Positions 1 through 64,000 of a stretch of DNA of 64,000 bases are shown piece after piece (within the stretch, counting starts at the first letter, position 1; each line of letters opens with the position of its first letter). The stretch lies in sequence record DRR378314_2032; one strand, 5' to 3'. The notes under the pieces are model-generated. The model searched no databases, was not told the DNA's origin, and saw only the letters and a list, made by a program, of their open reading frames with translations. The translations under genes and the position numbers were made by a program.

Positions 1-77
1 CAACCTGAACTTGTTTCAGGTTCTCATAATTATATGTTTACCAGCACGATGAGATTCTGAAATAAATTCGGAATGAC
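1..77. repeat. REP-like palindromic doublet (two inverted imperfect hairpins), probably cut by the window start
   Basis: Hairpin AACCTGAA-N5-TTCAGGTT at 2-22 and inverted copy ATTCTGAA-N5-TTCGGAAT at 54-74 followed by GAC; inner flanks TCTCAT (22-27) and ATGAGA (49-54) are also complementary. Confidence 0.65.
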
Positions 78-202
78 GCATTTCAATACTTTTTAGAATT
101 CACCCTCTTTTTATGTGTTGTAAGATTATGATCGGAATCTACGTTCTCCACCAAATACTTTTACTAACTTGTAAATAGATTTCAATAAGTATCAAAAAAT
201 AG

Positions 203-1609
203 ATGCTCGTTCCCATTCTCGTTTCGGTATACATTCTAATTGCCCTGGTCATGGTGATAAGTTTGTTGTTAAATGGTGTGAGACCCAGCAAGACCTTGGC
301 TTGGCTGTTGGCCATTTTCACCATACCCGTGGCAGGCGGTCTTTTATATATCCTATTTGGACGAAACAGAAGAAAAAGTAAAATGTTCTCCTTGAAGAAT
401 CAGTTTGGACCGATAAACAAACTGGAACATGTAACTTGCCATCCCGAAATTTCTGGGAACAAACAAAAAATAACTTTTTTAATAAATAAAACATCCAAGT
501 GTCCTGTTACTTGCTATAATAATTTGGACTTGTTGAAAGATGGAAAGAATACTTTTGAAAGTATTTTTCATGCACTTGAGGAGGCCAAAGAACATATCCA
601 TCTACAATACTACATTTTTGAGGATGGCCTCTTGGCAGATAAACTTTTGGAGGTTTTTGAACGGAAAATAGCCGAGGATGTCACCATCCGACTTCTATAC
701 GATGGTATTGGCAGCTACTCGTTAAGTAAAAAATATCTCAGAAAACTTAAAAAGATCGGGGTGGAGACAGCTCAATTTCTACCCTTCAAATTTGGTAGGT
801 TCCTTTCCGCATTAAACTATAGGAACCACAGAAAGATTATCGTAATCGATAACAAAATTGGGTTTACGGGCGGCATCAATATTTCGGACAAATACCTAAA
901 GGGAGACCCCGCTTTGGGCAAATGGCACGATACCCACTTAAAGATTGAAGGTGAGGCCGTTGATTTTTTAAATAGGACATTTATGACCGATTGGTACCTC
1001 GCCAGTGGAAATAAAGTGGATTTCTCTACTTTCAAAGTCTACAGGGCACCCAAAATAGGGACCTCTCTCCAAATAGTTCCCAGTGGACCGGATGACGATT
1101 TTGATGTAATGGAGCAGGTTTATTTTTCAATTATAAACAGTGCGGAAAAATACCTTTATATAGTTAATCCTTACATTATTCCGAACCATGCAATATTGCA
1201 AGCATTGATGACCGCGGCATTGAGCGGGGTCGATGTAAGAATCCTGATGTCCACCAGTACAGATATAAAACTTGTAGATTGGTGCGTAAGGGCCTATTTT
1301 GAGTCGTATCTTAAAGCGGGCATTAAGATATATTTATACGACGATGGCTTTTTGCATAGCAAGGTAATGTTGTGTGATGACGAAGTCGCCAGCATTGGTA
1401 CGGCAAACCTCGATAACAGAAGTCTACAACAAAACTATGAGGCACAGGTGTTTGTTTATGATAGTGTTCTGTGCCAACAAATGAAATCCGATTTTTTGAA
1501 AGATTGTGAAAAATCCATCATTTTGGAGGACTACGAAAAATACAAGGAAAGACCTTGGATCAAAAAATTGATCGAAGGCTTCGCTAAATTGTTGAGTCCG
1601 GTTTTATAG
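203..1609 (+). CDS. cls: Cardiolipin synthase (phospholipase D family)
   Basis: Two N-terminal TM helices and two HKD motifs (RNHRKIIVID, LHSKVMLCD). Confidence 0.92.
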   Translation: MLVPILVSVYILIALVMVISLLLNGVRPSKTLAWLLAIFTIPVAGGLLYILFGRNRRKSKMFSLKNQFGPINKLEHVTCHPEISGNKQKITFLINKTSKCPVTCYNNLDLLKDGKNTFESIFHALEEAKEHIHLQYYIFEDGLLADKLLEVFERKIAEDVTIRLLYDGIGSYSLSKKYLRKLKKIGVETAQFLPFKFGRFLSALNYRNHRKIIVIDNKIGFTGGINISDKYLKGDPALGKWHDTHLKIEGEAVDFLNRTFMTDWYLASGNKVDFSTFKVYRAPKIGTSLQIVPSGPDDDFDVMEQVYFSIINSAEKYLYIVNPYIIPNHAILQALMTAALSGVDVRILMSTSTDIKLVDWCVRAYFESYLKAGIKIYLYDDGFLHSKVMLCDDEVASIGTANLDNRSLQQNYEAQVFVYDSVLCQQMKSDFLKDCEKSIILEDYEKYKERPWIKKLIEGFAKLLSPVL

Positions 1610-2611
1610 TGTCACCGCCTCGAACCCCAACTCGTTTTTGCAGGTTTTCCCCTCTTCCCAACAATCCAAATTATAAATAGTGGTCTCGGCTATTCTAAAC
1701 AAGGCCTCTTTGGTAGCAAATGCCTGGTGCGGTGTTAAGAGTACGTTTGGCAAAGCTATCAGTTCTTTGAGGACCTCATCATTGATTCCGTTTTTACTGT
1801 TATCTTTAAAAAACACACCTCTTTCGTGCTCATAAACATCGGTGGCATACCCTCCGAGATGGCCACTTTTCAACGCATCGATTACATCTTCCGTTTTTAC
1901 GATACCGCCGCGCGCCGTATTGATCAATATGGCTCCCTCTTTCATTGCCATGAACAAGGGCTCATAAAAAATGTGGTGCGTTTCATAATTGAGGGGCGCA
2001 TTTATACTGATAATATCCGACCGTCTGCACAATTCTTCCAAAGGAAGGTATTCCAAATCGTAATGGCTTTCCAGGTAATGGTTGCGTTTTAAATCGGTGG
2101 CTACCACCTTGCACCCAAAGGCATGGAATATTTTCACCAAAATAGAACCAATTCTTCCAGTTCCGAATATACCGACGGTTTTCCCGTTCAAGTCAAAACC
2201 CATTAAATTGTCCAATGTAAAATTATATCGCTTCACTTGGGCATCGGCCTGAACGAGCTTACGGTTCAAAGCTAGCAACATCCCAATCGTATGCTCTGCA
2301 ATGGCGTTTGGTGAATATTCTGGTGCATAGGCCACCTTGAACCCGATTCGTTTAGCAGATTTGACACTAACGTTATTGTAACCCGTTGATCGCAGCGTGA
2401 TGTACTTTACCCCCAAATCCCAGAGCATCTCCAAGACAACCAAGGAAGCATCGTCGTTGGAAAAAATGGAAATGGCATCGTACCCAGCTGCCATTACAGC
2501 AGTTGTTGAGTTCAGAACGTCGGGCACAAACTTTAGTTTGTGCTTGTTCCCATTTAATTTTTCCAGGTTTTTTATTTCAAAATCCTTGGCGCTATACACC
2601 AGTACTTTCAT
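1604..2611 (-). CDS. D-2-hydroxyacid dehydrogenase, D-lactate dehydrogenase (LdhA)-like
   Basis: GIFGTGRIG Rossmann motif, INTARG, DVYEHE, LTPHQAFAT; ATG at 2611 preferred to TTG at 2617. Confidence 0.85.
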   Translation of the reverse strand: MKVLVYSAKDFEIKNLEKLNGNKHKLKFVPDVLNSTTAVMAAGYDAISIFSNDDASLVVLEMLWDLGVKYITLRSTGYNNVSVKSAKRIGFKVAYAPEYSPNAIAEHTIGMLLALNRKLVQADAQVKRYNFTLDNLMGFDLNGKTVGIFGTGRIGSILVKIFHAFGCKVVATDLKRNHYLESHYDLEYLPLEELCRRSDIISINAPLNYETHHIFYEPLFMAMKEGAILINTARGGIVKTEDVIDALKSGHLGGYATDVYEHERGVFFKDNSKNGINDEVLKELIALPNVLLTPHQAFATKEALFRIAETTIYNLDCWEEGKTCKNELGFEAVTL

Positions 2612-2623
2612 CTTCAATACATT

Positions 2624-3067
2624 TTAATTCAACAATCTTTTTTGTTTCTTCCGTTTGATCACATTGGAAACGATATCGAAAATTTTGGTCTTGGAATCTC
2701 TGTATTTCACAAAGAAATCTTCCACTTCCCTACCAAGTTCGCTATGGGTTTCCAAGTAGGCCTGCTCCATTTTTTCCTGGTTGACTTGATCCAACATAAT
2801 TTGGAGCTGATTCCCGTGCAATTGCACTTTTTTAAAAAGATCTACCAAATCCTTCTCCGATTTGTTCAACGATTCCACGACAGGCTGTATGGTCTTGAAC
2901 ATGTCTGAATCTATGATGTCCAACGTATAGTCTTTTACCATTTGGTTCAAGAACTTTTGTTCATCCCGAGCAAAATGTAGTTCGGAAGACCATTTTTTTG
3001 ATTCTTCATGCAATTCCTCAGCACTGAACCACTCCCTAAATCTTCGTTTGTTTGATTTTGTTTCCAT
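2624..3067 (-). CDS. Hypothetical all-helical protein, paralog of 3592..4023
   Basis: 147-aa ORF in operon orientation; shares WxSxLxFxxxExxF, HxNxL and YxExH with 3592..4023. Confidence 0.75.
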   Translation of the reverse strand: METKSNKRRFREWFSAEELHEESKKWSSELHFARDEQKFLNQMVKDYTLDIIDSDMFKTIQPVVESLNKSEKDLVDLFKKVQLHGNQLQIMLDQVNQEKMEQAYLETHSELGREVEDFFVKYRDSKTKIFDIVSNVIKRKKQKRLLN

Positions 3068-3083
3068 CGCTAAAATACTTTGT

Positions 3084-3109
3084 GCGGCAGATGATTTTTC
3101 ATCTGCCGC
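3084..3109. terminator. 11-bp stem-loop downstream of hsp20 (terminator or mRNA-stabilising hairpin)
   Basis: GCGGCAGATGA-TTTT-TCATCTGCCGC perfect inverted repeat; no clear U-tract directly after it on the minus strand. Confidence 0.5.
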
Positions 3110-3118
3110 GAATTTTGA

Positions 3119-3559
3119 TCAAACCACCTCGATTACTTTTTTATGGTTTTCCTTGGCCACTTCCAGTTTATGGATCTTGAGCTTAAGAATACCATTTTCG
3201 TATACCGCCTTGATTTCTTTGGATTGATCTACGGTAGGTGGTAATTGTAGGTTTCTGGTAAATGCATTGTAGTTGAACTCCCTTCGGGTAAAGTTTTCTT
3301 CCTCTTCGGTTTCCTCTTTGCTCTTCTGGGCCGATACCTCCAATACATCATCTTTCATAGTGATCTCGAAATCTTTCTTGTCAAATCCAGGTACGGCTAA
3401 TTCAATTTCAAAATCATCTTTGTGTTCTTTTACATTCATTGATGGATGGTTTTTTTCCAAATTGAAAAAATCATCATCAACAAATGCATCTCGATTGAAA
3501 AAATCAATCAGTTTCTCATTCCATGGAAATCGCTTTCCATCCAATTTTACAAGTGACAT
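3119..3559 (-). CDS. Small heat shock protein (Hsp20/alpha-crystallin family)
   Basis: PSMNVKE...IELAVPGFDKKDF...FTRNLQLP...AVYENGILKLKIHK alpha-crystallin signature. Confidence 0.93.
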   Translation of the reverse strand: MSLVKLDGKRFPWNEKLIDFFNRDAFVDDDFFNLEKNHPSMNVKEHKDDFEIELAVPGFDKKDFEITMKDDVLEVSAQKSKEETEEEENFTRREFNYNAFTRNLQLPPTVDQSKEIKAVYENGILKLKIHKLEVAKENHKKVIEVV

Positions 3560-3581
3560 AACTATTCAAATTATTGATTAA

Positions 3582-3595
3582 TTGACCTATATCAA
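3582..3595. promoter_or_regulatory. Crp/Fnr-type box upstream of hsp20
   Basis: TTGACCTATATCAA, one mismatch from the FNR consensus TTGAT-N4-ATCAA; matches local TGAY-N4-RTCA. Confidence 0.55.
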
Positions 3596-4023
3596 TCCGA
3601 TATGGAAGAATCCACATCAGTAAAAGGACTTCTTCGTTTGAGCACGGAACCAGCGTAATCGTACACTTCTTTTTTAAGCTTGATGTATCTCTGGATATAA
3701 TCTGTAAACTTCTCCTTTATGCCCTGGTGTTTTTCATAATAATGATTGTCGCATTCTTCTTGGGTACATTCATAAATGCCTCCTAAACCGTTCTCGTGCT
3801 TCGCCATGATTGCCGATAGGGATTTCCTTTCCTTCTTGGAAATGGTAAAATGTTGTTTAAAAGTTTCCAACCGCTCGAACAACTTGGGAGTTCTCGGTTC
3901 AAACACGTAGGAATCCAATAGCTTTTGGATAAAAGCCATTTCGCCCTCGATAAACTGCAAATAGGATTTCCAATTTTGCAGTTCCCCACGCATTACCTCT
4001 ATTTGTCTATCCCTTACCATCAT
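3592..4023 (-). CDS. Hypothetical all-helical protein, paralog of 2624..3067
   Basis: 143-aa ORF; WKSYLQFIEGEMAF, HENGL and YYEKH align with 2624..3067. Confidence 0.75.
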   Translation of the reverse strand: MMVRDRQIEVMRGELQNWKSYLQFIEGEMAFIQKLLDSYVFEPRTPKLFERLETFKQHFTISKKERKSLSAIMAKHENGLGGIYECTQEECDNHYYEKHQGIKEKFTDYIQRYIKLKKEVYDYAGSVLKRRSPFTDVDSSISD

Positions 4024-4042
4024 TGCGGCATTAAATTATTAC

Positions 4043-4086
4043 TGAAAGTAAGGTTTGATGGGTTATTGTGAAATGATTTAAATCAT
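4043..4086 (-). promoter_or_regulatory. Crp/Fnr-type box plus -7 element for 3592..4023
   Basis: ATGATTTAAATCAT at 4073-4086; minus-strand TACTTTCA at 4043-4050, 23 nt from the box core. Confidence 0.65.
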
Positions 4087-4098
4087 ATCAACAAGTTA

Positions 4099-4527
4099 CT
4101 AAGTCTGTTCCGGGAACCGGTCATCCATTCCAAAGGATTGTTTCACCAAGGCCTTAAACTGGTTTTCGGTCATGCTGTCTACCGTTTCCACCTTTTTAAC
4201 CTTATCGGCCAAATGGGAATGCCTTGTTTTTAATGCATCCATAAATTTCTCCGGAGCTTCGGCGGGCCCAAAAATGTTTATTTGATCCGCATCTGAAATA
4301 TGTTCGGCAATCTTTTCAAAATAATCCTTCAATTGATGTTTTTCTCTTTCCAAGTATTTGCTGTCCTGCACAACATCTTGTGGGCCCCATTTGGTTTTGG
4401 ATCGAGCTCCCCCTTTGGGATTAAAGAAATCCAGTTCCGAAGGAATGTTGGTCAGGTTTTCTTTTCCATTGTTCAAAACTACGATATTGGCCTCTAGTTT
4501 GTCCAGCCATATTCCTACTCGCTTCAT
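4099..4527 (-). CDS. Stand-alone eRF1-middle-domain / host-attachment-like protein
   Basis: N-terminal GIWLDxxxAxIV strand and YFEKIAEHI..ADQINIFGPAEA motif recalled from baeRF/eRF1_2-like proteins. Confidence 0.55.
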   Translation of the reverse strand: MKRVGIWLDKLEANIVVLNNGKENLTNIPSELDFFNPKGGARSKTKWGPQDVVQDSKYLEREKHQLKDYFEKIAEHISDADQINIFGPAEAPEKFMDALKTRHSHLADKVKKVETVDSMTENQFKALVKQSFGMDDRFPEQT

Positions 4528-4542
4528 AATTCAATCGTTTTT

Positions 4543-5394
4543 CTAGTTATCATTCAGTTCTAAAATCGGCACTTTCGGTTCGTACCCAATCTTTTTCACC
4601 AAAGGGTTTGATAGGATACTTCGAAAGAACAAGTGTTTTCTGTTCAAGAAAGCTATCATATCGCACCCATGGTCATCAATGAATTTGTTTATTCCGCTGC
4701 TAATTTTGTCCGCAGGCAAAAAATGTATTTTGTAATTAGTCCCCTGCAAGATTTCTTGTAACAAATCTTTGTTGATCTTCTCTTTTTTGCTGAGCTTTCC
4801 ATCTTTGTCCTTATCAATGTGAACCACATTGATTTGCGCATCGTACAAATTGGAGATTTCTATCAAATCCCCGATTTCCTTGCGCTTAAAAGGGGTTTTG
4901 TAATCTGTGGGAAAAACAATCTCTCTTGGTGTTTTGAACATATAATTGTTGGGCACGGCGATAACAGGGCATTCTTTGATCTGCTCCATAACATTGACGG
5001 TATTGGTACCGAATATCCGTGCTTTGGATTCTGTGACCCCCTTGGTTCCCATAACAATGATGTCGATATCCTTTTTATCGATTACATTTCGTATGGCCTC
5101 TGTCAAGCTATTGAACGTCGTTATAGTATGAAATTCATGTTTATTATTTTGGGGATGCAGTTTTATCATTTGCATCAACTTTTCCATACCTTCCTCCGAT
5201 TCCTGTTTTGCAGCTTCATAATAGGGTTCGCCCAATTCGGGCACCCTCATGCTGTCCAGGGTATATCCTGAAATGTGAAAAGTATTTAGGATGAAAAAAT
5301 CACATCTCACATTTTTGTAAAGTTCCAATGCATATCTAATGGCGTTCAATGCATTTTTTGAATAATCCGTGGGTAACAAAACTCTCTTGTCCAT
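4543..5394 (-). CDS. Universal stress protein (tandem USP domains)
   Basis: VLLPTDYS, DIIVMGTKG, FGTNT, CPVIAVP, second IVFPTDY. Confidence 0.92.
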   Translation of the reverse strand: MDKRVLLPTDYSKNALNAIRYALELYKNVRCDFFILNTFHISGYTLDSMRVPELGEPYYEAAKQESEEGMEKLMQMIKLHPQNNKHEFHTITTFNSLTEAIRNVIDKKDIDIIVMGTKGVTESKARIFGTNTVNVMEQIKECPVIAVPNNYMFKTPREIVFPTDYKTPFKRKEIGDLIEISNLYDAQINVVHIDKDKDGKLSKKEKINKDLLQEILQGTNYKIHFLPADKISSGINKFIDDHGCDMIAFLNRKHLFFRSILSNPLVKKIGYEPKVPILELNDN

Positions 5395-5412
5395 GACGAT
5401 TTCTGTTTTTAC

Positions 5413-5456
5413 GAAAGTTATATTTCCTCCAAATGATATACTATGATTTTGGTCAA
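5413..5456 (-). promoter_or_regulatory. Crp/Fnr-type box plus -7 element for USP 4543..5394
   Basis: ATGATTTTGGTCAA at 5443-5456; minus-strand TAACTTTC at 5413-5420, 23 nt from the core. Confidence 0.65.
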
Positions 5457-6268
5457 TTTGGAGTACTGGACAAAATCAAAAATGGCACCTTTAATTTAGT
5501 GTTGAGCTCTTTGATAATTCCCTTGCCGATAAACTCCAAGAAAAAATGATGTGGGTAATAAATCATGCAGAGCATATCTATATTCCAAAGGTCCACAAAC
5601 TCCAAAATGGTATTCACCTTTCCTTCTAGCAGAGGCAATTTAACTTCTTTTGCTGCATCTTCGGATACGGCCGTCAAAAAGTCTAATTTGTTCCTCTTGG
5701 CAGGTTCAACAACCTTTTCTTCCTCTATGCTCATGGGAACGATCACACTATCCATCAATCCGTTAAAAAACCGAAGTGCCCTGATGTTTTCCTTTGTTAT
5801 TGGATTAGCGAAATTGGAGGTAAATGCAATTTTGTCGACCTTTTTAAAATCAATTTCCAAAGGAACGATCAATATGGGACAGCACGTAATTTCACGAACC
5901 AATTGCATCGCATTGTTTCCGAACAATATGTGCTTGATCTCTTCTTTTCCCTTGTTGCCGATAACGGTAAGGTCCATATTGTTCTCCTTGGCATATTCGG
6001 CAATCCCTTTGGCCATATCGGAACAGAGAGATTCTTTGTAAAAGGTGTGCTTATTATTTTCGCCAACATCCCTGACCAATCGGTGTACCAAGGCATCCAA
6101 TCCTTGGGCCGACTCCAATTTGGCCTTTTCCATATCCGGATTGTTTTCCTTACTGCACACATTTACGATATGAAATCTGCATTCCTTTCCCTCGAACAAA
6201 CGTGCAGCATAATACAGCGCATTATAGGAGTTGTTCGAAAAATCGGTGGGCACTAAAACTTGTAACAT
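5453..6268 (-). CDS. Universal stress protein
   Basis: VLVPTDFS, DLTVIGNKG, LFGNNA, CPILIVP. Confidence 0.88.
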   Translation of the reverse strand: MLQVLVPTDFSNNSYNALYYAARLFEGKECRFHIVNVCSKENNPDMEKAKLESAQGLDALVHRLVRDVGENNKHTFYKESLCSDMAKGIAEYAKENNMDLTVIGNKGKEEIKHILFGNNAMQLVREITCCPILIVPLEIDFKKVDKIAFTSNFANPITKENIRALRFFNGLMDSVIVPMSIEEEKVVEPAKRNKLDFLTAVSEDAAKEVKLPLLEGKVNTILEFVDLWNIDMLCMIYYPHHFFLEFIGKGIIKELNTKLKVPFLILSSTPN

Positions 6269-6281
6269 AGCTTGTCTTTAC

Positions 6282-7124
6282 TTAAGGGTTAAACGGAAGG
6301 ACTAAAAAGGGAACCTTGCTATGCAGGCCTATATTTTTGATAATGGGCTCCACAAACAGACGCTCTAAAAACGAATGTTTGTTCTTTATCATGGCCAATA
6401 ACGCTACAGGGTGGTCTTTCTGAAAACCATTGATGGCCTCTATCAATTCTTGGTCGGGCAAATCATAAAACTTATGTTTATGCTCCAAGAGCCTGCCCTC
6501 CAAATAAGTTTTATGTTTTTCTTGGGTCATATCCAAGCCTTCCGGCGAGGTTACGTGCATAATATGCAGTTTTGAATGCGATAGCTTGGAAAATTTCAGC
6601 AAAAAGTCCAAATGGGCTTTTTTGTAATCCACTTCGTAGTCCGTTGGGAACAAAATATTGCTAGGTGACTCGTATTCAAAATCGAATGGAACGGCCAAAA
6701 CGGGTATTTTGGATCTTTGAATAACTCGAACCGTATTGGAACCAAAAAGTATTTCTTTGGCCCCGGTGGCGCCCTGTGTTCCCATGGCGATAAAATCAAT
6801 GTTTTCCTTTTGGGAGATGGATGCGATTTCATCTCCTAAACTATTAAAGGCCGCATGGGTCACGAAAGTGTGTTTTGACACATTGAACTTTGCTTTTATC
6901 TTTTTTCTGGTATGCTCCAGCGCCTCTTCGGCCTTATACCTCTCATCATCTGGCAACCCTAATTGTCCAGGACTTCCCATGGTATAATCTACCCTATACA
7001 TGGGAGGAGTGTATGCATGTACCAAATAAAATATACAAGTGGAATGCTCCAGTAGCTTTACGGCATACGAAATGGCATGGAACGCGTTCTCGGAAAAATC
7101 GGTGGGCAATACTACTTTGATCAT
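6282..7124 (-). CDS. Universal stress protein
   Basis: VVLPTDFS, DFIAMGTQG, LFGSNT, IPVLAVP. Confidence 0.92.
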   Translation of the reverse strand: MIKVVLPTDFSENAFHAISYAVKLLEHSTCIFYLVHAYTPPMYRVDYTMGSPGQLGLPDDERYKAEEALEHTRKKIKAKFNVSKHTFVTHAAFNSLGDEIASISQKENIDFIAMGTQGATGAKEILFGSNTVRVIQRSKIPVLAVPFDFEYESPSNILFPTDYEVDYKKAHLDFLLKFSKLSHSKLHIMHVTSPEGLDMTQEKHKTYLEGRLLEHKHKFYDLPDQELIEAINGFQKDHPVALLAMIKNKHSFLERLFVEPIIKNIGLHSKVPFLVLPFNP

Positions 7125-7153
7125 AGCTTGAGAATTTAAAAATCCTATGGTAA

Positions 7154-7197
7154 CAAAGCTAAGTAGCAGCTTATTTGTAAACTATGATTTACATCAC
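7154..7197 (-). promoter_or_regulatory. Crp/Fnr-type box plus consensus -7 element for USP 6282..7124
   Basis: ATGATTTACATCAC at 7184-7197; minus-strand TAGCTTTG (perfect TAnnTTTG) at 7154-7161, 23 nt from the core. Confidence 0.72.
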
Positions 7198-7239
7198 ATT
7201 CCCAAAAAACAAGTTCTCAAAAATAACTGAAAATCGGTT

Positions 7240-8073
7240 TTATTCGTGGATGACGTAGAATGGTATTTTTGTATGAAAACTGATTCGCTCTACTATGGAA
7301 TCGAACAAAATCTGTTGGATAAAATTAAGGTTTTTGGCTACCATGATCATCATATCCACATCCCTGCTTTCCACAAAACATTGTATAGCCTCCTTTACCT
7401 TTTGATTGGTTATGGTATGAAAACTATAGTTTCCAGGGAATGTGTCATCCATAAAATCCAAAAGGTATTCCTTGTTCTTTTCCTGCTCCAGGTTGAGCCC
7501 GTCCCCTTCTTTTAAGGCATTCATGATCCTGAACTGGGCCTTTCCCAATTTGACCATTTCCTCCATGGGACGAAGAATCTTCAAGGAATAAAAAATATTA
7601 AAATCTGTAGGGAAAGCTATTTCCCTTGGTTTGGAAAGTTCTACCTGGATTGGAACTACCAGGGTATTGCACTGCACCCGGGTTATCACGTCCCCAGCAT
7701 TGCTTCCTACCACCTTTTCCTTTAAGCCCGAAGCTCCCTTGGTACCCATAACAATAAGGTCGATATCATTTTCTTCTAAATGCTTTTTGATGGTCGGAAT
7801 AAAAAAACCGTACTCGTGCAGGGGAAAAAAGAAGTGATGGGCCTCTGTGCTATGTTCCCTTATTTCCTTTACAAGTTCCGTCAACCTTTCTTTGGTATTA
7901 TCGTCGGATTGATCAGTCTCATAAAAGGATTCCACATCATTTTTTGTATCCAAAAGGGAGCCCACATAAAGTAGGTAAAAGTTACATTCCAACGTGCTAA
8001 AAAGTAATTCTGCATACTTTAAGGCTTGAATGGAATTCTCTGAAAAATCTGTTGGGACCAGAATATTCTTCAT
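7240..8073 (-). CDS. Universal stress protein
   Basis: ILVPTDFS, DLIVMGTKGASG, VGSNAG, IAFPTDF. Confidence 0.92.
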   Translation of the reverse strand: MKNILVPTDFSENSIQALKYAELLFSTLECNFYLLYVGSLLDTKNDVESFYETDQSDDNTKERLTELVKEIREHSTEAHHFFFPLHEYGFFIPTIKKHLEENDIDLIVMGTKGASGLKEKVVGSNAGDVITRVQCNTLVVPIQVELSKPREIAFPTDFNIFYSLKILRPMEEMVKLGKAQFRIMNALKEGDGLNLEQEKNKEYLLDFMDDTFPGNYSFHTITNQKVKEAIQCFVESRDVDMMIMVAKNLNFIQQILFDSIVERISFHTKIPFYVIHE

Positions 8074-8121
8074 TTGTCATAAATTAAAGGCGCAAGTTGG
8101 TTATTCATCAAAAAAAAAAGA

Positions 8122-8135
8122 ATGATAAATATCAC
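8122..8135. promoter_or_regulatory. Crp/Fnr-type box upstream of USP 7240..8073
   Basis: ATGATAAATATCAC; only a weak -7-like CAACTTGC at the 23-nt position. Confidence 0.6.
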
Positions 8136-8161
8136 TTGCCCTATTTATGACACATAATTTT

Positions 8162-9211
8162 TTAATGCACCCGTTCTAAAGCGTCCCTATCAACCACCAT
8201 TATATGTCTGTTTTCTATAGCAATGAGCCCTTCATTTTTAAAATCCGACAAGGTTCTGATAAGGCTTTCTGTCGCGATACCCGCAACTCCTGCCAAATCG
8301 CTTCTGGCTATTTTTAAGGGCCCTTGTTTATCCTTGTTTATAGCTTTGCTGAATACTAAAAGTGTTTGGGCCGTTTTTTTACGCACCGAACTGTAAGCCA
8401 TTTGCAACAACTGTTTTTTAATACTGGTCAGGTTTTCGGCGATTACATCCATAAGTTCCAAGGAAACACTTTTGTTGTCCTCTAAAATTGCTTTCACCTT
8501 TTCTTTGGATATCCCTGCCAGTTCCACAGCTTCCATAGCAACAGTATATTCTTGATACGGCAAATGATCGGTCAATGAAGTAAAGCCTAAAAAATCATCC
8601 TCGGAGTAGATGGAGGTTATCAGTTCCTTTCCCTCCTCATCCAATCCACAACTTTTTACAACACCTTTAAGGATCAGGTATACCATATTGGAATGCTCTC
8701 CCTTGTTATAAATGGTTTCATCCTTTTTAAAGGAAAACAGATTGCCATGATCATCAAAAAAATTTTTCAATTCGTTCAGGGAACGTATCTCATGCTCACC
8801 ACTTACCTCTTTCGGGTGTTCCTTAAACATTGCGTTCATTTGTTCTGCCTTTTCCAATCGGCACCTAATGGCAGTCAACAGCTCTTCTTCTTCAAAAGGC
8901 TTGGTCAAATAATCATCGGCACCAAGGTTCATCCCCCTTCGCACATCTTGTTTTTCGGTTTTGGCGGAAACAAAAATAAATGGGATGTGACGTGTATTTT
9001 GGTCAGATGATAATTGTTCCAATACTCCATAGCCATCCATTTCCGGCATCATTATATCGCACAGCACCAAATCCGGAAGGTTCTTCTTGGCCATATCGAC
9101 CGCTATTCTCCCGTTTGATGCCGAATACACGCTAAAACCAGATAACTCCAAGAGTTCTGCAATGTTTTCTCGTAGCGAGGTATCATCCTCAACCAGTAAG
9201 ATTTTCTTCAT
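8162..9211 (-). CDS. Hybrid response regulator: REC + cNMP-binding + Crp/Fnr HTH
   Basis: ILLVEDD, LCDIMMPEMDG, ADDYLTKPF receiver; IYNKGEHSNMVYLILKGVVK beta-roll; IARSDLAGVAGIATESLIRTLSDFK HTH. Confidence 0.9.
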   Translation of the reverse strand: MKKILLVEDDTSLRENIAELLELSGFSVYSASNGRIAVDMAKKNLPDLVLCDIMMPEMDGYGVLEQLSSDQNTRHIPFIFVSAKTEKQDVRRGMNLGADDYLTKPFEEEELLTAIRCRLEKAEQMNAMFKEHPKEVSGEHEIRSLNELKNFFDDHGNLFSFKKDETIYNKGEHSNMVYLILKGVVKSCGLDEEGKELITSIYSEDDFLGFTSLTDHLPYQEYTVAMEAVELAGISKEKVKAILEDNKSVSLELMDVIAENLTSIKKQLLQMAYSSVRKKTAQTLLVFSKAINKDKQGPLKIARSDLAGVAGIATESLIRTLSDFKNEGLIAIENRHIMVVDRDALERVH

Positions 9212-10718
9212 TTTCCTTGTTATTTAATGGTATGTACAAAGTGAATGTTGAGCCACTGCCCAATTCACTTTTAAAGGTTACATTGGCATTGAGGTTGTGC
9301 ATATGTTGCCGTACAGTATTAAGGCCAATTCCCGTTCCCTGTACGGTAAGTACATTGGTCGCCCTAAAATATCTATCAAAGATAAAGGGCCTGTCCTCTG
9401 GAGGTATTCCACAACCATGGTCGATCACATTGATTTTAAGTTGTTCGCTTTCTTGTTCAACCTTGAGATCTATATCCGTATGCTCGGGGGAGTATTTTAT
9501 GGCATTGTGCACAAGGTTAGAAAGTGCCAATCCCAATATTTTTTCATCGAATTCAACTACTAGCCCATCAATGTTTTCTGGGTATTGGATATGCTGGCCT
9601 TCTTTTAAGAGCGTGTTGGAATCATAGACCACCTCGTTGATCAACTTACTCAGTGGAAACGGTGTCACCTTATAGTTGACCTTGCCCAGGTCCAAACGTT
9701 CTATGGACAAAAAGTCGGTTAGAATATTGTCCAGATATTTCACCTTGGATTTGATAGTGGAAATATGCTTGTCCCTCTTCTCTTGCTGTTCGGCCTCCCT
9801 ATACTTGGACAACAGGGATGTAGAGGTAAGAATACTGGTAAGGGGGGTCTTAAATTCGTGGGATACCAAGGAAAGGAATTTGGTCTTTAGTTCGTTGAGC
9901 TTTTTCTCTGCCTGTAGTGCCTCGCGCAATTGCTGGGTTCGTTCCTCTACCGTATTCTCCAGTTGCTCGGTATAGTTTTTTCGTTCGGTAATGTCCAGAA
10001 CAATGGCAACGCATACCTGCCTTTTCCCCATAAAAGATGTTTGCAGGTGCACCTCCACCGGATAATCTGTACCATCCTTTCTCTTGTGGACAGTTTCAAA
10101 AATAACCTTTTCCTTTCGACCGGACACCAAGGGGGAAACCAGGCGTTTCATAACTTCCATGGTAACCTCGGGTTTTATATCTATCACCGACATTTTGCCC
10201 AACTCTTGCATGTTATATCCCAAATTCAGTTGGGCACCACGGTTTACATTTATAAAAATGAACGATTCCGCATCGAAAACAAAAATTTCATTTAGGGATT
10301 CGTCAAAAATTTGAAACCAATAATCTATGGTTTGCTCGGCCTTCTTTTTTTCGGAGATATCCATGATCAGGGCCAACACATACCTTTTCGCTTTCAACTT
10401 AAAAGGGTTCAAGCTTATTTCCAAGGGAAACTCTTCACCATCCTTGCGGACACCTACTAAATCAAGTCCCTTTCCCATCTGCCTTGCCTTGCCCTCGCCC
10501 ATAAATCTATCGGCCAGTTTACTGTGCTTGTCCTTAATGCGTTCGGGGATCAAAATGTCCAAAGACTCGCCCAAAAGTTCCCCTTCCCTGTAGTCGAACA
10601 TTTTATTGGCCGCATTATTACTGGCGGTAATTTGCCTTTGGTCATTGACAATAATGATTCCTTCGGAGATTACCTCCGAAAACATGCCTAATATGTTGTT
10701 TTCTTCAAAATTTTCCAA
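9189..10718 (-). CDS. Cytoplasmic PAS-PAS sensor histidine kinase (FixL-like first PAS)
   Basis: Two PAS/PAC units (RKDGEEFPLEISL, RKDGTDYPVEVHL), H-box SHEFKTPL, N-box NAIKYS, G2 GTGIGL; no TM segment; overlaps the regulator start. Confidence 0.9.
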   Translation of the reverse strand: MENFEENNILGMFSEVISEGIIIVNDQRQITASNNAANKMFDYREGELLGESLDILIPERIKDKHSKLADRFMGEGKARQMGKGLDLVGVRKDGEEFPLEISLNPFKLKAKRYVLALIMDISEKKKAEQTIDYWFQIFDESLNEIFVFDAESFIFINVNRGAQLNLGYNMQELGKMSVIDIKPEVTMEVMKRLVSPLVSGRKEKVIFETVHKRKDGTDYPVEVHLQTSFMGKRQVCVAIVLDITERKNYTEQLENTVEERTQQLREALQAEKKLNELKTKFLSLVSHEFKTPLTSILTSTSLLSKYREAEQQEKRDKHISTIKSKVKYLDNILTDFLSIERLDLGKVNYKVTPFPLSKLINEVVYDSNTLLKEGQHIQYPENIDGLVVEFDEKILGLALSNLVHNAIKYSPEHTDIDLKVEQESEQLKINVIDHGCGIPPEDRPFIFDRYFRATNVLTVQGTGIGLNTVRQHMHNLNANVTFKSELGSGSTFTLYIPLNNKENEENLTG

Positions 10719-10735
10719 AACAGTATCTAAATTTA

Positions 10736-10779
10736 CTGATTTTGATCATTTCCCAATGTAAATTTGGTCGGTATCTTTA
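10736..10779 (+). promoter_or_regulatory. Crp/Fnr-type box plus -7 element for the TerB-like gene (divergent from the kinase)
   Basis: CTGATTTTGATCAT at 10736-10749; TATCTTTA at 10772-10779, 23 nt from the core. Confidence 0.65.
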
Positions 10780-10798
10780 AAACCTTGCATTAAAATTT

Positions 10799-11212
10799 AT
10801 GAAAATGTTGGAATCTAAAAAAAAGCTCGGAAACGAATTATACCAAAGTTTAGGAAAACTGTTCTACGCCATGGCTATGGCAGACCATAGTATCCATATG
10901 AAAGAAGTGGAAAAACTCAACGAAACGGTTCGCGACCATTGGTTGGAGGTGGACGATATTGAAGATGAGTACGGCACCGATTCCGCTTTTCAAATTATCT
11001 CTGTATTTGATTGGTTATTGGAATACGGTAAGGACAGTGACCAAATTTATGAGGAGTTTGAAGCCTTTTACACCGATTACAAAATTCTGTTCACCCCACA
11101 AATCAAGGATTTGGCCATGTCTACTTCTCGAGCCATTGCCACTGCCTTTGCGGGCAGCAACAAATCTGAGTTGATTTTGTTGGGGCGCTTGCAATTGCTC
11201 TTTAATACATAA
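10799..11212 (+). CDS. TerB-like (tellurite-resistance fold) protein
   Basis: LFYAMAMADHSIHMKEVEKL matches the TerB AxADGxxxxxE pattern; second pseudo-repeat AFAGSNKSE. Confidence 0.6.
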   Translation: MKMLESKKKLGNELYQSLGKLFYAMAMADHSIHMKEVEKLNETVRDHWLEVDDIEDEYGTDSAFQIISVFDWLLEYGKDSDQIYEEFEAFYTDYKILFTPQIKDLAMSTSRAIATAFAGSNKSELILLGRLQLLFNT

Positions 11213-12034
11213 TCAGAGTTTGATGGTCATCACGGGCATTTTTGCGTGGTTGGAGATATTTTCCGCCAAACTTCCCACCACAAAATGGGCCAAACCTTTT
11301 CTTCCATGGGTTGGAACGACCAACAGATCGGCATCCTTCTCGTGGCAATATTTAAAGATTCCCCGTTCTAAACTTGGGTGGCTGTAAAAGTTGATCTGAA
11401 CATCATTGCCCAATTCTTTTTTGAAGGCTTCCATTCTTTTCTCAACAATATCATACCCTATAAAGTTTGCCCCGGTGGTATTGATATATACGACTTCCAA
11501 ACTGGCCTTGTATAATTTGGCAAATGCATCTGCTTTCTTGTAAACGGAAATACTTTCCTTAGCAAAATCACTGGCCATTACTATTTTTTTGATCGTAAAA
11601 TCTTCATGAGGTTTTTTGATCACGATTACGGGAACATCTGAGGTGCGAACCACCTTTTCTGTATTGGACCCCACAAACAGTTCACTTAAACCACTGGTCC
11701 CATGCGATCCCATTACGACCAAATCGCAATTTTTCTCCCTTGCTACATTATTGACCTCCTCAAAGTCTTTATAATTCTGGATAATTGCTTCTAAAGGAAT
11801 CTTTTTCAGATACTCTTTTTCCGTATACTGTTTGATTTTTTCTTTGGCCAGGTTTAGATAATATTTGGCCTCGGCTTCCTCTGCGATCTCCGAATTGGCC
11901 AAAACAGAGTCCGATATACCGATCATATGGAGCAATACAATTCCAGCTCCATGTTGCTTTGCAATTTTTGAAGCCACCTCTAGGGCATATTCCGAATATT
12001 TCGAAAAATCGACGGGTACCAATATTTTTTTCAT
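11213..12034 (-). CDS. Universal stress protein
   Basis: ILVPVDFS, DLVVMGSHGTSG, VGSNTEKVVR, DLLVVPTHGRKG. Confidence 0.93.
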   Translation of the reverse strand: MKKILVPVDFSKYSEYALEVASKIAKQHGAGIVLLHMIGISDSVLANSEIAEEAEAKYYLNLAKEKIKQYTEKEYLKKIPLEAIIQNYKDFEEVNNVAREKNCDLVVMGSHGTSGLSELFVGSNTEKVVRTSDVPVIVIKKPHEDFTIKKIVMASDFAKESISVYKKADAFAKLYKASLEVVYINTTGANFIGYDIVEKRMEAFKKELGNDVQINFYSHPSLERGIFKYCHEKDADLLVVPTHGRKGLAHFVVGSLAENISNHAKMPVMTIKL

Positions 12035-12135
12035 GTCATCCAAAGTTTAAATAAAAATAGCCTGCTACATAAAGTCGAAAAGATGGTTCCATAGTTCCTG
12101 TTCCATGGATCATTGCCATTTCTATTATTTTAGGT

Positions 12136-12179
12136 TAAAAATAAAATAGGCGTGCTGGTATTCCTATGACCTCGGTCAT
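12136..12179 (-). promoter_or_regulatory. Crp/Fnr-type box plus -7 element for USP 11213..12034
   Basis: ATGACCTCGGTCAT at 12166-12179; minus-strand TATTTTTA at 12136-12143, 23 nt from the core. Confidence 0.65.
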
Positions 12180-12199
12180 ATCTAGAACTGTTGATGGAG

Positions 12200-12490
12200 C
12201 TATTCCAAGGTGTCCAGCTTCTTTTTTAATGATGTCACTTCTTGTTGCAGGCTCTCCACCTGGCTTAACAAATGATGAACGGCCTGGATACCTTCAGGGT
12301 TTATATTGAGCTCGTTGTGCAGGCGCACCATTTTTTCCAAAAGCGGCAAATCTTCTACATGTAGTTTGCCATCGTCCTCATCGTATTCTACCTGTAAAAT
12401 TTCGTACTCGTACATGGAGTAAACAAAAGATTCCCTGACGCCATGTCGCTCACAAAATGTTTTTATCGATATGTAATGTTCCTCTTTCAT
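12200..12490 (-). CDS. cbpM: Chaperone modulator CbpM (MerR-like)
   Basis: 96 aa, RLHNELNINPEGI motif, directly downstream of the cbpA-like gene. Confidence 0.85.
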   Translation of the reverse strand: MKEEHYISIKTFCERHGVRESFVYSMYEYEILQVEYDEDDGKLHVEDLPLLEKMVRLHNELNINPEGIQAVHHLLSQVESLQQEVTSLKKKLDTLE

Positions 12491-12494
12491 GTCA

Positions 12495-13409
12495 CTATGT
12501 TAAGTTGGTTTTCTCCAAGGATTCAAACAGCGATTTTTGCTCGGGGGTCAAGTTCTTTGGCATTTTAACGGTATAGGTAAGGTACAAATCTCCAAACTGA
12601 CCTTCCTTCTTGTATTTCGGAAACCCTTTTCCTTTTAGTTTTACCTTGGTTCCATTCTCCGTTCCAGGGGCTACTTTCAATTTTACTTTTCCCGTTAGCG
12701 TATCCACTTGGATTTCTCCTCCAAGCACTGCCTTTACCAATGGGATTTCAACAGTTTTGTATAGGTTGGCCCCATCGCGTTTAAAAGCCGTATTGTTGAC
12801 AATGGAAAAAGTGATGTACAGGTCACCTGACGGACCACCCTCTACACCTGGGCCTCCGTGCCCTTTAATTTTGATGGTCTGCCCATCTTCGATACCGGCA
12901 GGAATGGTCAAGCGAATATTTTTACCATTAACGGTAAGTGTTTGCTTTTGGGTCGAGTAGACATCCATAAGCGACAGCTGTAGTTCCGCATTGTAGTCCT
13001 GACCCCTAAAACGAACCCGTTGTCCTCTGGAACCAAATCCAGCCCCACCACCTCCGAACATCGATTCAAAAAAATCTGAAAAATCTTGGGCAGAACCGCC
13101 AGAACGACTATAGGTGTAGCCAGAATAATCTCCTTGTCGTCCTTGTTGTGACCTAGAACGTTTTGCTTTCTCGAACTCCTCCGCATGTTGCCAATCCTTG
13201 CCGTACTCATCATATTTTTTCCTTTTCTCTGGGTCGGAGAGTACTTCGTTCGCCTCATTGACACGCTTGAAGCGCTTTTCCGCTTCCTCATCGTTGGGAT
13301 TTAGATCGGGATGATGCTTTCTGGCCAACTTGCGATAGGCTTTTTTTATTTCGTCGATGGATGCTTTTTTGTCCACCCCCAACACTTTGTAATAATCTAT
13401 AAAATCCAT
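12495..13409 (-). CDS. cbpA: DnaJ-class co-chaperone CbpA (J domain + DnaJ_C, no zinc finger)
   Basis: [11 protein letters not shown] motif, G/F-rich linker, C-terminal GDLY repeats, no CxxCxGxG. Confidence 0.85.
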
Positions 13410-13486
13410 AAGACGATACCGTGGTCTGAATTCGTTTAACCTTGAACTATACCCTCAAATTTCGCTAAAAATCTTCTTTTTTTCCA

Positions 13487-13500
13487 ATGACCTTTATCAG
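13487..13500. promoter_or_regulatory. Crp/Fnr-type box between divergent cbpA and upp
   Basis: ATGACCTTTATCAG; minus-strand GAAATTTG 24 nt away toward cbpA. Confidence 0.55.
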
Positions 13501-13587
13501 TGTACAGCCCCATATTAAAAGCTAAGGGTTTTCATTTTTATATCTTCCCAACAAGAATTACCTTTAATCCGGACCAATTCACAGCAT

Positions 13588-14241
13588 ATGATCATCCATC
13601 AATTTGACCACGCCAATTCCATCCTCAACACTTTTATTTCAGAAATCAGGGATGTGGAAATACAAAAGGATGCCATGCGGTTTCGACGTAATATTGAGCG
13701 TATTGGGGAAGTGCTTGCCTACGAATTGAGCAAATCCCTCGATTATGAGGAAACAGCGGTCAAAACTCCACTTGGAACAAAAAAATCATTTCTGTGCGCG
13801 GACAAATTGGTACTCTGCTCCGTTTTACGGGCAGGGCTCCCGCTCCACCATGGTATTTTAAGTTATTTTGATGGTGCAGAAAATGCATTTATTTCGGCAT
13901 ACCGTCATCATCCCAACAATGATGATGATTTTGAGGTAATCGTGAAATATTTTGCGGCACCCTCTCTTGATGATAAGGTGTTAGTATTGACAGACCCGAT
14001 GTTGGCCACGGGAAAAACATTGGAAAATGTACTCGATGCGCTTAAAAGTCATGGAACCCCAAAACAAATCCACATTATTTCTGTTATCGGTTCCAAGCCC
14101 GGAGTTGCAAAAGTTAAACAGGATTTTCCAGAAGATGCCCATTTGTGGATTGCCGCTGTTGATGAAGAACTTACGAGTAAGGGATACATTGTTCCTGGTC
14201 TTGGCGATGCCGGGGACCTAAGCTATGGTGTAAAATTATGA
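13588..14241 (+). CDS. upp: Uracil phosphoribosyltransferase
   Basis: SVLRAG, PRPP motif LTDPMLATG, GYIVPGLGDAGD. Confidence 0.95.
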   Translation: MIIHQFDHANSILNTFISEIRDVEIQKDAMRFRRNIERIGEVLAYELSKSLDYEETAVKTPLGTKKSFLCADKLVLCSVLRAGLPLHHGILSYFDGAENAFISAYRHHPNNDDDFEVIVKYFAAPSLDDKVLVLTDPMLATGKTLENVLDALKSHGTPKQIHIISVIGSKPGVAKVKQDFPEDAHLWIAAVDEELTSKGYIVPGLGDAGDLSYGVKL

Positions 14242-14248
14242 TATAATT

Positions 14249-15625
14249 TCAGAGGAGAACCTCAACCACTTCGTGCATCGCGGGAACATGACAGTTCCAA
14301 CCATATTTTTCATGGATTTTATCTTTAAAAACTTCCATAGCCGCCTTTTCGCCATGAACCAAAAACACTTTTTCGGGAATGTTTTTTATGGAATCCATCC
14401 ATGTCAATAGTTCCGGTTGGTCAGCATGGGCCGATAGGCTTTCCAAATGGTTGACCTTGGCCTTAATGGGAACATTTTTCCCGTAAATCTTGAGCTCGGT
14501 TGTACCTTCCAACAATTTTCTGCCACGGGTCTCCTCTGCCTGGAACCCCACCAGTAGAATAGTGGTTGACGCCATATCTCCCAATTGCTTTATGTAAGTA
14601 AGGACACGGCCGCCAGTAACCATACCGCTGCCCGCAATAACAATTTTTGGTCTTGGGTCATCAATGGTTTCCCATGTTTCGGCATACGAGCTCACTATCG
14701 AAATATGGTTGCACATATTGTGATATTCCTCCAAAGTAAGTTTGTGCCAACTTGGAAATTGCTCAAATACCTCCAATACATTGTTCCCCATGGGACTATC
14801 CACAAAAATGGGAATATTCGGGATCCTGTTCTTTTTATAAAGCTTCCAGAGTTGGTACATAAGGGATTGTAAACGTTCCACGGCAAAAGAAGGGATAATC
14901 AAGGTTCCTTTATTGTGCAAGCTTTCCTTCACGAGTCCGGTTAAAATATGTCCTACGTCCTCATCTGGGTGCTGCCTGTCCCCATAGGTACTCTCAACAA
15001 ATAAATAATCGGCCCACTCGGGTTGTTTCGGAGCGTTGAGCAATTCGTCCTTTTGTCGACCAACATCTCCCGAAAACACAAACCGTTTTCCATGAAGGTC
15101 GATTTCGATATAGGTGGAACCGATAATATGGCCGTTGTATAAAAATGTTGCTGAACAGTTATCCGAAAGTATAAGGTTATCCCCTTCTTCTACCCTTTCA
15201 AAAAACTTCAGAGCAAAGGCAGCCTCTTCTTTGGTGTATAAAGGCAAAGCAGGATTATGTTTACTATAGTGTTCCTCATTGGCCCTCTCCGCTTCTTCCT
15301 CTTGTATTTTGGCGCTATCTTCAAGGATAATTCTTGCAATTTCCAAGGTTGGTCCCGTTCCCAGAATCTTCCCCCTGAATCCTTGACGAACCAAAAGGGG
15401 CAGGTATCCGCAATGGTCTAAATGTCCATGGGTAAGCAGTACATAATCTATTTCTGAAACATTTATGGGAAGACTTTTCCAATTTTGTTGGCGCAATTCC
15501 TTTACGCCCTGAAACAAACCACAGTCAACCAAAATTTTGACTTCCTCGGTCTCCATGTAAAATTTTGACCCGGTCACAGTTCCTGAGGCACCCAAAAAAT
15601 GAATTTTCAGTTTTTTCATATTCAT
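14249..15625 (-). CDS. Metallo-beta-lactamase / beta-CASP ribonuclease (YSH1-like)
   Basis: LTHGHLDHCG, GHIIGS, SGDVG, VESTYG, AGSGMVTGGR, LSAHAD, LVHGE. Confidence 0.9.
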   Translation of the reverse strand: MNMKKLKIHFLGASGTVTGSKFYMETEEVKILVDCGLFQGVKELRQQNWKSLPINVSEIDYVLLTHGHLDHCGYLPLLVRQGFRGKILGTGPTLEIARIILEDSAKIQEEEAERANEEHYSKHNPALPLYTKEEAAFALKFFERVEEGDNLILSDNCSATFLYNGHIIGSTYIEIDLHGKRFVFSGDVGRQKDELLNAPKQPEWADYLFVESTYGDRQHPDEDVGHILTGLVKESLHNKGTLIIPSFAVERLQSLMYQLWKLYKKNRIPNIPIFVDSPMGNNVLEVFEQFPSWHKLTLEEYHNMCNHISIVSSYAETWETIDDPRPKIVIAGSGMVTGGRVLTYIKQLGDMASTTILLVGFQAEETRGRKLLEGTTELKIYGKNVPIKAKVNHLESLSAHADQPELLTWMDSIKNIPEKVFLVHGEKAAMEVFKDKIHEKYGWNCHVPAMHEVVEVLL

Positions 15626-16468
15626 TTACAAATTGCAAAGTGATTTCATTTCCTTTAGAATTCTTTGTTTTCGGCCATTGGAAACCCCCAAATGGTCCAG
15701 CAAGAAACTATTTTTTATCAATTGCCTACACAGTACAATATCCCGTTCCAATAAGAAATCCTTTTCCCTGCTCGACAATAGTGTGGATACCGTGATAGGA
15801 TACAGGCGTAATCTATCTATCCGTTCCTTAAGCCCATCGCCATTTGGATAATCCCAGCTCAAAAGATATAGCCCTACACATGTTCCATATTCGAGGGCAT
15901 CTTGGGTAAATCGCGTGTTGGTCACTACCCAACCCTCAGTAGTTTTAAATGTCTTTTCTTTTTGTGAATTCAATGGAGCCTTAACATCCTTATACCTTGA
16001 GTTGATGTAGAGGGGAACTTTTACACTACATTTAATCCCATCATCTCCGTGGAATTTACATTCAATCACATTCAAGGTGCTGTTTTTGGTGGCAAGTACA
16101 TCAATTTCATGTGAAACGCAGGTGCCCTGAAGCATCTCGCCCACTTTAGTTTCGTAACCAGAGTAATACAAAATACCGCTGATAAATTTTTCAAAAGGAA
16201 AACCCGTAGGCCCTAGTTCGTAAATTGCTTTTTTTAGTTTGTATTTTGATGCGTAGACCGATTCCTTCTTTTTTAAAAGGGCAAAGGCCCGATTGTAAAT
16301 TTCCCGAGTGGAAATACCGGGATAGAGTTCGTCTTGGACACGTTGCACAATCTCTTGAACCATATCATCACTGGCTCCACTATGTAGAAGCGATTTCTTT
16401 AGCTTTTCAACAGAAAACCTAACCTGATCACCAGTTGATTTGGTAATATGAAATTCCCTAATTGCCAT
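15626..16468 (-). CDS. ATP-cone domain fused to Mrr-like PD-(D/E)XK endonuclease
   Basis: N-terminal ITKSTGDQVRFSVEKL...ISTREI ATP-cone pattern; FEKFI, HEIDV, IECK, VVTNTRFTQDA Mrr_cat pattern. Confidence 0.78.
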   Translation of the reverse strand: MAIREFHITKSTGDQVRFSVEKLKKSLLHSGASDDMVQEIVQRVQDELYPGISTREIYNRAFALLKKKESVYASKYKLKKAIYELGPTGFPFEKFISGILYYSGYETKVGEMLQGTCVSHEIDVLATKNSTLNVIECKFHGDDGIKCSVKVPLYINSRYKDVKAPLNSQKEKTFKTTEGWVVTNTRFTQDALEYGTCVGLYLLSWDYPNGDGLKERIDRLRLYPITVSTLLSSREKDFLLERDIVLCRQLIKNSFLLDHLGVSNGRKQRILKEMKSLCNL

Positions 16469-16553
16469 ACTACTAAAATAAGCAACCTTTTAGTTCTCAC
16501 CCTGGATTTTGATTAAAATCGGATATCAAAGAAACACTTTGTAAAGATAGCGG

Positions 16554-19500
16554 TTAAGAAATTGCGTTCTCCGATACATCTACCTCCTTCACTGTTCTTC
16601 CCTTTTGGATGGATAGCTTAATATCTTCCAAGACCAAATAAAGACAAGGCACAATCACCAAAATGATTGCCGTCGCGAAGACGATACCAAATCCCAAAGA
16701 AATGGCCATTGGAATTAAGTAGAATGCCTGACTGGAAGTTTCCAAAATAATAGGGGCAAGTCCACCAAAGGTGGTCATTGTGGTCAGGATAATAGGACGA
16801 AACCTGCGCAGTCCCGCTTCGTGGATGGATTTGTAAATGGGGTCACCTTCTTTTCGTCGTTTATTGGCATAATCTATCATGATCAAGGAATCGTTTACCA
16901 CTACACCGGACAAAGCGATAACGCCCATCAAACTTACCAAGGAAAGGTCATAGCCCAACAAAATGTGTCCTATCACGGCACCCACAATTCCAAAAGGTAT
17001 AGCAGTCATTACGATTAAGGGTTGTGAATAACTTCCAAAGGCAATGGCCAATAGCGCGTATATGAGCAACATGGCAATGGAAAACCCTGAACGCAGGGTA
17101 CTTGTACTTTCTCGCATATCGGCTTGGCTTCCTTCAAAGGTCCAGGTAATTCCAGGGAAATCAGCCCTAAGCTGGGGCAAGGTTTCTTCTTGTACTTTGG
17201 CAATAACCCTATTTACCGTATTTGCAGGTTCCACATCCATTCCCACATTCACCACCCTACGGCCATCCCTACGGTTGATACTGGTAAATGCTTCACGTTG
17301 TTTTACTTCAACAACATCCATTAAGGGGACTTCTACCCCATCCTGTGTTCTAATAAGAAAGTTTTCCAGGTTTCTGATATCCTTTCGTTGTTCGATGGGC
17401 AGCTTTACCCGAACTTCCACCTCGTCCATACCACGAAGCTGTCGCATCGCCAACGCCCCAAAGAAACCATTCCTTACCTGCCTTCCCACATCGTTCGAGG
17501 TAAGGCCCAAATTCCTGCCTTGGGGCAACAAATTAAAATCATACTGCAGCTTCCCGCTATTGTAATTGTCGGTAACATCACGCGTGTTGGAAAAGGCCTC
17601 CATCCGCTCAACAAAGGCTGCACTTGCTTTTTCAAGCACTTCAATATCTGTATGGCTCAAATCAATGCTAATGGCTTGCCGCGCCCCTCCGGGTCCACGT
17701 TCTGCTTCGAAAGTAATTTGATCCACCCCTTCAATGTCGCCGATATTGTCACGCCAAAGCGCAATGACTTCTGCTGCGGTAATATCGCGCTGATCGGGCG
17801 GAAGCATCACAATTTCCACGTCAATAAAGTTTTGCCCCCTTACATTCGTTTTTATTCCTTCGGCAACTTCGTACAGGTTATGTTCTTCGAACATTCTTTG
17901 GGTGGCATCCGAAATATCGTGGGCCACTTTTGCTGCCTGATCGGGGGTGGTGCCCACTGGTAGTCGCACACCGGCCTCTATTTCATCGGCCGCCACTTCG
18001 GGCATCATAATCATACCCATGTGACCACTGTATCCATATCCCCCCACAATCAATAACAGGACGATGGCACTGGTCAATGTAATATATCGGTGTTTAAGAC
18101 ATTTGTCCAAAACAGGACGATACCGCTTATCCACAAATTCATCGAACTTGTTGGCAAAAGTACGTTGCCAACCCTCCAATTGCTTAACCCATTTGTTCTT
18201 GCTTGGATTCTTCTTTAAATGTGCCAAGTGGGATGGTAGAATAAACAATGCCTCCAGCAAGGAAACGGCCAATATTACGATGACCACCGCAGGCAAGGGT
18301 TGCCAAAATTTACCCGTTTCGCCCGGCATAAAAAGCAAGGGCACAAAGGCAATAATCGTTGTGGTTATACTGAAGATAACCGGGCGGGATACATCTTTGG
18401 TTCCCGCAATGGCCGCTTTTATGGGACTCAGCCCTTTTTTCCGGTATTCGTAGACATTTTCCCCTACCACAATGGCATCATCAACCACAATACCGAGCAC
18501 CACCAAAAAACCGAACATCGAAATCATATTGACGCTTATTCCGATAAGCGGTAAAAAAATAATTCCCCCGATAAAGGAGACGGTCATCCCCATCATCACC
18601 CAAAAAGCAAGACGGTATTCCAGGAACAGGGTGAGTATCAAAAGTACGATGAGAATTGCCAACACACCGTTTTCTGTCAGCAAGGACAAACGTTCCCTAT
18701 AGTCCGAGGCCCTATTGCTGTCGGTGCGGTAGTTTACCCCTGGAGGCAACTTAAAATCTTCCAATATACCGAGGGCTGCATCTTCAATTTCCAAAGGAGA
18801 TTGGTCTCCTACCCTAAAAATTTGAAGTTCCACATAATTTTGTTGATTGAATTGGCCATGAAACCCAGTCTCCTCAAAACCATCGGTAATGGTCGCGATA
18901 TCGCTGAGGCTTACCTTGGCTCCCGAAGGTGCCGAAACAATGGTGATGTTTCCATATTCGTCGGCCCATTGTTTTCGCTCCTTCATCCGAAGCAAAATTT
19001 CTCCACTTTGTGTTTGAACTGCTCCTGCAGGCACATCGTTACTGCTTTGCCGAATAATATCGGCTACTTGGCCGAGGGTTAAATTGTATTTTTGAAGATT
19101 GTTCCGCGTAATCTCTATTCGCGTCTCGAAATCGGGAATGTTGTTGAGTTCGACTTGGGTGATTTCGGGATTGCTCAATAAAATGGTTCGAAGCCGTTCG
19201 GCAAGTATCCGCAAAGTCCAAATATCAGCTTCTCCGTATAGACCAATCTGTAGTACATCCCGCTGCCTAGATCTTAAGCTTACTTCGGGACGTTCGATGT
19301 CATCGGGGAAGGTTCGAATACGGTTAATGGCCTGGTCGATATCCTGAAAGGCTTTCATACGTTCGGAACCTGCGACCAGTTCAATATTGATCTCGCCCGA
19401 ACCTTCGTTAGCTTGGGAAACAATTTCCTTGATGCCTTGAACGCTTCGCACAGCTTCCTCCACGGGTTGAAGCACCCCTTGTTCCACTTCTGCAGGGGAG

Positions 19501-19700
19501 GCTCCCGGGTAGGCAACGGATACATCCACAAAATCAAGTTGAAATTCAGGAAATACCTCCTTTTGAATGGTGTACATGGTAAATATACCGCCACCCAGAA
19601 GTATCAGCATCAATAAATTGGCAGCAATGGAATTCCGTGCCATATAACCTATGGCACCTTCTTTTCTAACTTCTTTATCAGTATCTTTTTCCTCCTTCAT
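16554..19700 (-). CDS. RND efflux transporter permease (AcrB/AcrD/AcrF family)
   Basis: 1048 aa, [37 protein letters not shown]. Confidence 0.93.
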
Positions 19701-19708
19701 AGCAACTT

Positions 19709-20917
19709 TTAGTCATTTTCTTCTTCCGAAGTCCCTGTGGACCTTGTACGTAATTCTATCCCATTGGTGACCGTGCTCAAGTTGGTGGTCACTATCTTGT
19801 CTCCTTCCTCCAATCCCGATTGTACATAGACATATTCATTGTCGGTAAGGATGATATCCAATTCCCGGATTTCCAAAAGTTCATCTTTCATCACCCAAGC
19901 AGTTTGGTTGCTCCTAACCAAATTTCTATCCATACGAACCACATTTGGTATGGAATCTGCTTCGATATTTACTTCGACAAAAGTTCCGATCATTAGTTTG
20001 GGAGCGCCCTCCAATGCTTTGGATGTCGCCAAGGGGTCTTCTACCCTGACCAAAACCCTTGCCAATCGGGTTTGTGCATCCAAAGCCCCTATTTGTCGAT
20101 CTAAATAGCCTGTACGAGAAGCTCCTGTTGTCCATGCCGATGGATTCTCAATATGGACCAGAGAGCCTTTTTCCGAGTTTGATTCTGGAAATTTCAACCA
20201 CTGCAATCGAGAAACGGGTACGGTGGCCGTCACCCAATAACTATCGGTCCCAACAATTCTTCCTAAATTATCTCCTTGGGCCACTTGAGAACCTACCGTA
20301 ACGTTTTGGCTTAGAATATGGGCGTCAAATGGTGCTCTAATGGTCGTACGTTCCAAATTCAACTCTGCTTGGTTCACGGATGCGCGGGCAGCTTCAATAG
20401 TAGCCTTTACCGCATTTAACTGTGGTTTGCGCAATACCAATTGTGTTTCATTATCGGAAAGTGGGTTGTCTCCAAATAGAGAGTCATTATTGATCAGCTG
20501 CAAGTCTTGTTCAGCAATTTGCTGCCTTCCCATTTCGGTGGCAAGGGTTGTTTCGGATTGCAAAAGTTCGCTTTTTCGGAGTTCCAGGGTGTTTTGGTAA
20601 TCCGCTGGGTCTATTTGTAACAATACTTCTCCTTTTTTCACAAAACCACCTGGGGTAAATGCCGGATCCCTGCGTATGATCTGTCCAGGCACCAAAGGGC
20701 TCAAAACCACATCCTCTACCGGTTGTACGGTTCCCGTAGCCACAATGGTTGGGGCAAAAGTGCCTTTTTCAGCTGTGACCACATCAACCAAAATAGCGGT
20801 CTCGATGGTAGCGCCCTCTTGCTGTGCTTCGGGTTCGGTGGAAAAAATGAGTGTTGTCACCAAAATCCCCCCTAGAAGAATGGCCAAACAAATCCAAATT
20901 ACCTTTTTATTGTTCAT
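19709..20917 (-). CDS. RND periplasmic adaptor (membrane fusion protein)
   Basis: N-terminal [15 protein letters not shown] and TTIRAPFDA lipoyl halves, coiled coil. Confidence 0.9.
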
Positions 20918-22361
20918 ATAGTTCGTTCAGTTTACTGTTCCAATCATCCAATTCCCTTCCGGTTTCAAAACCTCCGGCCAAGGCCCGGTATAATGCTATC
21001 CTTATTTGGATATGCTGCAGTTGTGCCGCAACATAGTCTCTTCGCAATTGTTGTTCTTGATCCAGACCCAGCAGTACATCCAAATATGGACTGAAACCAT
21101 TAAGAAATTCTACCCTAAGCTGTTTGTTACTTTTCTCCGCCAGTTCTAGTTGCCTTCCAATGTTTTCCAATCTTTCGGTTTGCTTTATATCTTGTACCAA
21201 CGCATCCTCTACCTCCCTAAAAGCGACCAATGTGGCCTGTCCGTACTCGTACAATCGCTGTTCTTTAATCGCTGTGGTTCTATCCACTTCAGCTTTTAAT
21301 TGTCCTCCATAAAAAAGCGGTGCCAAAATGTTTCCTGCCAAGGAATATGCCCAATTGTCAAAAAGGTTATCGAAATTATTGGAACGAAGCTGTCCACGGC
21401 CGCTTAAGGTGATTCTTGGGTATTTGCTCTGCACTGCGGAGGCCATATCCCTATCGGCCGCAACCAAAAGCGCAAAAGATTGTTTTAAATCAGGTCTTCG
21501 CCTGACCAAATCCAGAGGTAATCCGGTCTCGGGCAATTCGGGCACAGTTGCCATTTCGGCCTCTGCAATATCGAGTTGAATTTGTGGCTGTTTGCCCAAC
21601 AGTACAGACAGCTGATTTTCTATGAGTTGGATATTGGTTTCAAAAATTATCTTCTGTTCCTTGGTACTTTCCAGCAATTGGGCCTGTCTTAAAATATCCA
21701 CTGCCCGTATTTGTCCCCCTACAAAGCGCGAACGGATGAGTTTGATGATAGCTTCATTGGTTTTGATTTGGTCTTCGGTGATTTGTAATTGTTTATTGGC
21801 TGCTAACAATTGGTACCAGGTCGAGGCTATTTCTGCCGACAGTGACAGTGAAAGTGTCTGATAGTCAAAATAGGAGGCTTCTGACCTAAATTTTTCTGCA
21901 TTTACGGCGGTGCCGATACGCCCCCATAAATCGAGTTCGTAACTGGACAAAAAGCCCAACTGTGTATTCTCACCACCAACGAAATCCGGCTCCGGAAGTG
22001 TTCTTGCCGTCTGGGCCGAAGCTTCAATGGACGGCCATTTATTGGAGGCTTGGGACCTGACCGTGGCCCTGGTCGACAAAAATTGTTGCCAAGTGGCCGC
22101 CAAGTTTAGATTGGATTGCATGGCCGTATCTATCAAGCTGTTCAATTCTTCATCTTGAAAGGCTTCCCACCATTTATCCTGCACCAAAGAATCTCCTTTT
22201 TCCGTGAAATCCTCAAATTCATCCAAGGGTGGGGATAAGTCCGAATATTTTGGAGAGCAATTGAAACAGAGCAATCCTAAAATTGAAAAAAGAAACAAAA
22301 CCGCAACACTCTTTCTGTTTTCGACGCTTATAAGACACTCCTCAATTTTGCTCTTTCTCAT
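20907..22361 (-). CDS. Outer membrane efflux lipoprotein (TolC/NodT family)
   Basis: Lipobox-like FNC, WWEAFQDEEL, YELDLWGR, RRRPDL, LYRALAGG; start uncertain. Confidence 0.9.
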   Translation of the reverse strand: MRKSKIEECLISVENRKSVAVLFLFSILGLLCFNCSPKYSDLSPPLDEFEDFTEKGDSLVQDKWWEAFQDEELNSLIDTAMQSNLNLAATWQQFLSTRATVRSQASNKWPSIEASAQTARTLPEPDFVGGENTQLGFLSSYELDLWGRIGTAVNAEKFRSEASYFDYQTLSLSLSAEIASTWYQLLAANKQLQITEDQIKTNEAIIKLIRSRFVGGQIRAVDILRQAQLLESTKEQKIIFETNIQLIENQLSVLLGKQPQIQLDIAEAEMATVPELPETGLPLDLVRRRPDLKQSFALLVAADRDMASAVQSKYPRITLSGRGQLRSNNFDNLFDNWAYSLAGNILAPLFYGGQLKAEVDRTTAIKEQRLYEYGQATLVAFREVEDALVQDIKQTERLENIGRQLELAEKSNKQLRVEFLNGFSPYLDVLLGLDQEQQLRRDYVAAQLQHIQIRIALYRALAGGFETGRELDDWNSKLNELYEQ

Positions 22362-22644
22362 TTCCTTGATTTGATAAACTAAGTTTAACAAAAAAACATT
22401 CCTTATAATTTCGTGAATTTCAAGGCGATTTGAAAAAAAAACTGCTCAAACAACAATCCCAAGCCCCTAAACAGCAAAAAATACCCTGAAAAGCAAGTTT
22501 TGAACGGATTTAAGCAACTCTTCCAAGGGGAAAATTGCCCATTTTGTTTAAGGTCCAAGTGTTTGGAAAGCTTCTTTTTCCAGTCCAATCCCCATAATAG
22601 GATTTATGGATTTGAGATATGGACAATGATAAGGATAAATATAG

Positions 22645-22666
22645 TAGGCCCACTATAGGCCCACTA
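22645..22666. repeat. Tandem 11-bp direct duplication covering the ABC permease stop codon
   Basis: TAGGCCCACTA at 22645-22655 and 22656-22666. Confidence 0.7.
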
Positions 22667-25201
22667 CTCTTTCTCCTTCTTCAAAACCGAAAGTGGGGAA
22701 TTTCTAACAATACTTATGCTGTTTGCGACCCCCAAAGCAAAAACCAATAGGGTAATGGAAGGAAGAATAATTAAGAAAGGAACCCATGATGGTGCAAAGG
22801 CAGTTTCAAACAACATATAAGCCAACAGGGAACTTCCCAAAACAGCGAGCAATACACCCATAAAAGCCCCTAAAAACCCAAGGACGGCATACTCAATGGC
22901 AATCATTTTTAAAATTTGGGAACTTTGAGCACCTAAAGTCCTGAGCAGGGCCCCTTGTTTTACACGTTGGTGCTTGCTGCTATAGATGGCTCCCATAAGT
23001 ACTGCAACCCCTACAAAAATGCTGAAGAAGGCCATAAAATTTATGACCCAACCGATTTTTCCAAGAATATCTTCCAACAGACTAAGGATTCGTTTTAAAT
23101 CCAAAATGGAAACATTGGGAAATTGACGCACCAATTGCTTTTGTATTTGTGCCGAACCTTGATCATCGGTGGTTCTTGTGGTCATTACCCCAAATTGTGG
23201 GGCGTTTTCCAGTACTCCAGATGGAAAAACGATAGAGAAGTTAGGCTGTAACCTGCTCCAATCTACTTCGCGAATGCTTTGTACTACAGTACTCATTATC
23301 CTACCTTGTACATTAAAAGATACGGAGTCCCCGATGGTGACTTTGGCCATATTGGCAAAATCACTGCTCACAGAAATAGGAACATCGGAATCTGAGTTGA
23401 CACTGCTTACCCAATCGCCTTCCAAAATACGTTCAGAACCAATAAGACTGTCCCGATAGGTCACCCGAAACTCGTGGTTCAATATCCATCTTCCCACTTG
23501 TGATGTGGTATCTTTTCTAATATCCTCTACGTGTCTGTCTTTTAAGGTTTCCACCCGCATTGTCACTATTGGAATTTTATCGATCACAGGATAACCTGAA
23601 GCCTTGATCGTATTGGAAACCCCGTCTACTTGTTGGTTCTGAATGTCCATCAAAATCATATTAGCACTATTGGCACTATCTTCAATGGCCGCCTTTTCCA
23701 AGAGCATGTCCTTGGTAAAATAAAGCGTGCTGATCAAAAATGTTCCAATGCCAATGGACAATACCAATACCAATGTCTGGTTTTGTGGTCTAAACAAATT
23801 TTTCAGGCTTTGGCGAGCTATAAAACCCCACGAATGCGGAAAGAATCTTTTCAACATGGCCATAAATAATCGGGCTACCGCGGTCAAAATCAAAAAGACA
23901 ACCAAGAGTCCACCAACAAAATACAAGGAACGAAGAAAGTCGCCGAGCAACCAAAACGAAAAAGAGAATACAAACAACACAATTCCCAAACCAACTGCCG
24001 TGGTCGCCCTTTTGGATCGGGATTTGGTTTCCTGTACCACACGCAAGGCTTGCAAGGGCGAAACGTACAAGGTCTTCATCAAGGGGTAGAGTGCGAACAA
24101 TACGGACATCGCCAATCCCAATGAGAGACCTAGGAATATGCTTTGAAGTGAAAACGTGATATCAACATCGACGGGCAATAAATCGCCCAATAATACGGGA
24201 AACAATTGTTGCAGTAAATACCCGATTACTGTACCCAGCAATCCGCCAACAATCCCCATACAGGCTATCTGAAGGAAGAAAATAAGGTAACTCTGCCGTT
24301 TTGAAGCACCCAAGCATTTGAGCACGGCAATGGATTTTATCTTCATTTGAACGTAAATCCCCATGCCACTGGCGATACCTACACACCCCAAAAGCAAGGC
24401 TATAAAACCAACCAGATTGAGGAACTTTCCAAAGTTTTCGTAGCGCCTTCCCAAGCGTCGAGCTTCGGATAGATGGGTATCCAAATCGGCTTCTTCGGCA
24501 TCCAGTATTGGGTCAACTTTTTCATCCAACATAGCCATATCCACGCTTTCATCGGCCTTGAAATAATATTTGTATTCAATTCGACTACCTGTCTGTACCA
24601 GACCTGTTGATTCGATGAATTGAAAAGGAATGAGAATGGGTGGTGCAATCGCCCCAAAAACCGATGTGCTTCCTGGGACTGTTTCCAATTCTCCGGCTAT
24701 GGGAAGGGTAACGGCTCCCAACTTTATACTGTCTCCAACCTTTAGGTTGAGCTGTAGCATGGTAGTTGCATCTACCAAAGCCCCACCGTTTCTAAAATCT
24801 TTTGCTGCGGAAACGGGGGTAGTTTCCAATTCTCCATAAAATGGAAAACCGCCTTCCACGCCCCTAACTTCCATTAGCTTGGTGCCATTATTTCCCGGAA
24901 AGGCCGCCATGGACATAAAATTGATTTCCCGTGCATCGGCCCCGCCCAAAGAATCCATAATGCCCATTACCCTATCATTTACAGGTTTGTCGCTTTCAAT
25001 AAGGTAATCCGCACCCAAAAGTGCTTTGGACTGCGAGGCAATATTATCTTTTAATAAATCACTAAAGGAATGGACGCTTACGACTGCGGCCACTCCCAAG
25101 GTTATGGAGAAGACAAATAATAAAAGTTTACCGTAGCTTGCTTTGCCATCGCGCCATGCCATTTTCAGCAGCCAAGAAAATCCAGTGTTGTTCTTTTTCA
25201 T
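22664..25201 (-). CDS. ABC transporter permease, YbbP/FtsX-MacB type
   Basis: 845 aa, two FtsX-like TM clusters (IAVLKCLGAS, ALLRTLGA), FPFYGEL. Confidence 0.88.
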   Translation of the reverse strand: MKKNNTGFSWLLKMAWRDGKASYGKLLLFVFSITLGVAAVVSVHSFSDLLKDNIASQSKALLGADYLIESDKPVNDRVMGIMDSLGGADAREINFMSMAAFPGNNGTKLMEVRGVEGGFPFYGELETTPVSAAKDFRNGGALVDATTMLQLNLKVGDSIKLGAVTLPIAGELETVPGSTSVFGAIAPPILIPFQFIESTGLVQTGSRIEYKYYFKADESVDMAMLDEKVDPILDAEEADLDTHLSEARRLGRRYENFGKFLNLVGFIALLLGCVGIASGMGIYVQMKIKSIAVLKCLGASKRQSYLIFFLQIACMGIVGGLLGTVIGYLLQQLFPVLLGDLLPVDVDITFSLQSIFLGLSLGLAMSVLFALYPLMKTLYVSPLQALRVVQETKSRSKRATTAVGLGIVLFVFSFSFWLLGDFLRSLYFVGGLLVVFLILTAVARLFMAMLKRFFPHSWGFIARQSLKNLFRPQNQTLVLVLSIGIGTFLISTLYFTKDMLLEKAAIEDSANSANMILMDIQNQQVDGVSNTIKASGYPVIDKIPIVTMRVETLKDRHVEDIRKDTTSQVGRWILNHEFRVTYRDSLIGSERILEGDWVSSVNSDSDVPISVSSDFANMAKVTIGDSVSFNVQGRIMSTVVQSIREVDWSRLQPNFSIVFPSGVLENAPQFGVMTTRTTDDQGSAQIQKQLVRQFPNVSILDLKRILSLLEDILGKIGWVINFMAFFSIFVGVAVLMGAIYSSKHQRVKQGALLRTLGAQSSQILKMIAIEYAVLGFLGAFMGVLLAVLGSSLLAYMLFETAFAPSWVPFLIILPSITLLVFALGVANSISIVRNSPLSVLKKEKE

Positions 25202-25203
25202 AA

Positions 25204-25881
25204 TTAGCCTACGGTTTGCTCAATTTTGCCAGATCTTAGGCGAATACTTTTATCTGTTTTTTTGGCTAGCTCCAAATCATGGGTCACAATGACAAGTGCT
25301 GTACCTTGTTCCTTGTTGAGTTCAAAAAGCAAGTCTTCTATTTTGATACCCGTATCGTCATCAAGGTTCCCTGTAGGCTCATCGGCAAAAAGAATGGCCG
25401 GTTTATTGGCAAAGGCCCGGGCCAATGCCACTCGCTGTTGCTCTCCGCCAGATAATTGTGAAGGATAGTGTCCTGTTCTATCCAACAATCCGACCTTATC
25501 CAGTAGTTCCTTACCCTGAGCTGCCGCATTTTTTACACCTCGAAGTTCCAAAGGAACGATTACGTTTTCCAAAGCGGTCAAGGTAGGCAACAATTGGAAG
25601 TCCTGAAAAACAAAACCTACATTCTGGTTTCTTAGGCGTGCTCTGCCATCTTCATCAAGCTCAAACAAATTTTGGCCACAAAGCCAAATTTCGCCTTCAT
25701 CCGTGGTATCCAATCCGGCACAAAGTCCCAATAAGGTGGTTTTTCCACTACCAGATGGGCCGACAATCGCAAAACTTTCGCCCTCTCCCACTTCAAAAGA
25801 AACATTGTTGAGTACATTGAGGTCGTGTTCACCACTTCGATAAGTTTTAGAGAGGTGTTGAACTTTTAATATCTTTGACAT
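25204..25881 (-). CDS. ABC ATP-binding protein, YbbA/LolD type
   Basis: GPSGSGKT, LSGGEQQRVA, FADEPTGNLD. Confidence 0.93.
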   Translation of the reverse strand: MSKILKVQHLSKTYRSGEHDLNVLNNVSFEVGEGESFAIVGPSGSGKTTLLGLCAGLDTTDEGEIWLCGQNLFELDEDGRARLRNQNVGFVFQDFQLLPTLTALENVIVPLELRGVKNAAAQGKELLDKVGLLDRTGHYPSQLSGGEQQRVALARAFANKPAILFADEPTGNLDDDTGIKIEDLLFELNKEQGTALVIVTHDLELAKKTDKSIRLRSGKIEQTVG

Positions 25882-25923
25882 AACACGCTTTTGGTTAAAA
25901 CTTTCAAAATACTAAAATAGATC

Positions 25924-26625
25924 ATGACCAAGAAAACCCCGAGCTTCACTTTGCCGTTAATGTTTTGTTATTTTTTGACATTACTACTTCTTGGATGTGG
26001 AGAAAAGAACGCTAAAAAAGATACTGAGGAAACCTCAACAACCGAAGAAACAGCCGTAACCGAGGCCAAAGGTTCCAATAAAAAAATCCTTTTTTTTGGT
26101 GATAGCCTTACCGCTGGCTATGGATTGGAGGTCAGTGAAGCCTTTCCCGCTCTTATCCAACAAAAAATTGATTCTTTGGAGTTGGAATACACCGTGATCA
26201 ATGCCGGGCTAAGCGGAGAAACCACGGCAAGCGGAAAAAATAGGTTGGAGTGGGTACTGGAAGATGATATCGACATCATTATCATAGAATTGGGTGCCAA
26301 TGATGGGCTCCGAGGTGTTCCTCTAACAGAAACGGAATCGAATCTTCAAGCTATGATAGATACCGTTCAAAGCAAATTGCCCGAAGCAAAAATTATTTTG
26401 GCCGGCATGAAGATTCCGCCGAACATGGGACCGGAATACACATCAAAATTTGAAAGCATATTTCCTGAACTGGCTGCATCAGAAAATGTAAAATTAATTC
26501 CTTTTCTATTGGAAAATGTGGCCGGGATGCCCGAACTGAACCAAGGAGATGGTATTCATCCAACAATAGAAGGGCAAAAATTGGTTGCGAACAATGTCTG
26601 GGAGGTTTTAAAACCAATGCTCTAA
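25924..26625 (+). CDS. SGNH arylesterase/acyl-CoA thioesterase I (TesA-like) lipoprotein
   Basis: FGDSLTAGYG, NAGLSGETT, ELGANDGLRG, DGIHP; divergent from the ybbA-like gene as in tesA-ybbAP. Confidence 0.9.
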   Translation: MTKKTPSFTLPLMFCYFLTLLLLGCGEKNAKKDTEETSTTEETAVTEAKGSNKKILFFGDSLTAGYGLEVSEAFPALIQQKIDSLELEYTVINAGLSGETTASGKNRLEWVLEDDIDIIIIELGANDGLRGVPLTETESNLQAMIDTVQSKLPEAKIILAGMKIPPNMGPEYTSKFESIFPELAASENVKLIPFLLENVAGMPELNQGDGIHPTIEGQKLVANNVWEVLKPML

Positions 26626-26680
26626 ATTTTATATACAAAACGTATATTTATACCGCACACCAAAACTAAACTAACATATC

Positions 26681-27655
26681 ATGAAGATATTTATTCATCT
26701 TCAGGAATACTTTTTGGCTTGTTCTAAGCATTCCAATAAAAAAGTACTCCTTTTTTTCTGCGGAATTCTAGCTTCTTTACTGTCCTATTCCCAAAAAAAG
26801 AAAGTAGATACCACCAGTTTTATCCAAACCGTGAATATTGAAAACGGAAACATCGAAACTGTTTTGGCCATCAATGAACATTTTGAGGCTCCCAACTGGC
26901 ACCCGGACAATTATCTAATACTTAATAGCAAAGGTAAACTGTACACCCTGGACTTGAAATCGAAAGATTTGGAGCAATTGGATACTGATTTTGCAGACCA
27001 ATGCAACAATGACCATGGGATTTCGGCGGACGGTAAATGGTTGGCCATTAGTCATAACGATATGACAGACCCCTCGCCCAAATCTTATAAATCTGCTATT
27101 TACGTAGTGCCCATAGATGGGGGAACACCCAAAAAGGTTACCACAAAAGTGCCGTCGTATTGGCATGGCTGGTCACCGGATGGAAAAAGATTGGCCTATT
27201 GTGCCGAACGAAACGGAAATTATGATGTGTACACCATTAGCGTAAATGGCGGAAAGGAAAAAAGATTGACCACCGCAGAAGGCCTGGACGATGGACCTGA
27301 ATATTCGCCGGACGGAAAATACATTTATTACAATTCCTATAAATCCGGACATATGCAGATTTGGCGGATGCTGGCCAATGGTAAAAAACAAGAACAGTTG
27401 ACTTTTGATGAAAACTCGAATTGGTTTCCACACCCTTCCCCAGATGGAAAATGGATCGTGTACATCGCCTATACTTCCGATCAAAAGCAAGACCATTTAT
27501 TTGGCAAACAAGTAAAACTAAGACTTATGAATCTTGAAACGAATGACATAAAGGATATAACTCCTGTCTTTTTTGGCGGCCAAGGTACCATAAACGTGCC
27601 TTCTTGGAGTCCTGACAGTAAAAAATTGGCCTTTGTGAGCTATTCGGTCAACTAA
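26681..27655 (+). CDS. TolB-like (PD40) beta-propeller protein
   Basis: Repeated WSPDGK / YSPDGK / PSPDGK / WSPDSK motifs. Confidence 0.85.
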
Positions 27656-27677
27656 AAACATTAAAGATCAAGAATTG

Positions 27678-29078
27678 ATGAAGAAAGATAATTTGAATAA
27701 AAGAAGAAAATTTTTACGTCAAATTGGAGCCACCACATTGGCTTCGGCAGCAACCCCGTTCGCATCTTTTGCGGCGCAAGAAAAGGCTGAAGAGCGCATT
27801 TTGCGATATGAAAAAGGATTTTCCAATAACGATACTGTAAGAATCGGTGTAATCGGATACGGTGTGCAAGGGCATTTTGACCTGAACACCGCCCTACAAG
27901 TTCCTGGGGTCGAACTTGCAGGTATATGTGATCTGTACAAAGGTAGATTAACGCGAGCCCAAGAAGAGTTTGGAAAAGATCTGTTTGTTACCAGAAGCTA
28001 CAAAGAGCTGCTAAACCAAGATGATATTGATGCCGTCTTGATATGCACAACGGATGTTTGGCACTCAAGGATAACCCTCGATGCTTTGGCCAAAGGAAAG
28101 CATGTGTACCTGGAGAAACCGATGATGCACAAAATTGAGGAAGGCTACCCTATGATGAAAGCTGCCGAAAAATCGGGCAAAGTAGTTCAGATAGGCAGCC
28201 AACGAGTAAGTAGCGTTGGCTACGCCAAAGCCAAGGAGCTTTTAGCCGACGGAGAGATTGGAGAGCTCAATATGGTGAAAGCCGCTTGGGACCGTCAAAG
28301 CTCCATCGGCGCTTGGCAATATACCATTCCAGATGATGCCAGCCCGGAAACCACCGATTGGGACACCTTTATTGAGGTAACCGACAAAATGGACTTTGAT
28401 GCCAAAAAATTCTTTTGGTGGAGAGCTTACAAAGAATTTGGAACAGGTGTGGCAGGAGACCTTTACATCCATTTATTGAGCGGGACCCATTTTATAACGA
28501 ATTCCAAAGGTCCCGAGGATATTTACAGTACAGGGCAATTTAGTTACTGGAACGATGGTAGAAATATGCCCGATGTGATGTCCGGTGTGATGCAATATCC
28601 AAAAAGCACAGAGCACCCGGCATTTCAATTAAATCTTCAGGTAAACTTTGTTAGTGGAACGGGAGGACAAGAAATCATTCAATTGATAGGTTCTGAAGGA
28701 ACCATCACCATAAACGGGAACGACATCACCGTTGGGTACAGCAAAATGCCGGAAGCCCCCGGTTTTGGAGGGTACGACTCTGTGTTTACCTTTCCAGAAG
28801 AAATGCAAAACCGAATGAAAGCCGATTATAATGCCAAATGGACAGAAGCGCAACAAAATCGGCACCCAAAAGGCGATGTAATATATAAAGCGCCTGAGGG
28901 CTATAGTGCCCATTTGGAGCATTTTACCAACTTCTTTGATGCAATTAGATCAGGAAAAAAAGTGGTGGAAGATGCTGAGTTTGGCTTTAGGGCGGCAGCT
29001 CCAGCCTTGGCTTGTAACACCAGTTATTTTGATAAGAAAATAATGACCTGGGATCCCATACAAATGAAATTGGTTTAA
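27678..29078 (+). CDS. Tat-exported Gfo/Idh/MocA oxidoreductase
   Basis: RRKFL twin-arginine signal, IGVIGYGVQG, HVYLEKPM. Confidence 0.88.
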   Translation: MKKDNLNKRRKFLRQIGATTLASAATPFASFAAQEKAEERILRYEKGFSNNDTVRIGVIGYGVQGHFDLNTALQVPGVELAGICDLYKGRLTRAQEEFGKDLFVTRSYKELLNQDDIDAVLICTTDVWHSRITLDALAKGKHVYLEKPMMHKIEEGYPMMKAAEKSGKVVQIGSQRVSSVGYAKAKELLADGEIGELNMVKAAWDRQSSIGAWQYTIPDDASPETTDWDTFIEVTDKMDFDAKKFFWWRAYKEFGTGVAGDLYIHLLSGTHFITNSKGPEDIYSTGQFSYWNDGRNMPDVMSGVMQYPKSTEHPAFQLNLQVNFVSGTGGQEIIQLIGSEGTITINGNDITVGYSKMPEAPGFGGYDSVFTFPEEMQNRMKADYNAKWTEAQQNRHPKGDVIYKAPEGYSAHLEHFTNFFDAIRSGKKVVEDAEFGFRAAAPALACNTSYFDKKIMTWDPIQMKLV

Positions 29079-29163
29079 AGAAAATGTCGGACATTTTTAG
29101 TAACAACAGTTTGGTAATGGAATGAACATATTTCCATTCCAAAAACAAACCTGAAAATAAAGG

Positions 29164-29225
29164 GGATGATTATTCCGTCTGAAGCGCAGCACAAGCCGTG
29201 CAATCAGCAAAATGAATAATCATCC
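29164..29225. terminator. Inverted repeat between convergent genes (possible bidirectional terminator)
   Basis: GGATGATTATTC (29164-29175) / GAATAATCATCC (29214-29225) followed by a T-run; inner GCAC/GTGC stem. Confidence 0.45.
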
Positions 29226-29319
29226 TTTTTTTAGTTCTTGGGGAGTTAACAGAAAAAACGCGCCAAATATAATGTGCAGATTAATTTTCCGTAATAACTC
29301 CGTCGCCCATTGTATTATT

Positions 29320-30936
29320 CTACATATCTGCCATCAAAGCCAAAAATTCTTTGTCGTGCTGTGGCTTCACCTCACAGGTATTGTCAAAAAACATAGTTGA
29401 TGTGTTTTCCGGATTGTACTCCAGCCACTGTGGCAACCCATTGTGGTTCGGGTTTCCTTTCTTGGCAAAATTGATCCAGGCACTGCTCATTTTATCGGCA
29501 AGTACATGGGCTTCCTGTCCACCACCCGTCATTTGTCGGGCACGTTCAATATTATCAAAAACAAAAGGAAGTTCCATGCAATGCAGGGCTTTATACTTCC
29601 CATCAAAAACTGGGGATTGCCAAGTAAACATAAACATGTAAACGGGCGCAGCATCCTCCAATTGTGATTTTTTGTTGGCCTGGAAAACGGCTCCAGGTCT
29701 AAAAGTAGCATCAATATCCAATAAATCGGATGGTCTGGTGTCATTTGGATATGCTTTTTTAACCGCGGCCACATAATCGTCAGCCTTATCCTTGTAGGTT
29801 TCTTTGATATGCGCCATCACTTCTTCTTCGGATGCTTGGAAAAAACGACCGTTCATAAATGGCGTAAATTCATTCTTGGTAGTGCCCAACATCAAGGGAA
29901 TATCTTTGGAAAGTTCGAATGCTTCATCGGACATTAAATCGTGTGGTAGCACATTCCCATCCATACTCGGTCCCCAATTGAGACTCAACCCCACAGGAAC
30001 AATGCCTTTGGCATTCATTTGCTCAGCTACTTTTTGCAAGGCTGCAGTTCCCGCTGCGCTTAATTTATCAAACGGGATGGTCTGAAGACTGTCCACTTGG
30101 TCTTCGGACAACGAAAGTTGGTTCAACACCTCGGCTGCAATGGCTCTTGTGGTTTCCTTTTTGGACAAACTGCCCCTGAACGAACCACTTTGATTTATCG
30201 CCTTGTGGAACAATCCTTTGGCCCGTGGCATGGCCATCAGGGTATTTACTTTGGCCCCTCCCCCTGACTGACCAAAAATCGTGATATTGTTTGGATCCCC
30301 GCCAAAGTTGGAAATATTGGCTTTTACCCAATCCAATGCGGCAACAATGTCCAGCATACTGTTGTTTGGAGTGTGTTTGTATTTTTCATCATAGGCGGAT
30401 AGATCCAGAAAACCCAATATGTTTAATCTATGATTAATGGAAACTACGACAACATCTTCCTTATTACTAAGGTTTTCTCCATCATACGATGGCAGTTCTT
30501 GGCTAGATCCTGCGGTAAATCCACCACCGTGCATCCAAAAAAGTACGGGTCTTTTTTTATTATCATCAATGCTCGGGGTCCAAATGTTGAGTCGAAGACA
30601 ATCTTCGCTGGTGTAGCCCCAATCGTGATCAAAAACAAATTCAGGCTCATCCTGAACCTGTGTAGTCGGTGTCATTAAGGGAGCAACGGGGCCGTACATT
30701 GTTGAACTTCTTACCCCTTCCCAAGGTTCCACTTTTTTTGCTGGCATAAAGCGTTCTGCGGTTGCGTAGGGAATCCCTTTGTAGGTATAAATTCCGTTTT
30801 GGATAAATCCGCGGACTTTCCCCGATTCGGTATCGGTCACCGCAACATCTGCTCCGGTTACAACTTCAGTTTGTGCCTGCAAAGAACTCATCCCAATTAC
30901 AACTAGGGATAAAAAGAGTGTTGTTTTTAATTTCAT
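29320..30936 (-). CDS. Type-B carboxylesterase (secreted)
   Basis: Signal peptide, SEDCLRLNIW, HGGGF, FGQSGGG nucleophile, HCMELPFVF. Confidence 0.9.
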   Translation of the reverse strand: MKLKTTLFLSLVVIGMSSLQAQTEVVTGADVAVTDTESGKVRGFIQNGIYTYKGIPYATAERFMPAKKVEPWEGVRSSTMYGPVAPLMTPTTQVQDEPEFVFDHDWGYTSEDCLRLNIWTPSIDDNKKRPVLFWMHGGGFTAGSSQELPSYDGENLSNKEDVVVVSINHRLNILGFLDLSAYDEKYKHTPNNSMLDIVAALDWVKANISNFGGDPNNITIFGQSGGGAKVNTLMAMPRAKGLFHKAINQSGSFRGSLSKKETTRAIAAEVLNQLSLSEDQVDSLQTIPFDKLSAAGTAALQKVAEQMNAKGIVPVGLSLNWGPSMDGNVLPHDLMSDEAFELSKDIPLMLGTTKNEFTPFMNGRFFQASEEEVMAHIKETYKDKADDYVAAVKKAYPNDTRPSDLLDIDATFRPGAVFQANKKSQLEDAAPVYMFMFTWQSPVFDGKYKALHCMELPFVFDNIERARQMTGGGQEAHVLADKMSSAWINFAKKGNPNHNGLPQWLEYNPENTSTMFFDNTCEVKPQHDKEFLALMADM

Positions 30937-31117
30937 TTTAGTTTGTTTAGTTATTGTTTTTGTATCGAGAATTTAGTTTTCCTGTAATCCAGAATCTACG
31001 CAGTAAAATACTATTTTGATTTTGGATATTTTACCCATATAACATTTAGCTCCGTAACTAGTTGTTTCTTAACTTGAACAAGATGTTATGAAACCTTGTT
31101 CTTCGTAAAGAGCCGTC

Positions 31118-31152
31118 AAAAAATAAAGCCCCAAGGTAAAAACCTTAGGGGC
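31118..31152 (-). terminator. Rho-independent terminator after nitroreductase
   Basis: GCCCC-AAGGT/ACCTT-A-GGGGC stem followed by TTTATTTTTT on the minus strand. Confidence 0.7.
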
Positions 31153-31187
31153 CAAATCATAATTAAATTCATTTGTAGAGAAAATAC

Positions 31188-31802
31188 TTAGTCTTTCCAT
31201 TTTCCTTTAAAGACAAAATCCTTTTGCGGGATTCTGGTTCGTTTTGCCGTTTCATTCTCCTGCAAATCCTCTGAAAGATCCTCAATATCGCCTCCATAAT
31301 AACCCAAGGCTATTGCTGAAGATACGTGATAGCCTTTGGGGACATTAAAACTTTTCTGGGCCTTTTTCCAATCCACTCCAGCCATATGGTGCAGGGCTAT
31401 GTCCATATATTGGGCCTGTACGGTCATATTTCCCAAGCATAGACCCAAGTCGTGCAAAGCGTGGAAGTTCTCTTTTCCGTCATCTGTGTTTTCTTTATAA
31501 ATGGCCAACATCAACATTGGTGCATTAACAGCCCAAGATTGGTTGAATTCGCTTAGGCAATCCACCATCTTGTCGTATTCTTTGGAACCTTTTTCAGCAT
31601 AAATAAATCGCCATGGCTGTCTATTGAACGAACTAGCAGACCATCTTGCCGCTTCAAACAATTGTTTGATTTGTTCGGAATCTATCTTTTCTTCTTTAAA
31701 AATTCTTGGACTGTAACGCTGTTTGAGCAGCGCATAAATTTCGTAATCGTTGTCCGCTATGTTTCCTAATCTAATTTGGTCTTCTTCAGTCGTCAGTATC
31801 AT
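31188..31802 (-). CDS. Nitroreductase family protein
   Basis: QRYSPRIF, AARWSASSFNRQPWRF, HDLG, HHMAG, IALGY. Confidence 0.88.
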   Translation of the reverse strand: MILTTEEDQIRLGNIADNDYEIYALLKQRYSPRIFKEEKIDSEQIKQLFEAARWSASSFNRQPWRFIYAEKGSKEYDKMVDCLSEFNQSWAVNAPMLMLAIYKENTDDGKENFHALHDLGLCLGNMTVQAQYMDIALHHMAGVDWKKAQKSFNVPKGYHVSSAIALGYYGGDIEDLSEDLQENETAKRTRIPQKDFVFKGKWKD

Positions 31803-32256
31803 ATAAAATTTTAGTTTTCTCAAGTATACGTGTATATTCCATCATCAGTTACCTCAATTGCGTGTTATTTTAACGCTATTGATTTTTTGGTCTGGATTAG
31901 AAGACTCCTCCAACCACTTTACGCATATTCAGACTCCTCCCATTATTCTTTGCCCTACGTTCTTTTGTAAATTAGAACGATTACCCTGAATTGGTCGATT
32001 AACGAATGGACCGTCCATCTTTTGCGGAATCTATAACGCAATCTGATTATCTAGGGAGACAACTGCTGTAGTTCCAAAGATTAAATAAACCAAGGTCATA
32101 TTAATACACTTCAATTTATACTCATCATATTTCAGTTTTACCCTATATTGTAGCCATTTGTATGAGAGACTGGATGTCTTATTATTATTCCGGATATGGA
32201 ACCTATAATGCATCTAAATCAAACCTATCCTGTTTTTCCCTTAAAGGGAAAGTAGA

Positions 32257-33339
32257 ATGAAAAATACCTTTAACAAACCAATGAACCCCCAATTAAAACC
32301 ATTTTTTGACCAATCCATGGATTGTTTGTGCATCGCAAACTACGATGGGTATTTTGTAAAAATAAATCCTGCTCTCATAAAGCTTTTGGGATACACCGAA
32401 GAGGAACTGAAATCAAAATTAATTTCCAAATTCATTCATCCCGAGGACAGGGAACGAACAGCCTCCTTTAGGGAAAGACTGAAAAACAATGTTCCACTTG
32501 TGGATTTTGAAAACAGATATGTATGTAAATCAGGGGCCATTGTATGGCTGCATTGGACATCCATACCATTGGAAAGCAAACGGTTGATCTACGCTATAGC
32601 CAAAGATATTACGCATACTAAGACACTTGAGAAAGAGCGTATTTTACATTTAAGCCAACTTTCAAAGGTCAATGAAAAACTTAAATACCAGAATTACAGT
32701 GCTTCTCATGACCTTAGGTCTCCACTGAACAATATTATGTCCCTCGTCAACTTATTGGATTTGAGCAAAATAGATGATACGGAGACCAAGGAAATACTCA
32801 GTTTAATAAAACTTTCGACCGAAGGGTTAAAAAATACCTTGAACGCCTATATCGACTCTTACAAAGCATCCGACTTGCCGGATACAGAACTGGAGGAGGT
32901 CGATTTTAAAAAAGTACTCGACAAAGTGCAAGGTTCCATAAGTTCTTTGATACAACGAGCTGGAGTTACATTTCGAATAGATTTTGGCGCTTTGACAAGC
33001 GTAAATTTCAAAAATATCTACCTGGAAAGTGTTTTTTTGAATTTAATCACCAATTCCATTAAATACTCTCGGCCAAATGTTCCGCCGATCATATCGATTA
33101 GCACCTCTCAGGAAAATGGAGAAAAAAAACTGATCTATAAGGACAATGGACTTGGCTTTGATATGGAGAAGGTGGGCAGTCTTATCTTTAAATTGAACGA
33201 AAAATTCCACGGCAACAAAGACAGCAAAGGTGTTGGGCTATATTTGGTGCACCAGCAGGTTACCAGCCTTGGAGGAAGTATTTCCGTGGATAGTCAAGTC
33301 AACCAAGGAACCACTTTCGTTATCCGGTTTAAGGATTGA
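32257..33339 (+). CDS. Orphan cytoplasmic PAS sensor histidine kinase
   Basis: PAS (FIHPEDR), H-box SHDLRSPL, NSIKYS, DNGLG, GVGLY; no adjacent response regulator. Confidence 0.88.
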   Translation: MKNTFNKPMNPQLKPFFDQSMDCLCIANYDGYFVKINPALIKLLGYTEEELKSKLISKFIHPEDRERTASFRERLKNNVPLVDFENRYVCKSGAIVWLHWTSIPLESKRLIYAIAKDITHTKTLEKERILHLSQLSKVNEKLKYQNYSASHDLRSPLNNIMSLVNLLDLSKIDDTETKEILSLIKLSTEGLKNTLNAYIDSYKASDLPDTELEEVDFKKVLDKVQGSISSLIQRAGVTFRIDFGALTSVNFKNIYLESVFLNLITNSIKYSRPNVPPIISISTSQENGEKKLIYKDNGLGFDMEKVGSLIFKLNEKFHGNKDSKGVGLYLVHQQVTSLGGSISVDSQVNQGTTFVIRFKD

Positions 33340-33346
33340 ATCTACC

Positions 33347-33378
33347 AAAAAAGCTTCCTTTTTACTTGAAAGTGAAGC
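33347..33378 (-). terminator. Probable terminator for the pnuC operon
   Basis: Imperfect GCTTC/GAAGC stem with T6 on the minus strand, between convergent genes. Confidence 0.45.
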
Positions 33379-33403
33379 ATTAACAAAAGATGACTATTCA
33401 GCT

Positions 33404-34411
33404 TTATGGGCCTTCCCTAAAAATATGATGCTGTGTTGCCGTAAAATAGTCCTTAAAAATTTGGTTCAAGGGGTGCGACTCTTTACTTGCATAAATACCC
33501 AATATAGGGTAGGCCTCAATAATGGCATGGGATAGCAACATTACGGACTCCGATGCTTTTCTATGCACCTTTTTTATAAAGGTTTCTGAAAACGTCGCAC
33601 CTTTCCCTATTTGTCCCTGCATTTGTCCCGCATAGTCCATCATCAATTTATCTGAGGATTTGATTGTGTTTTCAAGCTCGGTCAAAGATTTATGGGTTCG
33701 CAGCACCTTACGTCCTTCTTCTAAAAAATGCCATGCCATTCCGATATAATTGGCCCATAAGGTCAAATCCGCAAAAACGGAAAAAGGGACTTTAAAAATG
33801 GTATGGGGCTGATAAAGTTCATTGTAAACAAAACTGTATTTTCCGTGCACCCATTTTGAATCTATCCTGAAAGAATGTGTTGCCGTGGCTTTTAACCCCA
33901 TGGTATTCCAGTCCTTGATTATCTCGACATCGTCCTTTCCCAATACAAATGAACGAACCGTGGGAGTGCCATCTGCTTGAAGTACATCCTTGCCCCCTTT
34001 CTGGATTTTTGCATTCAAGGTAAAGTGTGTCAGATATGGTGCTCCAGTGGCATATTTCCATATACCTGAAATAATGTACCCTTCCCCCTGTTTCTCAGCC
34101 GTTCCAAAAACACCGCCACTGCCACCAAAGCATACGGGGCTTTCCGGATTACGAAAAACTTCGTCGGCAACCTCTCTTCGTAAATTTCCAATAAAGAAAT
34201 TGGCACCACTGCAAAGGGTCACGGTCCACCCAAGACTTCCATCACATTTTGCCAAGGACCTCAGCTTTACCAAACCTTCGGGCAAAGTCATTTCCAGTCC
34301 GCCATAGGTTTTTGGCACCCAAAGGTTCCATAAGTTTTGTTGGGCAATCCAATCCAAAACTTCTGCATCAAACTCCTTTTCTTCCCAATTTAACTGTTTA
34401 GGCACCCGCAT
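33404..34411 (-). CDS. Acyl-CoA dehydrogenase-fold flavin-dependent hydroxylase/oxidoreductase
   Basis: VPKTYGG, DGSLGW, ISGIWKYATGA, DWNTMGLKATATH; overlaps the pnuC stop. Confidence 0.75.
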   Translation of the reverse strand: MRVPKQLNWEEKEFDAEVLDWIAQQNLWNLWVPKTYGGLEMTLPEGLVKLRSLAKCDGSLGWTVTLCSGANFFIGNLRREVADEVFRNPESPVCFGGSGGVFGTAEKQGEGYIISGIWKYATGAPYLTHFTLNAKIQKGGKDVLQADGTPTVRSFVLGKDDVEIIKDWNTMGLKATATHSFRIDSKWVHGKYSFVYNELYQPHTIFKVPFSVFADLTLWANYIGMAWHFLEEGRKVLRTHKSLTELENTIKSSDKLMMDYAGQMQGQIGKGATFSETFIKKVHRKASESVMLLSHAIIEAYPILGIYASKESHPLNQIFKDYFTATQHHIFREGP

Positions 34412-35003
34412 AAGTTTTGTCTCTTTTTTGTGCAATTATTTTTTTCCATTTGATATATCCCGAAACAGCTACCGCAAACAAAAAAGCCGTTAATCCGGCG
34501 TAGATATAAAGTTCCTTATAAATCAAAAGCGGTACGGATATAAGATTACTAATGTTCAAATAAATCCAATTCTCTATTTTGCGCTTGGCCATCAACCACA
34601 TACCTGCCCATGCAAAGGCACATACCACGGCATCCCAATAGGGCACATCGGAATCGGTATGTTGCCCCAACCAATAAGCCATCAGAACAAAGCATCCCAA
34701 TACAATGCCAACAGCAATTTTATGTTCTTTTTGGCTTGAATAAGAAATGGGAGCTTCCTTTTTTTGCTTTCCGCTCTTCCAATAAAACCAACCGTAAATG
34801 CTCATTGCCAAATAATAGAGATTGAGCACGATATCGGCATATAATTGGGATTGGTACAATACCCAAATACTGATTAAAATGGCAACCATGCCAAAAAGGT
34901 AATTATGAATGTTATTTTGCCGTGCCAAAAGAACTTGGAGTACACCAAAAATAGTTCCCAGCCATTGCAGTAAGGTAAGTTGTGAAAGAAATTCCATATG
35001 CAT
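34398..35003 (-). CDS. pnuC: PnuC-family vitamin transporter, probably thiamine (PnuT)
   Basis: Multiple TMs, YGWFYW, PYWDA, KIENWIY; directly downstream of a TPP riboswitch. Confidence 0.88.
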   Translation of the reverse strand: MHMEFLSQLTLLQWLGTIFGVLQVLLARQNNIHNYLFGMVAILISIWVLYQSQLYADIVLNLYYLAMSIYGWFYWKSGKQKKEAPISYSSQKEHKIAVGIVLGCFVLMAYWLGQHTDSDVPYWDAVVCAFAWAGMWLMAKRKIENWIYLNISNLISVPLLIYKELYIYAGLTAFLFAVAVSGYIKWKKIIAQKRDKTYAGA

Positions 35004-35071
35004 TTGAGCAATCCTTAAAATTTACAATCAATGGGATACCCAAATTGGAAAACAGTCAGGACAAGCCTGCT

Positions 35072-35160
35072 AAAATCCCTACGCCAGTATTACCTGGATC
35101 AGGTGTGAAGCGATAAGCTTCCGGGTATAATCTCAGCCTAAAAAATATGGGCACCCCATT
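35072..35160 (-). ncRNA. TPP (thi-box) riboswitch
   Basis: Minus strand GGGGTGC...GGCTGAGATTATACCC...ACCTGATCCAGGTAATACTGGCGTAGGGA; perfect -7 element TACCTTTG at 35168-35175 just upstream. Confidence 0.93.
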
Positions 35161-35246
35161 ACAAAGACAAAGGTATGTAATTGTAATAGGTTTTTGAAAA
35201 ATCCTAATAAAGTATAAAAACCGGGGGTTCTTTTCTAGTGAAAATC

Positions 35247-35279
35247 AAAAAGCTCCCGGCCAAAATTGGCCGGGAGCTT
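35247..35279 (-). terminator. Rho-independent terminator after the GH43 gene
   Basis: AAGCTCCCGGCCAA/TTGGCCGGGAGCTT perfect stem ending in a T-run on the minus strand. Confidence 0.85.
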
Positions 35280-35314
35280 CGTATGTTTATTTAAGTATGA
35301 GACCGAAGGATAAT

Positions 35315-36469
35315 TTATTTATTCGATTCTGCTTCCACAAAGGCGTTCAATCTTTTTATGCTACCATCAGGATTATGGGTAAGCTCGGTCATTTTTACGC
35401 TTCTCAGGTGTGTCTTTCCTCCTGACATGGAACTATCGTGAAAAAACAACCACCATTTCCCCTGGTATTTTACAATGGAATGATGATTGGTCCAACCCAA
35501 AACAGGGTCTAATATTACCCCTTTGTAAGTGAATGGTCCATATGGGCTATCCCCTATCGCATAAACTATATTATGTGTGTCGCCAGTGGAATAGGACAAA
35601 TAGTATTTACCGTCATATTTATGGACCCACGCAGCTTCAAAAAAACGGCGGTCGTTATCACCAGCAACTATAGGGTCTCCATTTTCGTCCAAAACCAGTA
35701 CATCTTTGGGTTCTTCGGCAAAACTGACCATATCATCGGCCATCAGTGCCACCTTTGGCGCAAGTGCCGGTTCATCATCCGCCGGGTACCGATCTTCCCC
35801 GAGGTACTCACCTTGGTTCCATTGTTGTAATTGTCCGCCCCAAATACCTCCAAAGTACATATAGTATTTACCATCGGTATCTTCAAAAACCGCGGGGTCC
35901 ATACTGTAACTTCCTTCAATGGGATTGTCCATGGCCTCAAATGGACCTTCTGGATTTTTGCTTATTGCCACTCCGATATGGAAGATATCTTCTTTGTCCT
36001 TGACCGGAAAGTACAAAAAGTATTCATCACCTTTCTTGGCGGCGTCGGGCGCCCACATTTGCCTTCCTGCCCAAGGCACATCATCAATATGTAGCGCCAA
36101 ACCATGGTCGGTTACCTCTCCCCCAACGCTGTCCATGGAAAAAACGTGATAATCTTCCATATTAAAATGACTCCCAAGATCATCTTCCGGTATTCCAGAT
36201 TCAAAGTCATGGGATGGATATACGTAGAGTTTACCATTAAAAACATGCGCGGAAGGATCAGCGGTATACATATCGGTCGTCAACAGATACACCTGTTCCG
36301 GTGTGGTTCCGATGGTATCAACTACCTCTTCTGCTACTTTCTGGCTTTCGGCGGGCCGCTCCTTTTTGGGTTTGCAACCGATTACGGAAAAAACAAGTGC
36401 AAATGATAAAAAAACTCTATTTACACCACCATTTAGGAATACTTTGAGGTAACTAACTACATTTTTCAT
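35315..36469 (-). CDS. GH43 beta-xylosidase/alpha-L-arabinofuranosidase (GH43_1-like) lipoprotein
   Basis: TADPSAHVFNGKLYVYPSHD, MWAPDAA, SMDPAVF, RFFEAAW, WTNHHSI. Confidence 0.9.
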   Translation of the reverse strand: MKNVVSYLKVFLNGGVNRVFLSFALVFSVIGCKPKKERPAESQKVAEEVVDTIGTTPEQVYLLTTDMYTADPSAHVFNGKLYVYPSHDFESGIPEDDLGSHFNMEDYHVFSMDSVGGEVTDHGLALHIDDVPWAGRQMWAPDAAKKGDEYFLYFPVKDKEDIFHIGVAISKNPEGPFEAMDNPIEGSYSMDPAVFEDTDGKYYMYFGGIWGGQLQQWNQGEYLGEDRYPADDEPALAPKVALMADDMVSFAEEPKDVLVLDENGDPIVAGDNDRRFFEAAWVHKYDGKYYLSYSTGDTHNIVYAIGDSPYGPFTYKGVILDPVLGWTNHHSIVKYQGKWWLFFHDSSMSGGKTHLRSVKMTELTHNPDGSIKRLNAFVEAESNK

Positions 36470-36625
36470 AAAAATTTCAGCATTAAAATGTTAAAAATAT
36501 AACTTCTAGAGCACAAACAATCGTTTGCTTAAAACATGATACAATATAAATAAACTGATTTACAATAGGTTAAATGTTTATTTGGTAGCAAGATCAATAA
36601 TTTTTCAACAATTTGCAATTTTTTA

Positions 36626-36665
36626 ACGCAACCGATTGCGTGAATCAATATATTATGTATATTTA
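36626..36665 (+). promoter_or_regulatory. LacI-type operator overlapping the susC promoter
   Basis: ACGCAACCGATTGCGT at 36626-36641; TTG(36636)-N19-TATATTTA(36658-36665). Confidence 0.72.
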
Positions 36666-36740
36666 TCACATTCTAAATATTGAGCGCTCTTTTTTGCCAT
36701 AATAGAATTAAATAACTAAACAAAATCAAAACTTAGTAAC

Positions 36741-39700
36741 ATGACTAAAAAATCATTTTTTGTTTTTACAAATAGCAAATGGTCCTATCCGCTGCATTTG
36801 TATCTAACAAGCTTTTTGTTGTTTGTTTTTTGTACCACTGCATTTGCACAGAATACCATTACGGTATCCGGAACGGTTTCGGATGAATCTGGCACGCCTA
36901 TTCCCGGGGTAAGCGTACTTGTACAAAACACAACAAACGGGACATCAACGGACTTTGACGGGAACTATACATTGGAAGCTGCATCCAATGCCACCTTGGA
37001 GTTTCGTTATCTTGGATTCGTTACTCAAACGATTGCAGTCAACGGAAGATCCTCCATCAATGTTCAATTGGCAGAAGACACCCAAAAACTAGATGAGGTG
37101 GTTGTAATAGGTTACGGTACCCAAAGGAAAGAATCCGTAACGGGTTCGGTGGTTTCCATTAAAGGAGACAATTTGAACGAAGTGCAAGCAGGTAACTTTC
37201 AACAAGCGCTTCAAGGGCGAGCTGCCGGGGTCAACATTACCACAACAAGCACCAGACCCGGGGCTGCACCGCAAATACGTATTCGTGGCACGCGTTCCCT
37301 CTCAGCAGACAACAATCCTTTGGTTGTTCTGAACGGTATCCCTTTTTCCGGTGGACTCAACGACATCAATCCAAATGACATTGAAAGTCTAGATATCTTA
37401 AAGGATGCTTCTGCAACAGCCATTTATGGTTCTCGAGGAGCGAACGGTGTTATCTTGATTACTACAAAGTCCGGTACCAAAGGCCAAAAGGCAACTGTCT
37501 CCTACAATACCTATTATGCATCAAAGCAAGTATTTGCCAAATTCCCAATGATGAATGCCGCCCAATTGATTCAATTGCGCGCTGATGTAGCGGCAAACAA
37601 TGGTGGTGTCCCTATTTTTAATTTGGGAGGAGACGAATTTTTGGGGAACGATACCGATTGGCAAGACCAACTATATGGTACTGGTTTGCAAACCGCACAC
37701 GATTTTAGTATAAAGGGAGGTACCGAAAACGGTTCTTACAATATTGGTTTAGGTTATTTCAAAGAAACTTCGGTGTTGCCAGGGGATTCTTTTGATAGAT
37801 ACTCCTTACGAGTACAAATCGACCAGAATGTTGGTGATTGGCTCCGTTTTGGAGTAAACTCGGTCACCAATTTTAGTGAAACCAGTGGCATTGTGGGCCC
37901 TGCATTGGATGCTTCGCCATTATTGAGTCCTTTTGATGAAAATGGAAACTATTTGGAATCGGTTCGATTGCAAACCCAAGCCGATGATGTATGGTACCCC
38001 ACAAGAAATGAGATTAGACGTATTGGAAAAGGGCGAGCCAATGAGCAGCTCGACTTTGGTACCTACAACAACATTTATGGTGAGGTGAAGATACCCGGTG
38101 TCGATGGTCTGAAATATCGTTTGAACATCGGTTTGAACTATCGTGCCTCAAGGGATGGTAATTTTACCGGACAAGGTGTATTTAACTTTAATCCAACCAA
38201 TCCATCCACAGCAAGTTATGATGCATCCTTTACACGTGATTATGTAATTGAGAACCAACTGTTGTACGACAAAACCTTTGGCAAGCATCAAGTCAATTTT
38301 GTTGGATTGTTCTCTGCCCAAAAAACCCAGTTTGACAATATTGGTTATGCTGCCCAGAATATTCCCAATGAATCTTCTTTATGGTACCAGCTGGATGATG
38401 ATGTGATACTTGCCGAAGACCTCACCAGATATGGTACCGGATTCTCTGAGACAGGATTACTGTCATATATGGCAAGGGTATTGTACCAATATGACAACCG
38501 TTATCTATTCACGGCAACCCTTCGTACCGACGGGTCCTCAAGATTGGCGCCCGGAAATAAGTACTTTACCTATCCCGCAATGTCCGTGGGGTGGAATGTT
38601 GCCAACGAATCCTTTATGGAAAATGTGGATTGGGTAAACCAATTAAAATTTAGAGCAGGTTATGGAGAAACCTCCAACCAGGCCATAGCCCCTTATTCAG
38701 TGCAAGGTGCGTTAAGCTTGGTCAACTACAACTTTGGTGAGACCTATACCACGGGTGCATTTGTAAATCAGCTACCCGCTCCGGATTTGGGATGGGAGTT
38801 TTCCGAGACCTTTAACTACGGTTTGGATTTCGGTTTGTTCAACAATCGTCTCTCCGGTAGTGTCGAATACTACGTGACCCAGACCAAAGATATCTTGCTC
38901 GGAGTAGGACTGCCTGAATCTTCAGGTGTGGGCTTTACAACAAGAAACATTGGTGATACGGAGAATAAAGGTATTGAAGTTGCACTTAACGCAACTATTT
39001 TTGATAATCCCGATGGATTTTCTTGGGATATTGGATTTAACGCCTATAGAAACAGAAACAAAATTACCGCATTGGCCTCTGGGGTTGAAAGAGATGAAGG
39101 AAACCTTTGGTTTGTCGGATCCCCGATCAATGTGATCTTTGACTACGAAAGATTGGGGCTTTGGAATCAGGACGATCCAGGTTTTGAATATTTGGACCAG
39201 TTTGAACCAGGCGGTAACGAAGGTATGATCAGAGTAAGATATACTGGGGAATTCAATGAGGACGGCTCGCCGGTTAGAGCAGTTGATCCTGATGATAGAA
39301 TTGTGCAAGATCCCCAACCCGATTTTCTGGGTGGTTTCAATACACGATTGGCCTACAAAAACTGGGATTTAAATGTGATCGGTGCTTTCCAAAGCGGGGG
39401 TATTCTCGTGAGTACACTGTATTCATCAGCCGGCTATCTTAACTTATTGACCGGTAGAAGAAATAACGTGGATGTAGACTACTGGACACCAACAAACACC
39501 GATGCCAAATACCCTGCTCCAGGTGGAATTCAAAGTGGAGACAATCAAAAATACGCAAGTACTTTGGGTTATTTTGATGGGTCTTATTTAAAGTTTCGCG
39601 CTATTACATTGGGCTACAATTTTGACCAAAAGTTAATGTCGGATGCAGGATTCAAGAGTCTTCGCCTCTATGCCACCGTGCAAAATCCCTTTGTACTGTT

Positions 39701-39878
39701 TTCACCATTTCACGATGAATCCGGTTTAGATCCAGAAACCAACTCTGGAACCAATCCTGACGGAACACGTCAAAACGTGGCCGTTGATACTGGTAATATC
39801 TCCGATGGTATCCCAACAGTTGGTTCAAATGCACCGACTACAAGAAATTTTATTTTAGGATTAAACATAACATTTTAA
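36741..39878 (+). CDS. susC: SusC-like TonB-dependent transporter
   Basis: Signal peptide, CarboxypepD_reg-like N-terminus, LDEVVVIGYG, ILKDASATAIYGSRGANGVILITTK, C-terminal F. Confidence 0.96.
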   Translation: MTKKSFFVFTNSKWSYPLHLYLTSFLLFVFCTTAFAQNTITVSGTVSDESGTPIPGVSVLVQNTTNGTSTDFDGNYTLEAASNATLEFRYLGFVTQTIAVNGRSSINVQLAEDTQKLDEVVVIGYGTQRKESVTGSVVSIKGDNLNEVQAGNFQQALQGRAAGVNITTTSTRPGAAPQIRIRGTRSLSADNNPLVVLNGIPFSGGLNDINPNDIESLDILKDASATAIYGSRGANGVILITTKSGTKGQKATVSYNTYYASKQVFAKFPMMNAAQLIQLRADVAANNGGVPIFNLGGDEFLGNDTDWQDQLYGTGLQTAHDFSIKGGTENGSYNIGLGYFKETSVLPGDSFDRYSLRVQIDQNVGDWLRFGVNSVTNFSETSGIVGPALDASPLLSPFDENGNYLESVRLQTQADDVWYPTRNEIRRIGKGRANEQLDFGTYNNIYGEVKIPGVDGLKYRLNIGLNYRASRDGNFTGQGVFNFNPTNPSTASYDASFTRDYVIENQLLYDKTFGKHQVNFVGLFSAQKTQFDNIGYAAQNIPNESSLWYQLDDDVILAEDLTRYGTGFSETGLLSYMARVLYQYDNRYLFTATLRTDGSSRLAPGNKYFTYPAMSVGWNVANESFMENVDWVNQLKFRAGYGETSNQAIAPYSVQGALSLVNYNFGETYTTGAFVNQLPAPDLGWEFSETFNYGLDFGLFNNRLSGSVEYYVTQTKDILLGVGLPESSGVGFTTRNIGDTENKGIEVALNATIFDNPDGFSWDIGFNAYRNRNKITALASGVERDEGNLWFVGSPINVIFDYERLGLWNQDDPGFEYLDQFEPGGNEGMIRVRYTGEFNEDGSPVRAVDPDDRIVQDPQPDFLGGFNTRLAYKNWDLNVIGAFQSGGILVSTLYSSAGYLNLLTGRRNNVDVDYWTPTNTDAKYPAPGGIQSGDNQKYASTLGYFDGSYLKFRAITLGYNFDQKLMSDAGFKSLRLYATVQNPFVLFSPFHDESGLDPETNSGTNPDGTRQNVAVDTGNISDGIPTVGSNAPTTRNFILGLNITF

Positions 39879-39885
39879 AAAATAC

Positions 39886-41808
39886 ATGATGAAAAGGATG
39901 AATAGAAAAGTTTTAACAACGGCAGTCCTATCCATTGCACTGTTCATAGGGTCGTGTACAAAAGATATCCTGGAGGAAGAACCAAGGGGTGTGTTGACCC
40001 CTGAGTTTTTCACAACAGAGCTTGGTGTTCAGGGTGGTTTGACATTTTTATATGAAACCATGCGTGACATTTATGGATTCGCTTACTTTATGAATTTAGC
40101 GGAGACAGGAACAGACGAATATTGTGCCGCCCAAAGTGCGGACAACAACTTTTTTGATTTGGATTTTGCAGGAGAAGGAAATTTGAATTCCAATTCAGGT
40201 TTTTCCGTAGGAATCGTTTGGGGTTCCAGTTTTCCTGCAATCAATACAGCAAACGGAATAATCGATAATGCAAGTGCCGTAGGCTTGGATGATGCATTGA
40301 TCGCTGAAGCTCGATTTTTCCGGGCTTTTTACTACTTCTTGTTGGTTCAGACCTATGGAGGAGTTCCTTTGGATTTAGGGTCTGGCGAATTGGCATTCAA
40401 TCAGTCGGCGGTTAGAACTTCAGTACGAAATACCGTGCCCGAAGTGTATACCAAAGCCATCCTGCCCGATTTGATTGCAGCGGTAAATGGTTTGCCCGAA
40501 AGTCCACGATTGACCGGAGCGGTAACCAAAAATGTCGCCCGTCTATATTTGGCAAAGGCATCTTTGACCTATGGTTGGTGGTTGGAAAACCCGAATGGAA
40601 TACCAACCTATCCAGAGGCTCCAAGAACCGATCCTGATGGTAATGGTCCTGCATTTTATTTTCAACAAGCTTACAACCAAGCGATAGCCGGTATTCAAGA
40701 TCCTGGACCTTACCGATTGTTGGAATATTTTTATGACGTTCACGATGGTGCCAACGACAGACACGAGGAAATGATGCTCTATTCTGACAGAACCGAAGGA
40801 AGCGCAATCGCCAATGGGGCACCTGTAAACGGTTTTGGTAGCACAGACGGTACCAATACTGCGGCATGGATGGTAACTTCCAATTATACCACCATCAGTG
40901 TTGATGGGGTCGCCGCAGTGCAACGTGAGGCAGGCCAAAGTTATGGAAGACCATGGACCCGTATGGCACCTACCATTGGTGCATTGACCGAAACCTTTAC
41001 CGATAAGGACATTGACTCCCGATACGATGGCACCTTTGTCACCAGTTATAGAGGTAACTGGGACAGAGCAGGCGATGAAACTCCTAGCCTTACTGCTGCG
41101 AACGGTCTCGAAATCGAGCCTGGAGATGCTGTGGTTTCGTTTTTGGATGAATTTAATCCCAATGTGGATTACAGTGTGAATGGAGGCGGTATTGGCGGAG
41201 GCGTAATTCCCGGCAGGTCCGATTATGTAATAAACCTTAATGAGATCAACCGAAGGTTTTATCCAGGTCTTTGGAAAATTGGAACCTACCGTACGGACAA
41301 TGACGGTGGTTTAGGTCAGCCAAATGCAGGATTGACAAGACCATTTCCCATCGCCAAATTTTCAGAATTCTACCTTGTAGCGGCCGAAGCGGCTGTAAAA
41401 GGTGCGACCGGAGCCTTCACCGCTCGTGAATTGGTGAATGTTATCCGTGCACGTGCCGGTATGTGGCGTTTTGATAATGGAGAACAGGAAGAGCGTATTG
41501 AAGATAATAGTGCCGCTATGACTGCAGCAACTCCAGCCACTATCGATATTGATTATATTTTGGCAGAGCGATCAAGGGAATATTTTGGCGAATGTCATCG
41601 TTGGTATGATTTGGTTCGTACCCAAAAATGGAACGAATATGCAGATTCTTATGAAATTGCAGGAAACGATGCAGCAGATCACAGTCCAACCACCACGAAT
41701 AGGACTATTCAACCATTCCATTATCTCAGGCCAATACCACAAAGTCAACTCGATGATTTGGATTTTACGGAAGCTGAAAAAGATACATATCAAAACCCTG
41801 GATACTAA
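39886..41808 (+). CDS. susD: SusD/RagB glycan-binding lipoprotein
   Basis: Lipobox GSC, AEARFFRAFYYF, ERSREYFGE..RWYDLVR, C-terminal QNPGY. Confidence 0.95.
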   Translation: MMKRMNRKVLTTAVLSIALFIGSCTKDILEEEPRGVLTPEFFTTELGVQGGLTFLYETMRDIYGFAYFMNLAETGTDEYCAAQSADNNFFDLDFAGEGNLNSNSGFSVGIVWGSSFPAINTANGIIDNASAVGLDDALIAEARFFRAFYYFLLVQTYGGVPLDLGSGELAFNQSAVRTSVRNTVPEVYTKAILPDLIAAVNGLPESPRLTGAVTKNVARLYLAKASLTYGWWLENPNGIPTYPEAPRTDPDGNGPAFYFQQAYNQAIAGIQDPGPYRLLEYFYDVHDGANDRHEEMMLYSDRTEGSAIANGAPVNGFGSTDGTNTAAWMVTSNYTTISVDGVAAVQREAGQSYGRPWTRMAPTIGALTETFTDKDIDSRYDGTFVTSYRGNWDRAGDETPSLTAANGLEIEPGDAVVSFLDEFNPNVDYSVNGGGIGGGVIPGRSDYVINLNEINRRFYPGLWKIGTYRTDNDGGLGQPNAGLTRPFPIAKFSEFYLVAAEAAVKGATGAFTARELVNVIRARAGMWRFDNGEQEERIEDNSAAMTAATPATIDIDYILAERSREYFGECHRWYDLVRTQKWNEYADSYEIAGNDAADHSPTTTNRTIQPFHYLRPIPQSQLDDLDFTEAEKDTYQNPGY

Positions 41809-41859
41809 AAAGCTTTGAGTTTGTTTGAGTTAGTTTAGTTAATTTTTATTTCATTACTG

Positions 41860-41896
41860 TAAAAAGGTTGTCTAAAAATATTAGATAGCCTTTTTA
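41860..41896 (+). terminator. Terminator after susD
   Basis: TAAAAAGGTTGTCTAA/TTAGATAGCCTTTTTA stem (G-U pairs). Confidence 0.75.
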
Positions 41897-42141
41897 TGTA
41901 TTAAATTTAATTGAATGCGTTTTGCTGATTTTACAATAGGAGTCCATTGTTGGTTATCATTTTTTTCTGATAAAATACATCCAACTTTATCGTATTGTCG
42001 GAACTTGGTTCAATGACCTATTCTATAGAGAGTAAATACTTTGCATAATCACTCAGAACTATTTTCGTGAATTAAACATAGCTTATTCCTTTACCTATAC
42101 ATAAAACCACTACACCTATTGATATTCTTAATATTATTCCA

Positions 42142-45100
42142 ATGACGGGTACCCAAAGAATCTTGACATTGATCTTGTTTCCAATTTTTTTATCCTCCTG
42201 TAATCCAAAAAATGAACTTAAGAGTAAAAAAGCGGAAGGGGCCGCTCTTTTTAGTTTGCTGGACAATGGTCAAACCAATGTTCATTTTGAAAATACGGTA
42301 AAGGAAACGGCAGATTTTAATGTCCTAAATTACTACTATACCTATAACGGTGGAGGGGTTGCGATTGGGGATGTTAACAACGATGGGCTGGACGACCTCT
42401 ATTTTACCTCTAACCAACAATCCAATAAACTATATTTAAACAAGGGCGATTTTAAATTCGAGGATGTTACGGCTACAGCCAAGGTATCGGATGCCCAAGG
42501 GTGGAGCACTGGAACGACTATGATCGATATCAACAACGACGGATGGATGGACATTTATGTCTGCAAATCTGCCTCCTTGAATAATAATTTGCTGCGTAGA
42601 AACAAACTCTTTGTCAACCAGAAAGATGGAACTTTTAAGGAAGAAGCCGCAAAATGGGGGCTGGATGACGATGGTTTTTCAACACAGGCTTATTTCTTTG
42701 ACTACGATAAAGATGGTGATTTGGATATGTATCTCATCAATCACAGGGTGGATTTTTTAAATTCCATCAATTTGGAGGGCATTCTCAAAGACCAAGATTT
42801 TTATCCCCAAACCTCCGATCACTTATATAGAAATGACGGAAACGGTTTTACCGATGTTACCATCAATAGCGGACTCATGAACAAGGAATTCAGCCTAAGT
42901 GCCGCCATAGGTGATTATAACAACGATGGTTGGTTGGATGTATTTGTGGCCAACGATTTCATCACCCCCGACAAACTCTATATCAATAACAAGGACGGTA
43001 CGTTTTCCAATCAGATTGATCAGCGCCTAAAGCATATTTCCTATAGCAGTATGGGTTCGGATATTGCCGATATCAACAATGATCTTTTACCGGATTTAAT
43101 GGTCTTGGATATGTCAGCGGAAGACCATAGCAGGGGCAAGCAAAATATGCCCAGTATGAACACCAATGGGTTTTGGTGGATCGTTAGGGCGGGTTTTCAC
43201 TATCCATACATGTCCAATGTGCTCAACTTGAACAATGGGAACGGATACTTCAGTGACATAGGCCAATTGGCGGGTGTATCAAAAACCGATTGGAGTTGGG
43301 GACCCTTGATTGCGGACTATGACGGCGATGGTTTTAAGGACGTTTTTATCACCAATGGTATTAAACGTGAAATTGCAAACCAGGACTTCGGTAATTTCCT
43401 GGACACGGAACAGGAAACCGTGAAAAATATGCCCATTGGTTCACTCTTGGATAAAATGCCGTCAGAAAAATTACAGAACTACGCCTTTAAAAACGAGGGG
43501 GGACTGGAGTTTACCAAAGCGACCAATGATTGGGGCTTTGGGCAAACCGTAAACTCCAATGGAGCTGCATACGCTGACCTGGACAATGATGGAGATTTAG
43601 ATCTGGTCATCAATAATCTTGAGGATGAGGCCAGTATTTACAGAAACAACGCAACGCACAATTTTATAAATGTTAAACTCAAAGGCGACGGACAAAACCT
43701 TAATGCCATCGGAACCAAGGTCAAGGTTTTTACCGATCTGGGAAATCAGTATCAAGAGCTGTTTTTGTCAAGGGGCTACCAATCTTCCGTATCCCCATCC
43801 TTAAATTTTGGCATTGGTGACCAAACAGAAATAAAACGGATTGAAGTGGTCTGGGGCAATGGAAATATAACCGTTCAGGAGCATATTGCAGCCAATCAGA
43901 CCCTTACGTTTCAACAAAAAAATGCCAAAGCCGGGGTTCAGGAATCCAAACTCGCTTTTTCAACACATTTCCAAAGGATACATCCCGAAGATTTGGGTAT
44001 TGACTATCGGCACGAAGAAAATAACTTTAATGACTTTTCAAAACAGGTGCTATTACCTCAGAAACAATCGCAACAAGGACCGGCTTTTGCTGTTGCTGAT
44101 TTAAACAACGACGGTTTGGATGATTTCTTTGTGGGAGGTGCATTGGACCAAGCTGGGAAAATATACCTTCAAAAACCGAATGGTAAATTTGAAAGGCTAG
44201 ATCAATCGATTTTTGAAAACGATAAGGAATATGAAGATGTAGGCGCACATTTTTTTGATGCCGATAACGACAAAGACCTAGATCTTTATGTGGCCAGTGG
44301 TGGATATGAATTGGATGAGCGAAACCCTTTGCTCCAGGATAGACTGTACCTGAACGATGGAAATGGAAATTTTACACGGTCCAGAAGGCTGCCTAACATC
44401 ATTTCGAATACAAAAGCCGTTCAATCCCATGACTATGATGGTGACGGGGATATGGACCTTTTTATAGGGGGCCATGTGGTACCGGGCAAATATCCCTTGC
44501 CTTCCAGTTCTTATGTCCTGGAAAATAAGGGCTCCCGATTTGTTGATGTCACGGAATCGGTTGCCCCGGATTTTAAGAATCTGGGCATTATCAATGATTT
44601 GTTGTTTTCCGATTACGATCAAGATGGTGACAAAGATCTCATGGTTGCCGGAGAGTGGATGCCCATCACCATTTTGAGCAATACCGACGGTGTTTATACC
44701 AAGGCTAAACCAAAGGCTTTGGAGCAAACCGCTGGTTGGTGGAATACTATCGCTGAAATTGACTTTGATCAAGATGGTGACTTTGATTATTTTGTTGGAA
44801 ATTTGGGAAAAAACAATAAGTTTCACCCGTCTGCCGAAAAACCACTTCATATTTACGGTACCAACCTTGGTGATGATGCCAATTATGATATGTTCCTCAG
44901 CAAAAATTATCGAGGCAACCTTGTCCCGGTCAGAGGCAAGGAATGTTCTACCCAACAAAATCCCTTTGTTAGCGAAAAAATTAAGTCTTATAAAGAATTT
45001 GCAAATTCCACTTTGGAAGATATTTATGGAGAAAATGTACTGGAAAGTTCATACCATAGAAAGGTTACTGAGTTTGGCTCGGTATATTTAGAGAATAAAG

Positions 45101-45432
45101 GAGGTGGGGATTTTGAGGTGAAACCGTTGCCCAACCCAGCCCAGATGGGCCCTACAATGTCCTTTGTATTTATGGATGTCAATCAAGACGGAAATATGGA
45201 CGTTATTGGTGCGGGCGCTATTCATGAGGCTGAAGTGGAGACCGTTCGCTACGATTCAAACATTGGCTATGTGCTGCTAGGAAGCGCTGAAGGTGGTTTT
45301 GACCCATTTAAAGACATCAATTTTTACAACGACCTAAACGCCAAAAAAATGAAGCTGGTCAATATTAAAAATGAACCTTATTTCATTATAGCGAACAACG
45401 ACAGACCCGTAACCGTATTTAAGGTTAACTAG
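42142..45432 (+). CDS. FG-GAP/VCBS repeat + ASPIC/UnbV lipoprotein
   Basis: Lipobox LSSC, many DxN/DxDG repeats, central NAIGTKV...RGYQSS...FGIG ASPIC/UnbV pattern. Confidence 0.87.
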   Translation: MTGTQRILTLILFPIFLSSCNPKNELKSKKAEGAALFSLLDNGQTNVHFENTVKETADFNVLNYYYTYNGGGVAIGDVNNDGLDDLYFTSNQQSNKLYLNKGDFKFEDVTATAKVSDAQGWSTGTTMIDINNDGWMDIYVCKSASLNNNLLRRNKLFVNQKDGTFKEEAAKWGLDDDGFSTQAYFFDYDKDGDLDMYLINHRVDFLNSINLEGILKDQDFYPQTSDHLYRNDGNGFTDVTINSGLMNKEFSLSAAIGDYNNDGWLDVFVANDFITPDKLYINNKDGTFSNQIDQRLKHISYSSMGSDIADINNDLLPDLMVLDMSAEDHSRGKQNMPSMNTNGFWWIVRAGFHYPYMSNVLNLNNGNGYFSDIGQLAGVSKTDWSWGPLIADYDGDGFKDVFITNGIKREIANQDFGNFLDTEQETVKNMPIGSLLDKMPSEKLQNYAFKNEGGLEFTKATNDWGFGQTVNSNGAAYADLDNDGDLDLVINNLEDEASIYRNNATHNFINVKLKGDGQNLNAIGTKVKVFTDLGNQYQELFLSRGYQSSVSPSLNFGIGDQTEIKRIEVVWGNGNITVQEHIAANQTLTFQQKNAKAGVQESKLAFSTHFQRIHPEDLGIDYRHEENNFNDFSKQVLLPQKQSQQGPAFAVADLNNDGLDDFFVGGALDQAGKIYLQKPNGKFERLDQSIFENDKEYEDVGAHFFDADNDKDLDLYVASGGYELDERNPLLQDRLYLNDGNGNFTRSRRLPNIISNTKAVQSHDYDGDGDMDLFIGGHVVPGKYPLPSSSYVLENKGSRFVDVTESVAPDFKNLGIINDLLFSDYDQDGDKDLMVAGEWMPITILSNTDGVYTKAKPKALEQTAGWWNTIAEIDFDQDGDFDYFVGNLGKNNKFHPSAEKPLHIYGTNLGDDANYDMFLSKNYRGNLVPVRGKECSTQQNPFVSEKIKSYKEFANSTLEDIYGENVLESSYHRKVTEFGSVYLENKGGGDFEVKPLPNPAQMGPTMSFVFMDVNQDGNMDVIGAGAIHEAEVETVRYDSNIGYVLLGSAEGGFDPFKDINFYNDLNAKKMKLVNIKNEPYFIIANNDRPVTVFKVN

Positions 45433-45707
45433 GGGACTAAATTTGGGTTTAGATTACTACTACTAACTAACCTTAAATATTAAATTGCTCGGTCGGAGCT
45501 TGCAAAGCTTCACTCCTGCCGCAACTTGGATACTTTTCCATTGAAAACCCAAGATAATGATCAAAAATAGGTTAATCGAAACACTCGTTCGACAGTGTTT
45601 TTGTTCTTTGAAAATTGCTAAAAATTCAACAAAATTATATCCTCTTCAAAAAATCACTTTCTGAAAAAGCCAATTGCTAAAAAAAATATTTTTTTTACAA
45701 AAATTTT

Positions 45708-45747
45708 ACGCAATCGATTGCATCATAACGTTTATTATGTATATTTA
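45708..45747 (+). promoter_or_regulatory. LacI-type operator overlapping a promoter
   Basis: ACGCAATCGATTGCAT at 45708-45723; TTG(45718)-N19-TATATTTA(45740-45747), same layout as the susC promoter. Confidence 0.72.
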
Positions 45748-45822
45748 CAATATTGGGATTTTTACTCATACTTTTTTACTGTAATCAAATTAATTAACCA
45801 TGCAAATTTAAAACTTCATAAC

Positions 45823-46173
45823 ATGACCAATTATTTCTTTAGATGCTTATTTAGCGATAATCGGTTTAAATTACAGCTTATACTTTGTTTGAGCTTGTTG
45901 TTTTTCATTGATGTAAATGCGCAAGATTTAACAGTTCCCGGAGCAGTATCAGCTGAATCCGGATTATCAGTTTTAAGTTTATCCATTTTTATTGTTAGAC
46001 CCGTATCACGTATCGCAATCGATTTAGAAAGTAACCATAACTTACACTGGGAGACATCAAACCCGATATTGGAATTCGCTTACTTCGAACTTATCAAACA
46101 AGATGCTGTTGCCAAGGCAAGGTTAAATTCCAGTCTAGATCATAGAAATCAACAAAATAACAATAACGCATAA
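45823..46173 (+). pseudogene. Degenerate SusC N-terminal fragment (signal peptide + CarboxypepD_reg-like domain); may still be translated
   Basis: AQDLTVPGAVSAESG...D..N..L...SNPILEFAY...Q aligns with AQNTITVSGTVSDESG...D..N..L..SNATLEFRY...Q of 36741..39878; no plug or barrel. Confidence 0.6.
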
Positions 46174-46251
46174 GATGGTTTGTTACTAAAATTCCATTGG
46201 ATTCATCTATTAGCACAAAACATAAGATAACTAAATTAAACCACTAAAATC

Positions 46252-47766
46252 ATGTCAAAAACTCTTAAATTCATAGGTAGCTTTTTAGCAGTTCTTGCAA
46301 TTGTTCTTGCCGTAAGCTGTGAAGATGACGATTTATCTGCCACTGCCGTAAATGTGACCAGCGTTGAGTCGGATAATTTTTATCCTGGTGATGAAGTAAG
46401 TATGCAGGGTAGTAATTTTGAGGCAGTTCTATTTGTCTTTTTGGAAAATAATCAGATTCCCTTTCAATTGGATGGGGATGTCTTAACTTTTACACTTCCA
46501 GATAACGCACCCATTGGCGAAGGAACAGTTACCTTGGTAATGCCCGATGGCTATATCGTTACCCGTAATATTGAAGTAGTCGCAAGACCGTTTCCAATTA
46601 TTACGGCACTGTCCACCAGCGCCGCTCCAGAGGGAGACGAAGTTACACTTAAAGGAACATCTTTAAATAACGTCCAGTCCGTAACCATTGGAGAGGTTGA
46701 GGCAAGCGTGGTTTCTTCAACTGCTACCGAGTTGACAATAACCGTGCCCTCGGGTCTAGAGGAAAACTTGGAGGCTCCCATTACAGTGGTTACCTCTGGA
46801 GGGGAAGCATCAGCTCCCGGAAAATTTTATGTGGGTGAAAATTTACTGTTGAACGGAGGATTTGAACTAGGTGACGGAGATGAATTCACCAACTGGTCCA
46901 AGTTTAATGGCGGTGACGGAATGACTGCCACCACCGAAGATGGTGAAGCTTTTTACGGAAGATCATTACGTGCCGTAGGTGTAGGTGGAGATGCTTGGAG
47001 AACACAATTGGCCAGCGATGCTGCCGCAACGCAAACTGATGTGGAATACACCTTGTCCATGTGGATAAAAGGGCAGCCCGGAACTCCTGGGGATGGTGGG
47101 AATATCAGATTTTCAACTACTCCAGACGCACTTTACAGTGCCAATTACGACATCACAGCGGAATGGCAACAAATTGAGTGGGTATTTACTGCCAATGCTT
47201 CACCAGCAAGTGCAGTACTAGACCTTGGTGTTGTTGCGGATGCTGTATATTTTGTAGATAATGTTACTTTGGTTGCCACAGGTCTTTCAGGCCCACAACC
47301 CACCGAAATTTTACTTAATGGTGGATTTGAAGAAGGGGACGGAGATGAATTCGCCAATTGGAGTAAATTCAATGGAGCCGACCTATTGACCGCTACAACA
47401 GTGGCCGATGAAGTCCGAAGTGGCGACAGGGCCCTTAGGGCTGTTGGATTTGGGTCGGACCCTTGGAGGACACAAATTGCCAGTGATGCCGTTCCTACCG
47501 AGGATGGTGTAGAATATGCGGTCAGTTTATGGATCAAAGCGGCAGTGGGCCCAGGTGATGGCGGTATCATAAGAATGTCCACCGCAGGTAACGGTGATCC
47601 CCAATACCAAGCTGATGTAACCGTAACTACCGAATGGCAAAAAGTTGAGTGGCTATTGACTGCCAACAGCACACAGACACAAATTGTGTTAGACCTTGGA
47701 GCTACAGAGAATGGAGTTTATTTTATTGATGATGTCAGTGTTTTGGCACCACCGCAAGAAGAGTAG
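46252..47766 (+). CDS. Surface glycan-binding lipoprotein: IPT/TIG domains + two CBM4/9-like modules
   Basis: Lipobox AVSC, IPT pattern (GDEVTLKGTSL...ELTITVP), duplicated LLNGGFE...W..Q...YFVDNV modules. Confidence 0.82.
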   Translation: MSKTLKFIGSFLAVLAIVLAVSCEDDDLSATAVNVTSVESDNFYPGDEVSMQGSNFEAVLFVFLENNQIPFQLDGDVLTFTLPDNAPIGEGTVTLVMPDGYIVTRNIEVVARPFPIITALSTSAAPEGDEVTLKGTSLNNVQSVTIGEVEASVVSSTATELTITVPSGLEENLEAPITVVTSGGEASAPGKFYVGENLLLNGGFELGDGDEFTNWSKFNGGDGMTATTEDGEAFYGRSLRAVGVGGDAWRTQLASDAAATQTDVEYTLSMWIKGQPGTPGDGGNIRFSTTPDALYSANYDITAEWQQIEWVFTANASPASAVLDLGVVADAVYFVDNVTLVATGLSGPQPTEILLNGGFEEGDGDEFANWSKFNGADLLTATTVADEVRSGDRALRAVGFGSDPWRTQIASDAVPTEDGVEYAVSLWIKAAVGPGDGGIIRMSTAGNGDPQYQADVTVTTEWQKVEWLLTANSTQTQIVLDLGATENGVYFIDDVSVLAPPQEE

Positions 47767-47827
47767 CGCCTAACTTGGTACTAAGGAATGGATCAATATT
47801 CTTTTTCATATTAAACTAAGATTTTTG

Positions 47828-47856
47828 AAAGGCTGTCATTGTGATGGCCTTTTTTT
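47828..47856 (+). terminator. Terminator after the CBM lipoprotein
   Basis: AAAGGCTGTCA-TTG-TGATGGCCTTTTTTT. Confidence 0.75.
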
Positions 47857-47877
47857 ACTTTGCTATCCTTAAGAATT

Positions 47878-50800
47878 ATGGGAAGAACACATAAACATTG
47901 GGTTTTTATATTCCTTTTAGCCGCCTTGATAAACTGTGACAAAGTTGATGTCAAAAAGAAAAAGGCCTCAGATGCCCCTACCCTATTTTCATTGGTGCCC
48001 AGAGCAACTACGGGGATCGATTTTAAAAATACCGTCGAGCAAAATATCGATTTCAACTACATCGAATATGTGTATGCATTCAATGGAGCGGGAGTGGCAA
48101 TTGGAGACATCAATAATGATGGCCTCGAGGACATCTATTTTACCTCAAATCAAAATTCCAATAAGCTATACCTAAATCAAGGTGATTTTAAGTTTATGGA
48201 TGTAACGGAAAAAGCTGGTCTGGAGGATAGCGATGGCTGGACCACGGGAGTATCCATGGTGGACATAAACAACGATGGTTGGCTGGACATCTACGTATGC
48301 AAATCGGCATCCCTCAGAAATGATGAACTTCGAAAAAACAAGCTTTTCATCAATCAAAAAGATGGAACTTTCAAAAATGAGGCAAAGCAATGGGGATTGG
48401 ACCAAAATGGCTTTTCCGTGCAGTCCTATTTTTTTGATTATGACAAAGATGGTGACTTGGACATGTATTTGGTCAATCACCGTCACGATTTTGGCCAGAG
48501 CAATACCATAGAAAATAGAGCGGAACGGGAATATTTTAAAGAGACCTCGGACCATTTGTTCAGAAACGATGGGGACACCTTCACGAATGTTACGCTTCAG
48601 GCCAAAATAATCAACAAAGAATGGGGCTTGAGTGCCTCCATTGGCGATTTTAACAATGATGGTTGGCTCGATGTGTATGTGGCCAACGATTTTATTCATC
48701 CGGATTATTTATATATAAACAACCAAGATGGAACTTTTTCAAATCAAATAGATACCAGGTTCAAGCACATTCCATTCAATGGGATGGGTTCTGATTATGC
48801 TGATATAAACAATGATTCTTTCCCCGATTTGGTGGTTTTGGACATGCTCGCCGAAGACCATAGACGTGGTAAGGAAAATATGGCCTCAATGAACACTCAG
48901 GGCTTTTGGAAAATGGTCAATTCGGGCTACCATTATTCCTTTATGGCAAACACACTCCAATTGAACAACGGTAACGGTTCTTTTAGCGACATCGGTCAGT
49001 TGGCAGGTATATCCAAAACAGATTGGAGCTGGGCGCCATTGATCGCCGATTTTGATAATGACGGGTACAAGGACATTTTTGTTTCCAACGGAATCGAAAG
49101 GGAACTGGGCAATCAGGATTACAAAAAAGAGTCCGTTAGACAGCAAAAGGAAAAAGGAGCCATGACCGTTCAAGAGATGATGGACATCATGCCTTCGGAG
49201 AAAATATCAAACTATATCTACCGAAACAACGGTGATTTCACTTTTGAAAAAAAGATTGATGATTGGGGTTTGAGCAAAAAAATAAACACCAATGGCGCTG
49301 CCTATGCCGATCTGGACAACGACGGTGACCTTGATCTGGTCATGAACAATATGTCCGATCAGGCAACAGTCTATGAAAATAATTCAACCCATAACTACGT
49401 CAACATTAAGCTTATCGGGGATGAAAAAAATGTGAAGGCCGTTGGCGCCAAAGTCAAAGTCTACTCCAAAGAAAAAACGCAATACCAAGAACTGTTTCCG
49501 TCCAGAGGATACCAGTCATCCATGGGGTATCAACTAAATTTTGGTCTGGGCGATGAAGAAAAAATTGACCGTGTTGAAGTGATATGGGGCGATAACACCG
49601 TATTGGCTATGGAGGATGTAGCCGTTAATCAAACACTTGTTTTCGATAAAAAAGATTTTAAGTTTGATGGAATAATGCCCGAAAAAAAGATTAAAAATTT
49701 CGCAAGCATTGATCCCGATAGTTTGGGAATAACGTTCAACCACCAAGAAAACAACTTTAACGATTTTGATTTACAGACCTTACTGCCTCAAAAGCAGTCA
49801 CAAAAAGGCCCTGCATTGTCTGTTGCAGATGTGAACGGAGACGGACTGGAGGATTTCTACGTGGGCGGCGCATTGGATCAAGCGGGAGAAATGTACCTGC
49901 AAACCCAAGATGGAAAATTCAATAAGGCCATTACATCCTTGCTTTCAAGTGAAAGCAGATACGAAGATACCACCTCTCTTTTCTTTGATGCCGATACCGA
50001 TGGGGATTTGGATTTATATGTGGGCAGTGGCAGTTACGAGGTCGGTGAAGACAATCCGTTACTCCAAGACCGACTTTATATAAATGATGGAAAGGGCAAT
50101 TTTTCAAAAACCAACAGGTTGCCCAAAATGTTGGGCGTCACAAAAACAGTTGCCACCAACGACATTGATGGCGACGGAGACTTGGACTTGATTGTAGGCG
50201 GGCAGGTGATTCCCGGAAAATATCCCCTTTCATCCAAGACTCATTTACTGAAAAATGAAAATGGCCGCTTTATTGATGCAACGGAAGAACTCGCTCCAGA
50301 ACTTGCGGATATTGGGATTGTAAACGATTTGCTTTTTACAGATTATGATGGGGACGGTGATAAAGATTTAGCTGTTGTCGGGGAATGGACTCCCATTACC
50401 TTTTTTGAGAATCAGAACGGGAATTTCACCAAAACAGCAATACCATCTTTAAACCAAACCGAGGGTTGGTGGAATACCATTACCGAAGTGGATTTGGACA
50501 AGGACGGCCAGATGGATTATCTGGTGGGCAATTTGGGGGACAACAACAAGTTCCACCCCACAAAAGAAAAACCGCTCCATATCTATTCCACCAATTTTGA
50601 TGCAGATGGCAAATACGATATGGTGTTGAGCAAATACTACAAAGGCAAACTAGTTCCCGTCCGAGGGAAGGAGTGTTCCACGGAACAAAACCCTTTTGTG
50701 AGCGAAAAGATTGAAACCTATAAAGAATTTGCCAATTCCACCTTGATTGACATCTACGGAGAGGAGGAATTGGATGCCGCCTATCATAAACAAGCGCACG

Positions 50801-51168
50801 AATTTGGAAGTGTTTATTTAAAAAATATGGGCAATGGCTCTTTTAAGGCACAAAAGCTTCCCACGAAGGCCCAATTTGGTCCAACGATGGCTTTTGAGGT
50901 AACGGATATCAACCAAGATGGTCATTTAGATGTTTTGGGGGTTGGCAACATTTACGAAGCTGAAGTGGAAACCATTCGCTATGATGCCAATACCGGCTAT
51001 ATTCTTTTGGGGGATTCAGCAGGTAATCTTACACCATACACAGATACTAGCTTTTTTACCCAGAACAATGTAAAGGATATGAAAAAGATATCTATTGGTG
51101 GAGAAGATTGTTATTTGATTGCCAATAATGATGAAGCATTGACTATTTTCAGAATGAAGAAGGGTTAG
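47878..51168 (+). CDS. FG-GAP/VCBS repeat + ASPIC/UnbV lipoprotein, paralog of 42142..45432
   Basis: Long shared blocks with 42142..45432 (FFDYDKDGDLDMYL, SKTDWSW, LVPVRGKECST.QNPFVSEKI). Confidence 0.87.
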   Translation: MGRTHKHWVFIFLLAALINCDKVDVKKKKASDAPTLFSLVPRATTGIDFKNTVEQNIDFNYIEYVYAFNGAGVAIGDINNDGLEDIYFTSNQNSNKLYLNQGDFKFMDVTEKAGLEDSDGWTTGVSMVDINNDGWLDIYVCKSASLRNDELRKNKLFINQKDGTFKNEAKQWGLDQNGFSVQSYFFDYDKDGDLDMYLVNHRHDFGQSNTIENRAEREYFKETSDHLFRNDGDTFTNVTLQAKIINKEWGLSASIGDFNNDGWLDVYVANDFIHPDYLYINNQDGTFSNQIDTRFKHIPFNGMGSDYADINNDSFPDLVVLDMLAEDHRRGKENMASMNTQGFWKMVNSGYHYSFMANTLQLNNGNGSFSDIGQLAGISKTDWSWAPLIADFDNDGYKDIFVSNGIERELGNQDYKKESVRQQKEKGAMTVQEMMDIMPSEKISNYIYRNNGDFTFEKKIDDWGLSKKINTNGAAYADLDNDGDLDLVMNNMSDQATVYENNSTHNYVNIKLIGDEKNVKAVGAKVKVYSKEKTQYQELFPSRGYQSSMGYQLNFGLGDEEKIDRVEVIWGDNTVLAMEDVAVNQTLVFDKKDFKFDGIMPEKKIKNFASIDPDSLGITFNHQENNFNDFDLQTLLPQKQSQKGPALSVADVNGDGLEDFYVGGALDQAGEMYLQTQDGKFNKAITSLLSSESRYEDTTSLFFDADTDGDLDLYVGSGSYEVGEDNPLLQDRLYINDGKGNFSKTNRLPKMLGVTKTVATNDIDGDGDLDLIVGGQVIPGKYPLSSKTHLLKNENGRFIDATEELAPELADIGIVNDLLFTDYDGDGDKDLAVVGEWTPITFFENQNGNFTKTAIPSLNQTEGWWNTITEVDLDKDGQMDYLVGNLGDNNKFHPTKEKPLHIYSTNFDADGKYDMVLSKYYKGKLVPVRGKECSTEQNPFVSEKIETYKEFANSTLIDIYGEEELDAAYHKQAHEFGSVYLKNMGNGSFKAQKLPTKAQFGPTMAFEVTDINQDGHLDVLGVGNIYEAEVETIRYDANTGYILLGDSAGNLTPYTDTSFFTQNNVKDMKKISIGGEDCYLIANNDEALTIFRMKKG

Positions 51169-53489
51169 TGATGCTGATGTTCTGACATTTTTGACGCAAA
51201 AGAAACTTCGGGAAGGTCTAGCTGCTGAATTTCTCCTCCCTCAATGATTTTAATGGTTTGATTTACCTCTACCCCTTCAAAAGTGGAAACGGGTTTGGTA
51301 TGATGTGGCCATTTGATTTCCAATTTTTTGATGATTTTGGCTGTGCCTAGCCCAATTTCGGCCATTAAGCTGTTGCCCCCGAAGCTGGCACCTGAATCAA
51401 CAGTATGGTAAATTTTTCGTGCGTTTCCATTTTCCTCGATGGTAATTACGATTTTGGCCCCAATGGCAGAACGGTTGCTCAGCTTTCCTTCCAAAACCAT
51501 ATTGATCCAATTGTTTTTATTGCCCATTGGGTTTTCAAAAAGTAAGTTTCGGAAAACATCACCTTCCACAGCGCCGCCCATCACGGCATAAATATCTTGG
51601 TCTCCATCCATGTCCATATCCCCGAAACCGATGGCATGCCCTTTTTGAATGTGTCCAAAACCACCACTGTATGTAACATCTTCAAACCTTTTACCGTTCA
51701 CATTTCGGTACATTTTGTTCGGCACGATGGAGAAAAAATCAGGGTCGCCCGTTGCCAAATAAAAGTCCAAATAGCCATCATTGTCCAAATCGCCAAAATT
51801 ACAGCCCATCGTGGCAACGGGTTCGGTTAAATTGGCTTTTAAAGATACTTCCGTAAAGGTGTTGTCCCCATTGTTTTGATACAATAGCGGCCTGTAATCC
51901 GTAGTGTTGGTTTTTATATTTCTGAGGAGCATCTCAGAGGGCAATACCTCCGAAGAAGAGTATCCTGAAACAAAAATGTCCTCATAACCATCATTGTTAT
52001 AATCAAAAAACCAAGTGGGGAAGCTCAGTTTTGGTTCGGCAACCCCGACACTTTTATCTGCAATGGCAAAAGATGGCTTCCCGGTTTCTTTGGTAGTGTT
52101 GATGTACAAGGTATTGAGTCCATCATAATCGGATAAATACAGATCGGGGTATAGATCATTGTTGACATCTCCTGTTGCCACACCTTTAAAAAAACCCGGC
52201 ACGGTTATCCCTGCATCTTTGGCAATGTTTTTGAAGCTGCCATCGCCATTGTTCAAAAACAGCTCGCAATAACTTTGTTTCGCCTCTGTCCATTCATTGG
52301 CGATGAACAAATCGAGCCATCCATCCAAGTTGACATCTACCCAAACAGCCGTTTGCGTTGGGTTCAAGGAGTATATCCCTGAAGCTTTGGTGACGTCGGT
52401 AAAGGTGCCATCCCCATTGTTTCGCATCAAGGAATTGGGAATACTGCCAAAAACGGACAACCACGCACCCCGTAGAATCACAAAATCCATATGGCCGTCG
52501 TTGTCATAGTCGGCATGTCTTAAATTCAGTCCTCCTGTAACACCTTGCAATCCGGCATCATCGGTTTTGTCAATGAAGCCACCTTTTTTATCATTCTCGA
52601 AATATTTGATTTGGTCGTTAAGGCCCCAAGAAGATGCGATGATGTCCAAATAGCCGTCACCATTAAAGTCATCCAAGCAAGTACCTCCGGACAGCAGGTT
52701 TACATCAACACCCAAATCCATAGCGATATCCGTAAAATGTGGGAACGTTGCGGCATTGGAAAAGTGCGACTCGGGAATCCTAAATTCACTGGGTACTTTT
52801 TCGGGATACTGGCCCAACGTCATATGGGCAATGTTCAATAGATATTGACATTCCAGCTCATCTGGGTTTAACACGAGCAATTCCTTAAGCAATGCTATGC
52901 TTTGTTGTGCCCCTTCCTTAATAATGTGCTGGGCCTTCGGGCTTATGGGAACGATACACGATTCATTGGTATGGTTTGCGATACAGTTGTCCTGCTCCGC
53001 CTTTCTCATATAAGCAATGGCCAATTGTTTTTTTATAAAAAACACCAACTCTTCCTTTGACGGGATATTTTGACTTTCAACAACCTGCAATACTTGGTTC
53101 AAAACGGCAATGGATTCGTCCGTTTTACCCGCATTTAGCAACTCCAGCCCATAAGTGAACAGCAGATTTAACTTCTCATTGCCCTGTGCCGATTGAAGCT
53201 TCTGCCTTAAAATATCTACTTTGGCATTGTTAAAAATATAAGGTACGTTTTCCACATTGATGCTTGCAACTCTCTGTTGGATATCATCAATCATCTCTTG
53301 GGTGGTATTCCTTTTATTTTCAGAAATACGATTCGTTTCAGCACTGGTCTTAGATTGATTTTCCTTCTCGGAGTTCACACAAGCAGAACACAGCAACGCT
53401 ACCCAAACCAAAACTGGAAAAACACTTCTTTTTGAGACGTAAAAATTATTACGATGTGAACTTATGTCCAAATCAATTTCTTCAATCAT
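51165..53489 (-). CDS. CRTAC1-like protein: helical/TPR-like region + FG-GAP repeats + C-terminal ASPIC/UnbV
   Basis: DYDNDG/DLDNDG repeats, NRSAIGAKI...GASFGGN...EIGLG; start uncertain. Confidence 0.82.
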   Translation of the reverse strand: MIEEIDLDISSHRNNFYVSKRSVFPVLVWVALLCSACVNSEKENQSKTSAETNRISENKRNTTQEMIDDIQQRVASINVENVPYIFNNAKVDILRQKLQSAQGNEKLNLLFTYGLELLNAGKTDESIAVLNQVLQVVESQNIPSKEELVFFIKKQLAIAYMRKAEQDNCIANHTNESCIVPISPKAQHIIKEGAQQSIALLKELLVLNPDELECQYLLNIAHMTLGQYPEKVPSEFRIPESHFSNAATFPHFTDIAMDLGVDVNLLSGGTCLDDFNGDGYLDIIASSWGLNDQIKYFENDKKGGFIDKTDDAGLQGVTGGLNLRHADYDNDGHMDFVILRGAWLSVFGSIPNSLMRNNGDGTFTDVTKASGIYSLNPTQTAVWVDVNLDGWLDLFIANEWTEAKQSYCELFLNNGDGSFKNIAKDAGITVPGFFKGVATGDVNNDLYPDLYLSDYDGLNTLYINTTKETGKPSFAIADKSVGVAEPKLSFPTWFFDYNNDGYEDIFVSGYSSSEVLPSEMLLRNIKTNTTDYRPLLYQNNGDNTFTEVSLKANLTEPVATMGCNFGDLDNDGYLDFYLATGDPDFFSIVPNKMYRNVNGKRFEDVTYSGGFGHIQKGHAIGFGDMDMDGDQDIYAVMGGAVEGDVFRNLLFENPMGNKNNWINMVLEGKLSNRSAIGAKIVITIEENGNARKIYHTVDSGASFGGNSLMAEIGLGTAKIIKKLEIKWPHHTKPVSTFEGVEVNQTIKIIEGGEIQQLDLPEVSFASKMSEHQHH

Positions 53490-53522
53490 AAAACAAACAA
53501 TCACTTAATCAAACTCAATGCA

Positions 53523-54839
53523 TTAGTTTTCTGTAACAAAAGTTGTGATGCTATTGGGTGGCAACAAATATAAAAAGGCATCTATACCAGATTCAATGGC
53601 AACGCTTTCTTGAGCCTCTAGGTTTTGATTGGCACTGGTCACGTAGGGAGTAACAGCAGTACTGTTCGTTCCGCTGATCACAAATTGCTGTTCCAGGGTT
53701 TGTTCTGATTGGTTTATGGCCACAACCACAACTCTTCCTTCACCGGAATATGCGCTTACCGACACTCCTGTTTGAGGGTTCTCATCAGCATCAATTCGTG
53801 TATAGCCAGGTCGAATGAACTTGGAAAAATTGGACATAACATAACCCCGCTTTGTAACCACTCCGCTGGAAGTTCCCTCTTCACCATCCCCAATAAAGCC
53901 ATAATATCTTTTGCCATACCACCAAATATAGGCACTGTATTGACCAATCGTCATACAGTCGTGGATTTCCCTGCCCACCAATAAGGCATCGGGCCACAAG
54001 TTTGCACTTCTATCGCTAGTGGTGTAATGTTCGGTCATCCAAAGTTCCTTTCCTTTTTCGAGGGCAAGAGGGTATGGATAATCCGCCACCGCAGTCCCAT
54101 AAATATGTCCGCCCACAATATCCACATTAGCTTCTGCCACGGGGTCATTTAATGTTAAATCGGTGTGTTCGTGCCTAAACTGGAACGATTCCGAGGGCAT
54201 TAGCTTGGTATTGGTGATAAGTCCTCCATAATCCCTCATAAAATCCCGTACTTGGACCGCTGACCAATTGCAGGACTCATAGGAAACTTCATAATCGCCT
54301 TCATTTTGGATGCTTATCACTTCCAAAGGAACTCCATTTGTCTCCATATATGCGGCAAAATCATTTAAATAGTTAGCGTAATCCTCATAAGATTCCGTTT
54401 TCAAAGATCCACCTATCAAATCGTTGTTGGTCTTCATTTCGGCCGGGGGGCTCCACGGGGTCGCCATGATTTTAGCGCCCCTCTCGGCTGCCAGTTGTGC
54501 ATGCTCAAGTTCAATGGCCCTTGCGTTGTCATCTGGAGCGACACGTATTCTCAAAATGGATAAACCAACCTCTCCCTCATCGTTTCCGAACAGTTTATCC
54601 ATATCAGAAGTTGTAAGTGGACTGTTCAACCTAAAAACTGTGGCAGCGCCAAAACCACTGATGTTTTGTTCAGTTTCAGCAGGCGTGATGGTAGCAGCAT
54701 CGGATTGCAGCACCGTGGGATCAGTCGGTTCCGGTGTTGGTTCAGGCCCTCCGACAGTATTGGTTTGACCATTATCACTACTACAACTGTATCCCAAAAT
54801 CACAGTTAAGATCAAAAAAAATCGTTTTATTCTTTTCAT
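53523..54839 (-). CDS. GH30 (subfamily 8-like) glucuronoxylanase lipoprotein
   Basis: GLSILRIRV, TPWSPP, SIQNEGD acid/base, LWMTEH nucleophile, WWYGKRYYG retaining the glucuronate-binding Arg position. Confidence 0.87.
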   Translation of the reverse strand: MKRIKRFFLILTVILGYSCSSDNGQTNTVGGPEPTPEPTDPTVLQSDAATITPAETEQNISGFGAATVFRLNSPLTTSDMDKLFGNDEGEVGLSILRIRVAPDDNARAIELEHAQLAAERGAKIMATPWSPPAEMKTNNDLIGGSLKTESYEDYANYLNDFAAYMETNGVPLEVISIQNEGDYEVSYESCNWSAVQVRDFMRDYGGLITNTKLMPSESFQFRHEHTDLTLNDPVAEANVDIVGGHIYGTAVADYPYPLALEKGKELWMTEHYTTSDRSANLWPDALLVGREIHDCMTIGQYSAYIWWYGKRYYGFIGDGEEGTSSGVVTKRGYVMSNFSKFIRPGYTRIDADENPQTGVSVSAYSGEGRVVVVAINQSEQTLEQQFVISGTNSTAVTPYVTSANQNLEAQESVAIESGIDAFLYLLPPNSITTFVTEN

Positions 54840-54945
54840 GCATTTTTATTTTCAATTACTGTTTAAGTCAATGATGCGAACATCAATCCCTTTAATTTAA
54901 AACCCCGTAGAGAAGCGTTATCCACACCCTTTCACTACAACATCA

Positions 54946-54993
54946 TAAATTTACGCAATCGATTGCATTTTGCCAATTTATTAATTATTTTTG
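54946..54993. promoter_or_regulatory. LacI-type operator within the divergent GH30/GH10 promoters
   Basis: ACGCAATCGATTGCAT at 54953-54968; plus-strand TTG-N20-TATTTTTG (54986-54993); minus-strand TAAATTTA (54946-54953). Confidence 0.72.
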
Positions 54994-55048
54994 GAAGAAA
55001 TCATTATAGCCACCGAATAATGGTGATTATTTTAACAAATACTTAATC

Positions 55049-56164
55049 GTGAACAAGTTTCTAATTCTATTGGTTGCCGCATTTGCACTGGCACCAAATC
55101 AATCCAAAGCACAAAAGGAAGCATCATTGAAAGATGCGTTCAAAGACAAATTCTTGATGGGTGTTGCCATCAACCGTTCGCAAATCAACCAAAGCAACCA
55201 AGAAGAAATCGATTTGATTACTTCGCAATTCAATGCGTTGACCGCGGAAAATGACATGAAATGGATGTACATACACCCAAAGCAGGACGCCTATAATTTT
55301 GAACAGGCGGATAAATTGGTGGAACTGGCAGAGGAAAATGATATGTTCGTGGTTGGCCACACGCTTGTTTGGCATAGCCAATTGGCTCCCTGGGTGTTTA
55401 CGTCCGACAATGGGGACACCATTGACAATGCAAAATTGACCGACCGTATACAAAAGCACATCGCCACCATTGTTGGGAACTACAAGGGCAAGATAGACGC
55501 TTGGGATGTGGTCAACGAAGCTTTGGAAGAAGATGGATCGTATAGAAAATCACCTTTTTTCAAAATAGGTGGAGAAGCCTTTATAGAAAAAGCGTTCCAA
55601 TTTGCCAATGCTGCGGATCCTGAGGCCGAACTGTACTACAACGACTATAATCTCATCACCCCGGCAAAGAGGGATGGCGCCATACGCATCATCAATAACC
55701 TTAAGAGCAAGGACATTAAAATAGACGGTGTTGGTGTTCAGGCCCATTGGAGTTTGGAGGGCCCATCCATCGAAGAAATTGAAACAGCCATTGAAATGTA
55801 TGCGGAGACAGGAGTAAAGGTTATGTTCACCGAGTTGGACATCTCTGTTTTGCCAAGTCCTTGGAACTCCCCTACGGCTGATATTTCGGCACGCTTTGAA
55901 AACAATCCGACGATGAACCCCTACCCCAACGGCTTGCCCGATTCGGTACAAACCCAATTGGCAAAACGGTATGAAGAAATTTTTAAGCTTTTCAACAAGC
56001 ATTCAGACAAAATCAGTAGAGTAACCTTCTGGGGATTGCACGATGGCCTGTCTTGGAAAAATAATTTCCCCATTCGAGGAAGAACGGATTATACCTTGCT
56101 CTTCGACAGGGAAATGAAACCCAAAAAGGCATTCAATGCAGTGATCAACTCGGTTAAGAATTAA
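55049..56164 (+). CDS. GH10 endo-1,4-beta-xylanase
   Basis: TAENDMK, GHTLVWHSQ, WDVVNEA, YYNDYN, MFTELD. Confidence 0.95.
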   Translation: MNKFLILLVAAFALAPNQSKAQKEASLKDAFKDKFLMGVAINRSQINQSNQEEIDLITSQFNALTAENDMKWMYIHPKQDAYNFEQADKLVELAEENDMFVVGHTLVWHSQLAPWVFTSDNGDTIDNAKLTDRIQKHIATIVGNYKGKIDAWDVVNEALEEDGSYRKSPFFKIGGEAFIEKAFQFANAADPEAELYYNDYNLITPAKRDGAIRIINNLKSKDIKIDGVGVQAHWSLEGPSIEEIETAIEMYAETGVKVMFTELDISVLPSPWNSPTADISARFENNPTMNPYPNGLPDSVQTQLAKRYEEIFKLFNKHSDKISRVTFWGLHDGLSWKNNFPIRGRTDYTLLFDREMKPKKAFNAVINSVKN

Positions 56165-56180
56165 TTTTATCAAAATACCT

Positions 56181-59162
56181 ATGAAAACAACGACCAATTT
56201 TACATATGGGGTGCTAAGTGGCCTATTGGGTTTGTCCATGCTCACCCTCCTATTATCTTGTAAAAAGGGTGAATCACCAATGGTTGGCAGTGAAAAAAAC
56301 AATCTGGAAAGAATACTTACCTTCCCGACAAAGGATGGTTTTCCTGAGGGCTCTTTCCTGACTACCAATAAGGAAGAAAGTGGATTTACCATTGTTGAAA
56401 ATGGGGTTGCTAGTGATATTTTGGTCAGCCCATCCGACCATCCAGGCGTGTTAAGGATAGCAGGTATGTTCCAAAAGGATTTGGGCCATGTCTCTGGCCA
56501 AGAACCTGAATTGATCGTTGGTGACGAATATCAATCAAAAAATCTCATCATAGTCGGTACCGTTGGCAAAAGCAGTTTGATCGATCGTTTGGGCCAAGAA
56601 GGTAAAATCGATGTAGCCCAATTGGAGGGCAAATGGGAGCAGTTCTTGATTACTTCTGTGGAAAACCCGATGGAAGGGGTAGAAAACGCTCTTATCATAG
56701 CCGGAAGCGACAAACGGGGAACCATTTTCGGGATGTTCGACCTTTCGGAAAAAATAGGTGTCTCCCCTTGGTATTGGTGGGCCGATGTTCCCATAAAAGT
56801 CCGTGAGAACATCTACGCCAAACCACAAACCTATACCCTTGGCGAACCCAAAGTAAAATATCGGGGCATATTCATCAATGACGAAGCCCCCGCATTATCG
56901 GGATGGGTGACAGAAAAATATGGTGATTTCAACAAACAGTTTTATGAAAAGGTTTTTGAATTGATCCTTCGGATGAAAGGAAACTACCTCTGGCCTGCCA
57001 TGTGGGGAAGGTCACTTTGGGACGATGACCCCACCACTGCCCCCTTAGCCGATGAAATGGGTATAGTTTTGGCCACATCGCACCACGAACCGTTGATGCG
57101 TTCGCACGTGGAATGGGACCGCCATGGGGAAGGTCCATGGGATTATGACAAAAACCCTGAAAAACTAAGGGAGTTTTGGAGAGAAGGTATGGAGCGTACC
57201 AAAGGACAAGAAAAAGTGGTGACCCTTGCCATGCGAGGAGACGGGGATGAAGCGATGAGTGAAGGCACCAATATCGATCTCTTGGAAAAAATTGTAAAAG
57301 ATCAAAGAGAGATCATAGAAGAAGTTACCGGCAAACCTATTGCGGAAACCCCACAGGTATGGGCATTGTACAAAGAAGTTCAAGATTATTATGACAAAGG
57401 TATGCGCGTTCCCGACGATGTAACCTTATTGCTGTGTGATGACAACTGGGGTCAGGTACGGGTTTTGCCAGCTTTGGACAGCGAACCTCGTGAGGGCGGA
57501 TATGGCATGTACTATCATTTTGATTTTGTTGGCGGGCCCCGGAGCTACAAATGGTTGAACACTACCCAAATTGAAAGGGTCTGGGAGCAAATGAACTTAA
57601 CATATTCTTACGGAGTGGATGAAATTTGGTTGGTCAATGTGGGAGATATCAAACCTATGGAGTTCCCGATCAGTTTCTTTTTGGATTATGCCTGGAACCC
57701 TGAGGACTTCCCCGCAGAGAAACTGCCGGAATATTACACCACATGGGCCCAAAAGCAATTTGGAACCGAGCACGCCAAAGAAATCGGTGAAATCATAGCA
57801 CTTTACACTAAATACAACTCACGCAGAAAACCAGAATTGATTGAACCGACCACCTACAGTCTACAAAACTTCAATGAAGCAGAAAAAATGGTCGAAGATT
57901 ACAATTCCTTGGTGACCCGTGCAAAAAAAGTTGAAGAGCAATTGCCAGCGGAAGCCCTTGATGCTTTTTATCAATTGGTGCTATATCCGGTGGAAGCGTG
58001 CGCAAACCTGAACGAAATGTACGTGTCTGCGGGCAAGAACAGCTATTATAATTTTCAGAACAGGGCATCCACAAACCACTTTGCCGACAAAACAAGAGAA
58101 CTGTTTTTCAAGGATACCGTGTTCACCAATCACTATCATGGTCTGGCCAATGGCAAATGGAACCATATGATTTCCCAAACCCATATGGGGCATACCGACT
58201 GGAGGGACCCAGCTTATAACAAAATGCCTTCGATATCCTACATCCAACCTGAAAACCAAGCCAATTTGGGTTACGTAGTGGAGGATGGTGTTAGTCGCTC
58301 CCCTTGGATGCAAGGTGGTCTCAACAGTAGCAGTTTTCCCTCTTTTGACCCCATCAACGATCAAAACTATTATGTGGAGATCTTCAATATGGGGCAGGAA
58401 AAATTGAGCTATACCATCACCACGGAAAACGAATGGATCAAGTTGTCTTCGAAAGGAGGCACCATTCAATATGATGAAAAAGTTTTTGTCAGTATTGACT
58501 GGAATAAAGCTCCCAGTGATCAAGACCTAGGGGAAATAACGATTAAAACTGATCATTCTGAAGAAGAAATCAAGGTTAGCGTACCTATCCGAAACGACCT
58601 CCCGGAAAACATCACAGGTTTTGTAGAAAATCAAGGTATAGTGAGCATGGATGCAGTAAATTATCAAAGTGCGAATGACACAGAAGATGTTTCCTGGCAA
58701 ACCATACCCAATCTTGGACGAACAGGGTCTGCCATAACCACTAAGCCCGTTACCGCTACAAAACAGAATCCTAACGATAACGGTCCATATTTGGAATACG
58801 ATATTTATCTTATGGATTCAGGCACTTACAACCTGACGACCTACTTTTCACCCACCCTTAACTTTCAAAAAGATGAAGGTTTGATTTATGCCGTTTCCAT
58901 TGATGGAGATGCCCCACAAATGATAAATTTGCACAAAGATGCCATAGCCGCGGATTGGACCTATCCCACTTGGTGGAACGAAGCGGTCAAGGACAACATC
59001 ATGAAACAAACCGTGCTTTCCAAAGAACTTTCGGCAGGAACGCACACCATCAGGTATTGGGCCGTTGACCCCGGGCTTGTATTGCAAAAAATAGTGCTGC
59101 AAAAAGAAGGTGTTGATGTAGAAAGTTACTTAGGTCCGCCAGAAAGCTTGATCAAGAAATAA
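56181..59162 (+). CDS. GH115 alpha-glucuronidase
   Basis: GVSPWYWWAD, YRGIFINDEAP, NYLWPAMW, SHHEP, MRGDGD, DDNWG, NVGDIKP. Confidence 0.93.
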   Translation: MKTTTNFTYGVLSGLLGLSMLTLLLSCKKGESPMVGSEKNNLERILTFPTKDGFPEGSFLTTNKEESGFTIVENGVASDILVSPSDHPGVLRIAGMFQKDLGHVSGQEPELIVGDEYQSKNLIIVGTVGKSSLIDRLGQEGKIDVAQLEGKWEQFLITSVENPMEGVENALIIAGSDKRGTIFGMFDLSEKIGVSPWYWWADVPIKVRENIYAKPQTYTLGEPKVKYRGIFINDEAPALSGWVTEKYGDFNKQFYEKVFELILRMKGNYLWPAMWGRSLWDDDPTTAPLADEMGIVLATSHHEPLMRSHVEWDRHGEGPWDYDKNPEKLREFWREGMERTKGQEKVVTLAMRGDGDEAMSEGTNIDLLEKIVKDQREIIEEVTGKPIAETPQVWALYKEVQDYYDKGMRVPDDVTLLLCDDNWGQVRVLPALDSEPREGGYGMYYHFDFVGGPRSYKWLNTTQIERVWEQMNLTYSYGVDEIWLVNVGDIKPMEFPISFFLDYAWNPEDFPAEKLPEYYTTWAQKQFGTEHAKEIGEIIALYTKYNSRRKPELIEPTTYSLQNFNEAEKMVEDYNSLVTRAKKVEEQLPAEALDAFYQLVLYPVEACANLNEMYVSAGKNSYYNFQNRASTNHFADKTRELFFKDTVFTNHYHGLANGKWNHMISQTHMGHTDWRDPAYNKMPSISYIQPENQANLGYVVEDGVSRSPWMQGGLNSSSFPSFDPINDQNYYVEIFNMGQEKLSYTITTENEWIKLSSKGGTIQYDEKVFVSIDWNKAPSDQDLGEITIKTDHSEEEIKVSVPIRNDLPENITGFVENQGIVSMDAVNYQSANDTEDVSWQTIPNLGRTGSAITTKPVTATKQNPNDNGPYLEYDIYLMDSGTYNLTTYFSPTLNFQKDEGLIYAVSIDGDAPQMINLHKDAIAADWTYPTWWNEAVKDNIMKQTVLSKELSAGTHTIRYWAVDPGLVLQKIVLQKEGVDVESYLGPPESLIKK

Positions 59163-59197
59163 TTTAATTTTCAACATAAATCAATTAAACACGTATT

Positions 59198-61156
59198 GTG
59201 AAAAACGGTAAAACCTTTGCAACATTTATCTTAATGGTGTTCGCTGTAACTGCAGGAATATCCCAAATAACACTTCCTGAAATCATCAGGGACAGTATGG
59301 TCATCCAGCGCAATGCCAAAATCACCATTTGGGGCTGGGCATCGACGGGAGAACGAATAACAGCGACATTCAACGGAAAGCAAAGAAAAACGTCTGCCGA
59401 TTCCGAAGGGAACTGGAGCTTGGAATTCCCCAAAATGAAGGCGGGAGGCCCCTACACCCTAGCAATTTCCGGAAAAAACGATATCTGTCTGGAAGATATC
59501 TTGATCGGGGATGTATGGCTTTGCTCCGGACAATCGAATATGGTGCATCAAATGGACATTCATGATGTTACCTATGCAAAAGATATTGTTAATGCCGATT
59601 ACCCAGAAATCAGGCATTTTAAGGTACCTCGGAAAACTGACCTACAAGGCCCGAGCAAAGATTTGGACGGAGGCTCTTGGAAAGTTGCCGTATCCGAGGA
59701 GGTTCGCCCTTTTTCAGCCGTCGCTTATTTTTTTGCACGCAAATTGTATAAAAAATATGGGGTGCCCATCGGGCTAATCAATGCAAGTGTCGGCGGCACT
59801 CCAATCGAGGCTTGGATAAACGAGCAGGGCTATCAAGAATTCCCAGATATTTTAAAAATTATTGAAGAAAACAAAGATACTGCCTTTGTGAACAGCCATT
59901 CCAGAAAGCGTTTCTCTGGCGAACAAAAGGCTCAACAACCAAAGGACAAAGGCCTTATCGGCGAAAAACCTTGGTATGATGTGGATTTCACCCCTGAGAA
60001 CTGGCGCAGGATAAACATTCCTGGCTATTGGGAAGATCAAGGAGCCAGAGACCTCAACGGAGTGGTATGGTACCGAAAGGAAATCGTTCTGCCCCAATCC
60101 ATGACCCATGAAGATGCAACCGTATTTTTGGGCCGCATCGTTGACGCCGACGAATTGTATATCAATGGTAAAAAAGTGGGCAATACTACCTATCAATATC
60201 CACAAAGAAGATATGATGTCCCCGCAAATATTCTAAAGGCTGGGAAAAACACTTTTGTCATTCGTGTGACCAATAATTTTGGAAAAGGCGGTTTTGTGCC
60301 GGACAAACCCTATTATATTTTTACGGACAAGGATACCGTAGATTTAAAAGGATATTGGCAATACAAGGTTGGAGAGGTGTACCCGCCCGTTGATTTCTCT
60401 TCTTTTTCACAGAATGATGACAAACCCGAAGAAAGAACCATCAATCCCCAAAATGAGCCCACGGCCTTGTACAACGGTATGGTGGCTCCCTATGTTCAAC
60501 TTCCCATAAAAGGGGTGTTGTGGTATCAAGGCGAGAGCAATGCTGGCAGACCTGAAGAATATCTGGACCTAATGCACGCCCTGATGAATGGATGGAGAGG
60601 AATTTACAATGATCCCGAGCTGCCCTTTATCTATGCCCAGCTTCCCAATTTTGGTGATGTGACCTACTCTCCCACCGAGAGCAACTGGGCCGAACTCAGG
60701 GAGGCGCAACTAAAGGCTTTGGGCGATCCCAATACCGCAATGACAGTCAATATTGATTTAGGGGAATGGAACGACATCCACCCCGACAACAAGAAAGATG
60801 TAGGGGAACGAATGGCTCTGGCCGCCCAAAACTTGGTATATGGTGAAGATATTGTGTATTCAGGGCCACTTTATCAATCTTCTCAAATAAAAGATGGTAA
60901 AATCGTCATTTCCTTTTCACATGTCGGTGGAGGATTGATGACCAATGATAGCGGAGCACCTGATACTTTTGAGATTGCCGGTGAGCACAAAAACTTTGTT
61001 TGGGCACAAGCAAAAATTGAAGGGAACAAAGTAATTGTATGGAGCGACGAAATCCCCAATCCAAAATATGTCCGCTATGCTTGGGCAGATAATCCGGATA
61101 ACCCTAATTTATATAATATGGAAGGGCTCCCTGCATCGCCTTTTAGAACTGAATGA
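59198..61156 (+). CDS. SGNH sialate-O-acetylesterase-like carbohydrate esterase with inserted sugar-binding domain (likely acetylxylan esterase)
   Basis: GDVWLCSGQSNM, WYQGESN, DIHPDNK, YAWADNP, PASPFRT; PUL context. Confidence 0.85.
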   Translation: MKNGKTFATFILMVFAVTAGISQITLPEIIRDSMVIQRNAKITIWGWASTGERITATFNGKQRKTSADSEGNWSLEFPKMKAGGPYTLAISGKNDICLEDILIGDVWLCSGQSNMVHQMDIHDVTYAKDIVNADYPEIRHFKVPRKTDLQGPSKDLDGGSWKVAVSEEVRPFSAVAYFFARKLYKKYGVPIGLINASVGGTPIEAWINEQGYQEFPDILKIIEENKDTAFVNSHSRKRFSGEQKAQQPKDKGLIGEKPWYDVDFTPENWRRINIPGYWEDQGARDLNGVVWYRKEIVLPQSMTHEDATVFLGRIVDADELYINGKKVGNTTYQYPQRRYDVPANILKAGKNTFVIRVTNNFGKGGFVPDKPYYIFTDKDTVDLKGYWQYKVGEVYPPVDFSSFSQNDDKPEERTINPQNEPTALYNGMVAPYVQLPIKGVLWYQGESNAGRPEEYLDLMHALMNGWRGIYNDPELPFIYAQLPNFGDVTYSPTESNWAELREAQLKALGDPNTAMTVNIDLGEWNDIHPDNKKDVGERMALAAQNLVYGEDIVYSGPLYQSSQIKDGKIVISFSHVGGGLMTNDSGAPDTFEIAGEHKNFVWAQAKIEGNKVIVWSDEIPNPKYVRYAWADNPDNPNLYNMEGLPASPFRTE

Positions 61157-61186
61157 TTATTCGTAATTGTGCCATTTTCTCATGGT

Positions 61187-61561
61187 TCAATCAAATGGAT
61201 AAGTCCATAAAGGAACCACATTGTCCAAATGTACATTGAGGGCATCATCATAAGTGAGGATAACAGCTGCTTTTTTGCCCTGCCAAGGCAAATTGTTCAG
61301 GTTCACCAAATCATCCTTACTGAATGAAAATAAAGGGGACCCCTCCTTCATCTGCGAATTGACCTCCTTTGGATTATTTACCTTGGAAAGCATCGCGCTC
61401 CTCTCTGAATCAAAATTCTTAGGGTCAACTTTGGATGATTCATAAATAGAAGCTGAGTACATTGCCTTATCACTATTGGGCGTCGAGAGTTTATTTTGGG
61501 CATTTCCAACAAAGCTCACCATTAAAAACCCATATACTGTTGCTTTTTTTATAATATTCAT
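61187..61561 (-). pseudogene. Truncated polysaccharide deacetylase (NodB/CE4-like) fragment
   Basis: Signal peptide then WQGKKAAVILTYDDALNVH (CE4 motif 1), with a stop ~13 codons later and no room for the rest of the domain. Confidence 0.65.
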
Positions 61562-61584
61562 CCGTTTCTTTTAAAATCAAAAAC

Positions 61585-61626
61585 AAAAAACCATGATGAA
61601 AATGAATAAAAATTCTCATCATGGTT
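61585..61626 (-). terminator. Terminator after the GH10 lipoprotein
   Basis: AACCATGATGA/TCATCATGGTT stem with a T-run on the minus strand. Confidence 0.7.
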
Positions 61627-61654
61627 ACTTCTTCATTATACGGTCAATATTTTA

Positions 61655-62842
61655 TTATTCTGGGCTTTCACCGTTCAATCCCGCAACCAATCCCCTGTGC
61701 GTGATTTTGGTGTTAAAATCGTTGTCGTATAGCAATGGCCAATCCGAACCGCCATCGTACAACCAACTATCCTGATCTCTAAAGCCCCAAAGGGTCAATC
61801 CAAATTGTTGCGTTTGGGGCACAATGGTGGTATAGTAATATCCTGCTCTCTGGTATTGTACCTCTTGTGCCTCTGCCCTTTCCACAGTAAGTTCATCAAT
61901 ATCGTCGCTATAGTTGGCCTTTACGTCCAACTCAGAAACATGCACCAATAACCCGGTATCCGCAATATCTTGAATTGCAATTGGCAAATCTGAAGATGGC
62001 CAATCATGGTTCAAGTGCATCTGCATACCAATTCCGTCAATTGGAATATCTTCAGCGTCAAATTCAGATGCCATATTGACTATGGAATTGCGTTTGCCCA
62101 CTTCGCCTGCAATGTTATAATCGTTGTAGAACAGTTTTACATCCGGGTCCGCTTCGCGTGCCCATTGAAAGGCTTTTTTATGGAAATCGGTGCCAATACG
62201 CTGGGTAAACAGCGAAGTGCGCACTGAAGCTCCATCAAAATACTCGTTGACCACATCCCAAGATGCCACAATCGGGTTTCCTTCACCATCCGTGGCTTCG
62301 GCAAAATGAGCCACCGTTGCCTTGACATAGCCCTCCACTTGTGCTTCAAATTCTTCATCGGTTCCTTCAAAATTGTTCAACCAACCGGGAATGGACGAAT
62401 GCCAGATCAATGCATGGCCATGCACCCGTAATCCGTTAGCCGAGGCGTAAGACACAATGGCATCTCCATCGCTGAAATCATAGGTATCAGGGCCTGTAAA
62501 CATATTGCCCATCTTCATATCGTTTTCGGCCGTAATGCTATTGTACTCTTGATTAAGAAGTGTTTTAAAAGTGGTGTTGTCCGAGGATACTGAGGCTAGT
62601 TTACTGGCCGAAACAATATTTCCTATGGGGAAACTTGCCACATCCTTCAAGTTTTGGGTGGCATCATATGTAAATGGATCACTGTTGTCCGATCCGTTAT
62701 CGGTCGGTGGCGTGGTCGGGTCTGGATCCGGGTCGGTACCTTCTGTTGGACCACCAACTTGAGGACCGGTAACATCGTCTCCAGAACTGCAACCAATTAA
62801 AAACCCTACTAACAAAATGGGTATAATTTTGAATACTTTCAT
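61655..62842 (-). CDS. GH10 endo-1,4-beta-xylanase lipoprotein
   Basis: Lipobox LIGC, P/D/T linker, TAENDMK, GHALIWH, WDVVNEY, FYNDYN, HVSELD. Confidence 0.93.
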   Translation of the reverse strand: MKVFKIIPILLVGFLIGCSSGDDVTGPQVGGPTEGTDPDPDPTTPPTDNGSDNSDPFTYDATQNLKDVASFPIGNIVSASKLASVSSDNTTFKTLLNQEYNSITAENDMKMGNMFTGPDTYDFSDGDAIVSYASANGLRVHGHALIWHSSIPGWLNNFEGTDEEFEAQVEGYVKATVAHFAEATDGEGNPIVASWDVVNEYFDGASVRTSLFTQRIGTDFHKKAFQWAREADPDVKLFYNDYNIAGEVGKRNSIVNMASEFDAEDIPIDGIGMQMHLNHDWPSSDLPIAIQDIADTGLLVHVSELDVKANYSDDIDELTVERAEAQEVQYQRAGYYYTTIVPQTQQFGLTLWGFRDQDSWLYDGGSDWPLLYDNDFNTKITHRGLVAGLNGESPE

Positions 62843-62889
62843 TTCAATTTTCTTTTTAGTTATTATGCAATTTTTGATGTTTGGAACAT

Positions 62890-63999
62890 TTAATTTATTG
62901 TCCCTGTTTGTTTTAATTTGTGCAAAATCCCCAACTCCAGACCTCTTATTTCCGCAAGTCCCTTAAGTCTTCCGATCAACGAATAGCCTGGATATTTTTC
63001 TTTGCCTTCAAACGAGTGCAGAAATCCATGGTCGGGGCGCATGGGAAGTGCTGTTTTGCGCTTTTGCATAAGCACCACCAACTTTTCCACGATTTCTTCC
63101 ATCGGGTTGTCTCCATTCAGGTGCTCCGACTCCCTAAATCGTTTACCGTCCTCCCTTTTCACGTTTCTCAAATGCAAAAAATGAATGCGGTCTCCGTGCT
63201 TATCGATAATGCGCACCAAATTGTTATTGGGCTGAGCTCCCAAGGAACCGGTGCAATAACAAAGTCCATTGGCACTTACTGGAACTTTGGACATAATAGC
63301 TGCGATATCTTTTTCTGTTGACACCACCCTGGGAAGTCCCAAAACTGAAAAAGGTGGGTCATCGGGGTGAATGGCCAGTTTCATCCCCAATTCTTCTGCC
63401 ACTGGTGCGACTTCGGAAAGAAATTGAATCAAATTATTTCTCAGAGCGTCGTCATCAATGCCGCTGTAAGCTTCCAGCAATTCCAAAATCTTCTCCGGTG
63501 TGAAGCTTTCGTCACTACCCGGTAACCCTAACAACACATTTTGAAAGAGTCGTTCTTTTTCTTCTTCATTCAAACTGTCCCCATAGACTTTGGCCTCATC
63601 CAGTTGTTCTTTGGAATAATCATCCTGCGCATCTGGTCTTTTCAGCAAAAACACATCGAAAAATGTAAAGGCGACCTCATCGAACAACAGTGCTTTTGTA
63701 CCATCTGGATTGGAGTAGCTTTGGTCGGTGCGCACCCAGTCCAAAATGGGCATAAAGTTGTAGGCGACCACTTTGATACCACATTGGGCAAGGTTTTCCA
63801 AGCTCTTCTTATAGTTCAAAATGTGTGTTTGGTACTCTCCTCCCCTTCTTTTGATATCTTCATGAACGGGCAAACTTTCCACCACGCTCCATTCCATTCC
63901 TTCCCTTCGGATAATTTCTTGGCGTTCTTGAATATCTTTAACCTGCCAAACTTCTCCGACCGGAATTTGGTGCAAAGCGGTAACAACTCCCGTTACCCC
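62890..63999 (-). CDS. uxuA: Mannonate dehydratase (5' end outside the window)
   Basis: GVVTALHQIP, WSVVESLPVHE, YNFMPILDW, IHPDDPP, HLRNV, MRPDHG, GRLKGLAE. Confidence 0.95.
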   Translation of the reverse strand, partial: GVTGVVTALHQIPVGEVWQVKDIQERQEIIRREGMEWSVVESLPVHEDIKRRGGEYQTHILNYKKSLENLAQCGIKVVAYNFMPILDWVRTDQSYSNPDGTKALLFDEVAFTFFDVFLLKRPDAQDDYSKEQLDEAKVYGDSLNEEEKERLFQNVLLGLPGSDESFTPEKILELLEAYSGIDDDALRNNLIQFLSEVAPVAEELGMKLAIHPDDPPFSVLGLPRVVSTEKDIAAIMSKVPVSANGLCYCTGSLGAQPNNNLVRIIDKHGDRIHFLHLRNVKREDGKRFRESEHLNGDNPMEEIVEKLVVLMQKRKTALPMRPDHGFLHSFEGKEKYPGYSLIGRLKGLAEIRGLELGILHKLKQTGTIN

Positions 64000-64000
64000 G

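Follow-up and report, generated by a model that had tools for sequence, protein, structure and literature searches.

A candidate low-oxygen Crp/Fnr promoter box of Flavobacteriaceae, with a receiver-Crp/Fnr fusion as one of its probable readers

A kinase and a fusion regulator compared with described systems

The closest described systems are the FixL-FixJ-FixK/FnrN network of Alphaproteobacteria and the mycobacterial DosS/DosT-DosR regulon, besides E. coli CRP/FNR class II activation and the haem-PAS domains of E. coli DosP and rhizobial FixL. The regulator DosR belongs to the NarL/LuxR type and recognises a different site, and class II activation sites of Crp/Fnr proteins centre near -41.5. 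According to PMC4999443, FixL-FixJ-FixK/FnrN systems combine a haem-PAS kinase with Crp/Fnr activators that have cco and hemN as targets, and FixK and FnrN share a near-identical site, quoted as TTGA..TCAA. DosS/DosT-DosR responds to hypoxia as a two-component system whose roughly 50 targets include several USPs, and DosS uses GAF domains (PMC7753917).

In the window, i.e., the whole 64-kb stretch of marine flavobacterial DNA analysed here, a gene for a soluble PAS-PAS-HisKA-HATPase kinase (9189..10718; 509 aa from a TTG start, 498 aa from the next ATG) overlaps by 23 nt the start of a gene for a 349-aa receiver-Crp/Fnr fusion (8162..9211); both lie on the minus strand, as do all genes and boxes below unless stated. 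The pair is adjacent in 80 of the 81 related loci that formed our comparison set, and hemN and cco genes adjoin it in Aquimarina and others. The best PDB sequence matches of the first PAS domain (PAS1) were the haem-PAS domains of DosP and FixL (E 1e-13 to 2e-10). Its proximal His (His65) aligns with theirs and, like Arg79, is present in all 76 aligned kinases. PAS1 belongs to the FixL/DosP cluster and has its proximal His on F-alpha; this residue is the primary haem determinant (PMC10468136). Some distant partner kinases carry a near-canonical FixL-type PAS motif. The distal Arg stabilises bound O2; at its position (85 here, R220 in FixL, and R97 in DosP, the residue mutated in the PDB match), the window kinase has Leu, and its 76 relatives have Arg in 47 and Leu in 23 cases; ligand preference may therefore differ in this lineage. 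The PAS-PAS architecture given in the earlier note stands, but a second PAS domain occurs in only 34 of 80 kinases and is dispensable, since 46 of the 80 are shorter than 480 aa. On sequence grounds, the kinase is a probable oxygen sensor that would, like FixL-type kinases, bind haem b with O2 as its ligand and as an inhibitor of its autokinase.

The fusion comprises a receiver (residues 4-116), a cNMP-like domain (160-246), and a Crp helix-turn-helix (281-347). The Glu and Arg of its recognition helix, ATESLIR, align with CRP E181/R185; a Crp/Fnr-type reader of the box is supported. The putative phospho-site residue D52 is conserved along with D9, D10, S82, K104, E315, and R319 in 80/80 fusions. 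Unlike CRP, it has Thr314 at the position of helix Arg180 and no cAMP-pocket Glu72/Arg82 (Phe210 and no Arg instead); unlike FNR, it has no conserved Cys outside the receiver in the 80-sequence alignment and so no conserved Fe-S cysteines. The fusion is presumably controlled by phosphorylation, with the kinase as putative phosphodonor and DNA binding predicted from the helix. The matches listed by PDB sequence and fold searches covered receiver and Crp modules only separately, and our literature search found no paper on the kinase/regulator pair.

The locus resembles FixL-FixJ-FixK/FnrN in its haem-PAS-type kinase, its Crp/Fnr activator, and its cco and hemN targets, and also in that an Fe-S FNR-type protein (here a candidate) and a kinase-controlled Crp/Fnr protein (here a predicted one), each patchily distributed, read nearly the same site (PMC4999443). 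It differs in having no FixJ, the REC-LuxR protein that drives transcription of a separate fixK: the receiver and the Crp/Fnr module form one polypeptide, so that no transcriptional relay would be needed. Further differences are the M..K box flanks (ATGAY..RTCAT) and a Bacteroidota -7 type promoter (versus FixK/FnrN), the Leu at the distal-Arg position (versus FixL), and the CxxC, Cys55, and Cys107 pattern of the FNR-like protein described below (versus FNR/FnrN). The system is a variant of the FixL-FixK/FnrN design. In comparison with DosP, the Met95/Arg97 positions are Lys/Leu, and the output is a histidine kinase acting on a receiver-Crp protein. With E. coli CRP/FNR, the system shares the TGA-N6-TCA core, the helix Glu and Arg, and a site at -41.5. 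The parallel with the DosR regulon drawn earlier holds as an analogy of gene content (about 50 targets, USPs, and eRF1-fold/Balon-like and S30AE hibernation-type genes boxed or neighbouring here) but not for the regulator families: GAF kinases and a NarL/LuxR-type regulator stand against haem-PAS and Crp/Fnr here, and the boxed set here includes high-affinity respiration.

Box placement and served genes

The motif TGAY-N4-RTCA has 14 matches in the whole window (shuffle mean 4.78, maximum 11). In the 1,817 bp of intergenic DNA within positions 1-19211, 8 were observed against a mean of 0.16 and a maximum of 2 in 2,000 shuffles. These data confirmed that the window boxes are real, with cores at precisely the eight positions listed in the earlier note (3583, 4074, 5444, 7185, 8123, 10737, 12167, and 13488). 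A ninth match (11221) is intragenic, in the 3'-terminal part of a USP gene. Upon re-scoring, the -7-like octamers that the note had placed 23 nt from the core were found again at 4074 (TACTTTCA, 4/6), 5444 (TAACTTTC, 5/6), 7185 (TAGCTTTG, 6/6), 10737 (TATCTTTA, 5/6), and 12167 (TATTTTTA, 5/6), and weakly at 8123 (CAACTTGC, 3/6); the -7 element is weak or absent for 3/8 boxes.

The 81 loci hold 462 intergenic boxes, compared with 13.4 in shuffles and 7-20 for other spacers. A -7-like element lies exactly 23 nt downstream of 338 of the 572 oriented boxes, and no other distance between 10 and 44 nt accounts for more than 10. Motif frequency is far above the shuffled background, in the window and in the related loci, and one -7 distance prevails. 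The consensus is about MTGAY-N4-RTCAK (A 48% or C 35% before the 12-mer, T 83% after it); it has its core in common with the FNR/FixK consensus TTGAT-N4-ATCAA but differs in the flanks. Since TAnnTTTG occupies -12 to -5 (PMC9723704), the 23-nt spacing puts the box centre at -41.5. Published transcription starts of Flavobacterium psychrophilum bear out this class II geometry, with box centres at -41.5 (3), -40.5 (1), and -38.5 (1). All five promoters retrieved there whose box lies 23 nt ahead of the -7 octamer are induced by oxygen limitation, by 1.9-6.3 log2 (PMC9723704). The sample is not a census but 7 start sites located via gene names and via 12 exact box variants; its two USP start sites had no box. 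Published data thus show boxed promoters at -41.5/-40.5 rising on oxygen limitation in a relative lacking the fusion, in line with the low-oxygen signal proposed earlier. Since the annotation of F. psychrophilum has only three short Crp/Fnr genes, this result tests the box rather than the fusion.

Pfam agreed with the earlier reading of the cluster for five USPs, Hsp20, CbpA/CbpM, a D-2-hydroxyacid dehydrogenase, the regulator (REC, cNMP, HTH_Crp_2), and the kinase. The box at 4074..4085 (ATGATTTAAATCAT; -7 element 4043-4050, TAnnTT at 23 nt in 25/25 orthologous sites) is the promoter of 3592..4023, which encodes one of two paralogous ~145-aa hypothetical proteins on either side of Hsp20 (3119..3559). 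This operon probably extends through hsp20 and the second paralogue (2624..3067) to the D-isomer 2-hydroxyacid (D-lactate-type) dehydrogenase gene (1604..2617), possibly as its last gene. Both hsp20 and the dehydrogenase gene had been proposed as targets, and both are more likely reached from this promoter than through 3583. The doubtful box at 3583..3594 overlaps the TGA stop of 3592..4023, lies only 23 nt before the hsp20 ATG, has no -7 element, and is missing in the six closest relatives with hsp20 (L006, L007, L010, L012, L017, and L019). The dehydrogenase gene has no box; its orthologues have an exact one within 200 nt in 3/24 cases, none with a -7 element at 23 nt.

Four tandem USP genes (PF00582) follow. 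The box at 5444..5455 (-7 element 5413-5420) is the promoter of USP gene 4543..5394 and of 4099..4527, which encodes a 142-aa stand-alone protein predicted to have the eRF1/aRF1/pelota/Balon middle-domain fold. This protein has zero Pfam matches, and the eRF1-like call is upheld by its predicted fold (AlphaFold pLDDT 75.5; Foldseek, aRF1 E 9e-7 with TM 0.63, Balon E 6e-5). The box at 7185..7196, with the perfect -7 element at 7154-7161, is the promoter of USP genes 6282..7124 and 5453..6268. The box at 8123..8134 precedes USP gene 7240..8073, with its degenerate -7 element at 8092-8099; TAnnTTTG is present at this site in 42/65 loci, and a degenerate (A/C)AnnTTG(Y/G) in 15 close relatives, window included. 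The fifth USP gene (11213..12043; two Usp domains) is served by the box at 12167..12178 (-7 element 12136-12143).

The box at 10737..10748 does have a -7 element, but it is on the plus strand and serves a terB-like gene (10799..11212, plus strand; 137 aa), not the divergent kinase gene: the element (10772-10779) faces the former, and orthologous sites have TAnnTT at 23 nt in 53/54 cases on the terB side and 1/61 on the kinase side, where TAnnTTT(A/G) is dispersed at +1, +9, and +24 to +26. As judged from its position over the kinase promoter region, the box may possibly mediate autorepression. The terB-like family occurs in 59/81 loci and is the most tightly linked target; weak TerB matches in 4/30 members (best E 0.0029) lend the name slight support. 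Finally, the box at 13488..13499 lies upstream of cbpA-cbpM (DnaJ and MerR_2; 12200..13409) as claimed, with a non-canonical GA-type GAAATTTG at 24 nt (13456-13463) and not a TA-type element at 23 nt. Exact boxes precede cbpA in 14/26 loci, but only one of these sites has a TA-type -7 element at 23 nt, and regulation of cbpAM is uncertain.

Genome-wide spread, readers of the box, and rival explanations

The nearest genome (G001) has 53 strict sites, 5 of them in this cluster, against 1 in a reversed control and 25 and 24 summed over four shorter and four longer spacings, respectively. Its boxed targets include ccoI, ccoS-NO, hemN, HemG-like, Rrf2/cytochrome c-nosZ, PPDK, HPF, Dps, and OmpW. 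One G001 island holds 14 boxed promoters. The genome encodes two further regulators with the same recognition-helix type: an FNR-like protein with four Cys and, next to a LOV kinase, a second receiver-Crp. The FNR-like protein (P0001, on C21) has the helix ATESAIR and, in 17/17 aligned rows, an invariant CxxC plus Cys55 and Cys107, the third N-terminal Cys being missing. FNR/FnrN bind [4Fe-4S] through three N-terminal Cys and a central one. In NCBIfam, P0001 matches Fnr best (E 1.6e-32; 112.8 bits versus a cut-off of 228). Among 101 Flavobacteriaceae genera, which are not independent samples, the median number of sites is 40 with both regulators (n=30), 19.5 with the fusion only (n=24), 15 with the FNR-like protein only (n=39), and 2.5 with neither (n=8); controls gave 1.5-3. 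By these sequence statistics, the box, its spacing, and its genome-wide spread are established, and both regulators track it. In G145 (50 sites, a ccoS promoter included), only the two fusions bear the E..R helix, which supports fused FixJ-like and FixK-like roles in one reader and would link a Crp/Fnr activator without Fe-S to cco; in G208 (37 sites), the FNR-like protein alone bears it. G126, G127, and G130 also encode short Crp proteins of a third class, whose helix is V-E-T-V-I-R, and so are not clean single-regulator cases. Genomes with the fusion have a median of 13 USP domain matches and those lacking it 5; the FNR-like protein shows no comparable association. The dormancy-like gene set and the fusion as one reader are supported, but confinement to this pair is not, and the box looks like a general low-oxygen Crp/Fnr switch of Flavobacteriaceae read by more than one regulator.

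We consider it likely that the box is the low-oxygen Crp/Fnr site of Flavobacteriales, at -41.5, used for activation by the haem-PAS kinase and the fusion and shared with other readers. So placed, it would abut the sigma-A -33 region, as in class II activation. As oxygen falls, the kinase would be freed from inhibition and would phosphorylate Asp52 of the fusion, which would then activate boxed promoters directly, without a FixJ-to-fixK transcription step. Local targets would be the USPs, the terB-like gene, the eRF1-middle-domain protein, and Hsp20 and its neighbours; the same box would serve about 45-50 promoters genome-wide and would also be read by the standalone FNR-like protein, which is encoded beside the cbb3 operon, and by the second receiver-Crp. 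Alternatively, the local promoters of this organism could be under the control of the FNR-like protein. That it is the true oxygen-responsive activator, the fusion being minor or conditional, seems unlikely: its Fnr match (below the cut-off) and four cysteines, the boxes before USPs, HPF, hemN, and ccoN in FNR-like-only genomes, and the induction in F. psychrophilum with no annotated fusion speak for it, but 24 of the 101 genera lack this protein and still have their median of 19.5 sites, the pair co-occurs with boxed USP/terB-like promoters in 80 loci, and USP expansion follows the fusion. We give equally low weight to an active fusion whose kinase senses NO, CO, haem redox or supply, or an input to the second PAS, the locus being a general stress/stationary-phase branch of the network. 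The Arg-to-Leu change, the second PAS of 34/80 kinases, and the pairing of related fusions with other sensor domains, LOV among them, would fit this; against it stand the invariant proximal His, the Arg kept in 47/76, the boxed ccoS promoter of fusion-only G145, and the position of the pair beside hemN/cco in many genera.

A private regulon confined to the 12-kb cluster, self-contained as the earlier note had it, is very improbable despite the dense local boxes and conserved synteny, for 48 of the 53 strict sites of G001 are outside it and fusion-less genomes use the box. Chance palindromes in AT-rich DNA, of which 3583 (1/8) does look like an instance, are least credible of all and were ruled out by the 35-fold excess over shuffles together with the single spacer and the single -7 distance. 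More tentatively, the box may be a phylum-specific promoter element that acts as a multi-input hub for the atypical four-Cys FNR (for cytoplasmic O2), the haem-PAS kinase/fusion, and a LOV kinase/second receiver-Crp branch. The last would be light-switched and would be confined to some marine genera, the nearest genome among them. The LOV motif (GxNCxFLQ) occurs in the partner kinase at 5/13 second-copy or divergent fusion loci, one kinase having both haem-PAS and LOV. With such a hub, blue light could conceivably switch hypoxia/dormancy promoters, including those of clade II nitrous-oxide reductase and cbb3.

Implications for Flavobacteriaceae

The particles on which Flavobacteriaceae break down algal polymers turn microoxic, and many of these bacteria have a cbb3 oxidase and a clade II N2O reductase. 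Our literature search found no paper defining the oxygen regulator of the family or its site. By the promoter rule of a box 23 nt from TAnnTTTG, each genome is expected to have 15-90 such promoters, and two interchangeable regulators can be named for the box. With both readers present, a single knockout may appear silent. In the fusion itself, phosphorylation of the attached receiver apparently switches the Crp/Fnr protein, which would be an allosteric route.

Boxes in the window and in related loci

All eight TGAY-N4-RTCA palindromes (boxes, named here by the start of their cores) were recovered at the positions claimed for them, namely 3583, 4074, 5444, 7185, 8123, 10737, 12167 and 13488. 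The earlier note had set their frequency against shuffled intergenic background as a test, and the excess was confirmed: window 1-19211 has 1,817 bp of DNA between genes, which hold 8 boxes, whereas 2,000 shuffles averaged 0.16 and never exceeded 2. The eight-box observation is real. The −7-like octamer, which the same note placed at exactly 23 nt, was found at that distance for five boxes, on the minus strand for 4074, 5444, 7185 and 12167 and on the plus strand for 10737; it is degenerate at 8123, and the claim needs amending at 10737, where the octamer faces the terB-like gene (10799..11212, plus strand). For box 13488 the octamer is of GA type and 24 nt away; box 3583 overlaps a stop codon and lacks a −7 octamer.

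That stop codon, which ends the hypothetical ORF 3592-4023, provides the TGA of the match; the C terminus of the ORF extends some 8 aa beyond that of close relatives (135 aa). We rejected 3583 as a promoter of hsp20 in its own right; the 4074 promoter probably carries hsp20 (3119..3559) and downstream genes. A perfect 11-bp GC-rich hairpin at 3085-3110 (z −4.1), between hsp20 and the next gene, has no U tract on the coding strand and could make the hsp20 segment more stable or dampen read-through.

The window resembles Flagellimonas, its regulator being 99% identical in G001, the nearest genome, and 85% identical in named Flagellimonas/Allomuricauda records. Two of four sequencing runs are identical and make one data set, whose RNA status is a guess; its contigs cover window 1502-7945 and 10205-13358 and little else, and hold no information on transcription starts or regulation.

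Conservation was assessed in 81 loci: the window, plus the loci of the 80 best of 564 confirmed regulator relatives. Their intergenic DNA (208 kb) contains 462 boxes versus 13.4 in shuffles; this and the other counts from these loci overstate independence because one genus is over-represented among them. The half-sites with any other spacer of 0 to 10 gave 7-20 matches, and box density was 0.07 per kb in coding DNA versus 2.2 in intergenic DNA. The extended consensus is MTGAY-N4-RTCAK. When TAnnTTTG was scored as TA plus at least 5/6, it lay at 23 nt in 338 of the 572 distinct oriented sites, and every other distance from 10 to 44 gave at most 10 sites. By target, a −7 element at 23 nt was present for USP (184/206), terB-like (53/54), hypothetical (25/25), HPF-like (14/16), ccoNO (11/11) and hsp20 (11/13) genes, and for 1/14 cbpA genes. 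Activation of the kinase operon from 10737 was rejected, since the kinase side has the element in 1/61. The 8123 site is orthologous to a canonical promoter (TAnnTTTG in 42/65), with the −7 element decayed in close relatives.

The ATP-cone/AF1548-like and beta-CASP metallo-hydrolase genes at 14249-16468, both found in 31/81 loci and often within boxed USP operons, stand apart in the window, with a one-mismatch box at 16507 that has no −7 element at 23 nt. A cardiolipin synthase-like PLD gene (203-1609), convergent with the dehydrogenase gene, occurs in 23/81 loci. The polysaccharide-utilisation region at 35315-63975, described from ORF sequences only, includes SusC/SusD, glycoside hydrolases and three large FG-GAP/CRTAC-like proteins; its five motif matches lie within coding DNA or have no −7 element.

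Promoter geometry and mapped starts in F. psychrophilum

Class II activation has the Crp/Fnr site centred at −41.5. TAnnTTTG occupies −12 to −5 in the excerpted account of Guerin et al. (PMC9723704); with 23 nt between them, a 12-bp box upstream would occupy −47 to −36 and be centred at −41.5. The class II spacing proposed from the window was also checked against mapped starts in the excerpted F. psychrophilum table of that paper. With position 51 of the 61-nt start sequence taken as +1, an assumption that fits the stated −12 to −5, the box occupies positions 4-15 for ccoI, a cytochrome c551/c552 gene and a peroxiredoxin gene, 5-16 for ccoS and 7-18 for a hypothetical gene, and at all five starts it lies 23 nt before the −7 octamer. 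After 1 h of oxygen deprivation these starts rose over the matched control by log2 values of ~5.2 (ccoI), ~3.8 (cytochrome c551/c552), ~6.3 (peroxiredoxin), ~5.0 (ccoS) and ~1.9 (hypothetical), as obtained by our own subtraction; the authors' values are 4.94 for ccoI and 4.76 for ccoS. At two starts a box overlaps the core promoter, and both fell: a weak one (~−0.7) and the start of the Crp/Fnr gene that is transcribed divergently from ccoI (~−1.3). These seven rows were picked by a gene-name search and by 12 exact box variants, six of which had no match. Neither of the two USP starts there carries a box. Crp and Fnr are nowhere mentioned in the main text, and the supplementary appendix may discuss the hypoxia motif. 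The annotation of F. psychrophilum lists three short Crp/Fnr genes (627, 678 and 681 nt), so these data bear on the box rather than on the fusion.

The kinase, the fused regulator and other probable readers of the box

The first PAS domain of the kinase (9189..10718, minus strand) has its best matches among solved structures in DosP and FixL. The 76 kinases >400 aa were aligned (of 83 family members, 7 that were short or off-strand were omitted), and all 76 have His65, at the position of the DosP haem ligand, as well as Arg79 and Met81; this PAS His is the primary determinant of haem binding, according to an excerpt of PMC10468136. The distal-Arg position is Arg in 47 and Leu in 23 of the 76, the window's kinase being among the latter. 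The second PAS is optional, 46/80 kinases being <480 aa. In the receiver-Crp/Fnr fusion (8162..9211, minus strand), all receiver catalytic residues and helix residues E315 and R319 are kept in 80/80 sequences; the same alignment has no conserved Cys outside the receiver, and the CRP cAMP-pocket residues are absent. In the predicted model a disordered linker (129-139) connects the receiver to a complete Crp fold, and the PDB matches listed cover one half or the other, none both. The fusion occurs in 54/101 Flavobacteriaceae genera, 10/121 order-level genomes and 28/201 phylum-level genomes, with at least 7,922 database matches (E 1e-30). A His-bearing PAS kinase adjoins it in 22 of the 28 phylum loci inspected, five with a FixL-like IIG.GR motif.

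The regulon had been described as self-contained, a view that we abandon: in G001, from which genome-wide counts were taken, only 5 of 53 box+23+TANNTT promoters belong to this cluster, and genomes without the fusion but with an FNR-like protein are boxed as well. The reversed control gave 1 promoter, and spacings of 19-22 and 24-27 gave ~6 each. Another 14 of the 53 form an island on contig C3, and 8 surround the cbb3 operon. Boxed genes include ccoI, ccoS-ccoNO-P-G, hemN, HemG-like, PPDK, HPF, Dps, OmpW, FtsH, CBS proteins, further USPs, an Rrf2 gene and a cytochrome c-nosZ (clade II) run. At L122:10332-14705 (contig C18), a boxed divergent promoter lies between the Rrf2 gene and cytochrome c-fasciclin-clade II nosZ. 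A 381-aa protein at L118:6639-7781 (C3) matches the AOC03_06830 ribosome hibernation factor model (E 7e-38, below the cut-off); two boxes upstream of its gene have no −7 element at 23 nt.

Two more Crp-family proteins of G001 have a helix of the type found in the fusion. The FNR-like protein P0001 (L087:8567-9253, contig C21; 229 aa, helix ATESAIR) is encoded beside and divergent from ccoI, and is likely an Fe-S oxygen sensor; the Cys set of this family, a CxxC plus Cys55 and Cys107, is unusual and invariant in 17 aligned rows. FNR-like proteins are present in 69/101 genera. At L086:7407-11035 (C3), a second fusion (helix AKETAIR) adjoins an 849-aa PAS-LOV-GAF kinase, within the C3 island of 14 boxed promoters. 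Its clade (L086, L251, L252, L253, L254) is paired with large multi-sensor kinases; the LOV motif GxNCxFLQ was seen in 5 of 13 loci examined, and the L253 kinase combines a haem-PAS motif with LOV. FNR-like proteins (support 98) and the window's fusion group (99) form separate supported groups in a quick Crp-domain tree, which has one mis-extracted row (L240) and was used solely for that grouping.

Across the 101 genera, median sites per genome were 40 where fusion and FNR-like protein co-occur (n=30); genera having just the fusion (n=24) reached 19.5, those having just the FNR-like protein (n=39) 15, and those lacking both (n=8) 2.5, versus 1.5-3 in controls. The ranking was unchanged in an order-level sample (means 23.4, 17.7, 11.3 and 3.2). 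Five genomes (G145, G208, G126, G127 and G130) were checked by family search. The E..R helix is confined to two fusions in G145 (50 sites) and to an FNR-like protein in G208 (37 sites). In addition, G126, G127 and G130 encode short Crp proteins (~197 aa; L152, L144 and L151, respectively) whose helix is V-E-T-V-I-R and which may also recognise TGA-N6-TCA sites, so these three genomes cannot count as clean single-regulator cases. Among 30 loci inspected in each genome and named by N-termini, boxed genes were USPs, terB-like, HPF-like, cbpA and ccoS in G145, and USPs, HPF-like, hemN, ccoN and PPDK-like genes in G208; as judged from sequence, the two target sets overlap. The number of USP domain matches goes with the fusion (median 13 in its presence, 5 in its absence) and not with the FNR-like protein (8 versus 10), which supports the proposed link of fusion and kinase to the dormancy-type arm.

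A probable oxygen response and its relation to known systems

The 142-aa product of the eRF1-like gene (4099..4527) has a free-standing eRF1/pelota/Balon middle-domain fold, consistent with, not proof of, a translation-dampening role; a BLASTP comparison with G001's Balon-like protein gave no match. Neither Pfam nor Atlas nor PDB-profile searches yielded a name for the two ~145-aa hypothetical proteins or a firm one for the TerB-like protein.

We consider it fairly likely that low oxygen acts through the kinase and the phosphorylated fusion to produce class II activation of boxed promoters, alongside the FNR-like reader, a likely Fe-S protein. At low oxygen the deoxy haem-PAS kinase would be on and would phosphorylate Asp52 of the fusion, activating the Crp module, which would then drive class II activation; the FNR-like reader would act on boxed promoters in parallel. 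Box 10737 would activate the terB-like gene and may repress the kinase operon, by analogy with the shared box that appears to do so for the F. psychrophilum Crp/Fnr gene.

Among the titles and abstract openings covered, a search limited by subscription journals, no paper was found on a receiver-Crp fusion or a Bacteroidota FNR-type box. Lists of response-regulator output domains exist, and an earlier bioinformatic mention of the REC-Crp architecture is possible. Excerpts of PMC3590769 and PMC10187061 mention no receiver fusion, and a Flavobacteriales Crp/Fnr homologue is treated as MalR-like in that of PMC8510549. The suggested parallel to the mycobacterial DosR regulon holds for gene content and is an analogy only (PMC7753917, in part). 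In its working the flavobacterial system resembles FixL-FixJ-FixK plus FnrN, in which one site likewise serves both types of regulator (PMC4999443, in part), but it does not belong to that class: it has no FixJ, its regulator is fused, and its flanks and promoter class differ.
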